From NCBI GenBank assembly GCA_002269645.1, contig NIVC01001096.1:186001-250000 (forward strand): DNA of 64,000 nt. The letters run 5' to 3'. Numbering within the stretch: position 1 is the stretch's first letter; every line of letters begins with the position of its first letter. A program made the position numbers and the translations under genes. Shown piece after piece: positions 1 through 64,000 of this stretch. The DNA comes from Macrostomum lignano (taxonomy: Eukaryota). The notes under the pieces are model-generated. The model was not told where the DNA came from. It ran no database searches and saw only the letters and a list, made by a program, of their open reading frames with translations.

Positions 1-1924
1 GCTGGTGCTCGAGCTGATAACTTATGCGTGGTTCTCAGCGACGTTGAACCTGGAGCGCCCAGTCAGAGTGCCTGGCAACAACAGCCAACTGCTCAGCTGG
101 TGATAGCGGTTGTTAACCAAGCTCTACTAGGAGCAACTGCCAACGGTAGGATGCGATGAGCATGCACTTATAGTAACTGGATTGGACATCTAACCTTGCA
201 TACTACTAATAGTAAAGCTTGGTTCCTACCTCTGAATTAACTAATCATGCCGACATTGAAATGATAACCAAAAACAATATTCACAAGGCTATACCTGTGT
301 GTTTATCGTGCTCATTTCATCCAATAAGTTTATTTAAAAGCAGCCAACAAATTTTGTTTTAATTAAGTCACTTGTTTTTATTCATTAATTACAATAATTA
401 CGACCAAAGTTTGCATAAACCTTTTATAGAATAACTATAAAATATAATTGTATAATACTTTGTAAGAAAAGATATGAAAAGCAGGAAAATATAAAATATT
501 ATAGATAAAAATACTAGAATAAATAAATTTTAGAGAAAATATTTCTTTATTTTTTGCACTAAATAGCTATAAGGTTTATACAATCTTTGATTCTTACTAA
601 AGTTTTAGTCCGCAAAAAAATTTAAATATCAAATCAGGGTTGTACAGGACAGAATAAAAATAGAAAAACCTACTTGTAAGCTGTTTTGTTATTTCTAATT
701 GACGATTTAAAAAGTAAAACAAAATAAACCGTTTCCTTTATCATTACTCGCGCACTGGTGTAATGGACCGTTTAAGTGCTTATTTTTGCGCTATGCAAAA
801 AGTGAAGTAATTGTTGCTAAAAATAAACAATTTCTCTGAGACAATTTCCGTAGACAATAATTTTGTTTCACTTTTTTCTCGACAAGAAGCTCAATAAGTA
901 CTTATCCTGCAGGTGGGAAGTAGTGATTTCACTCAGTGCTAAAAGAACCGAAAACTTCCAATCTCGCGAATTATTTTTCGATCTCTGTTTTAGAATGATT
1001 AATTGTCCACAAGTTTTGCGCATAAATTGATCAGCGCGGTATAAGAAATTTTGGAGCATTAGATAAACATTTGATTCTGTCCACTTAAAGCGCATCATTC
1101 CTTGGCTAATCAATACAAGGGATCTGAACCAATCCTACATTTGATTTGAGCAATTTTGCTCGCATTTGTAGGCTGTAACTAATAAGTGTAAATTTGTCTT
1201 TAGTTTATCTTGTACAACCCAGACGAGACGGTCAAACATTAAAATTTTTAGTCTTCATTTTAAAAACTGTCGCATGGATCAAGCCTACTGGCAATGTTTC
1301 TAATTGCTACACGCAGATAACGATTAGGCCCAAATCCCGGGATCACCCTTGTCCGGGATTCGAAAATCCCGGGATTGACAATCGGGATCTCGATCCCGGT
1401 TTGCAATAATTCAATCATTCATTCTCGAGTAGTACTTGTAGTATCTGCAGCTGAGCTACTTGTCAGGTGAAAATCGTAACCCAGTTGTCCTGCTTCGATT
1501 TATTAATCTTTTAAGCATGCAGGCTAGTGAGACTGAGAAGGCTGGGGCTGCAGGGATACAAAACTGAAGCTGTTGGCAGATCGTAAGGAGATTTCAGGTG
1601 TAATAATGTACGTGCAACTGTATGCATACGATACTCGCAGACTAATGTAATTATTATTCTAAAATCTGTACACAGAGCCTAAAGCAATAGAAGCCAATCT
1701 CTCATTGTTTCCGATCACAGAGCTATACATGTAGCTCGCCAGACGGGAGTCAAATAATTGTGAATTTGAACTCTCCCTCTATCTCAAACCCAGCTAAAAT
1801 CAAGGGGTCTCGACCTTGCGCAGATCAGAAGCCCCCTATGCGAAAGACATCATTCTCAGCACTGTCAGTCCATACCTTCAAAACTCCTTGGCCGTAGTAG
1901 GGATTAGAACAGTGGGACCTGGCT

Positions 1925-3333
1925 ATCGGACCACAACCCAAGCTACCAGTTCTCCATCTGGGGCGGGTGCTATCGGAACACAACCCAAGCTACCAGTTCT
2001 CCATCTAGGGCGGGTGCTATCGGACCACAACCCAAGCTACCAGTTCTCCATCTAGGGCGGGTGCTATCGGACCGCAACCCAAGCTACCAGTTCTCCATCT
2101 AGGGCGGGTGCTATCGGACCACAACCCAAGCTACCAGTTCTCCATCTAGGGCAGGTGCTATCGGACCACAACCCAAGCTACCAATTCTCCATCTAGGGCG
2201 GGTGCTATCGGACCACAACCCAAGCTACCAGTTCTCCATCTAGGGCGGGTGCTATCGGACCACAACCCAAGCTACCAGTTCTCCATCTAGGGCGGGTGCT
2301 ATCGGACCGCAACCCAAGCTACCAGTTCTCCATCTAGGGCGGGCGCTATCGGACCGCAACCCAAGCTACCAGTTCTCCATCTAGGGCGGGTGCTATCGGA
2401 CCACAACCCAAGCTACCAGTTCTCCATCTAGGGCGGGCGCTATCGGACCGCAACCCAAGCTACCAGTTCTCCATCTAGGGCGGGTGCTATCGGACCACAA
2501 CCCAAGCTACCAGTTCTCCAGCTAGGGCAGGTGCTATCGGACCACAACCCAAGCTACCAGTTCTCCATCTAGGGCAGGTGCTATCGGACCACAACCCAAG
2601 CTACCAGTTCTCCATCTAGGGCGGGTGCTATCGGACCACAACCCAAGCTACCAGTTCTCCATCTAGGGCGGGTGCTATCGGACCGCAACCCAAGCTACCA
2701 GTTCTCCATCTAGGGCGGGCGCTATCGGACCGCAACCCAAGCTACCAGTTCTCCATCTAGGGCGGGTGCTATCGGACCACAACCCAAGCTACCAGTTCTC
2801 CATCTAGGGCGGGCGCTATCGGACCGCAACCCAAGCTACCAGTTCTCCATCTAGGGCGGGTGCTATCGGACCACAACCCAAGCTACCAGTTCTCCAGCTA
2901 GGGCAGGTGCTATCGGACCACAACCCAGGCTACCAGTTCTCCATCTAGGGCAGGTGCTATCGGACCACAACCCAAGCTACCAGTTCTCCATCTAGGGCGG
3001 GTGCTATCGGACCGCAACCCAAGCTACCAGTTCTCCATCTAGGGCGGGCGCTATCGGACCGCAACCCAAGCTACCAGTTCTCCATCTAGGGCGGGCGCTA
3101 TCGGACCACAACCCAAGCTACCAGTTCTCCATCTAGGGCGGGCGCTATCGGACCGCAACCCAAGCTACCAGTTCTCCATCTAGGGCGGGTGCTATCGGAC
3201 CACAACCTAAGCTACCAGTTCTCCATCTAGGGCGGGTGCTATCGGACCACAACCCAAGCTACCAGTTCTCCATCTAGGGCGGGTGCAATCGGACCACAAC
3301 CCAAGCTACCAGTTCTCCATCTGGGGCGGGTGC
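1925..3333 (+). repeat. 47-bp minisatellite, about 30 near-identical copies (ATCGGACCACAACCCAAGCTACCAGTTCTCCATCTAGGGCGGGTGCT)
   Basis: Direct tandem periodicity; 1409 bp / 47 is about 30 units. A single related unit sits in the paralogous flank at about 17078-17116. Confidence 0.95.
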
Positions 3334-3729
3334 CTTTGGGAGGCTGAGGTCTGATCCCCTTCTACCCTGGTATCAGTATCTCGGGCCATAGCTCTAAGCA
3401 TGGATACATCACATCACAATCAAGTGTGATTTTCTTGAGCTGATACTGATGTTGGGCCTGGTGCGTGGGGGTTGGGCGTGCGCTTTTACTCCGTGTGTCG
3501 TTTGTGATTTTAACTCTGTGCGTGTGCCCTGGCTGGGCTCACGCTCTTTGCACGTCTTGCTCTACGGCTCGTATCGTGACTTTAATGTACACTGTTGGTG
3601 TTTTAGTTCTTGGGTTGGGGTTGGGCTGCTATTGAACCTCGCTTAAATAAATCGTATCGTTGTTTGTCAGTGCGCTTGGCACTTTTGTCTCGCCTCGCAA
3701 ACTCTTTGCTCTCGACTTGCTCTGTTTAA

Positions 3730-4000
3730 CAACTGGCATTTAAAAAAAGCACGTCTATTACGCCAGTCCGTACATCACACTCCGATTCAGAGCTCACTGT
3801 CAGTTTCTTGTTTGCAAAACATTTTATTCTGTTCTACTACATTATTATTGAAAGCGCTTTAAAATCAGATTAGATGGCTTCGTAAATCAAAATTGCACTA
3901 ACAAAGATTAGAAACTTTTTATAATTCCTGGATTGGCAAAGTCCGGGATATTATGATCCCGAGAATCCCGGGATTGGCAAAACTCGGGATTTTGAATCCC
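3730..4000. repeat. Dispersed repeat ending in CCCGGGAT-rich sub-repeats (probable DNA-transposon end); inverted copy at about 17195-17450
   Basis: 3730-4000 is approximately the reverse complement of 17195-17450 (e.g. CAGAGCTCACTGTCAGTTTCTTG vs CAAGAAACTGACAGTGAGCTCTG). Superfamily not determined. Confidence 0.6.
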
Positions 4001-4017
4001 CAGTACCGCCTAAGCCT

Positions 4018-4387
4018 GGGGGGCCGTAGCCCAGCGGTAGCGCAGCTGCTCTGGTGTGCCGCGACCCAGGCTCGATTCCAAGTGCAGCCACATTAATTTG
4101 GGGCTGGATTGGAATCTTGGCTTGGCTCGCTTGTGCAATTAACGGCCTTGAGAGCCAACCCCCCCAAGGCGCAGTGAAGTGTACATGCCTAACAATTGAT
4201 AAAGTTAGGGCCGCTGTACACTCCTGTGTGAGTGTGTGCCTGCGTAACGTATCCGCGCGCTTGTATGCCTGCTCACGGGAGTCGGCGGAATGGGAAGTAA
4301 TGCCTCTCGCCGGTTGTGTGCCAATGACGCTTAAATTGCGCCAGGGTGCACACAAACCCCCTGCCTCTAATAAAAAAAAATAAATAA
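4018..4387 (+). mobile_element. Full-length tRNA-derived SINE (family 1) with 13-bp target-site duplication
   Basis: Head has Pol III A-box (TAGCCCAGCGG) and B-box (GGCTCGATTCC); A-rich tail (TAATAAAAAAAAATAAATAA); perfect TSD ACCGCCTAAGCCT at 4005-4017 and 4388-4400; related copies at about 23830-24135 (+) and 36578-36720 (-). Confidence 0.9.
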
Positions 4388-5860
4388 ACCGCCTAAGCCT
4401 TGAAAGTCGGGATTTGCGCTGCAGAATTCATGCTCGTTGATGATGTTGACCTCGCGCTTGATTGCGTAATTGGAAAAATGCTGCATGAATTCCGGCCCTG
4501 ATACAGACGAGGCTTGACGCGGAGTACAAGCAATACTCAAAAACCATATGTTGTATATGGTTTCTTAGGGGTGGTTTTGGTGTAGGTCTTCAGTAAATCA
4601 CACCGCTGCCACCAATGTTGTAGCTTTACTTTCCGAGCTGCGTGAGTACAGTTGACCAATTGATGTCCTTCGTTTGCACCTCGAAGTAGAAAGCCTTCTC
4701 TAGTTGCGTAGATAGTGCTGCCACCAGTCCCTTCGGGTCTCAGTCTTCAGGTGAGGATCCCGTCGGAATGAACACAGCACTTCAGGTAGATTTGCTATTT
4801 CACACGACTAGTCAGAAAATCCTGTCGGGCTCCGTCGGGCGACTGGGAAGGTGGTATTAGCCTCAGAGCAGACTCAGTGGTCCGGATTTAAGATGAGAAC
4901 TGATTTAGGACAATGGTAGCTTCGCAATCTACCATTGTCCTGGCAACCTACCAATGGCAATTTCAGACACTCGTTGGGAACAGAGAATAATCTCAGAAGA
5001 GAAAGGAGAGCTGTGACGGAAACAGGGCTAAGGAGGTCCGCACTTATAGTCTGGAGAACCCCATTGCGCTAGAGCTTAAGAGCACGCAAGATATCGCGTG
5101 ACGTGGTATCTATTTTTAGCAACTGACGTCAATGCCTGCGTTACAGAAGGTAATTGGGTCTCGGGCACAGGGGTTCCGTCATAAGCATAAAGGTGCTTAT
5201 TGTACTTTGGACTGCGAGAAAACAGAGCTTGTTTTGTGACTGGTTCACATGCCAAGTTGAATGGCGGGCCACTAGTGAAACCACCGGTTGACCACTGGAC
5301 GCAGAACGCACAACAAAGAGCAGGCCCAGTAGCTGCAGTCAGAGAACAAAGCGCAGGCAGGGAGCAGGCAGACCGAAAAAGGCGGAGCTGCGCCCAGCGG
5401 CAGATGACAGCTCAAGATCGAGCGAGGGCGGGGATGCTGCTGGCTAGAGTGAGACACCTAACCATTAATCCAGTGGCTCACTACACATGGAGACAAGTTA
5501 TCATTGCTAATACGTCCCCAATAGTATAGCCATTCGCTTGAAGGAGAAGTGGCTCCAGTCGCCAATAGTCGGCTCTGAAAGAGGTCATTTTAAAAGCCAC
5601 AAAATACGCAACTCAACAACCAAGCTACGAGCGAGCTAGTATAGAAACCGGCAATCTTTGCTCCCCGGTTTGGGAAAAAGGAGAGGACATCCACCTGCCA
5701 GTGTAGTGTACATTTCCCTCGCGGGGCACGCGGGGAGAGGAAATGCTTCCGAGGATAGCTCGAATTGTACTTTTATTCTCTCTCTCCCAAGACTGACTGT
5801 ACAGCCACGCTAAAGATATTTCTTGGAAAGACCGAGAACCTCTAGACTCTAGAATGAATA

Positions 5861-5880
5861 GAAAAGCCGAAACCGAAAAC
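5861..5880 (+). promoter_or_regulatory. ISRE/IRF-E-like motif (GAAAAGCCGAAACCGAAAAC) about 140 bp upstream of the 6018 ORF
   Basis: Matches GAAANNGAAA; retained in the diverged promoter of the paralog (19273-19294). Function is inferred only. Confidence 0.4.
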
Positions 5881-6017
5881 AAGGTGTGGTAAAGAGCTCA
5901 GTTAAGTCAAGACTAAAAGACTAAAAAGACAGGTGCTTTGCTTGTCCCGCTTAACTGTTTATTTAGAGCCTAAAGAATACTGCAGGGTAAGCTGCTTACC
6001 AGCTATACGAAAAGCTG

Positions 6018-7358
6018 ATGGCAGGTGCCGGTAATTGGCCTCGAGGTCAAGAAGTTCGCCACCAACAATTTGAGGTCGGTCAGGGCCGCAGGTTCTCTGA
6101 TTGCAGAGGACGATACGATTCTAGCGGCCGCGGCAGAGGTCGAGGAGGCGACGGAAGGACGTCAGCACCACGGGAGAACATGAAAAATCAGAAGGCAAAC
6201 TGGAATTTTAGTACTCTACTGTGCGGCCCTGCCGACTCGCAGATTGTGTTTACTGAATACCAAGGCTTTTGCTATCAGAAGGCTAAAGAACTTCGCGATA
6301 AAGGTCATATTCATGTGCCCCTTTTTCGGACGACGACTGACGAAGAAGTGTGTCAGAATTTTCGAGAAAAGCTACGTTCGATCACAGCATCCATGACCGA
6401 ATGCAAAGATTTGCTCAATGAAAATTGCCAATTGAGAGCTTTTATCCGGGTCGGAGATCTGTACTTCAATCACAGAAGCTTCCGGTTTGACAGCCGTCCT
6501 GGACCTCAGCTTAGAGACTTCGGCGATCTACTAGAGTCAGACAAGTTCGAAGAAGCGTCACAACGATTGGACAGATTTTTCAATCCCGACAAAGAAGGAT
6601 TCTACCGGCGGCGTCCAATTACCTCAACATTCGTGACTGATAAAACCGTGGCGAATCATGCCCTGCTGGAGGTGTTTCTCAGCATGCGAGACTTTGAGGA
6701 AGTCAGGGACGACAGCGAAAAAGACGCGATTCTCACCGTTACATTGAACAAAGATCAGAAAAAATTTGAGCTCATCTACGACGCGAAAAATCTGGTATTG
6801 GACTCTGTGATGCTGATCACTAGCAAATGGAATCTAAACATGGTCACAGCAAAGGGTACCAATTACCAGGGCTCATTTAACGAGGTCGCCGACTTCAGAC
6901 TGCAGTTCGAAGCTTCATTTCCCAGCGACACGGAGGAGGTCAATGAGAGCTTGGCTGCCGAAGGATTCAACAAAGAAGACCTGCAGCAGTTGTTCGAAAG
7001 GATCGGCGAGGCACCGCCTGCCTCAGATTTGTTGTCGGATGGCTCCGAGAGGCACTATCGGCTGAAAAGTCTGCCGCAATTGGCAGAGAAGCTGGAATAT
7101 CTTCGCGAGCAGTCTAATAAAACCTTTGTGCGGCATCACGACCGATGGCCACTTCATGTGCGGCTTCGGCAGTTCAAATTCTACAAGCTAGTAAATCCCG
7201 TGGCTGGCGTGTTACATCCGCTGCCCGGGGTCGAGCTGCGGGTCAGCGCTGAGCTGGGCTGCTCCTTGGACACGGAGGTCCTTGGCGATCGGGAGTTCGC
7301 GAGCTACATGTGGGAGTGCTGCCAGCTGATGCAGGACCTGGTGGCCGCTTCGCTGTAG
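6018..7358 (+). CDS. Intronless 446-aa protein of unassigned family (paralog A); short RG-rich N-terminus, possible triphosphate-tunnel (Cet1/CYTH-like) barrel
   Basis: Long open ORF with ATG. Nearly identical to 19396-21345 over the core and clearly homologous to 24725-25954 (shared LLCGP, GDLYF, ADFRLQF, RHHDRWP, LDxEVLGD, WECCQLMQD). Fold assignment is inference. Confidence 0.85.
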   Translation: MAGAGNWPRGQEVRHQQFEVGQGRRFSDCRGRYDSSGRGRGRGGDGRTSAPRENMKNQKANWNFSTLLCGPADSQIVFTEYQGFCYQKAKELRDKGHIHVPLFRTTTDEEVCQNFREKLRSITASMTECKDLLNENCQLRAFIRVGDLYFNHRSFRFDSRPGPQLRDFGDLLESDKFEEASQRLDRFFNPDKEGFYRRRPITSTFVTDKTVANHALLEVFLSMRDFEEVRDDSEKDAILTVTLNKDQKKFELIYDAKNLVLDSVMLITSKWNLNMVTAKGTNYQGSFNEVADFRLQFEASFPSDTEEVNESLAAEGFNKEDLQQLFERIGEAPPASDLLSDGSERHYRLKSLPQLAEKLEYLREQSNKTFVRHHDRWPLHVRLRQFKFYKLVNPVAGVLHPLPGVELRVSAELGCSLDTEVLGDREFASYMWECCQLMQDLVAASL

Positions 7359-7627
7359 GCTTGACTCGTTTGTTGAGAGTCGGCCGGACTATTGAAGAAG
7401 TTCGATGTTTGTTTTCAATGTGTTTTCGACGATTATCTATCTTTCTATAAAATCTATGTTCTACAAATTTATTGAAAGCCACAGCGTCATGTCGTTTTTA
7501 TTTGAAGCAGTCTGCTCCTTGAACGCTATGCTCATAAATGCATATGGAATATTGGCGTATATGAGAACGTCCATTATTGAAGCATAGCACAAATTTTAAC
7601 TCTGCTTTACAACTTAGTTTTGTTAAG

Positions 7628-7835
7628 AGCTAGTGAACCCCGTGGCTGCCGTGTTACAGCCGCTGCCCGGGGTTGAGCTGCGAGTCAGCACTGCATGATC
7701 TGGGCTGCTCCTTGGACCCGGAGGTCCTTGGCGATCCGGAGTTCGCGAGTTACATGTAGGAGTGCTGCCAGCTGATGCAGGCTCTGTGGTGATGCGACTC
7801 TCAACTCGTTCGTTGAGAGTCGGTCGAACTATTTT
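7628..7835 (+). pseudogene. Degenerate duplicate of the 3' end of the 6018-7358 gene
   Basis: Copy of about 7190-7395 with a small insertion (CACTGCATGATCTGGG vs CGCTGAGCTGGG) and a TGG>TAG stop (TACATGTAGGAG). Confidence 0.8.
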
Positions 7836-8489
7836 CACTAAATTTGACCTACTCCTCATCCTGTTTTTTAATCTTCTCGTTTTCCTTCAATATTCTGAGG
7901 TAACGTTCTTTATTGTCTATTTTAATTGTTCTCATCTTAATTCCGTAAACTAACAAATCACTGCACGGTGTTTTCAGATTTTACAGTTTATTTCTGGTGT
8001 ATACGAGTAAGCCGGTTTTACGCTCGTGTAATTCTATCATTCCATGTGTCCGAATGTTTATCTTTACTTCTGCCATAATCCACTTAACATCCGTTTGAAG
8101 CCGACGAAAGTAAAATGGTAGAAAAAAATTTACCTACATTTTCCTATACTTCTCCTATGCCTAATTAGCCCGTAATGTGCGATTTTTTAGCAGTTAATAT
8201 CGGAGCGTGAAGAGGAGGGGTTGAATTTATTTGTTATGTGTTATTTCTGTTTTAAAATTGCTATTTAGAGGGCAGTTGTAGGCATGGCAGGGTTCAGAAA
8301 TTAGCTCGTACGAGAATATTACGCGCATAGTTCGCGTGAGCTCGATGTGGATTATTCACCTGCAGCTGATAAATTTGTTTTAATTCAAATAAACTTGTGT
8401 GCATATTTATCAAGTAAAATAACTCCGTCTCACAGTGCGCAACCAGAATTTTTATGAGGGGCGCTGGGGCGGGAGGACAGGAGGATCGG

Positions 8490-8780
8490 CTCAACGGCCG
8501 CGTAGAACAGGTTCTGAATTGAAGACGCTCTTGAGAAGGTAAGTGGCACGCCAGGCCTGGTTTCTCCATGGCCTTTCTCCATGACAATGGCAGCGGGGGT
8601 TCATCAGCAGGGCGACGAGGTACCGGAAGTCCTCACACACCGCGATGCTGTCTCCATTGGGCAGCGTGAGAGTTGTGTGACGGTGTTTGTGCCCACATTT
8701 TGAGACTGTTCGAGCTAAGAATTCATGCCTCTGGTCTTTATGACTTGGGTGGGGCGACGGAAGAGAGGAAGCATGCCTTA
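8490..8780 (-). mobile_element. Degenerate non-LTR retrotransposon (RTE-like) RT/thumb fragment
   Basis: Minus-strand translation LTLPNGDSIAVCEDFRYL...QAWRATYLLKSVFNS resembles the RTE-type 'V-x-x-F-K/R-Y-L-G' thumb region; frameshifted. Confidence 0.55.
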
Positions 8781-9549
8781 AGGCTTCAATTTTTGTGCGC
8801 TTCGAAACCAACTCTCTTAATTAATTAAAAGGTAAAGGGAACTAAGCTGTGCATACAGGTGTGACGAATAAAGGCGGGTTTTGTGTAGCGGGTAATTAGA
8901 TAGTTCACGATTTAGTTTAGCAGATCGGCAGGCCGCTTCCAGTGTTGCTTACTTATAGTGTTGCTTAAGACAGCTTAGATTTAGATATATAGAAAAATTG
9001 CTAGGATCGGGATCAGATGATTAAATAATTGGGCCGAGGTAGGCGGCGGAAGAGTTGAGGCAAGGAGGCCGGATAACTAAGGGGTTCGCGAGCCTAGAGC
9101 GAGAAGCGAAGCAAAGAGGGAGGGTAGGGCGAGAGCGGCCGCTGACTGTAGTGTAAGCATATATTTTAATTGCTAGGTAAACAGATAACAAAATCACCCC
9201 CCAATCCGAAACTCAGACAAACCCCCCACGCGCAATGTACATGTACAAATTAATCGATAAAATATATCGTGCAAGAATATCATAACGTCAGTGCATGTAC
9301 ATAGATAGAACTACTTTACGAGAAATAATAACGATATGAATGAAATACAAATAATAGAATGAATACATACGAGGCTACAAAAAATAAGGCACTTAACAGT
9401 AACGGAAGCGCGATAATAATACGTATGGAATATTGTTAAAATAAATGAAAGAATACAGTAGTAGTACGGTATGCAAGTGAGATAAAGAAATACGATACAG
9501 ATGCTTCTACGAAATTACGAATTACACTTTCACACAGGGATTCTAGGGA

Positions 9550-10840
9550 TTTCGGAGTACATTTCCTATTCATATTTACGACCTCGATCTTATTTAGGGA
9601 GAAATTGGCAAGAATCGATATATGAAGTAGGTTTCCTGCAATCTCAATCTACCTTTTATAATAGTGCTTAATGCTCCGTAAGATATTACTTTTAGTAGTT
9701 GGTTTTGTATACTAATCCCACAGCCAATCCCCGAATTTCTATGCTTTTGTTTGAATGTTACCTTATTGTTTTAATTTTTGGTTTGTTATAGGTCCCGGTA
9801 TATTTTGTTTAATTGTGCTGCTCCCATCAATAGCCAGCCCACCTATGATCCCTCGAAAAATTCCATATAAAGGCGCTAGCTGAAGCCGAAATAGACCAGA
9901 ACTCTTTAAACTCTCTCGGTGAGCTCGAGTGATTTATCTACCAATTTGATTAGCTTTAAGAAAAATTCTGCTAAAGGCTTACCTGTCAGTTCTTTATTAG
10001 GGAAATACCGAGGTCTTGGAGACCCAGAGTAGGAATCTGGAATAGGGAGTTATCGAGGTCGTAGAGACCAGAGTAGGGATCTGGAATAGGGAGTTATCGA
10101 GGTCGTAGAGACTCAGAGTAGGGATCTGGAATAGGGAGTTATCGAGGTCGTAGAGACCCAGAGTAGGGATCTGGAATAGGGAGTTGTCGAGGTCGTAGAG
10201 ACCCAGAGTAGGGATCTGGAATAGGGAGTTATCGAGGTCGTAGAGACCCAGAGTAGGGATCTGGAATAGGGAGTTGTCGAGGTCGTAGAGACCCAGAGTA
10301 GGGATCTGGAATAGGGAGTTATCGAGATCGTAGAGACTCAGAGTAGGGATCTGGAATAGGGAGTTATCGAGGTCGTAGAAACCTCGGAATAGGGAGTTAT
10401 CGAGGTCGTAGAGACTCAGAATAGGAATCTGGAATAGGGAGTTATCGAGGTCGTAGAGACCTCGAAATAGGGAGTTATCGAGGTCGTAGAGACTCAGAAT
10501 AGGAATCTGGAATAGGGAGTTATCGAGGTCGTAGAGACTCAGAATAGGAATCTGGAATAGGGAGTTATCGAGGTCGTAGAGACTCAGAATAGGGATCTGA
10601 AATGGGGAGTTATCGAGGTCGTAGAGACTCAGAATAGGGAGCAAAAAGCCGTAGAGGCGAAAGAAGCCGTGAAGCTAGGCTCGGTAGGACTAAGTAGCGA
10701 TCGTATTACTCGTAGGCATTAGGATCAGGCAGTAGGATTAAGTGTTAAAAGAAATAATTAAGCGTTAAGTGCAAAGGAGAACAAAGCGTAGTTGACATGT
10801 AGCCTATTGCAGGACACCCTTGGTCCCAGGAGACGCCATT
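9550..10840 (-). mobile_element. Possible degraded LTR-retrotransposon 5' internal region (PBS-like site, repeat-expanded region, protease-like remnant)
   Basis: Minus-strand TGGCGTCTCCTGGG at 10838-10825 resembles a tRNA(Asn)-type PBS; FRGIIGGLAIDGSST near 9820-9870 is retropepsin-flap-like. No LTR pair was found. Confidence 0.3.
10005..10640. repeat. 45-bp minisatellite, about 14 units including two shortened units
   Basis: Unit GGGAGTTATCGAGGTCGTAGAGACTCAGAGTAGGGATCTGGAATA; accounts for the repetitive ORF 9997-10644. Confidence 0.9.
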
Positions 10841-11141
10841 ACTTTCAGGATTTTAATCAGAAAAACAGTGTCTTACTGCCCGGGAACTAACCGCTATCGT
10901 AGACTTTCTACGATATCAAGTAAGTATCAACGGTGCTCATATCAACAAGTTCTAAGTATCAACGGTGAAATTCTTAAGTGAGAACAATCAGACCTAGAAC
11001 AACTTGGTGGCATTTCGTGAGATCTATCAGAAGGAAGAATTAGATCTGTTGTTGCGTAGGCTTAGTATTTATTGTTTTTGTTGGTTATAGTTAATACAGT
11101 TATAGGTCATTTCCGTATATCGAGATATGATACGTCCCCGG

Positions 11142-13711
11142 TGTTATGCCAACCATTATCCTAGGCAGAAAAGTATTCGGCTGAATAACTTTAGATGCGT
11201 TATTTTATCTGGGCCCAGATTGAATACGGCACGACATAAGTCGTGCCAAGCGCACTCCTAGGCTGATTTCTCTCTGGGGTTTACGAGATTAAAAACCTGT
11301 GAATAATCAGTTTAAGCTGTGGTTGGATATCACCTACGTCTACATGAACACTGTCAAAGTTTTTATAGCCGCGCATTCTCGTCTGCAAGTCTGTTGACAA
11401 GATTTTAAAGTCCTCTGACTTTCAGTACACCGAAATCTATGCAGTATACGTACAATTGTACATGTTGTTACGCAATACGTTGCCTATAAATAACTGAAAG
11501 TTTAAATATCAACTACACTGGACTTCGTGCACTTGGCTTCCTTATTTTGAGATACTAATACATAAACATGTCTGTTGCGTATTCCGACATAAAACTTTAT
11601 TTGCTTAGTGGCGCATACGACGTCCCTGTGTCTTTAACAACAACTAAGGAGAAGAATAATTTCAAAAGAAAGGTTCGGCAAAAGGCGCGCAAGTTCAAGT
11701 ACGAGGGCCAGCAGCTGTTCTATCAGCTCTCAGCTCGGGATGATAGTCAGAAGAAGCGCCATCGGTCAAGGGAGCGTCGCCTGGAGGTTGAAGAACAAGA
11801 AGAACGGAGTCGATTAATTCAAGAGTATCACACCTCTGCGACTGGAGGAGCTCATCAGGGGATAAAGTCCACCCTATCGAAGCTGCAGGGACGATTTCAT
11901 TGGGACGGCATGACGAAATCTGTGCAAGATTACGTTCAGAAGTGCGCCGTCTGCCAGCGCAACAACAAGAGGGCCGTGGCGAACGAACCCCAGTTGACGC
12001 CAATTTTGATTCCTTCGATGGCCGAACGAGTATTCGGTTTTGTCTGCGTTGACTACGTCAGGTTCGAGCCATCTTCGAAAGGTGATTGTTTAATCGATTA
12101 ATAGCTTTTGTGGCCACGTGTATCAAATCTAAGTAGCATACTCTCATTCATTTTAATGTAAACTTAACAACACAATGCTCCACAGGGAATCAATACCTGC
12201 TGACGATTTGCTGCAAATTTACCAAATTTGCCCTGGCGTCAGCGCACAGCAGGAACGATGCACTTACAGCCGCAGAACAGCTGTACAAGGCCTTCTGCGT
12301 CTTCTCCTGGCCCGACATCTTGTTGACCGATCAGGGACGAGAGTTCAACAACAATCTGATAAGCTACCTGTCTGAGATGATTGACAAGAGACGAACCTCT
12401 GCTTATCACCCCCAGGTTAGTAAAGTTAATATTTTTTGCCTTCCATGCTCTCAGTAATAAGTCTTAATTCGAATAAGTTCATATTCGATATTAAAGAACT
12501 GACAATGCTCTTTCAGACCAACGGTCAGTGCGAGCGCCTCAACCAGAGCTTAGTCGCAGCTCTGCGCAAAATGTGCGACCAGGACTCTGACTCTGCGGCA
12601 TGGGACGATTATGTCGATGGCGCAGTTCTGGCGTACAACAGTCGCGTGCACTCGACAACTGGCGTCTCGCCTTACAAGGCCGTGTTCGGCAACGAACCAC
12701 GACTTCCCCATGACAGCATCGGACCAGCAGACGCTGCCATGGTCGGTGACGTCACGATTCGTCATGTAGAGAGAAAGTCCGAAGCACGTGGGCGGACCAT
12801 TGAGTTGATGCGTCGACGCATCCGTCGGGCGCAGCAAGCTATGCAGCAGTACCATCAGCAGCGTCTGGCGTCTGCCAGCAGCCTCAGCTTCAAAGTCAAG
12901 GTGCGGCAGACAAGGTGCTGCTGCGGAACTTCGTCCGTGACGATCGGAAAGGCGGCAAATTGAAGACACCATGGTGCGCCAAGGTTTACACGGTCGAACG
13001 TGTCCTAAGCAACAACCTGTACCGACTCGAGGGGAGATCTACATCGATCAATGGCCGCCACCTGAAAAAATACCACGAATAGGTGATTTACAGAATTTGA
13101 ATTTCTAATATTTGAAAGTAGCTTTAGGCTCCTAATTAAAATAATCGTTGCACAAGATCAAAATGCTTGATATGAACGAAAGACTTGACTCAGTAGAAAC
13201 TTTGAGCTTTAAAGCAATGTACACTTAATGGAAGATCTAGAAAGTAGGACTTAAACGATAAGGAAGTTTGATAATTCAACATATGCTCGTAATTTCTTTG
13301 CGCATATTTGAAAATGTGCAGGATTTATTTTAAGGACTGTCTAAATTAGCAATTTACGGATAAATTATTTTTCATAATTCATAACCTTTCATATTTTTCA
13401 TATTTCATAGCCTTACAATACGAGCGTATTATAAAGTTTTATAATTTACATAATTTATTTAGTTTTGGATTGCTCTTGTCTTTTTTGTAGCAATATGCAC
13501 TTTACAGTAATAATTTATTGTCTACTTGCAAAGTTGTCGGAATATTTTAAGACGAATAAAATAAGGCATACGATAGTTTCTGCTCAGTGAGTGAGAGAAT
13601 TCAAGATGGTCGAATGAGTTTGGATAAATGAAAAGTATTTGGCCAAATACGTCTGTCGTCTTATTTCATTCAGCCGAATAAAACAACGCAGAAATTTTTT
13701 AAGACGTGACA
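11142..13711 (+). mobile_element. Ginger1-type DNA transposon (Gypsy-integrase-like transposase), 2570 bp, CCGG target-site duplication
   Basis: CCGG at 11138-11141 and 13712-13715; termini TGTTATG...CGTGACA; imperfect TIRs share TATTCGGCTGAAT about 30 bp in from each end; contains a spliced integrase gene and no gag, RT or LTRs. Confidence 0.88.
11568..13082 (+). CDS. Ginger transposase: exons 11568-12081, 12186-12415, 12517-13082; HHCC zinc finger + DDE core + GPY/F-like tail; one frameshift near 12895-12905
   Basis: YH...AHQG...CAVC zinc finger; catalytic D (CVDY), D (LTDQGREF), E (SAYHPQ|TNGQCERLNQ) joined across GT-AG introns with matching phases (1, then 0). A -1 shift restores DKVLLRNF...GGKLKTPW...YTVERV...INGRHLKKYHE-stop. 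Confidence 0.85.
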
Positions 13712-14229
13712 CCGGGGCCCTGCCTCCCATTGTCGCTTAGTGTACATGCAATCTCAGCCCCACCCCAATCTTTTGTGTGTCATTTAGAAATTAAATATAA
13801 AAGGCTCGATGGCTTGAGTTAGTTTTTTTGAGTGCCCGTTGTTGGCAATGGTCAAAACCTGCCGAGAGTTTGGGCAAAAATCTTTGTCTTGAGAACACAA
13901 ATCTGGTAGCAGAGCGTGGTTCTGAGTTCTAATGTCGTTCGGACTTTCAATTTCAAGTTTTTCTTTTTACTCGAGTAAAATGAACGGCATAAAACTACTG
14001 TATGCGAAACTTCAAACCAATCCGAGACACTGAAACAGCATGTCATCGGAAAATAGGTTTGTATTGGTTCTTTTTCAACTGCAGACGATAGTATGGAAAT
14101 CCGTCCTAAAAGAATGACTTCAACGCGGAAATTCCGTGTACTGGCCACTCGCAGCAGATTAAAATCAAGCCATTAAAGACCATATGGAGGACACCGAATG
14201 AGAGCTGGGCTGTGGAAACTGTGTCAGAT

Positions 14230-14440
14230 CTTGAGGTAAGTCAAGCCAGCAGGCGTCCGTTAATCGTACTCAACAACTTCTGAGCAGAGCGACAGTGGAG
14301 ACCAGCGGCTCTGACGCTCCTCGTCTTCGAACGCCAGTCAGCCGCTTCATCAATGAAGCTGTGGAAGCTGGGAACTCCCGAGTCAAGCATGATGGCAGAC
14401 AAGAGAGTAGCCCGACCTACAGATTCGCCCCCAGCAACGC
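14230..14440 (-). mobile_element. Possible 3' ORF2 remnant of a non-LTR retrotransposon
   Basis: Minus translation LSAIMLDSGVPSFHSFIDEAA... resembles a LINE ORF2 C-terminal 'GVPSF' segment; short and weak. Confidence 0.3.
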
Positions 14441-14493
14441 TTCATGATCATACGTCCGCAGCTCAAAACATTTCGGCAAGCTACACAGCAGGA

Positions 14494-14813
14494 ATATTCA
14501 TAAATTTTTTTGTTCAGAAAATGAGGGTTCTATGTTAATAATGCATATTCTACGTACCATTGTACATGTCCTGTGCCTAAAAATCATTAAAATGGCACGG
14601 CTTGGCTGATTGGTTTTGAGAATCTATTTAGTCACTCTTAACCGACTGTGTACGGGTAACTATATGTGTGACAGAGATGATAAAATAAATGCATAAAACC
14701 AGAGATTCGAGCTGTGCCATGCATTTTAATGATTTTTAGGAACAGGAAATGTGCGTAGAATAAAAAAATTACCATAGAATCCTAATTTTCTGAACAAAGA
14801 GCTTTGTGAATAT
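14494..14813. mobile_element. MITE-like foldback element (about 320 bp) with about 100-bp imperfect inverted arms
   Basis: TTTGTTCAGAAAATGAGGGTTCTATG...CCTAAAAATCATTAAAAT pairs with ATTTTAATGATTTTTAGG...CATAGAATCCTAATTTTCTGAACAAA. Confidence 0.7.
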
Positions 14814-17593
14814 CAATAGAGCTATAAGAAAGGCACAACATATCAAAAGATGAACATAGTGCCTGCTTTATATCGAAAGCAGTAGCAATTTTTGTGCTGA
14901 AAAAATGAAAAAATTTTATCTCCGTAGTGTTTTTTTCGGCGAAAAATGGCCTTGAAAACTTTTCCCATGAAACGTGAGTGTCTCATCCTGCATATACGTT
15001 GCTTTAGTTGTCCTTGGAACTTCCAGGCCAGGGGACGCAGGATTAATCACGCATTTTGAAACTGCTCTACATGACGTATTAATGGGTATATTTGATTATT
15101 GCAGTTCAAATTGAGTAAAGAAAATTCTCGAGGCTACGGCTATAGGCTAGATAAGACGGGCGCTAGTCAGTCAGATGATGTACATTTGTCTCAATTGTCT
15201 CAAATCTGCTCGCACTATGAATACCTACAACTGATGTGTTCCTTACTACCAAGACTTTCTTAGTAATCAAGGAACAGCTAGGCAACCCAGTACGTCAACA
15301 GAAGGTATTCAATTACCTTTGAGTCCTTAAATGAGAGCTCTCGTAATAATCCTCGTCCGTAGTATCGCGATCAGTAACTTTCCTGTCCTTCAGGAAGTTT
15401 AGGCGCCTGGTAACAGTTGATCTGGTCCGTTATCTCCTTTGTCCTCTTGACTTCTTGCCGGCCGGTATCTGTAGTTCGGACCAATCGGAAGCTTCCAAAT
15501 TAACAATGGGGATCCCTGCGCCAAACTGCGGTCTTAATTAAGCCTCCTTCTTCTAGCAGTGCCTCTATGCACTCTAGGAATAGCTCCGGAGACCACTGAT
15601 AGTCTTCTAAGATCTATCAGGGGCAGTCCTTCTGGAGACTGCAACCAGGAGAGTCTAAGCAGACTCAGGAGTCTCAACAGACTCACAATAAACTCAAGTC
15701 ACTCTTGACTTGAGCAAGACGTCTCTAACAACAACGGCGCAAATAAAGAAGGCTTACCGCAACGACTCGACCGAGTCTTAGTCCAGGAAGTCCGACTATG
15801 GCTTCCTCTTCGGAGCTCTTCTCCTGCCGGAGGAAATCTGTGGCTCCGGGTCCGTTCCGGACCACTTGTGTTTATAGGCAAATGGACCCCCATGAGGTCA
15901 CGTGGGTCCAACTCTTCAACTGTCAAAAAGGTCACGGTTTGGTTGCTGTCAAATATGGCAGGGTAGAAAGTTACTCCATTGGTTTTGTGTAAAAGCGCGT
16001 GATTGGTTATCGCATTCGAGTTATTTTTAGTTACATTTGATTGGGTCACGTGCGCACGGTTGAATGATGCATCTTTCCTGGGGTTTGCGTTTGACAAGTA
16101 CAGGTTACACGTGATTGGGTGATTTCTAAATTTAGCATGCTCAAGGTCTCTCTCTCTTCCTATTGGTTAGTCAGAATATACTTATAATTCAAAGCATAAC
16201 TTTATTCAGGCTCTTCAACTTACTACTGAATAAAATGTGTGAGTAGTACGTTAACACTTTTATGTTTTCTTTACCGGAGGTAGAACACTACACAACCACG
16301 AAAATGGACTGTGTGTGGTGTCGTGCATTATCGTGTAAAAGCTCGCTACCATTATCAGATGTCACTATCCAGGAAGAGTTCGAGAAAGGAGCCAGTCGAG
16401 GGCAACAGAAGAGGCCTTCGATCGTCTGCACGCTTGTATCACTGCCGTCAAAATTGTCTGCGCTCAAAATCGTGTCACTGCCGCGTTTGCGCGCTTCTGC
16501 CAGTGCTTAGTATGCACCCAGGCCCTCGCATTACAGGGCTTGGAGCAGGCTTCTGACTAGATTCCCTGAAAGTTGTGAATAGGAAAGCTACAATAATTTA
16601 GAGACAGCATTAAGATGCGATCATAATTGAAGACACCGCTGCAATGGGCAGGCAGCTCAGCCGCGGCTATTCCACGGCGCATCTGAGGGCTGCGTATGGC
16701 TGCTCAGTCCAAGGACTCAGGGTCGCCACACATCCTCAATAGGGAATATAATCGCGGGATCCCAGGATTAGGCCCTAAATCCTAGATCCATTAGGCCTAA
16801 ATCCCGGGATACAGATTGTCCGCGATCCCGTTTTGCAATAATTCAATCATTCATTCTGGAGTAGTAGTATCTGCAGCTGAGCTACTTGTAAGTTTAAAAT
16901 CATAACCCAGTTGTCGAGCTTTGATTTATTAATCTTTTAAGCATGCAGACTAGTGAGAAGGCTAAGGCTGGAGGGATTCAAAACTGAAGCTGTTGGCAGA
17001 TCGTAAGGAGATTTAATTTGTAATAATGCAGAACTACTTTAAGCAGTCCATACCTTCAAAATTCTTTGGTGGAACCTCAACCCAAGCTACCAGTTCCCAT
17101 CCAGGGCGGGTGCTCCTGGGAGGGTGATGTCTGATCCATTTCTTCCCTTGCATCAGTACCTCGGGCCATAGCTCTGTAAGCTATCACTCCCCAGAAGGGA
17201 ATACAAAATCCCGAGTTTTGCCAATCCTGGGATTTTCGGGATCGGGATATCCCGGAGGACTTCGCCAATCCCGAGATCCTGGGATTAAAAAAGTTTCTAA
17301 TCTTTTTTGGTGCAATTTTCAATCTGTTTCAATAACAAAGTAGAACAGAATAAAATATTTTGCTAACAAGAAACTGACAGTGAGCTCTGAATTAGAGTGT
17401 GATGTACGGTATGATATGCTGGCGCAATAGATGTGCTTTTTTACATGCCACTATCAGCTCAGGAGAATCACCTTTCAGTCGTGAGTCCGACGCTTTAACC
17501 ACTAGTCTGAGACTCGGACTCAATGCTAAATTAGCTATAATGGACTTAAACCAAAGATAATCTATTATGTTATCAATCGGCTAGGTACGCTAT

Positions 17594-17617
17594 TCTATAT
17601 ATCTAAATCTAAGCTGT

Positions 17618-17699
<82 letters not shown>

Positions 17700-18903
17700 G
17701 CGATAGATAATAGAAAAAAACGGCTCAACCGATTTTCACTAAACTTGCACCATTCGATCAGAAATTCTCCATGACGGTACATGGCTCGTGACTAAAAAAT
17801 TGCTCAATGCTAAAGGGATTCAATAGTCGAAAAACATGCATTTTTGCAAAGGTCAAGTAAAGTTTTCGACTTGAAATGCATTGTAAGAATGCTAGAAAAA
17901 AATGACAGACTGAAGTTTGATTCTGATAAAGATTACATCACAACAAACTTTTTACTTATTGTCGTTTTTTTACATGCATGGCTGAATGTTCACACTGACT
18001 TGAATTGCACAAGGGACGCAAGGCTTACAGCTGAGGGAATTTCTGGAATCTCAAGGCTTATTGGGGAATTGCTCAGATGTCCTGGCTTACTGTGGAATTG
18101 CTGGGATGTCGAAGCTTATGGGGAATTGCTGGAATGTCAAGGCTTACAACTGGGGGAATTGCTGGGATGTCAAGGCTTGCAGCTGGGGGAATTGCTGAGA
18201 TGTCAAAGCTTATGGGGAATTGCTGGGATGTCCAGGCTTACAGCTGGGGGAATCGCTGGGATGTCAAGGCTTACAACTGGGGGAATTGCTGAGATGTCCA
18301 GGCTTACTGGGGAATTGCTGGGATGTCAAAGCGTATGGGAATTGCTGGGATGTCAAGGCATATGGGGAATTGCTGAGATGTCAAGGCTTACAGCTGGGGA
18401 AATTGCTGAGATGTCCAGGCTTACTGGGGAATTGCTGGGATGTCAAGGCTTACAGCTGGGGAAATTGCTGAGATGTCAAGGCTTACAACTGGGGAAATTG
18501 CTGAGATGTCCAGGCTTATTGGGAAATTGCTGGCATGTCAAGGCTTATGGGGAATTGCTGGGATGTCAAGGCTTACAGCTGGGGGAATTGCTGAGATGTC
18601 AAGGCTTGCAGCTAAGGGAATTGCTGAGATGTCAAGGCTTGGTGGGGAAATTTTTTAGACTTCAAGGCTTAGCTGGGGGAATTGCTGAGATGTCCAGGCT
18701 TACAGCTGAGGGAATTGCTGAGATGGCTAGGCTTACTGGGGAATTGCTGGGTTGTCAAAGCTTATGGGAATTGCTGGGATGTCAAGGCTTACTGGGAAAT
18801 TGCTGAGATGTCAAGGCTTAGTGGAAGCATGGCTCTATTCTTTAATATTTTAGCAATATTTTCATTTACCTTTTTGCACTCCCCGAACGGGCTGGATTGC
18901 TAG
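17594..18903 (+). mobile_element. Non-autonomous Helitron carrying a (CTGT)n microsatellite and an internal minisatellite
   Basis: 5' TCTATATATCTAAATCTAAG, then (CTGT)n, then AAACGGCTCAACCGATTT (typical of non-autonomous Helitrons); 3' CCCGAACGGG hairpin then CTAG|T at 18900-18904; a 26-nt reverse-complement copy of the 5' end lies at 8968-8993. Confidence 0.75.
18010..18822. repeat. Mixed 27-33-bp minisatellite (GGGAATTGCTGGGATGTCAAGGCTTACAGCTGG) inside the Helitron
   Basis: Direct tandem periodicity; source of the repetitive ORFs 17844-18903. Confidence 0.9.
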
Positions 18904-19272
18904 TATACACTAAAAGATTGAGACATGGTGTTGCTAATTAATTAGTCATTCGCTAGCAGATCCAATAGCCCCGTTCGCCACTAGTCTGCCAAGAAAAACA
19001 GTCATTTAGAAAAGACAAAAAATAGGCCACCACACAACAAAAAAACTTGATGTATATAGTATTCATCATCAAAAACGAGTCTTGCAACTGTTCCAGTGTA
19101 TCTCGTACAACTCCACCCGCCAGTGTACGAGCGTACATTTCCCTCGCGAGGCAAACGGGGGGGAGGAAGAAGTGCTTGCTGGACTAGTGTACTTTTTATT
19201 CTCTCTCCAGATTGACTGTACGGGTCACGCTAAAATATTTCTTGGAAATACCCAGTGCCTCCCAAATGAATA

Positions 19273-19294
19273 GAAAAAGCCGAAAACGAAAACT
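19273..19294 (+). promoter_or_regulatory. ISRE/IRF-E-like motif (GAAAAAGCCGAAAACGAAAACT) about 100 bp upstream of the 19396 ORF
   Basis: GAAANNGAAA match; homologous to 5861-5880. Confidence 0.4.
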
Positions 19295-19395
19295 ATCGGC
19301 TCTTTAAGTCAGGACCTCAATTAATGTAAGACTGAAAAGTTTATTTAGAGCCTAAAAATCCTGGTTAAGCAGCTTACTACCGATACGAAAAGCTT

Positions 19396-21345
19396 ATGGC
19401 AGGTGCAGGTAATTCGTTCGATTCCGACGACGAAGGCGAGTGGCACACGGTCTGGAAGGGCAGTAAGAAGAAGCGCCAGGCCGAATCTGAGACGGTCGAA
19501 AATTGGGCTCGAGGTCAAGGAGTTCGCGACCGACAATTTGAGGACGGTCGGGATAGCAGTGTGAGTACCAAATCTTGGCGCCAAATACAGATCAGCTGCG
19601 ATGAGCAACATCAGATTCGTCCCGGGTCCAAATTTTTTCAGCGTGGTAATAGCGAGAGAGGCTCCAGCAGAGGCGGAAGTCGTGTCGGAGCTCGAGGCGG
19701 ATGGGCCAACCGCGACAACGACAATGGAAGCTCCAGAGATGACTACAGAAGCAGTGGCGGTCGTGGAGGTCGTGGCCGATGGGTCAACCGCGACGGAGAT
19801 AGTGGGAGTGCCAGAGACGACTCCAGGAGCGGTGGTGGTGGAAGAGGTCACGGGGGATGGGCCAACCGCGACGGAGATAGTGGCAACGCCAGAGATGACT
19901 TCAGAAGCGGTGGCGGTCCTGGAGGTCGTGGCCGATGGACCAACTTTGACTGTGACAATGGGAGCTTCAGAGACGACTTCAGAAGCGGTAGCAGTCGTGG
20001 CGGTCGTGGCTCGTGGCTCAACCGCGGCGGCGAAAATCGAAGAGCCAGAGCCAACTTCAGAAACGATTGCGGCAGCATTGAGTATAGAGGTAGACACGAT
20101 TCCAGAGGCCGCGGCAGAGGTCGAGGAGGCGACGGAAGGACGTCAGCACCACGGGAGAACATGAAAAATCAGAAAGCAAACTGGAATTTTAGTACTCTAC
20201 TGTGCGGCCCTGCCGACTCGCAGATTGTGTTTACTGAATACCAAGGCTTTTGCAATCAGAAGGCTAAAGAACTTCGCGATAAAGGTCACATTCATGTGCC
20301 CCTTTTTCGGACAACGACTGACGAAGAAGTGTGTCAGAATTTTCGAGAAAAGCTACGTTCGATCACAGCATCCATAACCGAATGCAAAGATTTGCTCAAT
20401 GAAAATTGCCAATTGAGAGCTTTTATCCGGGTCGGAGATCTGTACTTCAATCACAGAAGTTTCCGGTTTGACAGCCGTCCTGGACCTCAGCTTAGAGACT
20501 TCGGCGATCTGATGGAGTCAGACAAGTTCGAAGAAGCGTCACAACGATTGGACAGATTTTTCAATCCCGACGAAGAAGGATTCTACCGGCGGCGCCCAAT
20601 TACCTCAACATTCGTGACTGAGAAAACCGTGGCGAATCATGCCCTGCTGGAGGTGTTTCTCAGCATGCGAGACTTTGAGGAAGTCAGGGACGACAGCGAA
20701 AAAGTCGCGATTCTCACCGTTACATTGAACGGAGAGCAAAGAAAATTTGAGCTCACCTACAACGCGAACAATCTGGTATTGGACTCTGTGATGCTGATCA
20801 CTAGCAAATGGAATCTAAACATGGTCACAGCAAAGGGTACCAATTACCAGGGCTCATTTAACGAGGTCGCCGACTTCAGACTGCAGTTCGAAGCTTCATT
20901 TCCCAGCGACACGGAGGAGGTCAATGAGAGCTTGGCTGCCGAAGGATTCAACAAAGAAGACCTGCAGCAGTTGTTCGAAAGGATCGGCGAGGCACCGCCT
21001 GCCTCAGATTTGTTGTCGGATGGCTCCGAGAGGCACTATCGGCTGAAAAGTCTGCCGCAATTGGCAGAGAAGCTGGAATATCTTCGCGAGCAGTCTAATA
21101 AAACCTTTGTGCGGCATCACGACCGATGGCCACTTCATGTGCGGCTTCGGCAGTTCAAATTCTACAAGCTAGTAAATCCCGTGGCTGGCGTGTTACAGCC
21201 GCTGCCCGGGGTCGAGCTGCGGGTCAGCGCTGAGCTGGGCTGCTCCTTGGACACGGAGGTCCTTGGCGATCCGGAGTTCGCGAGCTACATGTGGGAGTGC
21301 TGCCAGCTGATGCAGGACCTGGTGGCCGCTTCGCTGGAGGATTGA
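19396..21345 (+). CDS. Intronless 649-aa protein (paralog B): RGG/RG-rich low-complexity N-terminus with about five 20-aa repeats, then the unassigned conserved domain
   Basis: Open ORF; repeats such as GGRGRWVNRDGDSGSARDDSRS; C-terminal about 400 aa nearly identical to 6018-7358. Confidence 0.88.
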   Translation: MAGAGNSFDSDDEGEWHTVWKGSKKKRQAESETVENWARGQGVRDRQFEDGRDSSVSTKSWRQIQISCDEQHQIRPGSKFFQRGNSERGSSRGGSRVGARGGWANRDNDNGSSRDDYRSSGGRGGRGRWVNRDGDSGSARDDSRSGGGGRGHGGWANRDGDSGNARDDFRSGGGPGGRGRWTNFDCDNGSFRDDFRSGSSRGGRGSWLNRGGENRRARANFRNDCGSIEYRGRHDSRGRGRGRGGDGRTSAPRENMKNQKANWNFSTLLCGPADSQIVFTEYQGFCNQKAKELRDKGHIHVPLFRTTTDEEVCQNFREKLRSITASITECKDLLNENCQLRAFIRVGDLYFNHRSFRFDSRPGPQLRDFGDLMESDKFEEASQRLDRFFNPDEEGFYRRRPITSTFVTEKTVANHALLEVFLSMRDFEEVRDDSEKVAILTVTLNGEQRKFELTYNANNLVLDSVMLITSKWNLNMVTAKGTNYQGSFNEVADFRLQFEASFPSDTEEVNESLAAEGFNKEDLQQLFERIGEAPPASDLLSDGSERHYRLKSLPQLAEKLEYLREQSNKTFVRHHDRWPLHVRLRQFKFYKLVNPVAGVLQPLPGVELRVSAELGCSLDTEVLGDPEFASYMWECCQLMQDLVAASLED

Positions 21346-22068
21346 CTCGTTTGTTGAGAGTCGGCCGGACTATTGAAGAAGTTCGATGTTGTTTTCAATG
21401 TGTTTTCGACGATTATCTATCTTTCTATAAAATCTATGTTCTACAAATTTATTGAAAGCCACAGCGTCACGTCGTTTTTATTTGAAGCAGTCTGCTCCTT
21501 GAACGCTATGCTCGTAAATGCATATGGAATATTGGTGTATATGAGAACGTCCATTATTGAAGCATAGCACAAATTTTAACTCTGCTTTACAACTTAGTTT
21601 TGTTACTTTGATTAATATTTTGGCTCTCATTTAATAAAATCGAGCAGTTTTCAGCCTGTTGTTTTTATTGTCTGTTCAAATTGTATATTGTTTGATTATT
21701 GTATCATTATTATTACGATAGTATGAGCATAAGAGTTCCTCTTATACTCCTTTGAACTGTGTTTCAGCCGTATTTCGTGTAGATAAGCCGGTTTAATATC
21801 CATGTAATTTAATTAAGTTTTCTTTCTGTCATTAATCGATGTTTATTAACAGTATAGACTATAGTGTCTACAAATACAGTTCATTTGAAAAAACTTTTTC
21901 GGAAATATACTTACAGCATTATAGTTCTGACTTTGTAGTTTATAGCTATGTTTCGATTGATAACTTGAGTTTTTTCAGTTTCAGATGTGCGCTCTTCTAC
22001 CGTAAAACAGCCAGCGATACATATAAAGTGCTGTTTACAGTTTTGCTGTAATTTTAGCTAAGCTAATA

Positions 22069-23700
22069 CACCATTTTACCCTCGATTTTGAACGAGGAGA
22101 ACTTCGAAACCGACAAACTCCTCTTCAATATTGACACTCTATGGTCGGGCACTCAAAATCTACAATCAATATTGACAGATCAAGCTTCAATTTTGACAAA
22201 CTCTGGTTCAATTTTGACAATACACATTTAGTCAACTTCTCCTGGGAAAAATCGATAACAAAGTAATCCAATGAAAGCCTGAACGGGGCGAAAGTTATCT
22301 GTGCAAAATCAGCTCATTCTGACCTTGCTTTTGGGATCTACAAGTATTGATAAAAAATTTTTTCTCCATCCTCTTACACACAGAGACTAAAATAGCCTGA
22401 CTAGTTGGGCCGCAAAATCCGATTCTATTTTGACAGAGTTGCTTCAAAACTGACACTCTATGGTTTGTGTACCCCGAAAGTCCGCTTCATTTTTGACAAC
22501 TCCTAATCAATATTGAACAGTTTACAATCAGTTTTGACTGCTACCTTATTACATCTGTTCTTGGTTGTGTATGTTTCAGAAAAAAGCCGTAAACAAGTAG
22601 CATTGTTAATGATTCAAAAGAAGTATTGTACTCATATTTTTAAAAACACACATTTGTTAGATTTCTAGGTTAGGTTAGATATCTGGACATGGGCGGCGGG
22701 AGCTTGCGACCCCCTGCACGATTTCATGTGCCGTGGGCCTCCTCCTCTTTATCCCCAACTGATTCGCCAGGTGCACAAAGTCATCTCGGTTCTCATGAGC
22801 AGAAATCAGGCGCTGTCGGTCCTGGGAGGACACAGACCGATTTTTGCGGCGGCCATGCTGTTTCTGCTCCTCTTCAAAAAACCTTAAATAGCGTCGCTAT
22901 CAATCATCCTGACTAAATTAGTTCTTCAGATTAGCGATTAAAAGTGAAAAACACGAGCAGAGCGAGAACTGCTTTCCTGCTCTTTTGAATTCCTCCGTGA
23001 CAAGATGCGCATTCGTTGGTCTGACCAACCATCTATGATAAAACTGAAGCAGTAGCCAATTAGATTCGAGGCGCAGGCTGCCTCAAGACATAGACAAAAA
23101 AACAAACTGCCTATCAGCGTTCAAAGCGTTCTGAACACTGATACTGCCATAGACAAAAGACTGCCTCGAAATTTCTAAGCTTAACGATTCTTAGTTAGAA
23201 TTGTCAAAATCTTAGGCAAAAAGTCTATTAGTCAAAACTGATTGTAAACTGTTCAATATTGATTAGGAGTTGTCAAAAATGAAGCGGACTTTCGGGGTAC
23301 ACAAACCATAGAGTGTCAGTTTTGAAGCAACTCTGTCAAAATAGAATCGGATTTTGCGGCCCAACCAGTCAGGCTATTTTAGTCTCTGTGTGTAAGAGGA
23401 TGGAGAAAATTTTTTTTATCAATACTTGTAGATCCCAAAAGCAAGGTCAGAATGAGCTGATTTTGCACAGATAACTTTCGCCCCGTTCAGGCTTTCATTG
23501 GATTACTTTGTTATCGATTTTTCCCAGGAGAAGTTGACTAAATGTGTATTGTCAAAATTGAACCAGAGTTTGTCAAAATTGAAGCTTGATCTGTCAATAT
23601 TGATTGTAGATTTTGAGTGCCCGACCATAGAGTGTCAATATTGAAGAGGAGTTTGTCGGTTTCGAAGTTCTCCTTGTTCAAAATCGAGGGTAAAATGGTG
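22069..23700. mobile_element. Foldback DNA element, 1632 bp, 471-bp near-perfect TIRs, CACC...GGTG termini, flanked by TA
   Basis: 22069-22539 is the reverse complement of 23230-23700 with only a few mismatches; TA at 22067-22068 and 23701-23702; 690-bp spacer with no transposase. Confidence 0.9.
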
Positions 23701-23829
23701 TAGCTACAGCTTAGGTATACGTGCAATATTCAGATGAAATTTAATAAAGTCAAATAATCTCACTAACCCAAACTGTAGGAATAATACGCATCTATTGGGG
23801 ATTGAGACAGAATATCCTGCGTCGAAATA

Positions 23830-24135
23830 TTTTGAGCCGCGGCAAACGCGTCCGAATTTCGCGTCCCGACTCCTGGTTGGATTCTGTGCGCTGCCACATT
23901 AATTTGGGGCTTGTGCAGTCCACGAAAATTGGCCCAGCTGTTGTCGTGAGATTCACAGCCATGAGGGCCAGCCCCCAAGGCGCGGAGAGAGTGCACATGC
24001 CTGACGATCAGACAGTCAGAGCCGCTGTACACCCTGTGTGAGCGTGTGCATGAGTGCGTGCGTGCGTACAGTATCGGTATGCTTGCATGTGCTTAGGAGT
24101 CAGCGGAATGGTCAGACTGAAACGCCTAAATCCCA
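23830..24135 (+). mobile_element. Diverged copy of SINE family 1
   Basis: Shares GCCACATTAATTTGGGGC, CCCCCAAGGCGC, GCCGCTGTACAC and GAGTCRGCGGAATGG with 4018-4387; boundaries approximate. Confidence 0.75.
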
Positions 24136-24724
24136 CTTACGGTACACGAGTTTATTGATCGTAGCACACGTAATTTTTATCAGCTTCTCTGCCCCCGGGG
24201 TAGTCCCAGAATGGTTTATTACAGAAACCGTGTCAGTGAAGTCCGTTATTTAGAACGATACTCGTATTGAATAGTTCCCGACGGAAGTGTACAAGCTTAT
24301 TAATAAATTATTGATGCAACTAACAAGCGCAACTGTATGCATGCACAAATTAACCAGAACCCACGCTAGTGTTTTAGCCTACAAGCGTAACAGCCATTTG
24401 ATAGCTACGACGATATTGATTTGTAAATGTCCATGTCCAGAAAAGAATCCAGCTGGAGACGAAATAACAGAGGCCGTTCTATATACTAGCTAGTTTAAAA
24501 TTTATTGGAGAGCAAGGTAAAGCATAGCCGGGGTATGACTTGAATTTGTAACCATACATGCCGTGTAATGTCCTGCTATGCATTATTTTAAGCGATCGAA
24601 ACGTCGTTAGTCTGTACTGACGTCATTATAGTTTTATGGCTCTTAAGAAAGCTTTTAAACGGCTCAACTTTTAGATGCTCAGTTTCAAGACGAGATAACA
24701 GGGCGAGGAGTCCGAGAGCTGCAA

Positions 24725-25954
24725 ATGGCCGATAAAAACCTAAATAGATTCGATCGCAGTCGCAATCAGGAATGGAGCATCCGGGTGCTACTGTGCGGAC
24801 CTGTCGACTGCGCGATATCATTTGGGCCCTACAAAGGCCATTGGATTGGCAGTCCTGAAAAGTTGGAATACTTCACTAGAAGAGGCTGGATCGGTGTGCC
24901 GCTGTTCGATCGCTCAAACGATGAAGAGGTGCTTCAGCGCATCCGTCAGAATCTGCAGTGCATGTCTAGCGACGCCGTTAGGTGTCAAGCAATTTGGACT
25001 GAGAAAGAAAAGAAGGAGAGTCGCTTCAACATGAGTCTTGAAATCGGAGATTTGTACTTCTTTGACAACAGCTTCGACTTCAGTCGCGTTCCCGGTCCGC
25101 GCTTGGGAGACTTCAACAGGCTCCTTGACACGGGCACCTTCTCGGAGGTGCGACGCCTTCTTGAGAGCTACTTCACACTGAGAGTCAACCAAGACAAAAT
25201 GTTTTTCTCTTCAACTTTCACGCCAAAAAATATTTGCGTCAGTCGCGACACGATTGAGGCATTCCTTCAAACGAAAGGCTTCGAAATCAATCAGAACGAG
25301 GAGCGCAGTCTGACCACAAGCCTCGAAGGTGCCAACCAAAAATTTGAGCTATTTTTCAATCCTGCGAATCTTCAACTGCGAGACATCAAAATGGTAACCC
25401 AGAAGTGGAACCTGGACTTCGTCACTCCGAAGGGCAAAGACTACAGCGGCTCGTTTAGCGAGGCCGCTGACTTTCGACTTCAGTTCGACACTTCCTGTAC
25501 AAGCGACTCTGGCAAAATCGTTACCGATAGTCTCATCGCGGAAGGATTCGTTTTGAAAGAGCTGAAGCAATTGTTCGAGAGAGTTAATAAGGCACAGAGA
25601 GACGTAGTGGATGCCTCTGATGATGCAGAGCTGTGGGAAGGCGCAGATCGTTGCTACCGACTCAAACTGCCACGCCTGCTAGATCGACTAGAAGAACCGA
25701 GTCAGCAGCTCAGTAGGTCCTTCGTTCGACGCCATGACCGATGGCCTTTCGTTGTTAAGCTACTCAAGATTCGCGTTTTCGAATTGGACGAATCAGCGGG
25801 AATATTCGTGCAGCAGAGTGTGCAGTTCCGGGTTACAGCAGGTCTGGACTGCTCCCTGGACCCGGAGGTCCTTGGCGATTCGGAGTTCGGAAGCTACTTG
25901 TGGGAGTGCTGCCAGCTCATGCAGGACATGTTGGCCTCTACCTTGAAGTCCTGA
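24725..25954 (+). CDS. Intronless 409-aa protein (paralog C, diverged) of the same unassigned family
   Basis: Open ORF; colinear motifs with paralogs A/B (VLLCGP, IGDLYF, PGPRLGDF, KWNLDFVTPKG, ADFRLQF, RRHDRWP, LDPEVLGD, WECCQLMQD). Confidence 0.88.
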   Translation: MADKNLNRFDRSRNQEWSIRVLLCGPVDCAISFGPYKGHWIGSPEKLEYFTRRGWIGVPLFDRSNDEEVLQRIRQNLQCMSSDAVRCQAIWTEKEKKESRFNMSLEIGDLYFFDNSFDFSRVPGPRLGDFNRLLDTGTFSEVRRLLESYFTLRVNQDKMFFSSTFTPKNICVSRDTIEAFLQTKGFEINQNEERSLTTSLEGANQKFELFFNPANLQLRDIKMVTQKWNLDFVTPKGKDYSGSFSEAADFRLQFDTSCTSDSGKIVTDSLIAEGFVLKELKQLFERVNKAQRDVVDASDDAELWEGADRCYRLKLPRLLDRLEEPSQQLSRSFVRRHDRWPFVVKLLKIRVFELDESAGIFVQQSVQFRVTAGLDCSLDPEVLGDSEFGSYLWECCQLMQDMLASTLKS

Positions 25955-26209
25955 TGGACAGAGTCAGAGATGATTTACTTTGACAGTCAGTTTATTTCAC
26001 AAACGTTTTTTTCAGCGATGGACAATATATAGTCAGTAATTTCCTATTTAACCCCTAATCATCTCTTTTTGTTTTTCTTCTTTTCTTGTACTGATTTTAC
26101 GTATATTCAACGTAATTAATATTCTGATTTTTTCAGCCTCTTTTTCCATTGTTTTGCTGAACTACGAGTTCTACGAGAACTACGAGCGGCTGAATTTCGT
26201 GAAACAAGA

Positions 26210-26315
26210 GGGGTGCAGCCTAGTAGTTAGGGCGTCCGACACACGAATTGAAGGTCAGGGGTTAAATTCCCCATCCCACTGGAACAATTTGTGTCCTTGT
26301 GCAAGACAGTTAAGG
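26210..26315 (+). mobile_element. Truncated tRNA-derived SINE (family 2)
   Basis: tRNA-like head followed by GGAACAATTTGTGTCCTTG(T/A)GCAAGACA, shared with 36392-36550; another head fragment on the minus strand at about 17460-17515. Confidence 0.65.
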
Positions 26316-27109
26316 CAGGTGCAATAAATTATTTTTCTTAGAAGTGCTGAATATTTTCTATAGTTTCACGTTTAAATTTTGTGTGCCTAAACTTTTTGCG
26401 TTATTCTTCGGCCGTTAAACAAAACGATTATCTTAACAGATCGATTTTTATCAATTTATGCTAATTAACAATTCAAAAAGAGTATGTACTGCTTCGATGG
26501 TTCTACATGTATCAGAAATTGGCCCAGAAGTTGCTGCGACTGGCATCCTGCACAATAAAAAGAGTACATTAGAGTTTGTCATGTTTTGTCCACTGTCTTA
26601 GCCAAAAGATGTGTACAAAAACGCTTAACGTTTGGACTGAAATGGCTAAGATAGTTTACGCGCGCGGCTGAATTTCGTTAAAACCAAGTGAGCTGTGGTG
26701 TTGAGTCGGTCCGTCCAAGACTTGCAATAGACAATAAGACCTACGATAGAGCACTACTACGAGTAACACGACAGACATAAAAATTCGGTATAAGCTTTTC
26801 AGCACAAGAAGCATACGAGCTATCTGAGTTGCCATGCCTGCATTATCGTAGACTATACTGTTCAATGAAGCAGTATTTTTTCGTTACTAAATTCGTTCAA
26901 TCTCTCTGAGCACCAAGGCAGTGAAAAGAGAGAGAGAAAAGAGGTACGAAATAGCCGAGAGTTACAGTACTCATTATGTACGTTTCTTAGTTTTTGTTTT
27001 TCAAATCTTAGGTAGGGGGAGGGCGTTGAACCTTTAAATTGCAACGAAAACTTCTAAGAGTTGCTCAATTTTTTCTTGTCCAAAGCTGTTTCGAGGTTTC
27101 TATAGAGCA

Positions 27110-27790
27110 ATGATAAAGCGGTTAATTATTAAAACCAGCAGCCACAAATGCCTACTTCTAATAGCAGCCGTTATTCTGGCAATTTTCGCCAACACATCTG
27201 GCGCAATTTCACGGAGCTGTTCAAGAGGCTCCTACTTCAACAGCTTGAGCGGCATGTGCGACCCCTGCCCAACAGAATGCTTGACGAGTCCCCAGTCACC
27301 AAACGTGACCGATTACATGCGACGGAAGTGCCAGAAGCTGGCAGACCAGTGTTCACCAAATCTAGCGACTAGCAAGTCCGGTTCAACCTCATCAACGCCA
27401 ACATCTGACAGTCCAGTGAGTAAGAGTCCAAAAAACTCTGAAGCCGGAGTCAACAATGAAGACAGGCAAGCACCGCCAGACGATCGCTATGGTCATAAGG
27501 CTGCTGGTGGGATTGTTGGAGCTGCTATTCTACTGCTTATTTTTGTCCCAGTCGGTAAAAAGCTGCGATCAATAATAATTCGAAATAGAAGACCTGGAGA
27601 AAGCAACATACCGATGCAGAACATCAAGGAAAACTCAGATGCAGCTTCAGCCACCCTGCTCTCTGGCTCGAATAATACTCAAGAACCGAACGGTTTTCAA
27701 ATTAATGAGGAAGCAACTGCCGACGACAAAGTTACCAGCCAGCCTGACAATCCACCTGAAGACCCTCCAGCAGTACCTAATGTTGAGTAA
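27110..27790 (+). CDS. Single-CRD TNF-receptor-like type I membrane protein (copy 1, 226 aa)
   Basis: Hydrophobic signal peptide; CRD CSRGSYFNSLSGMCDPCPTEC...C...C resembles the BCMA/TACI/Grindelwald CxxxxYFxxLxxxCxxCxxxC pattern; Ser/Thr stalk; TM GGIVGAAILLLIFVPVG followed by KKLR. Confidence 0.75.
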   Translation: MIKRLIIKTSSHKCLLLIAAVILAIFANTSGAISRSCSRGSYFNSLSGMCDPCPTECLTSPQSPNVTDYMRRKCQKLADQCSPNLATSKSGSTSSTPTSDSPVSKSPKNSEAGVNNEDRQAPPDDRYGHKAAGGIVGAAILLLIFVPVGKKLRSIIIRNRRPGESNIPMQNIKENSDAASATLLSGSNNTQEPNGFQINEEATADDKVTSQPDNPPEDPPAVPNVE

Positions 27791-28512
27791 GCATGCACGC
27801 ATCCAGTCACTTATCATTTAGGCATGGTGAACCAATTGACTAATGATGGAGATGTTACTACCATAACGAACGACGCATAATGTGCTTGAGAAAATACACA
27901 AGTAGCTAATGTAGCTTATGCGTACTTAAATTTCGTAGCATAGGACACAACTTGTGCCATAGACGAAACAGGCGTGATGACACCGCGGCATTAAAAATCG
28001 GCTTCAACTTTTCGTCTTTATTGGCCCTCTGTGTACAAGTACTCTGGTAGCGTCCTTCTACAGGTACTCCGATCCAGTTTTCACTGCATCTAGTAAATGT
28101 TGGATTGGCAAAGCTTGAACCTAACGTTTTATACTTAGTACTGCAATCTGTGAACAAAATGTATTATTTAAATTGTACATGTTTTACTGTGATTACTACT
28201 GAATTCAGCTCGTATGCAACAGCATTAATATAAAGTACATTCTAGTTCATAATATTGCAATCAATGTATTTACCCTATTTAATTGTCAATTCGTCAGTAA
28301 ACGTTGCGTAGTTCTAAAACATTGGCTTGTCATTTGAAAATATCTGAAAGTAACTGTTGTTTATAGTAAACACTAACACAATTCTAACACTATTTAATTG
28401 AATGTATAATATATAGTCAGTTGAGTCAGTTAAGTAATGTACTGTGTAGTATATTCCGTAGTGTGTAGCAAACAGAAAAATACTGTTATTGCTGTTAGTC
28501 TTCATTTTCCGC

Positions 28513-29063
<551 letters not shown>

Positions 29064-29564
29064 GCCATCAATATTTGGCAGGTAATCATTCGCTACGATG
29101 TTTGGTAGTCTCTAATAAAATATTACCAGTCTACTAGGTACTACTTCCAAAAATGCAGTCGCTAACACCTAAAAAAGGAAAAACCAAAGGCCCAATAGTA
29201 CGTCTGCCAGCAAAGTTCCCTTTTTCGCTGTACAGAGCTATGCTGTACATTTATCAGCTCTGTCTTCGCAGTTCTGTCCAAGCGTAAATGTACACTTACG
29301 CCTAAACTATGTAGGCGTTGACTGGCTCTGCACAAGTGAGTGGCAGAGGACTAGCTCGCATCTGGCTTGGGTAAAGTCTAAAAATAGATCTTATTTACGC
29401 TTCAAGAGAACCCCAATCCCGACAGTTTACAAGCTGTACAATCTGGCAAGCTCTAAATGTACGTAGCAAGCTTTCAAAGAGGAATGACTGCACACAGAAA
29501 ATATGGGCTTGACTACTTGTTATTTCTTTTATAATTTTTGACTGTTGACGAATAAAAGTTTAAT

Positions 29565-30182
29565 ATGGCTATCAATCTGCGCGCACAGTCAGGGATATTG
29601 TGGGCTTTTGTATGCCTGTACATAGTCTCGAGGGCTTCGGCAGTTCCAGCGGTGACGAGATGTCGCGCAGACCAGTACTACAACAGTTTGAGCCAAATAT
29701 GCGAATCGTGTCCAGAGGAATGCCTGCTCGGAACAGTTAGAACAGCTTGCACTGGCATGGCTAGCCAATGCCAACCGCTGACAACAACTACTCTGACCGT
29801 TGTGACGACGCATGAAGTGACGACAACAAGTCAGAACTCGTCGGGCGCTGACGTGGAGAACTCGTGGATCATCATTGTCCTAACAACGATTGGCATCCTA
29901 CTGTTCTGTTTGTTAGTCTTTTTATTTTGTAGATTCTTTGCTTTTAAAAGAATGGATAAATATTTGAGACTAAAGCTGCACCGAGCTGGAGAGGCTACAG
30001 TGCCAGCACCGGAGACAGCTGGGCCTGAAGAGTCGGAGCCTTTGGCAAAGCCAGCATCGGCATCATCCTGTCAAGAACGTGCAGAACAACACGAAGTCAG
30101 TGCGCAGGCTAGCGCTGGCCAACACGCTAAAACCATTTCTGCACCAAAAATTCCAGGACTCGATGCAGATGATCGTTATTAA
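29565..30182 (+). CDS. Single-CRD TNF-receptor-like type I membrane protein (copy 2, 205 aa)
   Basis: Signal peptide; CRD CRADQYYNSLSQICESCPEEC...C...C; Thr-rich stalk; TM IIIVLTTIGILLFCLLVFLFC; tail contains VPAPET and SCQE (TRAF-motif-like). Confidence 0.78.
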   Translation: MAINLRAQSGILWAFVCLYIVSRASAVPAVTRCRADQYYNSLSQICESCPEECLLGTVRTACTGMASQCQPLTTTTLTVVTTHEVTTTSQNSSGADVENSWIIIVLTTIGILLFCLLVFLFCRFFAFKRMDKYLRLKLHRAGEATVPAPETAGPEESEPLAKPASASSCQERAEQHEVSAQASAGQHAKTISAPKIPGLDADDRY

Positions 30183-31033
30183 AAAATAGCAATTCTCATG
30201 TTGCGAATGGCCATGTTGAAAAAAACTTTCCAAACTGACTCTTATCCATTGCCTTGTTACTTATTATCGTTCAATATTTTGGCATATAGAAGTGAACACG
30301 TGTCATATCTCTCTATCTACAAATTTGAACACTTTTTCTTTGAATATTCGTACTTTTCTGTAATACCACAGCTATATTCTACAGAGGCAAAATGCAATGT
30401 ACTGCATGCAAGCTACAAATCAAAATAAACATCTTGCACGTCGACAAACAACTGTAAATAGCAGTTACCCCCTCATTCCTCTTAAACGTCATATGCGTGC
30501 TGTACAGAAATTAATAAATCTGTTTTTCCTCAACAAAAGTTGTCTATGGCGAAAACCCCATTCAGCACTTATGCATTCTCTTTAGAGCATACTGAATGCA
30601 CTGGCGATACGGCAGATACGTAAAAGATATTTTATGGGTTTGAGTTCGGTTTGTGATTAAATCCCGAGAGCCGAAGGAAGTGAAATACCGACCGAAAAAC
30701 CCATAGAATATCTTATTTAAACTACTTTAATTTTGCGGGATGTATTCAGATAAATCCCAGAGCTATACTTGTATGTCTATGGTTGAAGTTGGGGATGGGG
30801 GTGTGGAGGCGAAGCCCCTGCTGGGGGTGTGGGGGCGAAGCCCCCACATTCTTACCATAGACAAAGTTTCATTAAGAAATTTCTCGAGTCACGAAGGAAG
30901 AGAAGAGAGAAGCTCGCTTATTTAGATACATACAATAATCCTTGCAATATGTTCGGGAAAGTGATCGATATTATCCCGCAAAATAAAATCTATGTCAATA
31001 ACCTCCCTGAAAGTGAGCTTTGAAGTGGTTTAA

Positions 31034-31218
31034 CCGCCAGCAGTCTGATGGTAAGCAGTGCTTACCACGCTGACACTCCAATCCAAGTCTAAACTTTCGC
31101 GAGTGAGGAAAGTCTCTATAAGTCTATGGCTGGCCACAGGCCGTTCCGGTCGGCTATGGTAAGCAGAGCTTGCCATAGAATTGAAGTTAGGAAAATCAGA
31201 TTGAGCAGCTCTTCAAAA

Positions 31219-31250
<32 letters not shown>

Positions 31251-33565
31251 TCAGCCATTAGGGGTCATGGACAAATATTTATTCAAAAACGAACTAGCTT
31301 TACTTTTATCCTTCCAAATAAAAATTTGTCATTTGCCTTTTATACCGCAGTTGGTTGAAATCTGCTACAGATTATTCACGGTCTGGAAACAACTCGACTG
31401 AAGAAAAAATCATACGAAAAATATTTTAACAAAGTAAAACAAAAGTAAGCAGATCGTACAGATCGTACATTTAGATGCAAAAGTACTCCAAAACGCAAAA
31501 AAGAACATTGTGATATGTGTTAGACAACTTTAAACTTTAAATAAACATAATAACTCAGTAAACTTACAAACTACATTAAAATATACTGACTTGCATTATA
31601 TTTTGACTAAGTTCGAGTGAACAGTTGCCTTCAAATAGATTCATTAAGGCAGACTTAGTCCAAATCGCAGTCGAAGATCAGGCATGCCACTGCTGAAAGC
31701 AGGCTTCCAAGCAGAGCCCCGGTTCCCCTGGACACTCAGGGCAGCAGTAGATCGTGCGCTTGCTGCTTCCAGCTCTGTAGCAGACACGACAGCGCTTTGT
31801 TGGTCTTGGCTGACTGTCCCGCGCCACAATCTTCGTTGGAAAGTGCGGACTGACTGGGCCACCTGGAGCGGCCTGGATGCCAGCGGCCGGGCGCTTCCTG
31901 CTCGTTCCGGTACGCTCCACCAGCTCCCGAATGCTGGCCTCAAGAAACTTGGCGAACGTCTTCTCTCCACCGCACCGGCTGTACACAATCCAAGCGTTGC
32001 GAATCATTTGAAGAAAAAGATGCAAGCCGAGCTTCAAAAACCACTTTGTAGTTTTCCTCCCTGGCAGATGAGGCTGTAGATGACTGTCCATTCTGTCAAC
32101 ACCACCCATGCACCGATTGTAGGTGAGAACTGACCTGCTCTTCTGCACCACTGTTTCTGCTCCTCCACGAACCACGCGTCTGGTTTGAACCCTCTCAGCC
32201 GCCTCTTTCGTGTCCAGCAAATACAGAGTCTTCAGGCCACTCTCCTTTCGTTCAACGATCTTGACAGCCAGCACCCCGTCTTTGCGCATGAAGGCGACGT
32301 CGTTAGGTGGAACGTGCAGCTGTCTGAGCTCAATCGGCACACCTCGGTCGGCCCGGACGGTACAAGTCAGGTGCGTTCCTTGAGTCAGCAGGTACTCTGA
32401 CAGCCGATAGGAACCGAACCATTTATCGACAAAGATGCGGTAGCCTTGGTGCAACAAGTTGTAGCAGAGCTCAACAACAATCTTCTCGCTGAAGGACAGA
32501 TTGTCTCCCTGCAACTGTTCATCGAACCGGCGGTTCTCCTCTGGGGTCGAGTGAACGCGGAAGTTGTACAGGTAGCCTGATTTGGCCTCACATGCACAAT
32601 ATAGCTTTATTCCGTACTTAGCCCGCTTCGTTGGAATATATTGCTTAAAGCGCAGGCGACCTTTGTACAGCACCAAAGACTCATCCACGCTCACATCCTC
32701 CTCGGGCCTGTACACATTAATACAAGCCTCTTTCAAAGCCTGCAGCAACGGACGGATCTTAAAGAGAGGATCGTTGACAATCGGATCCTCAGCGCAATCG
32801 TAGAAACGGAGCAGACCAAGTAGCTGCTTGAAGCGGTCCCTAGAGAGAGCTTGAGGTGCTTGAAAGTACGGCGTACTGTAGTAACTGTCTGTGCTCCAGT
32901 ACTCGTTCATTTCGGCCTTTTTATTGGAACCCATGTAAAGGCACATTCCTAACACTTTCTTTACTTCATTCGCACTGCAATCTCTCCATTGCGCAAAACT
33001 CCGAGGCAGGTCGTTGACATTGACAGAGTGGATCGCCGCCCAGGCTCTTCGATTAGTCCATTTTGCCAGGTCTTCGAAAAGGCTATTGGACAAAAAAGAC
33101 CGAGAAAAAAGGACGTTGCCTGCTCAACATCACCAGGTACGCAAATTCCTGGATTCAGTCCAGGTGTCCCTAGAAACTCGTGCACATTCGCTTGCACGTC
33201 ATGCCCAGCAACTACAGAATGCCAAGACAGCTCTTCCGTCTCTTCAGCAGTGCTCTGGCCGTCCGACTCACCATAATCGTCCTCTGACATGATGTCTTCT
33301 TCTTCATCGGACGTCATTAAGTCCGAATCGGAAAAAACTTTCAAATTCTTCCATGAGTGCAGCCATAATCTTCAGCTGTAAAACTTTCTATGTTAGTTTA
33401 TGGAGACTTAGTTTTGGGCCTTATTCATAGTCAATGTCTTTTTATCAGACTGGAATGACCACAGACTTAGCAAACCATTCTGCTGAAAGGAATAGTCTAT
33501 GGTAAGCGCTGCTTACCATCCGACCGGAACGGAGATGAATAAAATCCTCTTCAGTTCGGAAGAGG
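31034..33565 (-). mobile_element. piggyBac transposon, TTAA-flanked
   Basis: TTAA at 31030-31033 and 33566-33569; CC...GG termini; subterminal motif ATGGTAAGCAGNGCTTRCCA at about 31048-31068 and 31156-31175, with an inverted copy at about 33499-33519. The left boundary is less certain because the terminal TIRs match poorly. Confidence 0.75.
31678..33317 (-). CDS. piggyBac (PGBD4-like) transposase with one frameshift in an A/T run at about 33092-33097
   Basis: Catalytic triad VSVDES, FVDKWF, GGVDRMD; C-terminal Cys-rich domain CRVC...CCPEC...CLEACFQQWH; acidic N-terminus. Adding one T joins ORFs 32961-33344 and 31678-33093. Confidence 0.9.
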
Positions 33566-33704
33566 TTAAACGTTCCTTACCGACCTCCGATTTCTAAGAA
33601 AATCGAATGCAGCGTTCTGCTTGATTTGACCATGTAAATCGGTTAGTTACCAGGATAGCACCACGAGCGACGGCACTTTTGCATGCTCACGAGTAGTTCC
33701 ATCA

Positions 33705-33965
33705 TGCCTACTGACAAAAGTGACATTCTGACATCCTGACTGTACTGACAAAAGCGACATTCTGACATCCTGACTGTACTGACAATAGTGACATTCTGAC
33801 ATCCTGACTCTACTGACAATAGTGACATTCTGACATCCTGACTCTACTGACAATAGTGACATTCTGACATTTTGACTGTACTGACAATGTGCATGACTTC
33901 CTGACATACTGACTGTTACTGACAATTGTGAAATTCTGACATCCTGATTATACTGGCAGTCTATG
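33705..33965. repeat. 34-bp minisatellite, about 7-8 copies
   Basis: Unit CTGACATCCTGACTCTACTGACAATAGTGACATT. Confidence 0.85.
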
Positions 33966-34115
33966 ACTAGCAGAACCAAAGCTGACTAGCTAACAAAAAT
34001 GTTAGAGTTTCTTGGTTAATTGATTCGATACTTTAAAATATACAGCTTGTTTATTCGTAAAATTAAATATTCACATGGCTGTCTGAGCCAGGCATCAGAT
34101 GACAGTCTTTTTTAA

Positions 34116-34781
34116 TCAAAGTACACTTGGTGCAGATGCGTTGCCAACGATTCGCTCAATAGAAGCCGAAAAACTTGTTGTCTCGGCTAACACATATTTT
34201 CCGTTGTCTTTGTCGCCTGGGGTCTTGGTTGGCACAGCAGCACCGGTCACCAGAGAATGACTCTCGCTTTTTTCCGCGCTTCTGGCTGTTTTTTGTTTCG
34301 TGGACTTCTTATTTTGAAGCACTACAGCCAAGATTGTAGCAAAAGTACACAAAATTAATGAAACTGTAACCAGTATAATAATTATATGCCAGGTAGCGAA
34401 CACCGTCTTTGATGAAGAAGTTACGCCAAAACTGTTCAACTTTTGAGGCTCACTGATTGACCTCTCAGACAATGCGGTGATTCCAACTGCACTGCTGGTG
34501 TAAACAGCTGTTGTTGTCAACCACAAGCAGTAGCCAGCTCTCCACAGCCTCTTGCACCGCAGCGACCAATAGGGGCTGTGAATTTCATTGCAGTGCGGGT
34601 TGAGGCATTGCGCAGGGCACGACTCGCATGTTCCAGACAACTCGCTGTAGTAGCTACCTGGAGGACACACCGTGGCCTGACGCATGTACGATCTGATCCG
34701 CATGGTCATGCATTGTGTCAAACTCACCGATGCCATCAGCAAAACTATGAGCCTTAGGCTAAGTTGACAGCTTGCAAACAT
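34116..34781 (-). CDS. Single-CRD TNF-receptor-like type I membrane protein (copy 3, 221 aa)
   Basis: Signal peptide; CRD CPPGSYYSELSGTCESCPAQC...C...C...C; Ser/Thr stalk; TM IIIILVTVSLILCTFATILAVVL followed by QNKK. Confidence 0.78.
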   Translation of the reverse strand: MFASCQLSLRLIVLLMASVSLTQCMTMRIRSYMRQATVCPPGSYYSELSGTCESCPAQCLNPHCNEIHSPYWSLRCKRLWRAGYCLWLTTTAVYTSSAVGITALSERSISEPQKLNSFGVTSSSKTVFATWHIIIILVTVSLILCTFATILAVVLQNKKSTKQKTARSAEKSESHSLVTGAAVPTKTPGDKDNGKYVLAETTSFSASIERIVGNASAPSVL

Positions 34782-35384
34782 TGTGCTTATTCTATTTTTT
34801 TAAAGTTGATAAAGTTTCGAATATTAACCGGATTTTGGATTCGTGATGCAAAATTTTAGCTCCGTCGTGCAAAATAAAGGATTCTAAAACACTGTACTAG
34901 CGTATGCGCTTTCGATTGTACTTAAACATGCACTCGTATGCTAAAAATAGCATGCCGAAGTTCCACACAATGTTCATTGCACAAAAGGAGGGCTTTCATA
35001 CTCGTATTGTTGCCAAAGCCGTACTGTAGTGATCAGTGATTTTAATTTATCAGAATATAACAGAAAAAACTTCAGATATACTTTTTAGCTAAAAAGCATC
35101 CGTGTTCATATCTTACCTGTACTTTATTGATAAGCCTGTACAAGCTTTTTTCGCCATTTACTGAAATGTGGTTGCTATTTTGATAAACTAAACGCATCGA
35201 AGCGAAAAACACACGCAACAGAAAGGACTGAATAAACAACTCGATTAGACAAATATATATTTGAATTAATTTTTAGTCAACCAAGTAGCGTTAGCACTTG
35301 CATTAATTTTCATTATGTCAATAAAAGTTTTATCCATGACAGCTAAAAATTTCATCGTTCATTACAGCTCCATCATCTCATCTC

Positions 35385-35872
35385 CCATTGACTCCCATTG
35401 ACATCACCCATTGACTGAAGAAATCACCCATTGACTGAAGAAATCACCCATTGACTGAAGACATCACCCATTGACTGAAGACATCTCCCATTGACTGAAG
35501 ACATCACCCATTGACTGAAGACATTACCCTAGACTGAAGAAATCACCCATTGACTGAAGAAATTACCCCAGACTGAAGACATCACCCATAGACTGAAGAC
35601 ATCACCCATAGACTGAAGACATCACCCATTGACTGAAGACATCACCCTAGACTGAAGACATCACCCATAGACTGAAGACATCACCCATAGACTGAAGACA
35701 TCACCCATTGACTGAAGACATCACCCATTGACTGAAGACATCACCCATTGACTGAAGACATCACCCACTGACTGAAGACATCACCCATAGACTGAAGACA
35801 TCACCCATTGACTGAAGACATCACCCACTGACTGAAGACATCACCCACTGACTGAAGACCACCCCTTGACTA
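35385..35872. repeat. 19-20-bp minisatellite (GACTGAAGACATCACCCATT), about 25 copies
   Basis: Direct periodicity. Confidence 0.9.
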
Positions 35873-36391
35873 AAGACAGGACCTCCAAGTAAAGATAGCC
35901 ACCCATGACCTGCTTCACCGACCTTTTAACGACACTGATGTAGAACGACTCGACGTTCCGGAAGTGATAAATTAATTTTTTAACTATTTCTCTATTGTCT
36001 CAGTGCTAATGCTTTCAGTTCTTTTCTATGCTCGCTGTGTATTTTTCAGAGTAAAGATGTATGTTATTAGTCTTAAATATCAGTTTGACTAGTTCTAAAT
36101 TAATCAAATATACTTGAAGAGGTTGATAGAGTAAAAAAGATTAACATAGCTATCAATAAAGAAAAGAAAGTGATACTGTTTGCTAACTTTCAATATATTA
36201 ATTATTTTCTGTCACTATTTAATTGATGAACTAAGATATTAGTTTAGAATGATTATGATTATGAGTCAAGTTTATTCGCATAAAAATCCAGTAGACCTTT
36301 GGCCAAGTCTTGAACTGTCGCGTTTCGTTGAGCTGTCTAAAACAAAAATTTAACACCAGCGTTATAAAGTAGCTCGCATTATCTGATTAGA

Positions 36392-36550
36392 AAGGGTTGT
36401 AGCCTAGTGGTAAGAGCGTCAGACTCGCGGCTGAAAGGTCGAGGGTTCGATTCTCGGCCCACTCGGAACAATTTGTGTCCTTGAGCAAGACACACTTACA
36501 TGTAACTCTGCATTGCTTCAGTTCACCCAGCTGTGAAATGGGTGCCAGCA
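36392..36550 (+). mobile_element. tRNA-derived SINE (family 2) with V/Meta-domain-like core
   Basis: A-box TAGCCTAGTGG, B-box GGTTCGATTCT, then GTGTCCTTGAGCAAGACAC...TTGCTTCAGTTCACCCAGCTGTGAAATGGGTGCC, similar to widely conserved metazoan SINE cores. Confidence 0.75.
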
Positions 36551-36577
36551 TTAGCTTTAAGCGACACCGGTTAAAGC

Positions 36578-36720
36578 ACCGGTCACTGCGCCTTGTGGGT
36601 TGGTCCACAAGGCTGTTAATTGCACGAGCAGAGCCAAGCCGAGATTCTAATTTCGCCCCAAATTAATGTGACTGCACTTGGAATCGAGCCCAGGCCGCTG
36701 GTACAGCAGAGGGCTACGGC
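36578..36720 (-). mobile_element. 5' half of SINE family 1, minus strand
   Basis: Reverse complement reads GCCGTAGCC...GGGCTCGATTCCAAGTGCAGTCACATTAATTTGGGGC...CAAGGCGCAGTGA, matching 4023-4177. Confidence 0.8.
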
Positions 36721-36743
36721 AGAGCGCAACTGAATAATCGCAG

Positions 36744-39700
36744 TCACGAATGCAGACTTACCAGACGCTCCATCGCTTTGGCCTTTTCTTCTCGCAGAGC
36801 TGCGCTGTTCAGCACCAGCTGGTGATTTTCTTCAACAATTCGATTGACAATGTCCGCTGCCGGGCAGTAGAGCAGCGCCATCAGCACCTGCTGGGCATCG
36901 GGAGATTCTGACGGCTTCAGCAGCTCAGTGAACCAGCTGACATCCCGCCAGCACCGGAGATCAGCTCAAACTGGAGACATTTCAACAAACAGTCAAAGTT
37001 CATAAAGAACACTCCAGAACTTCTGTCCAACTCTAAAGGAAAATTTGCTTGCAGAGATGGCGGCAGAAATTCTAGTCGAATTTGTTGATGCTGGGAAAAC
37101 TTGAAGCAAAACTTCCAGGCGCAGTCGCTGGTGACCAGGTATTGCTCCACGAGGCGGTTGGCTCTAGCTTGGTTCGATGCCAGATCGTCCGACCTCCATT
37201 GGGGATATTTAATGCCACTGTGAGATCGGAATGTGTGACTTCTGATGGCTTGGACTGCCGCGGCTCTGTCACCTTCTCTGAGATGCGTCAGCACTCGAAG
37301 CGATGCGGCTGTGGTTCTGGCGCACGCCGGCAAGTCATTAATCAATTTCAAATGCTGCGCCAAGCTGCAGCTGTTTCCAGGCGTTGCCAGGTTGACCAGC
37401 AACTGCCTGACTAAATCGTACAATTGATGGTACTCCTGAACCAAGTTGGTGCTGTCTGGACTTTGAGCATCGAACTCTTGGCACAGTTGCAGGTCCGGCA
37501 TGACTAGAAAAGGTTGATAGTAAAACACCTGACAGGCAGGTCTCAGAGGTTCTGAGCAATATTGCTCCAGTTGATTTGTCAGATCCTGCCGCACCGCCTC
37601 GATGGCATCGAAGATCTGCTGCCGATCGGAGTGGTTTGGTTCGAGTCTGACGTGAACCGTCGGACAGAAAATATCAGGGATCAGCGCGGCAGTGCCATCC
37701 GAACTAGCTAGGAGACGGTTCTGCAAAGTGCGCAGTGACTGGCGAGTCAGCTTGAGCACATTCTCCGGGCGCCATTCTCCACTTGGAGTCGAATGAAGCA
37801 TTTGAAATAGAAGCAACTTTGCCAGATTGTCCGGTAAACCATCAACTAAACGAGTCAGTAGTCGACCGATGATGTACTTTAATAGAACAAAAACCTGACC
37901 CTGAACAGTGCTCAGACAGCGTAATAGTCTTTGCTTAAGGAATTGCGTACAAAACTGAAATAGACTGGATGGTGTAGCATCTCGACAGCGTTCGGCGTAG
38001 CACCTTGAACTACTCAACTCTTCCTTTAGCTGACTGATTACGTCATCAGTGAGTTTGGTCTCTGAATTCTGCAGCAGGCTTACCGGAGGATGACGGCAGC
38101 ACTCCAGCACAGGTGAGTGGCTGATTGCTGGAATCTTGGCTTGGACAGATCCGACAGACTTGGATGGCGACAGTTCATCTGCAGTTAGAGGGGAAATGTT
38201 AGCGGCTTGATTCCCAGTTTAAATAAGGCCTTCACTGCCCCTGCTCTTCCCAAAAACTGCTATAGTGCTGCCGCTGCTATCGTTGTCGTGCTAAAGCCCC
38301 TTGGTGCTAAAGCCCCTTGGTGCTAAAGCCCCTTGGTGCTAAAGCCCCTTGGTGCTAAAGCCCCTTGGTGCTAAAGCCCCTTGGTGCTAAAGCCCCTTGG
38401 TGCTAAAGCCCCTTGGTGCTAAAGCCCCTTGGTGCTAAAGCCCCTTGGTGCTAAAGCCCCTTGGTGCTAAAGCCCCTTGGTGCTAAAGCCCCTTGGTGCT
38501 AAAGCCCCTTGGTGCTAAAGCCCCTTGGTGCTAAAGCCCCTTGGTGCTAAAGCCCCTTGGTGCTAAAGCCCCTTGGTGCTAAAGCCCCTTGGTGCTAAAG
38601 CCCCTTGGTGCTAAAGCCCCTTGGTGCTAAAGCCCCTTGGTGCTAAAGCCCCTTGGTGCTAAAGCCCCTTGGTGCTAAAGCCCCTTGGTGCTAAAGCCCC
38701 TTGGTGCTAAAGCCCCTTGGTGCTAAAGCCCCTTGGTGCTAAAGCCCCTTGGTGCTAAAGCCCCTTGGTGCTAAAGCCCCTTGGTGCTAAAGCCCCTTGG
38801 TGCTAAAGCCCCTTGGTGCTAAAGCCCCTTGGTGCTAAAGCCCCACGATGGCACTCCCAAAGGTAAGCCCCCAAAGCAAAAGTCCTGGCTACATACCCAA
38901 GCAGTCTCCTCTGTAGCTCAAGCGGCCGTCTTCGCGCAGCTCCAGCTGCTCTCCCGTTGCTCCTGGAAGCAGAGCTCTGCCGCTGCCGCACCGACAGACG
39001 CCGCGAACGTGCAGCACCCGACCGGGCACCGGCAGAACCAGCTTCACTTCGACATCGTCAGCTTCAAATTCGCCGTTAGCGCAGGCAAGTTGGGCACCCC
39101 AGCAGTCGGCAAAAGTTCCCGAAAAGCGCATTCGAAGTTCCTCGAAGTTGTTTTCATCGTCGCCACGATGGCACAGCCTGGTCAAACGAGCTCGACAGAT
39201 GGCCTCGGTGGCGTCAACCGTGGCGGCATGCAGACAGGCAGTCAGCTGGTGAAATCCGGCTGCCAGCAGGTTGCGATGGAGGCTGACGCTGAGATCGGAG
39301 TCTGAGAGCAGCGGCCTGGGTATGGAGAGAAGGTCACACTTATGTCTAACAGTCTAACAGGTGACACAATCCTGTCTAATAGTCCAACAGGTGTCACACT
39401 CCTGTCTAACAGTCTAACAGGTGTCACACTGCTGTCTAACAGTCTAACAGGTGTCACACTGCTGTCTAATAGTCTAACAGGTGTCACACTGCTGTCTAAT
39501 AGTCTAACAGGCGTCACACTGCTGTCTAATAGTCTAACAGGTGTCACACTGCTGTCTAATAGTCTAACAGGTGTCACACTGCTGTCTAACAGTCTAACAG
39601 GTGTCACACTGCTGTCTAACAGTCCAACAGGTGTCACACTGCTGTCTAATAGTCTAACAGGTGTCACACTGCTGTCTAACAGTCTAACAGGTGTCACACT

Positions 39701-42700
39701 GCTGTCTAATAGTCTAACAGGTGTCACACTGCTGTCTAACAGTCTAACAGGTGTCACACTGCTGTCTAATAGTCTAACAGGTGTCACACTGCTGTCTAAC
39801 AGTCTAACAGGTGTCACACTGCTGTCTAATAGTCTAACAGGTGTCACACTGCTGTCTAATAGTCTAACAGGTGTCACACTGCTGTCTAACAGTCCAACAG
39901 GTGTCACACTGCTGTCTAACAGTCCAACAGGTGTCACACTGCTGTCTAACAGTCCAACAGGTGTCACACTGCTGTCTAACAGTCTAACAGGTGTCACACT
40001 CATGTCTAACAGTCTAGCAGATGACTCCAGAACCTTATGCACCAGACGATCACCTTTCCGGATCCGTAGCAGCTAATGCATCAATTTCGCCTGTTACTTC
40101 TCGAAGCTCGCTAGCCAGGGTCACGTGACCTCGCCGCTGTGCCGCCTGCCAAGCGGCGTCGCCACGAAAATCTCGCGCCGTCGGGTCGGCGCCCCCGGTG
40201 CCACCAACAAGCAGGCGGGCGATTCGAACGTCGCCAACTCGAGCTGCCAAATGCAGCACCGTCTCGCCGGTGTCTCCGCGTCGAAGATTGGCGTCGGCGC
40301 CGGCGTGCAGTAGCTGTCGAACGGCGCCCAGCTGGCGCCGAAGCGCCGCAGTGTGTAGCGGAGTGGCGCCGCTAGCAGCGGTGCGGCAATCGATGGAGGC
40401 GCCAATGACGGAGGCGGCCAGGCACCTGCGGAGTCGATTTGGAAAATCCTTACTCTCGATTTTCACCTACTCTACCGAGTCTTACTCTACCGAGTCTACT
40501 CTACCGAGTCTACTCTACCGAGTCTACTCTACCGAGTCTACTCTACCGAGTCTACTCTACCGAGTCTACTCTACCGAGTCTACTCTACCGAGTCTACTCT
40601 ACCGAGTCTACTCTACCGAGTCTACTCTACCGAGTCTACTCTACCGAGTCTACTCTACCGAGTCTACTCTACCGAGTCTTACTCTACCGAGTCTTACTCA
40701 CCGAGTCTACTCTACCGAATCTATTAAAAAACTCTACCAAATCAATTCCTCCCACCTGACAACTCTCGAATAGCCCCTCTGAGCAGCCACAAACATCGGC
40801 GAGAATCCACCGGGCGCCGTCAGACCCGGGTCGGCCAGCCCAACCGACACCAGCAGCTCAACTGAGGCCGTCTGGCCGCCCTGAGCCGCCAAGTACACCG
40901 GAGTGGCGCCCCGCGCGTCTGTCGATCAACGTCAGCCTGCATAGCAACCAGCAGGGCAAGCACCTCAGGGCGACCTCGCCGTGCGGCCAGGTGCATCGGC
41001 AGGGCAACTTCCGGACTCGCCTGCGCCGCCAGCAGCGCCGACACCGTCCCGACGTGCCCCGCCTCGGCCGCCAGCGACATCGGCGTCGAGCCGCAATCCG
41101 CCATCGCATCGACGTCGGCTCCGGCCACCGCCAGCCGCGTCACCATGGCAACTCGACCGGCCCTGGCGGCCAGGTGCATCGGTGAATAACCACCGGCTGC
41201 CGTCCTCGAGTCCAGACCAGCCTGAGCGCGGATCAGCTCCGCGAGACAGTTGGCACGGTTCGCGGCCACCGCCAGATGAGCCGCCGACGCGCCGTCGTGA
41301 CGCCGAGCGTCGGGATCGGCGCCGCAGTGGAGCAGCAGCCGAATCTGCTCTGGTTGAGAGCTGGCTACTGAAAGTAGTAGCGCCGTCTCGCCAGAGCGTC
41401 CCGACACAGCGTTCGGATCGGCGCCAGCTCTGAGCAGCTGTCCGACTGTCGAGAGGCAACCCTGGCGTGCAGCTCGACATAGCGCCGTTGTGTCACCGTC
41501 GTCTGCGGCATCATCGAGAGTGTCCACATTCATGTCGGTAAATGCTTCTTCGTCGGCAAGTGCTAATGCAGAATCGACATTGAGCGGCGCTTGAGCTTGG
41601 TACAGCCTCGAGAGGACATTCGGGTCGAGCGGGGAGTGGCTGTAATATTCAGTGGCGATGTTGTTCACATCCGCTTGGGCTCTGATTAGCTCGTCCATTG
41701 CCGCGTAGCGCTGGAATCGGGCCGACAGGCTGAGTGGCAGCAGTGCTGAGCTGCCGCACAGGTTGGGATTTGCCTGGGAGGCAGTTGAATTGGTTGGCTA
41801 AATTAGTAACCTACTCTAAGTAGGTTAGTTCAGTGAGATGCCACCCAGAAATCTAACCAATTCATTCTACCCAATCTACCCAAACTAACTCTACCCAACC
41901 TATCTAATCTACCCAACCTAATTCTACCCAACCTACCAATCTACCCAATCTACCCAACCTAACTCTACCTAACCTATCTAATCTACCCAACCTAATTCTA
42001 CCCAACCTACCAATCTACCCAATCTACCCAACCTAACTCTACCCAATCTACCCAACCTAACTCTACCCAATCTACCCAACCTAACTCTACCCAATCTACC
42101 CAACCTAACTCTACCCAATCTACCCAACCTAACTCTACCAAATCTACCTAATGCATTACTGATGCTCCATGGCCACATACAGGCCCCATTAAACCACTTC
42201 AGGAAGCAATCTTTGGCCACCTGTGCATCCAGCAGGAGTCGGACCAGATCTAGACGTCCCGACATCGAGGCAATCGCCAGAGGTGACATCAGAGCGCCGT
42301 ACTCGCAGCCGCCTTGGTCCGGATCGGCGCCGGCCTGCAGCAGCAGCAGCCTCGCAGTGCCAACGTGTCCACCGCGGCAGGCAGCAGCCAGTGGTGATTC
42401 AACAGCAGCATCAGCGGCAGCAGCCGTATCAACTACTTGCAGTAGTTGCCTGATAACAGAATCCCGGCCGAGTGCAGCCGCAGCGGCCATCGGTGTGGCA
42501 TCAGCGTGGTTTTCCTCGCCGTAGTTGGCATCGGCCCCGATGTCCAGCAGGGCAGCCAGCAGACGTTCGGAATCATCGGGATGTTCAGCAGTGCAGGCGA
42601 TGCGCCACCACGGCCTGGGGTCGGCACCGCCTTGGATCAGCAAGCAGCCAATCGAGACAGTTGCTACCGTCAGAATGTTCTCCGGATTGGCTGCACTTTT

Positions 42701-42973
42701 CAACAGCAACAGCTCCACCGTTGATTGATGACCGAACCGAGCCGCGGCGCCGAGGGGCGACTCGCCGAACAGATCCGCGGTGTCCACTTGAGCCATCCGG
42801 CTGATCAGCAGCCACGCCAGGGAATCCCGACCTTCCGCCGCCGCGTGCCACAACGCCGACCGGCCCAGGCTGTCTGCGGCATCGACTGCAACCGACTGGC
42901 TGTCGAGCAGCCTTCGCACGTCGGCCACGTCGCCAAGTCTGGATACCGCGATGAGTTCGGCGGCTTCAGCCAT
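36744..42973 (-). CDS. Ankyrin-repeat / Mab21 (cGAS-like receptor, cGLR) fusion protein, about 1330 aa; exons 42973-42221, 41773-40756, 40425-40054, 39315-38897, 38178-36744; two -1 frameshifts (about 40910 and 36955)
   Basis: All four introns are GT-AG with matching phases (0,2,2,1). Exons 1-3 encode roughly 15 ankyrin repeats. Exon 4 has an NTase-like motif SGTFADCWG...ADDVEVKL. Exon 5 has Mab21 C-terminal signatures (FLKQRLLRCLSTVQGQVFVLLKYII; LPDNLAKLLLFQMLHSTPSGEWRPENV; IPDIFCP). Exon total 3997 nt + 2 restored bases = 1333 codons. A GTAAGT at 36761 could indicate a further 3' exon. Confidence 0.8.
38289..38843. repeat. Perfect 16-bp minisatellite (CTAAAGCCCCTTGGTG), about 35 copies, in ANK-cGLR intron 4
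   Basis: Direct periodicity. Confidence 0.95.
39342..40020. repeat. 30-bp minisatellite, about 22 copies, in ANK-cGLR intron 3
   Basis: Unit GTGTCACACTGCTGTCTAAYAGTCTAACAG. Confidence 0.95.
40468..40720. repeat. 14-bp minisatellite (TACTCTACCGAGTC), about 18 copies, in ANK-cGLR intron 2
   Basis: Direct periodicity. Confidence 0.95.
41850..42147. repeat. Degenerate CTACCCAA-based repeat (about 24-bp period) in ANK-cGLR intron 1
   Basis: Direct periodicity. Confidence 0.85.
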
Positions 42974-43575
42974 TTGGGCCGGAAGTCCAGGCTGAGTAGT
43001 GAGTCACAGCCGATGCATTTCATTAATTGGCTAATTTTCCTATTATTACCTTTTTGGAGTCGGCTCTGCGCCATTTTCTCTGTTATGAATGAACGAGCTT
43101 GAGAGGGGGAGAGAGGGTTTGTTAATAAGAAGTTGAGGGTTAGAGAGTGCACTGCCCAGTGTGCTTGAGCTACCTGTGCAAACTCGAAAATATGTACGAT
43201 AGTAATTCTTAAAATAACAGAGTCGAGGAGAGGAGAGAGAGGAGAGAGAGTGTGTGTGTGTGTCGTGCGTCGCGTGTGTGTGTATGCATAGCTTTCGAAC
43301 GTTCGACTTCATTTGTGAGTTGGAGTTTTTTTTTCAAACCGAAAAATCTGCCTTAAATTTTTCTCTTTCATGCAATTGTTACAATGGCTATCATTGTGCA
43401 AAAATTTGCGCAGTTCAAAAAAACGGTGGGTACATATAGAGGCTAATTCAAGCCACTGAGGGCATAGGTGTAGCATTATAAACAGCTGATTAATGCAGCT
43501 TATCTCTCTGTATTTCGTACCTTTCTCATTTGTGGTGGGCAGTCTTGATCAAAGCAGTCATTATCGCAATCAAAG

Positions 43576-43938
43576 CCATGACCATAAACTATCGCCATGA
43601 TTATAGTCATAGCCCTGACCATAAACTATCGCCATGATTATAGTCATAGCCCTGACCATAAACTATCGCCATGATTATAGTCATAGCCATGACCATAAAC
43701 TATCGCCATGATTATAGTCATAGCCATGACCATAAACTATCGTCATGATCAGAGTCATAGCCATGACCATAAACTATCGCCATGATCAGAATCATAGCCA
43801 TGACTATAAACTATCACCATGATTATAGTCATAGACATGACCATAAACTATCGCCATGATTATAGTCATAGCCCTGACCATAAACTATCGACATGATCAG
43901 AGTCATAGCCATGACCAGTAAACTATCGCCATGATCAT
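43576..43938. repeat. 37-bp minisatellite, about 10 copies, in the intergenic region between the divergent genes
   Basis: Unit CCATGACCATAAACTATCGCCATGATTATAGTCATAG. Confidence 0.9.
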
Positions 43939-44400
43939 ACTTCGCAGTCGCAAAACTATGAAACAACTATGACACTTGGCGAGAGTTCGCAGCATAATTT
44001 ACCGTCATGACAGCAACTCTTTTCTACCGTTAACTGTGCTTGTATACAGGTGAAGACTGAAGAGAAGTGTTTTCAAGTACACCAGTCCTGTGCAGCCGAC
44101 TCATATGAAAACAATAATATATACTTGGCTGCAACTATTATAAATAAATGCATTATATGCTTCAGCTAGTGCTATTTTTATCCATTTCGCAATGCTTCAT
44201 GGCCGGAGTGTACAGTCAGTGTCTGCTGCTCTGTAACAAGGAACTATTCAATGTACAATTAGGTGTACATCGGTTAACAGTTTTATGACCCCTTATTTAA
44301 ACGTTTAGAAGCCTCTCTCGTAGGGTTAAAGAATACAAGATTTCCTAGAAATCTCACTGAGCAGCATTTTGAATATTGCCAGAGACATTGTCAAAAACAC

Positions 44401-47400
44401 ATGGCAACATCTGCTGCAGAGCCTGGAGCTTCTAGAAGCGAACAAGAGCTCATTGCCGATTGCACCTGCCCGGTGTGTCAGGAGCTGTTCCAGCATCCCA
44501 GAGGCTGACAGCCTGCAGGCACACATTCTGCAAGAAGTGCGCCAAAAAGATGGCCGCAAAGACTTCGAATCCGATGGAGGAAGCTGCCGAAATGTCATTT
44601 GGCTTGTTCGGGATGTTTCACCACCGGGAGCGTCAAACTTCGGCGAAGGAGAAGCCGGGCAGCGTCTGCTGTCCCATCTGCAGGGAGACTAGCGAGAAGT
44701 TCGAGCCGGATGAGACCATCGAGTACTTGGTTAAGGTGAGCTAGGTAGGGTGAGTGGACTGATTAGGCTTAGAGTAGGTTTGGGGTAGGTTTAGAAAAGA
44801 TTTGGAGTAGCTTAAGTAGATTTGAAGCAGGTTGAGTAAGACTTGGAGTAGATGGAGTACGTTTAAAGTAGATTTAAAGTAAATTGAGTAAATTTTGAGT
44901 AGGTTTAGAGTAGATTTGAAGTAGGTTGATTAGATTTGGAGTAGGTTGATTAGATTTCAGGTAGGTGGAGTAGATTTTGAGTAAAATTGAGTAGATTTGG
45001 AGTAGGTTGAGTAGATTTAAGGTAGGTTTAGAGTAGATTTAGAGTAGGTTGAATAGACTTGGAGTAGGTTGAGTAGATTTGAAGTTGACTGAGTAGATTT
45101 CAGGTAGGTTTAGTAGATTTGGAGTGGGTTGAGTAGATTTGGAGTTGGCTACGTTGAGTAGACTGTCTCCCCCAAAAACTGCCGCAGGTGCTCCAGGAGA
45201 TGCGACATCAGAGCCGTTGCTCTGGCGCCGAGTCCTGCCTGACCGAAGCCACGCTGCAGTGCCCCTGCTGCGACAAGCGCTTCTGTCAGTCGCACCATGC
45301 AGCCCAGCTTACCGCCCTCAAAGACTCCGGAACCGCTCTGCTCAAAGACCTGGACTCTTTGCTCTTTGAACCGGACCAAAATGGCGACGAGAAGCTGAAG
45401 CAGCTGCAATCAGCGATGTCGGAGTCTGTAGAAATTGAGTCGTTGCTAGCCGAACAGCTTCATCGGAAATTTGCCGATTTTCGCGAACAGATCGGGCTGT
45501 GCCAATCCCAGCTGCAGTCTCCCCTTGTCCCAGATGAGGCCGAGCGGTCGGTGCTGCTCCTGGACAGAGCGGTGCTGAGACAGCTCACCTCCAACGGGGC
45601 CAGCGCCAGGCTTGCCCGTCTGCTACCGGAAGCAAAATCCCGAGCAAAACGCGCTCAGGAGCGTTGGCCTGAGAGGCGGTTGGCTTTGCAGTTTGACGCG
45701 GTGAAAATGCAATACGATTTCGAAGGCTTGCTGGCTCAGCACGCCAGCTCGGCGGTTTTCCAGTCGCCTTACGAGGGCCTGCCGCCCATGCTGACACGAG
45801 TGCGGCAGCAGAATCTCTCGCAGAAGCCCTGGGATATCGGCATCCTGTCCAATCTGGAGGGCATTGTCTGCTGCGATGGGGCCATCAAGCTGCGATCCAG
45901 TGTTGGCGATTCGGCCGGATCGGCTAAAGAGTTGACTGGGCCCCTGCTGGTGATCAATGCTCAGTGCTTTCCCACCAAAATGCTGCACGTTACCGACCTG
46001 GAGGTGAGATGGTGATTGCTGGACTGGGTCATTGTGAGCTGGACTGGGTCATTGTGATCTGGACTGGGTCATTGTGATCTGGACTGGGTCATTGTAATCT
46101 GGACTGGGTCATTGTGAGCTGGACTGGGTTATTGTGAGCTGGACTGGGTCATTGTGAGTTGGACTGGGTCATTGTGGGCTGGACTGGGTCATTGTGAGAT
46201 TGACTGGATTATTGTGAGATTGACTGGGTTATTGGGAGCTGGACTGGGTCATTGTGAGCTGGACTCGGTCATTGGGAGCTGGACTGGGTCATTGCTAGCT
46301 GGACTGGGTGATTGTGAGCTGGACTGGGTCATTGTGATCTGGACTGGGTCATTGTGATCTGGACAGGGTCATTGTGATCTGAACTGGGTCATTGTGAGCT
46401 GGACTGGGTTATTGTGAGCTGGACTGGGTCATTGTGAGTTGGACTGGGTCATTGTGGGCTGGACAGGGTCATTGTGAGCTGGACTGGGTCATTTTGAGCT
46501 GGACTGGGTCATTGTGAGCTGGACTGGGTCATTGTGAGCTGGACTGGGTCATTTTGAGCTGGACTGGGTCATTGTGAGCTGGACTGGGTCATTGTGAGCT
46601 GGACTGGGTCATTGTGAGCTGGACTGGGTCATTTTGAACTGGACTGGGTCATTGTGAGCTGGACTGGGTCATTGTGAGCTGGACTGGGTCATTTTGAGCT
46701 GGACTGGGTCATTGTGAGCTGGACTGGGTCATTGTGAGCTGGACTGGGTCATTGTGAGCTGGACTGGGTCATTTTGAGCTGCACTTGGTCATTATGAGCT
46801 GCACTTGGTCATTATGAGCTGCACTTGGTCATTGTAAGCTGGACTGGGTCATTGCGAGCTGGACTGGGTGATTGTGAGCTGCACTTGGTCATTGTGAGCT
46901 GGACTTGGTCATTGTGAGCTGGACTGGGTCATTGTGAGCTGGACTGGGTCATTGTGAGCTGGACTGGGTCATTGCTAGCTGGACTGGGTGATTGTGAGCT
47001 GGACTGGGTCATTGTGAGCTGGACTTGGTCATTTTGAGCTGGACTGGGTCATTGTGAGCTGGACTGGGTCATTGTGAGCTGGACTGGGTCATTGTGAGCT
47101 GGACTGGGTCATTGTGAGCTGGACTGGGTCATTGTGAGCTGGACTGGGTCATTGTGAGCTGGACTTGGTCATTATGAGCTGCACTTGGTCATTATGAGCT
47201 GCACTTGGTCATTATGAGCTGCACTTGGTCATTGTAAGCTGGACTGGGTCATTGCGAGCTGGACTGGGTGATTGTGAGCTGCACTTGGTCATTGTGAGCT
47301 GGACTTGGTCATTGTGAGCTGGACTGGGTCATTGTGAGCTGGACTGGGTCATTGTGAGCTGGACTGGGTCATTTTGAACTGGACTGGGTCATTGTGAGCT

Positions 47401-49848
47401 GGACTGGGTCATTGTGAGCTGGACTGGGTCATTTTGAACTGGACTGGGTCATTGTGAGCTGGACTGGGTCATTGTGAGCTGGACTTGGTCATTATGAGCT
47501 GCACTTGGTCATTATGAGCTGCACTTGGTCATTGTAAGCTGGACTGGGTCATTGCGAGCTGGACTGGGTGATTGTGAGCTGCACTTGGTCATTGTGAGCT
47601 GGACTTGGTCATTGTGAGCTGGACTTGGTCATTACAAGCTAAATAAACCATACATTAACAGCCCTGCTATCTGCACAATCCAATTTAAACCCAACCTTCC
47701 AGGTGAAGCAGGTGGCTACAATAACTCCCAAGTTCAATGGCGAGGGCATGCCTGGCAGGATGCACATCTACAACCAGCGCCAGCTAATCCTTACCTCAGA
47801 CGCTTCCAGGCACCGAGTCACCGTGTTCAACCTGGAGGGTCGCACTGTGACCAGCTTCGGCGAGAAAGGCTCAGAACCTCGCCAGTTTCACAGTCCTCTC
47901 GGCCTCAGCGCATTTGGCGGTCAAATGTTCGTTGTGGATGCCAAGAATTTGAGGGTGCAGGTGAGTTGTGAATTAGTGCGCCTGCCCGAATCTTGTCTTC
48001 TACTCTGGCAGCATTGAAGTTAAGAATAACTAGAATATCTCTATATCTAAATCTAAATATCTCTATATCTCTATATCTAAATATCTATATCTATATCTAA
48101 ATCTATATCTAATCTATATCTAATCTATATCTATCTATATCTATCTATCTATATCTATATCTATATCTATCTATATCTATATCTATATCTATATCTATAT
48201 CTATATCTATATCTATCTATATCTATATCTATAATCTATAATCTATAATCTAATCTAATCTATATCTATATCTAATCTATATCTAATCTATATCTATATC
48301 TAATATCTATATCTAAATATCTCTATAATGTTCATTTCCAGCCTCTCCTTCTCTCCCCTTCTCTCCCCTTCTCTCCCCTTCTCTTCCTTCTCTTCCTTCT
48401 CTCCCCTTCTCTCCCCTTCTCTTCCTTCTCTCCCCTTCTCTCCCCTTCTCTTCCTTCTCTCCCCTTCTCTCCCCTTCTCTCACCTTCTCTCCTTCTCTCT
48501 CCTTCTCTTTCCTTCTCTCCCCTTCTCTCCCCTTCTCTCCCCTTCTCTCCCCTTCTCTCCCTTCTCTCCCTTTCTCTCACTTTCTCTCCCCTTCTCTCCC
48601 TTCTCTCCCCTTCTCTTTCCTTCTCTCACTTTCTCTCCCCTTCTCTCCCTTCTCTCCCCTTCTCTCCTCTTCTATCCCCTTCTCTCTCCTTCTCTCCTCT
48701 TCTCTCCGCTTCTCTCCCCTTCTCTCTCCTTTCTTTCCCCATCTCTCCTCTTCTCTCCCCTTCCTCTCACCTACTCTCCCCTTCTCTCCCCTTCTCTTTC
48801 CTTCTCTCCCCTTCTCTCCCCTTCTCTCCCCTCCTCTCCCCTTCTCTCCCCTTCTCTCCCCTTCTCTCCCCTCCTCTCCCCTTCTCTCCCCTGAAGTCAG
48901 GGTTGCTGTACTTGTACACCCTGTTTGAGCGTGTATATAGTATTGGCTCAGAACCTCGCCAGTTTCACAGTCCTCTCGGCCTCAGCGCATTTGGCGGTCA
49001 AATGTTCGTTGTGGATGCCAAGAATTTGAGGGTGCAGGTGAGTTGTGAATTAGTGCGCCTGCCCGAATCTTTTCTTCTACTCTGGCAGCATTGAAGTTAA
49101 GAATAACTAGAATTTAAATCTAAATATCTCTATAATGTTCATTTCCAGCCTCTCTCCCCTTCTCTCTCCTTCTCTCCCCTTCTCTTCCTTCTCTCCCCTT
49201 CTCTCCCCTTCTCTCCCCTTCTCTCCCCTTCTCTTCCTTCTCTCCCCTTCTCTCCCCTCCTCTCCCCTTCTCTCCCCTGAAGTCCGGGTTGCTGTACTTG
49301 TACACCCTGTTTGAGCGTGTATATAGTATTGGCTCAGGAAGTTGTGTGAGCGTTGCAAACCGCAGGTATTCGACATGGACAATGACTACAGCTGCTTGGC
49401 ATTGATCAAACACGATGGATTTTCCAATGGACTGCAGTCAGTCCTTGCCACCGACAGTTCCGTATTCGTAGTTGATCGCGAAAATTCGAAGATGTTCGTC
49501 TTCAACAAAGCCAACAGGCAGTCGGTGGCGCCGCCATTGAAACTCGAATGCCAACCGTTCGATGTGGTGGCAGATGACCATGGCAACGCATTGGTGACGC
49601 TCGTCCGAGAGGCCAAAGTGCTGGCAGTGAACAGGTGCGGAACAAAGCTGAAGACATTCGAATTCAAGGAGACAGCCGAAGGCAGGCAGCAGATGCCGGA
49701 CGACTTTCCGATGATGATGATGATGCCGATGCTCATGGCGAATGGCTGCCCGCCCAGGATGTTCCACGGGTTGGCGTTTGAGTCGGGCAGCAGACGGCTG
49801 TACATTGCGGACTTGATGCGGAGCTGCGTTGTGGTGGCGCAGCTCTGA
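44401..49848 (+). CDS. TRIM-NHL protein (RING, B-box-like, coiled coil, NHL propeller); exons 44401-44735, 45188-46003, 47703-47960, 49366-49848; one -1 frameshift at about 44500
   Basis: RING CPVC...[shift]...CRHTFCKKC...CPIC; B-box-like C..C...CPCCDKRFCQSH; NHL motifs SDASRHRVTVFN, FGEKGSEPRQFHSPLGL, DAKNLRVQ|VFD, PFDVVADDHGN, LYIAD. All three introns GT-AG, phase 0. Confidence 0.85.
46021..47636. repeat. 20-bp minisatellite (GGACTGGGTCATTGTGAGCT), about 80 copies, filling TRIM-NHL intron 2
   Basis: Direct periodicity. Confidence 0.95.
48944..49337 (+). repeat. Tandem duplicate of the 3' part of TRIM-NHL exon 3 plus a contracted copy of the following intron
   Basis: 48944-49110 is nearly identical to 47868-48035; the CT-rich tract and downstream GGGTTGCTGTACTTG...GTATTGGCTCAG also recur. 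Confidence 0.85.
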
Positions 49849-50054
49849 CGGCACTGACTGGCTGCGGTCACACATCTGTGCACTGCTTACGCCAAATTTT
49901 TGCTGAAATTTTCATTTTGCAACTTGTAAAACCGGATCAGTTTATTTAATGCATCCACCGCTTAGTAGCTGTGTGCTCTCGTGTAGCTTGCATTGCAGGC
50001 TGGCTGTCTGGCTCAGGAACCACCGGGGCGCGAAACCAGCTAGTCGGCTCTGCT

Positions 50055-50318
<264 letters not shown>

Positions 50319-51164
50319 TATGGGGGAAGGCAGACAGACGGCAGACAGTCAGGCAGGCGGGCGAAATGCTATAAATTATCCTGATTTTCGGAAGCCAGAC
50401 AGACAGACAGACTAACCTAACGCTAAGTAGACCTTCAAACACTTTTACGATGGGTGTAAGAAAAGTAATGAGAAATTCGTTTAAACTTTTGTCTGAATAA
50501 ACTCATGTACTTTATATTTTCATCGGATAATTGACACGTATTGACAACTAAACCACATTTTGAGCTTTATCTAACAGACAGACGTGTTGTATTGTATGCC
50601 AGTCCAGACCTCGAGACTAAAATTCAAATTTTGTCCTTGGCATTCTTGGCTTCTTGAATTTTTCGTGTCTTTATTCGTGAGTTATAATTGTTGGTACTTT
50701 TTATTAAATAATCTTTGTGTTGCTTTGTTTAGATTAGACAATTTTCAACTGTTCAGAAAGCGGCTGAAAACATCACGTGAAATTGTGACAAATTTGCACT
50801 CTAAAACCATTTCATTTATTAAGTAATTACCTACCGCTTGTTGAACAGTTATTAAATATTCTGATTCAACAATAAAGCCACTGTTTTATCCAGATAATAT
50901 TAGATTTTTCTTTTAATCAGCCCAAGCGTTTTATCTCATTCAATTGAACTTTTTTTAAAAGGACAAAACTCGGTCTTGCTGTGAATGCTCGACTCCCTGC
51001 TTAGAAATGACGTACTCTCGAGCAAGGGGAACTTCGTTTGATGCCAAGCAGGCCAAAATATGCCCAGTTATAAGGTACTAAACTAATAATAATAGTTATA
51101 CACAAAAATATTTGTTGTACACTAAATTGTGCCGTACCATGAAGCAGCCGAGAAAGACAGACAG

Positions 51165-51742
51165 ATTATATCTGTGGGTTGTGGCGCCGATTGTATCTGT
51201 GGGTTGTGGCGCCGATTGTACTTGTGGGTTGTGGCGCCGATTGTATTTGTGGGTTGTGGCGCCGATTGTATTTGTGGGTTGTGGCGCCGATTGTATCTAT
51301 GGGTTGTGGCGCCGATTGTATCTGTGGGTTGTGGCGTCGATGGTATTTGTGGGTTGTGTCGCCGATTGTGTTTGTGGGTTGTGGCGCCGATTGTATTTGT
51401 GAGTTGTGGCGCCGATTGTGTCTGTGGGTTGTGGCGTCGATTGTGCTTGCGGGTTGTGGTGCCGATTGTGTTTGTGGATTGTGGCGCCGATTGTATCTGT
51501 ATGTTGTGGCGCCGATGGTATCTGTGGGTTGTGGCGCCGATTGTATCTGTATGTTGTGGCGCCGATGGTATCTGTGGGTTGTGGCGCCGATTATGTTTTT
51601 GGGTTGTGGCGCTGATTGCGTTTTTGGGTTGTGGCGCCGATTGTGTTTGTGGGTTGTGGCGCCGATTGTGCTTGGGTTGTGGCGCCGATTGTATTTGTAG
51701 GTTGTGGCGCCAATTGTCTTAGCGGGTTTTGGCGCCGATTTC
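51165..51742. repeat. 25-bp minisatellite (GTGGGTTGTGGCGCCGATTGTATCT), about 23 copies
   Basis: Direct periodicity. Confidence 0.9.
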
Positions 51743-52224
51743 AATGCCACACATTAGAGATAGAAAAAACTCTGGCTTAAAAGGTTTTTTGATCTACTTA
51801 TAGTAGCTAAAGAGCGCCAAAGTCAATAATAGCTGGCCTTACTGCAAGCCGACTACTCGTATGTTGTCTTAATCATTGTTTTACTCAGTCGAGTCTGACG
51901 ACTTTTTGGGGTGCTGGAGTTCCTATCAGTTAATTGCTGTAAGATTGAACAGTCTTCTAGCAAATTGCAGGCTTCTTAACACTATCAGTTACAGTTTTTC
52001 ACTTGTGTGCTCAGTTAATGCTTGCAATTAAAATTTATAACTCTGTTTGTACAGCGCATCTTCAGACTGGAACAGGATTAAAACAAAAACTGTATAACAA
52101 AAACCTATTTTGAATGAAATAAATTGTTTGAATTGTGCTCCTGTCTCAACAAATTACTGATCCTAGAAATTCTCATGTTATGCTTTCTGATTGTACTTTC
52201 TGCTCAGTTTCTACTTTTAGCATG

Positions 52225-52535
52225 TGTTTAGAATGTGCTTGATGTCTACCTTAGAGAATGTGTTCGATGTCTACCTCAGAATGTGCAATGTCTATCTTAG
52301 AATGTTCTGAATGTCTATCTTAGAATGTGCTTAATGTCTATCTTAGAATGTGCTGAATGTCTACCTTAGAATGGGCTCAATGTCTATCTTAGAATGTTCT
52401 GAATGTCTATCTTAGAATGTGCTTAATGTCTATCTTAGAATGTGCTGAATGTCTATCTTAGAATGTGCTGAATGTCTACCTTAGAATGGGCTCAATGTCT
52501 ATCTTAGAATGTGCTGAATGTTTACCTTAGAATGT
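52225..52535. repeat. 23-bp minisatellite (TTAGAATGTGCTGAATGTCTATC), about 13 copies
   Basis: Direct periodicity. Confidence 0.85.
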
Positions 52536-53034
52536 ACCCACAGTGTGCTCAAATTTCCCTCTATCAGACTCTGTTACCCCACAGTGTGTGAGCAGGATCT
52601 GACGGATGAGGTGTCTTAAAGTACGCTCGTACTTCAATTTTTGCTTGTAAAGAAGAACTCCAAACACAACTGTAACCGCATTAAAGCTGACAACAAAGGC
52701 CTGGCGCTAGAGATTTAGGAATTCTTAAAATCATTTTTTTTCGAAAAACAGCAGCAAGATCTCCTGGCCATGTCCTCACATATCCGTTATCTCCTTTATT
52801 TTATTGCTTCCGATTAGTCTGTTTTCAAAGGTCTTATTCAGAGGGAGGAGCAACGTTCTTCACTGCTCATTTAAACAGCTTAAGAAATTTACATTTTTAA
52901 CTCTGACTAGAATTGTTATAAAGGGGGGGGGCATTTGTAATCCTCTTTTCAGTGAAGCTTAAGATATCACGCTGCTGTGCACTTTTAAACTGTTCTCAAA
53001 TTTCACCCTTCACCCTTCCTGAGATCCCATCATG

Positions 53035-53660
53035 AAATCATAAAATGAGATCCCATCCTGATATCCCATCCTGAGATCTATCCTGATATCCCATCCTGAG
53101 ATCCCATCCTGAGCTCCCATCCTGAGCTCCCATCCTGAGCTCCCATCCTGAGATCCCATCTTGAGATCCCATCCTGAGATCCCATCCTGAGATCCCATCC
53201 TGATATCCCATCCTGAGATCCCACCCTGAGATCATAAAATGAGATCCTATCCTGATATCCCATCCTAAGATCTATCCTGAGATCACATCATGAGATCTAT
53301 CCTGAAATCCTACATTGAGATCTCACACCAATGATCTTAAAATGAGACCCAATCCTGAGATCCTAGCATGAGATTCCATCCTGAGATCCTATCCTGAGAT
53401 CCCATCATGAGATCCCATCCTGAGATCCCATCCTGAGACCCTATCCTGAGATTCTAGAATGAGATTTCATCCTGAGATTCCATCCTGAGATCTCACCCTG
53501 AAAACCTATCCTTAGATCCCATCCTGAGATCCCATCCTGAGATTCTAGAATGAGATTCCATAATGAGATCCCATCCTGAGACCCTATCCTGAGACCCTAT
53601 CCTGAGATTCTAGAATGAGATTCCATAATGAGACCCCTTCCTGAGGCTATAATCTGAGAT
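53035..53660. repeat. Degenerate 13-bp minisatellite (GATCCCATCCTGA)
   Basis: Direct periodicity. Confidence 0.85.
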
Positions 53661-54643
53661 GCCCCAGCAGAAAATCTAAGGGGCGAACAAGTCTGTCTCA
53701 CTAATAACTATAAATACCCGAATAACAATATCATGCCCCACTGGCCCTGAACTCGCAGACAACGCGTGTTGCATTGCGCCTCATCAGGAGCTCGGAAACT
53801 CGCCCAGCCTCCGGCACAGTCAGCCTGCTTCCTTCCCTTGTGCCGCGGTCATTATCACTGACCCGCTGCGCCGCATGGCCTGAGACAGCTCGCACAAATA
53901 TGACGGCGAGAGCTCAGCCGAGCTCTCAGGCTTAACTTCGGATTGCGTGCCAGGCGGGGAAAGAGGGAAATAGGGGAGAGAGGAGGAGACGGGGAGGAGG
54001 GGGGAGACAGCGCAGTGGGTGGCCTCGCTAATGCGTGTGTTTTCTCTCTAACCGACCCCTTCAACGACTGCCACTCCCCCCCCCGAGAGCTAGAGGGAGA
54101 GCTTCCCGGATAAGAAGATGGTACGTGGGGCGCGGGTGACGACGGCTAGATGGCTTCCCAGAAATCCCCAAAAACCACCTAGAGCTTTAGTGTCTATCTG
54201 CCTGCCTCTCGCTTTTTCACTCCCTCTTGGCCCTGAGCAGAAGAAGCTTCTCAATCAAGAAAGAAAAAAATCAGCGCTGAGGAAGAGAAGAGAGAGAGAG
54301 AGGGAGGGTGGGACGGTCGACTGTGGAAGGGCGGTTTGTGGAACGAAAGAGTGGTGAGACGTGAGCTGTTCGACATCCTCCGGTGGCGCCCGCCACCTCC
54401 CGCCGGCGGGGGGGGGGCGGGGTTGGCTGAGGCTGACGTGCTGAAGCCTGAAGCTGCCGGCGCTTCCTATTTGGAGTGATTAAAAGAGCGCGCGGCCAAG
54501 GCTGACAGAATGCAGTGATTTCATGTTTTCGTTTCAGTTATTAAAAAAAAGTCAGTCTGCTAATCTCTCGAAAAGCCGGTAGTGCGCAAGGCTTTACCAA
54601 ACCGACTCCTTTTTCAAGCCAGCAGACAGACAGCGGGTCAGTC

Positions 54644-55972
54644 ATGAGCGGCAAGCCCCGCAGGAAGGTGTCCGCACCCACTGGGCCCGTGTCCTCGGTG
54701 CTCGGCCTGTTCCAATTGCAGCGAACGCCGCCATCTCCGCCGAGGGTTGCGGCCGGCAGTGGCGTCGGTGGGGTCGGTGGTGTCGCCAATTCGAGCACGT
54801 CGCCGGTGCCACCGCGACGTCGATGGGGCCGGCAGAGCGACGCCGCCTCCTCGCTGGCTGGCGCCGCGGCCGCTGCCGCCGCCGTGGCCGCCGCTGCAGC
54901 AACTTCCTCAGCGGCGAAGGACGCCGAGGAGGACGTCAATTCATCGGCCTCTCCATCTAGCGACGCCGAGGACGGCAGAGACGACGACAAGAAGAGGTCG
55001 CAGAAGTCGCACTTTCTTGGAAAACCGCCAATTCACCGGAGCCAATCGACCGGCGATTCAAGAGCTGTGGCTGCCGCTGTGGCAGCTGCGGCTTCGACTG
55101 GGGCGCAGCAAGGAGATAGACAGCTTATGCAGAAATTGGTTTTTTTACGGACAGTTGACTGCCCTTTGATCATTTGGCTGCAGTGTCTTTGATAAATGTA
55201 CACCTTTTAGGGCAGGAATCCTACTGGGCTAGAGATAATGTACACTCTATGGGGCAGGAATCCTACAGGGCTAGAGATAATGTACACTCTATTGGGCAGG
55301 AATCCTACAGGGCTAGAGATAATGTACACTCTATGGGGCAGGAATCCTACAGGGCTAGAGATAATGTACACCTTTTAGGGCAGGAATCCTACTGGGCTAG
55401 AGATAATGTACACTCTATGGGGCAGGAATCCTACAGGGCTAGAGATAATGTACACTCTATGGGGCAGGAATCCTACAGGGCTAGAGATAATGTACACTCT
55501 ATGGGGCAGGAATCCTACAGGGCTAGAGATAATGTACACTCTATGGGGCAGGAATCCTACAGGGCTAGAGATAATGTACACTCTATTGGGCAGGAATCAT
55601 ACAGGGCTAGAGATAATGTACACTCTATGGGGCAGGAATCCTACAGGGCTAGAGATAATGTACACCTTTTAGGGCAGGAATCCTACTGGGCTAGAGATAA
55701 TGTACACTCTATGGGGCAGGAATCCTACAGGGCTAGAGATAATGTACACTCTATGGGGCAGGAATCCTACAGGGCTAGAGATAATGTACACTCTACCATA
55801 CAGAGCTAAAATAACGTGCTCGGTTAATTCCATAAATTTCTTCTGAACAATTGCAGAAATCGAAGATGCAACCCGGCCAAGAAGCGGCAGAGTTGGGCGG
55901 AGTGTACGAAGGCGACCCCGACCAGCACCGACTGTCTTCTAGCGACTTGAGCCGGAGAAAAAAGAAGAGCAT
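54644..55972 (+). CDS. Probable 5' exons of the RGS gene (Ala/Ser-rich exon from ATG 54644; candidate exon 55857-55972)
   Basis: GC-rich open frame with a poly-Ala tract, downstream of GC-box/CRE-like elements. The first-exon donor is ambiguous (AAGAG|GT near 54996 would join in phase to 57531). Exon 55857-55972 has AG/GTGAGT borders and a phase-2 end matching 57531. Confidence 0.45.
55200..55795. repeat. 42-bp intronic minisatellite, about 14 copies
   Basis: Unit GATAATGTACACTCTATGGGGCAGGAATCCTACAGGGCTAGA. Confidence 0.9.
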
Positions 55973-57178
55973 GTGAGTTCGGTGGTGAACTCAAGAGCAC
56001 TTTATTTCTAAAAGTTGGCGATTTAGAATTTCGATAACTACTCCAGGCCGCACCTGGGTTTGGCTCCCACATCTGGGACGGGGTTGAGCTGCGATAATCT
56101 GCAAGGAAGTCGATTCCCTTGTTCAAATATAACTTTATGCTAGCTAAAGTATCCAGGCTTGTACGATTATAAAGCAGACTTGGAGCTTCGTAATTCAGAA
56201 CTGCTTCAACTCTTCCCCCCTGTTAAAGATTATATAAGTGCAGTCGGGTTGACAGGTAAAGAGGAGAGGGAGCTCCACTCCCGACTCAATCGTCTTCATA
56301 CAGCATTGAAACGATGCTTCTCCACATTGCTTGCCTTGAAGGCATCAAATTTCTATGCAAATAAACCCAGTCCCCAGAATTTCCCAATTCCAGCAGGGAG
56401 ATTTGGGATTTTAAATAAGACCTTTTTTATTGTGTTGCACTAATCTAAGGACATCGGGACATCAGTGCACCGGATTCTTCAAGCTTTTCTCCATTTTTTG
56501 GTACATATAGATAAGCTCTGTCTGAAAGAGGTCTGGGCACTTAAGATTGTCCCTTATTTGAGAGTAGTTTGGGGTAGAGTGTTGGTTCTTTATCAGTTCT
56601 CAAGTGTTGGATTTGAGGTAGATTTAGTTGTAGATTTGATCGTAGATCGAAGATAGATTAGGGGTAGATCAGGGGTAGATAGAGCTAGATTGGGAGTACA
56701 TTGTGGGTAGATCGAGGGTAGACTAGAGATAGATTGAGAGTTAGATTTAGGGGTCGATTGAGGGATAGATTGGGGGTAGATTTAGGGTAGATATGGGGTA
56801 GATTGGGGGTAGATCAGGGGTAAATCGGGATAGATTGGGGGTATACTGTACTGTGGGTAGATAAGAGGCAGCTTGGGCTAGATCGGGGTAGATCAGGGGT
56901 ATATCAGAGGTAGATGGGTTAGATCAGGGGTAGATGGGGGGGAAGAAAGTGATACATTGGTGAGGGTAGATTGGGGAATGTTGCTGACATTAAAATACAT
57001 ACGAGCTAAATTGCCTCATTTATGTGGAGTGCAGTGCACACACACGATGCTCTCACTAGCGAATTAATCCCGATGACTGTGTACACTGCTTGCCCTGTAA
57101 AGATAGGCTGCAACTGTACGGCGCACTTTAGTGCCGGAAAGCTGATGCTAAGGTAAAGGTTTTAGAGAGAGGAGGCTT

Positions 57179-57212
<34 letters not shown>

Positions 57213-57530
57213 GGCTTTAGTTACAGACACATGATGCGGAGCTGAGGTTCCTCAGCCCCCGTGCCCCCCCCCCCCGATGTTAGGAAGGATTGGGGAGATG
57301 GGAGGCTGAGAAAGGGAAGATAGAGAGACGGGCGTGAAGGCTCGCTTAACGCAGCCACTCTTCATTGGGAGAATATCGCCGCTCCCAACCCGATTCTAAG
57401 AAAGGGGATTATATATTAGTTGCTAGGGATAATTGGCCCGGCAATGCCGCCTTAGTCTGTTGATGAAATAAATTGTGAAACCATACAGCGACATGTTCGC
57501 GGAATCCGCATCAAATCGACGCATTTGCAG

Positions 57531-58803
57531 AGGCGAAAAATTGAGCTTCCTCAACTGGAAAGGACCAGGCGGTGGCGGCGGCGCCGGTAGCGAAATTTTT
57601 GCATCCGGCGCTTCTTCATCGAGCGTGAGACCGACTCGAGACCAGGTGGTGCGGTGGGGCAGCTCATTTGACAGCTTGTTGAATGACAAGTGTAAGTGAC
57701 TCTTGATTGCGACTCTTTGTTGACGCGCTTTTAGCCATGTATTTGCCATGGACACTATAGCTATGGACACTAGCCATGGACACTATAGCTATGGACACTA
57801 GCCATGGACACTATAGCTATGGACACTAGCCATGGACACTATAGCTATGGACACTAGCCATGGACACTATAGCTATGGACACTAGCCATGGACACTAGCC
57901 ATGGACACTAGCCATGGACACAAGCCATGGACCCTAACCCTGGACACTATAGCTATGGACACTAGCCATGGACACTATAGCCATGGACACTATAGCTATG
58001 GACACTATAGCTATGGACACTATAGCTATGGACACTAGCCATGGACACTATAGCTATGGACACTATAGCTGTGGACACTATAGCTATGGACACTATAGCT
58101 ATGGACACTATAGCTATGTACACTAGCCATGGACACTAGCCATGGACACTATAGCTATGGACACTATAGCTGTGGACACTATAGCTATGGACACTATAGC
58201 TGTGGACACTAGCCATGGACACTATAGCTATGGACACTATAGCTGTGGACACTAGCCATGGACACTATAGCTGTGGACACTATAGCTGTGGACACTAGCC
58301 ATGGACACTAGCCATGGACACTATAGCTATGGACACTATAGCTGTGGACACTAGCCATGGACACTAGCCATGGACACTAGCCATGGACACTATAACTGTG
58401 GACACTAGCCATGGACACTAGCCATGGACACTAGCCATGGACACTATAGCTGTGGACACTAGCCATGGACACTAGCCATGGACACTAGCCATGGACACTA
58501 GCATAATTTCCTCAGGACTGGCTGCGAGGGGATTTTGCCGAGATGTTGCGAATGTGCATATTTTATAAGGACTGCTCACGAGTGCAAGTTAGGTATTGAC
58601 GAATTTTCAATGCTCCAACCGGTCTCGAACCCTCAGACGGGCTGGCGCTGTTCCGAGCGTTCCTCAAAACCGAATACTCGGATGAGAACATCGAATTCTG
58701 GGTGGCCTGCGAGGAGTTTCGCGCGCTGGTCGGGCACAAGAAGCAGGCGGCAAAGGCGCAGAAAATCTATAATGAATTCGTGGCCTTCCAGGCGCCGAGA
58801 GAG
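57531..58803 (+). CDS. Regulator of G-protein signalling (RGS) domain, exons 57531-57691 and 58637-58803; the rest of the domain was not found and probably lies beyond the window
   Basis: Spliced translation RPTRDQVVRWGSSFDSLLNDK|YGLALFRAFLKTEYSDENIEFWVACEEFR...KAQKIYNEFVAFQAPRE is a canonical RGS box; GT-AG intron, phase 1. Confidence 0.9.
57745..58502. repeat. Mixed 13/15-bp minisatellite (GACACTAGCCATG / GACACTATAGCTATG) in an RGS intron
   Basis: Direct periodicity. Confidence 0.9.
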
Positions 58804-58834
58804 GTGAGCAGCCGAGTGGCTTTCGCCAGGGGGA

Positions 58835-59530
58835 GTGACAGACAGATTAGAGAGAAAGACAGATTCGAGTGACAGACAGGTTAGAGTGACATACAGAATA
58901 GAGTGACAGATAGACAGACAGATCGGAGTGAGAGACAGATAAATTGGTGCGACGACAGATTAGAGTGACAGCCACAGATTGGAGTGACAGCCAGACTGAT
59001 TAGAGTGACAGACAGACAAATTAGAGTGACAGATAAATTGGTGCGACGACAGATTAGAGTGACAGCCACAGATTGGAGTGACAGCCAGACTGATTAGAGT
59101 GACAGACAGACTGATTAGAGTGACAGACAGACAAATTAGAGTGACAGACAGTTTTGAGTGACAGACAGGTTAGAGTGACAGACAGATTAGAGTGACAGAC
59201 AGATTAGAGTGACAGACAGATTGGAGTGACATACAGATTGGAGTGACAGACAGATTGGAGTGACAGACAGATTAGAGTGACAGACAGATTAGAGTGACAG
59301 ACAAATTGGAGTGACAGACAGATTAGAATGACAGACAGATTAGAGTGACAGACAGATTAGAATGACAGTCAGATTAGAGTGACAGATTAGAGTGACAGAC
59401 AGACAAATTGGAGTGACAGTCAGATTAGAATGACAGACAGATTAGAATGACAGACAGATTAGAGTGACAGACAGATTAGAATGACAGACAGATTAGAATG
59501 ACAGACAGATTAGAGTGACAGACAGACAGT
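58835..59530. repeat. Degenerate 17-bp minisatellite (GAGTGACAGACAGATTA)
   Basis: Direct periodicity. Confidence 0.85.
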
Positions 59531-60093
59531 TCAGAGAAATAGGCGCACACAAATGGAAGTGAGTGACAGACACACAAGCAGCAGTCTTTAAAGCAGTTCC
59601 TAACTAAATCATTGTGAACTCAAATTCAAAAAGAAATAAATTCAAAAGAAGAAACTGCTCATCTGAAAGAGACTCGCAGAAACAAAAAGAAAAAAATAGA
59701 GATCAGTTTTCTTTGATCAAAAATTTTTGCTCCCTAAAAAGGTAGGAAGGGTCTGGGGGCGCCACGGGCCGCATGGGAGTCATCACTGAGCTGACTGTCT
59801 TGCCACATTTCCAAGAATAATCTATGAGAGCTCTTTTCATGGCTTCATTATTCCCCGAGTTCTGCGGCGTCTCCCCAGCTGCTGGATTAGGGCTGGGGCA
59901 GGAAGGCCTCTGAACGAGACCGCACTTCCTTTTTTGGGGACGGAGGGGGCCGTGAGAGACGCGAGTGAGTGAGGCCCGCTCAAAAGGGCGAAAATGTCAA
60001 GGGGAGAGGGAGAAAAGTGAGGAGATTCAAATGAGCACGATGCATTAGCAATGGGGAATTGAAGCTGCATGGGCTGGCCGGGCTTCTTGGGTG

Positions 60094-60925
<832 letters not shown>

Positions 60926-61132
60926 CTCAGCGCCCTGCTGGCTGTGGAATTAGGCTAATCTTCATCCCAAAGGCAGTTCCGCACGAGTTACTCTGTCAGT
61001 TCCGTCAGCAAGGTTAGGGGGGAGAGGCTGAGAGAGACAAGCCGTTTTATCGACCAGCTTCAGGACGCGAACTGCTCGAGGCCTTGGCAATATTTGAGCG
61101 AAGCGGAGAGGCCGTCGGGGGGAGGGTAGAAG

Positions 61133-62164
61133 CAAGGACTTCTAGACTAACAGGACGTAAAACTCAAAGATCGTGCAATTTTTTGGAGGCCACGATTTCC
61201 TGGAAAAAATACACTGCGAAGACAGGAAAAAATCAGTTTTTCGTCACAAAATCTGTGATTGTATTTGATCTGGGGCAGTGAAGACTACCATTCTTTTAAT
61301 TTACCATGCACAACATGTTACTCTATTATATTTTCATATAGCTATGTAATGAAGTTTTAATTTTCATATTGTTTTCACTTTATTTCATAAGCCCAAAGTT
61401 GCAAACTCACAAGTGGCATTAGGCCTAGCCAAATATCAAATTCAAGAAAAGAAAAGCTATTTAAATTTGTAATATAATAATATTTTTAGCCTTTAAAATA
61501 AAAATTATAAAAGGACTAATCAATGTTTTTTTCTTATAGATACCTAGTAAAAATGGTTAGGGCCTATTTTTGTGATTAAGTCTATTCTTCTTAAATCTTA
61601 GTCTTAAATATAGGCTTGGCTTAAAAACTGATAATACAGCTTTCTCAAGCCTAGGTAACCAACCATATGAAACTATGTATTGGTGATCTATAATAAAAAA
61701 ATCATTGTCTAAATTTAATTACTTATTAGGCTAGATAGTGTAGTGATAGGTCTAGTTCTAGTAGGCCTAGGAATTAGTATAGTTACTAAACCTACAATAA
61801 TATCTTAAGACTAAGAGTACCTACTTGCAATGTTTTTATACTTTATTTTAAAAAGAACAACACAAAAAGTTTGGCTAATGCCACTTGTGAGTTTGCAACT
61901 TTGGGCTTATGAAATAAAGTGAAAACAATATGAAAATGAAAACTTCACTACACAGCTATATGAAAATATAATAGAGTAACATGTTGTGCATGTTAAATTA
62001 AAAGAATGGTAGTCTTCACTGCCCCAGATCAAATACAATCACAGATTTTGTGACGAAAAACAGATTTTTTCCTATCTTCGCAGTGTATTTTTTCCAGGAA
62101 ATCGTGGCCTCCAAAAAATTGCACGATCTTTGAGTTTTACGTCCTGTTAGTCTAGAAGTCCTTG
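61133..62164. mobile_element. Non-autonomous foldback DNA transposon, 1032 bp, 290-bp TIRs, 8-bp TSD (hAT or P superfamily)
   Basis: TSD GGTAGAAG at 61125-61132 and 62165-62172; termini CAAGGACTTC...GAAGTCCTTG; arms 61133-61422 and 61875-62164 are near-perfect reverse complements. Confidence 0.9.
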
Positions 62165-62384
62165 GGTAGAAGCCAAGCTTTAAGCCCCAACAGCTGGGAA
62201 AACTGCAGGGTCCTGTGGAATTATTTTCATTTTCAACTGTTTAGAGATTCATATTTAAACACGCCGCAACCCCCACCTTTCCTGGTGCGGCTTGACTATT
62301 AACATGCATTTTTGATGACGAAATTGCGGGAGTCTGACAGGAAAAGGAGAGGGGCGCAGAGAGTGGGGAATCAGGCAATCAAGT

Positions 62385-63055
62385 ACGGCTCGTAGGCAGG
62401 GACCTCTGCGCTTACCTGGACTGGAATCGGGCATCGCCATGGGGCAGGGTCCTCTGCGCTTAGCTGGACTGGAATCGGGCATCGCCATGAGTTCAGGGAC
62501 CTCTGCGCTTAGCTGCACTGGAATCGGGCATCACCATGAGGTCAGGAACCTCTGCGCTTACCTGGACTGGAATCGGGCATCGCCATGAGTTCAGGGACCT
62601 CTGCGCTTAGCTGCACTGGAATCGGGCATCACCATGAGGTCAGGAACCTCTGCGCTTACCTGGACTGGAATCGGGCATCGCCATGGGGCAGGGTCCTCTG
62701 CGCTTAGCTGGACTGGAATCGGGCATCGCCATGAGTTCAGGGACCTCTGCGCTTAGCTGGACTGGAATCGGGCATCGCCATGAGTTCAGGGACCTCTGCG
62801 CTTAGCTGCACTGGAATCGGGCATCGCCATGAAGTCAGGGACCTCTGCGCTTAGCTGGACTGGAATCGGGCATCACCATGAGGTCAGGGACCTCTGCGCT
62901 TAGCTGGACTGGAATCGGGCATCGCCATGGGGCAGGGACCTCTGCGCTTACCTGGACTGGAATCGGGCATCGCCATGGGGCAGGGACCTCTGCGCTTACC
63001 TGGACTGGAATCGGGCATCGCCATGGGGCAGGGACCTCTGCGCTTACCTGGATTG
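62385..63055. repeat. 48-49-bp minisatellite, about 14 copies
   Basis: Unit CTCTGCGCTTAGCTGGACTGGAATCGGGCATCGCCATGAGTTCAGGGAC and variants. Confidence 0.9.
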
Positions 63056-63719
63056 GAATGGAGACAGGGAGCTACACATGGACAGCTGAAATTGAAGTAA
63101 GCTACACTCGGTTTTCTTAGAAATGAGCTGCATGGATGCCGGTAAAGAACATAGATTTGCTGGATTGGCCATAGACAAATTCGGTCGATTCTCGAGCAAT
63201 CCAGTACATTTCTTAGAAAATCGAGTGTAGCGACCTACTGTATCTTCAGTCTCAGTTGCAAGCTCTCAGTATTTTCTAGGATTTATAGGAAAATTATATA
63301 AAAGATATTCGGCTATACATAAATAGATCACGACGTGACATTTCGAGCTGGATTAGCGGCTAAAATCGATGCTGCATGCCACAGAGCCAATGTTCTTCAC
63401 TTCTCAGAACATGTGGGGCACCAAAGGACTGCATGAGAAGAAAAACATTGGCAAGAAAGCCAAGACTTCTGTTTATAGGTCTCAGCTGCTCCGCCTAGCT
63501 GGTCACGATACTATTTATGTTTTCATAAATCTTGAAAATCTTCATAAATCTTGAAAATCTTCATAAATCTTGAAAATCTTCATAAATCTTGCAAATCTTC
63601 AAGGGAAATAAATCGATAGATTGACTGTTTGAACTTGTCAGGAAGGCGGGGGGGGGTAGTAGTGTAGGCTTTAGTGTCTGACATCCTGCCTGACTCCACC
63701 CTAAACCTCAGTTCGACTG

Positions 63720-64000
63720 CTGACACTCAGTCTGACTCCTCCTGACATCCAGTCTGACTCCTCCTGACATCCAGTCTGACACCCCTGACACCCAGTCTGA
63801 CACCCCTGCTGACACCCAGTCTGACACCCCTGCTGACACTTAGTCTGACACCCCTGCTGACACTTAGTCTGACACCCCTGCTGACACCCAGACCCAGTCT
63901 GACACCCCTTCTGACACCCAGTCTGACACCCCTGACACCCAGTCTGACACCCCTGCTGACAGCCAGTCTGACACCCCTGACACCCAGTCTGACACCCCTG
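63720..64000. repeat. CTGACACCC-based minisatellite running off the window end
   Basis: Direct periodicity. Confidence 0.85.

Follow-up and report, generated by a model that had tools for sequence, protein, structure and literature searches.

The five-exon gene that runs from 42973 to 36744 on the minus strand of the window (the whole 64,000-nucleotide stretch of the Macrostomum lignano contig that was analysed) is best understood as one spliced gene for an ankyrin-fused cGAS-like receptor (cGLR), a paralogue that would have kept the nucleotidyltransferase fold, lost synthase activity and taken on a non-enzymatic role, and whose two frameshifts would be artefacts. We give this reading as a whole a probability of about 0.6. 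The product would be an acidic cytosolic protein of ~1,330 amino acids, in which ~16 ankyrin repeats are followed by a cGAS/Mab21-fold domain, a domain of ~200 amino acids, and a short conserved tail.

Every intron of the gene is bounded by GT...AG, and the splice phases match (Table 1). The five exons and approximately 1330 codons proposed in an earlier note on this DNA are confirmed: after restoration of two missing bases, the spliced exons comprise 1,328 codons, or 1,332 when the read-through to the TGA at 36746..36744 is included. The sequence motifs to which that note drew attention are all present in exons 4 and 5; SGTFADCWG...DDVE is found at 39122..39048, while exon 5 (38178..36744 overall) contains QRLLRCLSTVQGQVFVLLK, EWRPEN and IPDIFCP, with QRLLRCLSTVQGQVFVLLK, EWRPEN and IPDIF located within the Mab21 C-terminal helical lobe. 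The gene had also been described as hidden, which holds for exon 1 and the greater part of exon 2, the only parts that are unannotated in GenBank; the remainder is already represented by the hypothetical protein PAA72382.1 (697 aa). This model extends from the end of exon 2 to exon 5 with identical splice junctions, takes as its start a Met at 40796, just downstream of the exon-2 frameshift, and is 100% identical to the translation of exons 4 and 5. In the other M. lignano protein set, the model A0A1I8I164 likewise links an ankyrin exon to the exon 4-5 module. The GC content is 61-67% in exons 1-4 and 50% in exon 5.

A search for additional exons beyond 36744 by three-frame translation of 36800..34700 yielded short, AT-rich open segments without similarity to the family. 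Because of these short frames, and of an AATAAA present at 36276, the stop at 36744 is the likely end of the gene; the alternative is splicing from a possible GT donor at 36761..36760.

Table 1. Features of the ankyrin-cGLR gene and its introns (positions refer to the window).
Feature	Position	Strand	Remarks
Exon 1	42221..42973	-	ATG at 42973; 251 ankyrin codons; phase 0 end before GT donor
Intron 1 minisatellite	41866..42148	.	period 24/74
Exon 2	40756..41773	-	ankyrin repeats and ~70 aa acidic insert; 1-nt frameshift inside
Intron 2 tandem array	40467..40723	.	14 nt
Exon 3	40054..40425	-	final ankyrin repeats and linker; 100% identity to PAA72382.1
Intron 3 tandem array	39333..40020	.	30 nt
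Exon 4	38897..39315	-	spine helix and first half of nucleotidyltransferase core; structure model
Intron 4 tandem array	38288..38844	.	16 nt
Exon 5, first part	37946..38178	-	remaining nucleotidyltransferase core
Exon 5, Mab21 C-terminal helical lobe	37562..37945	-	family profile against cGLR1/cGAS, Foldseek, paralogue PF20266 matches
Exon 5, family-specific C-terminal domain, ~200 aa	36944..37561	-	ends at GGG run 36944..36946
C-terminal tail, 66 aa, corrected (+1) frame	36744..36943	-	ends with TGA 36746..36744

The need for two additional bases, foreseen in the earlier note, could be traced to two runs of G that each lack one base, GGGG in exon 2 (40912..40909) and GGG in exon 5 (36946..36944); in the assembled sequence, the frame of exon 5 stops at 36919..36917. 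A single ankyrin repeat reads uninterrupted over the exon-2 site (...DRQTRG[x]ATPVYLAAQ), and a short intron at this position was rejected for this reason. In exon 5, the tail read in the +1 frame is homologous to those of other family members, and the near-identical copy A0A1I8I164 is in frame over the corresponding site, where it reads GAGGDVSWFTELLKPSE.... Besides the two frameshifts, not one in-frame stop occurs in ~4 kb of coding sequence (~1,330 codons). A single-base deficit in a homopolymeric G-run is a typical error of long-read assemblies, and the two frameshifts are most likely errors of this type, or else very recent lesions.

The N-terminal 715 amino acids are composed of ankyrin repeats (Pfam Ank_2, 2.4e-84), with scores above the gathering threshold of 278.5 bits for PF12796 and 210.4 bits for PF00023 and 10-11 separately scored stretches. 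Where some 15 repeats had been noted, a count of motifs gives about 16-17, broken by the acidic insert. Alignments with the arrays at the N-terminus of paralogues extend over 500-700 aa at 26-31%, and the length of the array fits the pattern of M. lignano ankyrin-cGLRs, in which ~500-800 aa lie ahead of the module. Sensing of a protein ligand by this array is speculation.

Exons 4 and 5 encode the bilobal nucleotidyltransferase fold of cGAS and Mab21 proteins, as judged from paralogues and a predicted structure. The HMMER comparison with Pfam that had been suggested for this assignment gave a negative answer for the protein itself, which matched no entry at E <= 1, Mab-21 (PF03281) and Mab-21_C (PF20266) included; only its paralogues match Mab-21_C (36 of 40, best 1.5e-9). 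A phmmer search of the exon 4-5 protein against PDB sequences likewise returned no match. The family profile, when compared with the PDB, matches cGLR1 (8gjy) with an E of 1.7e-6 and cGAS with E values of 3e-5 to 1e-4, and reaches MAB21L1 only at an E of 0.24. An AlphaFold2 model of the module (pLDDT 83.1, pTM 0.87) was compared with the PDB by Foldseek, and all 50 of the matches listed are structures of cGLR, cGAS, MB21D2 or MAB21L1, with a best E of 2.6e-6 and a probability of 1.00; the TM-scores, normalised to the target, are moderate (0.44-0.57). The proposed fusion of an ankyrin array to a Mab21/cGAS-fold domain is supported by these data, and the lack of any Mab21/NTase structural match for exons 4-5, which had been named as the outcome that would speak against it, did not occur.

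The presence of a further domain of ~200 amino acids behind the Mab21 part, also predicted from the sequence, is supported as well. It is modelled with mixed helices and strands (pLDDT 80.6), and is conserved family-wide through the motifs HPF, LPDCA, DSAWKF and NFDALL and a conserved tail that follows them. Neither PDB profile searches nor Pfam nor Foldseek revealed a significant relative, and none was found outside the family; the best Foldseek E is 0.39, for weak matches to TPR- or Fis1-like helical hairpins.

By sequence comparison, the gene is a divergent paralogue in a large ankyrin-cGLR expansion that is found in the searched database only in M. lignano. An exhaustive HMMER search with the exon 4-5 module recovered 81 homologue clusters (50% identity) besides its own (best E 8.5e-103, aligned positions 4-547), and each of the 20 clusters looked up is from M. 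lignano; a word-indexed search, whether started from the single sequence or from the family alignment, returned only the query. The order of ankyrin repeats followed by the module within one protein is found in 32 of 40 family members. Among the members examined, the studied copy is the most divergent one: its identity to aligned family members is 21-32%, and it keeps 34 of the 54 columns that are conserved at >=90% in the family (63%), a value that ranges from 82 to 100% in the other members. It does keep the family residue at 22 invariant positions of the alignment.

Most paralogues retain the canonical G-S motif, D-x-D motif and third Asp. In the studied copy, G66-T67 (39119..39114) replaces the G-S of the family, D87-V88-E89 (39056..39048) replaces D-I-D, and Ser159 (38122..38120) occupies the column of the third catalytic Asp in three different alignments, with no acidic residue in the nearest 7 positions around it. 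Across 138 aligned domain instances, S occurs 92 times and T 4 times in the Ser column of the G-S motif, D 89 times and E 3 times in the second Asp column, and in the third Asp column 76 of the 84 occupied cells hold D and 4 hold S; the studied copy has T, E and S, respectively. The exchanges of Thr for Ser and of Glu for Asp are conservative ones. MAFFT places the D-x-D motif on E89-V90-K91, an alignment that was set aside for the HMM alignment on D87-V88-E89; the third Asp is absent under either placement. The catalytic signature h-G-[GS]...[DE]-h-[DE] with a third acidic residue is not present in this protein, and the family hallmarks YHxK and HFF are absent from it. Since the near-identical copies P0002 and P0003 carry identical substitutions in the catalytic columns, these do not stem from sequencing errors. 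Judged by the identity of its residues, the studied copy is probably a catalytically dead paralogue, and with such a degenerate signature the cyclic-dinucleotide-making receptor envisioned in the earlier note is unlikely here.

Ankyrin-fused cGLRs have already been reported by Li et al. 2023 (Cell; preprint PMC9980059), so that the gene adds one further member to a catalogued cGLR family and its architecture is not new. The parts of this paper covered here describe five cloned M. lignano family members (PAA86972.1, PAA45980.1, PAA57558.1, PAA93208.1 and PAA68676.1; screen numbers 89-93), name PAA67649.1, with Ank_2 domains, among the M. lignano accessions, and link a more positive surface charge to nucleic-acid-sensing cGLRs. 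In the same parts, the 15 characterised active enzymes include none of the five cloned M. lignano cGLRs, M. lignano is absent from Table S5, and PAA72382.1 was not found in the tables. Because none of the five is among the 15 active enzymes, activity even of the intact paralogues is putative. Among the papers searched by text, none names Macrostomum lignano and cGLR together. The module of the studied gene matches PAA86972.1 (cGLR #89 of Li et al. 2023) with a BLASTP E of 5e-32 and the cluster that holds PAA45980.1 with an E of 2.6e-20. The gene comes from the same species as the reported M. lignano proteins and has the same layout, an ankyrin array followed by a Mab21-like core and then a ~200-aa C-terminal domain; it differs from them in the three catalytic substitutions, in the loss of YHxK and HFF, in the lack of a direct Pfam Mab-21_C match, and in a GenBank model that is truncated by a frameshift.

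The bilobal Mab21 nucleotidyltransferase fold is common to the studied protein and to human and mouse cGAS, C. virginica Cv-cGLR1 (8gjw) and 8gjy; Foldseek E values against these cGAS/cGLR structures range from 2.6e-6 to 1e-4 over ~390-415 aligned columns, and the helical motifs of the C-lobe of cGAS and cGLR1 align with the family profile. In contrast to cGAS and the characterised cGLRs, to which it is only ~9-14% identical, the studied protein possesses an ankyrin array and an extra C-terminal domain, its module is acidic (pI 6.4), and its catalytic triad is incomplete. The Mab21 fold (5eog, 5eom and 7lt1 are among the Foldseek matches) and an incomplete catalytic signature are also features of MAB21L1, MAB21L2 and MB21D2, Mab21 proteins for which, to our knowledge, no synthase activity has been demonstrated. 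These are standalone domains without ankyrin repeats or a C-terminal extension, however, and the weak match of the family profile to MAB21L1 compared with that to cGLR1 marks the studied gene as not orthologous to it. In the coral Stylophora pistillata, PMC9980059 reports cGLRs fused to ankyrin repeats and death domains; here too a cGLR core is combined with ankyrin repeats, whose presumed role is the binding of proteins or other ligands. These coral proteins belong to another phylum, no direct orthology is evident, and none of the 20 clusters looked up came from another species.

Were the frameshifts real, the gene would be broken, and its strong divergence at conserved sites, where it is the extreme member of its family, would agree with a decaying pseudogene in which the third catalytic Asp, YHxK and HFF were lost as constraint relaxed following a duplication within this very large family. 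Both shifts, however, are single-base deficits of the kind that long-read sequencing typically leaves in G-runs, the conserved tail of the family is still encoded past the shift in exon 5, and a near-identical copy is in frame at this very site; the long reading frame without other stops, the confident AlphaFold model of the module, and the retained invariant columns also argue against decay, a reading that we consider rather unlikely. Even less credit is given to a separation into two genes, one with the ankyrin repeats on exons 1-3 and a Mab21-like one of its own on exons 4-5, to which the drop in GC content would point. The GC content falls from exon 4 to exon 5, within the Mab21 domain rather than where the ankyrin part meets it, and ankyrin exon 3 is joined to exons 4-5 in two separate database gene models, splice phases match throughout, and the same domain order prevails in the family; two genes are therefore highly improbable.

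It is also conceivable that the protein is an active cGLR with a non-canonical site, in which G-T and D-x-E are tolerated, another acidic residue replaces the third Asp, and a ligand of the ankyrin array triggers the formation of a nucleotide second messenger. The cGAS-like fold, the intact catalytic triads of paralogues and the conservative nature of the Thr/Ser and Glu/Asp exchanges are compatible with this possibility; cGAS itself uses a Glu-x-Asp motif, and the ankyrin-fused architecture is a recognised one for this class of receptors. Against it stands the residue at position 159, a Ser. In Pol-beta-type nucleotidyltransferases, the loss of the third metal-binding carboxylate, equivalent to D319 of cGAS, abolishes activity; here it is replaced in all three alignments with no acidic substitute close by, and many more family-conserved residues near the active site are changed, so that we regard an active enzyme as quite doubtful.

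We therefore favour an ankyrin-cGLR paralogue that keeps its fold and has lost synthase activity, as the exchange of the third Asp for Ser and the other hallmark changes suggest. Intact paralogues may function as ligand-activated synthases of a nucleotide signal, with the ankyrin array and the C-terminal domain as putative ligand-binding or regulatory surfaces; the studied copy might serve instead as a non-enzymatic scaffold, regulator or decoy whose ankyrin array would bind a protein.

Knowledge of the cGLR class itself is unchanged by this gene. At the level of annotation, the GenBank model of 697 aa grows to about 1,330 aa, and two probable single-base assembly errors are flagged in the Mlig_3_7 contig NIVC01001096.1. 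The family-wide domain of ~200 aa without detectable relatives is a puzzling peculiarity of these flatworm cGLRs. It is tempting, although we hold it to be a distant prospect, to view the M. lignano ankyrin-cGLR expansion (at least 80 clusters at 50% identity) as a flatworm-specific repertoire of innate immune receptors with a role like that of the expanded NLR/TLR families of other invertebrates, in which the ankyrin arrays, being variable, would recognise proteins or other ligands that are not nucleic acids and dead members would act as decoys or regulators of active paralogues. Within this catalogued expansion, the fold was kept and the catalytic triad was lost in at least one lineage, that of the studied gene, which would offer a natural pseudoenzyme for comparison with its intact paralogues.

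On the minus strand of this eukaryotic DNA, the reading of positions 43200..36700 together with in-silico splicing yields a gene of five exons (E1 to E5; see the table) whose introns all run from GT to AG and whose exon phases are compatible throughout. Its frame is broken twice, each time by a single base, and addition of one base per frameshift gives 1,328 open codons (1,332 if read to the terminal TGA), in agreement with the about 1330 codons in five phase-matched GT-AG exons proposed in the earlier note. In the uncorrected assembly, exon 5 meets a stop codon at 36919..36917. The four introns are each mostly made of their own, different and very regular minisatellite; because these repeats fill the introns, the gene appears in the ORF list as disconnected pieces accompanied by spurious repeat ORFs. 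The GC content is 61-67% in exons 1-4 (GC3 61-67%) versus 50% in exon 5 (36947..38178; GC3 53%), a break that falls between exons 4 and 5 and thus within the Mab21 domain.

Features of the ankyrin-cGLR (cGAS-like receptor) gene and of its surroundings, in window coordinates
Feature	Position	Strand	Remarks
E1	42973..42221	minus	ATG start, 251 codons, phase 0 at end
E2	41773..40756	minus	one 1-nt frameshift inside
E3	40425..40054	minus	spliced exon, matching phase
E4	39315..38897	minus	spliced exon, matching phase
E5	38178..36744	minus	one 1-nt frameshift inside; TGA 36746..36744
Exon-2 frameshift	40912..40909	minus	GGGG run, one base short
Exon-5 frameshift	36946..36944	minus	GGG run, one base short
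Third-Asp column (S159)	38122..38120	minus	Ser in the gene
Intron minisatellite	41866..42148		24/74 nt
Intron minisatellite	40467..40723		14 nt
Intron minisatellite	39333..40020		30 nt
Intron minisatellite	38288..38844		16 nt; 35 copies, 100% matches
Intronless paralogous ORF	6018..7358	plus
Intronless paralogous ORF	19396..21345	plus	RGG-rich N-terminal extension
Intronless paralogous ORF	24725..25954	plus
Small membrane-protein-like ORF	27110..27790	plus
Small membrane-protein-like ORF	29565..30182	plus
Small membrane-protein-like ORF	34116..34781	minus
piggyBac-type transposase ORF	31678..33093	minus	unbroken, 471 aa; PF13843 3.2e-68 plus its zinc finger
Retroelement integrase fragments	11568..12963	plus	two ORFs; Integrase_H2C2 1.3e-18
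TRIM-type-looking neighbour	~44370..49850 (L001 949..6247)	plus	divergent; annotated protein 580 aa
4-nt microsatellite arrays	28437..29137, 49942..50442, 60045..60926		long; spurious 'SVCL' and 'TDRQ' ORFs

Among the surrounding features, the three paralogous intronless ORFs (409-649 aa), none with a Pfam match, form a local tandem family. Three small ORFs, likewise without a Pfam match, resemble single-pass membrane proteins with an apparent signal peptide in each and share the cysteine motif C..G.Y[YF]N.LS..C[ED].CP..CL, which resembles a TNF-receptor module of the BCMA/TACI type; the piggyBac-type ORF sits among them. The TRIM-type look of the remaining neighbour stems from RING-like and B-box-like cysteine motifs judged by eye; its annotated 580-aa protein has a faint precomputed NHL match.

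The gene had been described as hidden, which holds only for its 5' part: exon 1 and the larger share of exon 2 lack annotation because of the exon-2 frameshift. The rest corresponds to GenBank entry PAA72382.1 ('hypothetical protein BOX15_Mlig030837g1', Macrostomum lignano, 697 aa, contig NIVC01001096.1, GCA_002269645.1), which is 100% identical to the exon 4-5 translation and has the same E2/E3, E3/E4 and E4/E5 junctions. This model starts at the first Met downstream of the exon-2 frameshift and ends at the as-assembled stop. In A0A1I8I164, a UniProt entry from another M. lignano protein set, the last ankyrin exon is likewise joined to the exon 4-5 module.

Two frame breaks could mark an old pseudogene, but the coding sequence contains no further stop and both shifts are one-base deficits in G-runs. 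A single ankyrin repeat continues across the exon-2 site ('...ADVDRQTRG[x]ATPVYLAAQGG...'), and at the exon-5 site the tail read in the +1 frame (66 aa) can be aligned to family tails of 55-75 aa, with which it has the pattern 'W[FI]..[DE]...D..[EQ].L......C' in common. Furthermore, the near-identical copy A0A1I8I164 is in frame over the exon-5 site ('...GAGGDVSWFTELLKPSESP...KRL'). A visible frameshift also occurs in the database model of P0012, a sister copy, and suggests that these assemblies often contain indel errors. Judged from these sequences, the frameshifts more likely stem from errors in the assembly, or from a lesion of very recent date, than from an old pseudogene.

Residues 1-715 of the protein consist of ankyrin repeats (Pfam: Ank_2 2.4e-84, Ank 1.8e-64; 10-11 scored stretches), about 16-17 by motif count, where roughly 15 had been estimated, together with an inserted acidic stretch about 70 aa long. 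For the exon 4-5 part (612 aa), a Pfam scan, including the proposed Mab-21 profiles PF03281 and PF20266, gave no match at E <= 1, and a PDB sequence search with the 551-aa module core gave none at E <= 10. The AlphaFold2 model of the module, built with the family alignment, has a mean pLDDT of 83.1 and a pTM of 0.87. All 50 matches listed by Foldseek against the PDB are Cv-cGLR1, cGAS, MB21D2 or MAB21L1 (best E 2.6e-6; probability 1.00 for all; target-normalised TM-score 0.44-0.57 over about 370-430 columns). The outcome named beforehand as refuting, a lack of structural matches to Mab21 or nucleotidyltransferase proteins for exons 4-5, thus did not occur, and the fold assignment stands: as modelled, the module has the cGAS/Mab21 fold, and the proposed joining of an ankyrin array to it in one gene is right.

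The further domain of about 200 aa noticed behind the Mab21 part is real. Module residues 345-551 are confidently modelled as a separate helix-and-strand domain (pLDDT 80.6, pTM 0.77) that is conserved family-wide; it has no significant match in PDB sequences, none in Pfam, and nothing significant in Foldseek (best E 0.39, weak TPR- or Fis1-like hairpins). PAA72365.1 (532 aa; same contig, outside or unlocated in the window) matches the module in its C-terminal extension only (query residues 326-545); the extension may thus also exist without the Mab21 core, unless the model of that gene is a truncated one.

When 1.84 billion representative sequences were searched exhaustively with HMMER, 81 other homologue clusters were recovered (67 at E <= 1e-10), most of them aligned over nearly the entire 551-aa module. 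In 40 family members scanned with Pfam, Mab-21_C was found in 36 (best 1.5e-9), ankyrin repeats in 32, and a weak match to a poly(A)-polymerase palm domain in two. The family consensus carries a classical nucleotidyltransferase signature, made up of 'VVGSFxEGWGNSL...SDIDV', 'RPAxDxVxA' and the stretches 'LRVSTxFLERRLLRSL..QGQLFVxLKYL', 'YHAKT' and 'MxHFF', of which the last three have their parallel in the C-lobe of Mab21. With a profile built from 19 trimmed modules, PDB entry 8gjy ('cGAS-like receptor 1') was matched at 1.7e-6, cGAS in many entries at 3e-5 to 1e-4, and MAB21L1 at only 0.24. One member in the family alignment carries a caspase domain (Peptidase_C14, 2.7e-25), another an EGF/DSL array, and the sources of further cluster members give them names of SPRY, protein-kinase or PAP-associated proteins; such cases may reflect true fusions, or else gene models that were merged in the older assembly.

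The key catalytic columns were read from an HMM-based alignment of 138 domain instances. Gly of the G-S pair is G in 94 (G66 in the gene), and Ser is S in 92 and T in 4 (T67); the first Asp is D in 91 (D87), the second D in 89 and E in 3 (E89), and the third D in 76 and S in 4 (S159). The third-Asp exchange also appears in the MAFFT alignment and when the module is paired by BLAST with a cGLR construct from the literature. MAFFT places the D-x-D dyad two residues later, at E89-V90-K91, which would be worse still for catalysis; the HMM placement D87-V88-E89 was followed. Since the near-identical copies P0002 and P0003 share these residues, the substitutions are genuine. Of 54 columns with a conservation of 90% or more among the other members, the gene retains only 34 (the others retain 82-100%); 'R.S....E', 'YH' and 'HF' are among the losses. 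Pol-beta-type nucleotidyltransferases require the third carboxylate for metal binding, and with Ser in its place we infer that the protein is not an active synthase; with its degenerate site, this copy is unlikely to produce cyclic dinucleotides. The mildly acidic pI of the module (6.4; complete protein 5.5) does not point to nucleic-acid binding, though as evidence it is weak.

The original observation is confirmed and its interpretation in part, and the architecture is not new. The survey by Li et al. (2023; preprint PMC9980059) describes about 3,000 animal cGLRs, 87% of them standalone and some with TPR or ankyrin modules; M. lignano accessions with Ank_2 domains are among the entries of its Table S2, and Table S3 lists five M. 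lignano family members (numbers 89-93) cloned for the biochemical screen. Through this listing and cloning, architecture and family were already known. One of the five, PAA45980.1, belongs to a cluster recovered here as a homologue, and for PAA86972.1, also one of the five, the match to the module of the gene has E = 5e-32. The 15 active enzymes named in the survey include none of these five, which does not imply inactivity. Within this M. lignano family, the gene stands out by its divergence, its cut-short annotation and its incomplete catalytic triad. The remaining interest lies in an expansion seen only in M. lignano (all 20 clusters whose species were looked up), in a C-terminal domain without an explained role, and in a natural paralogue with a degenerate catalytic site.
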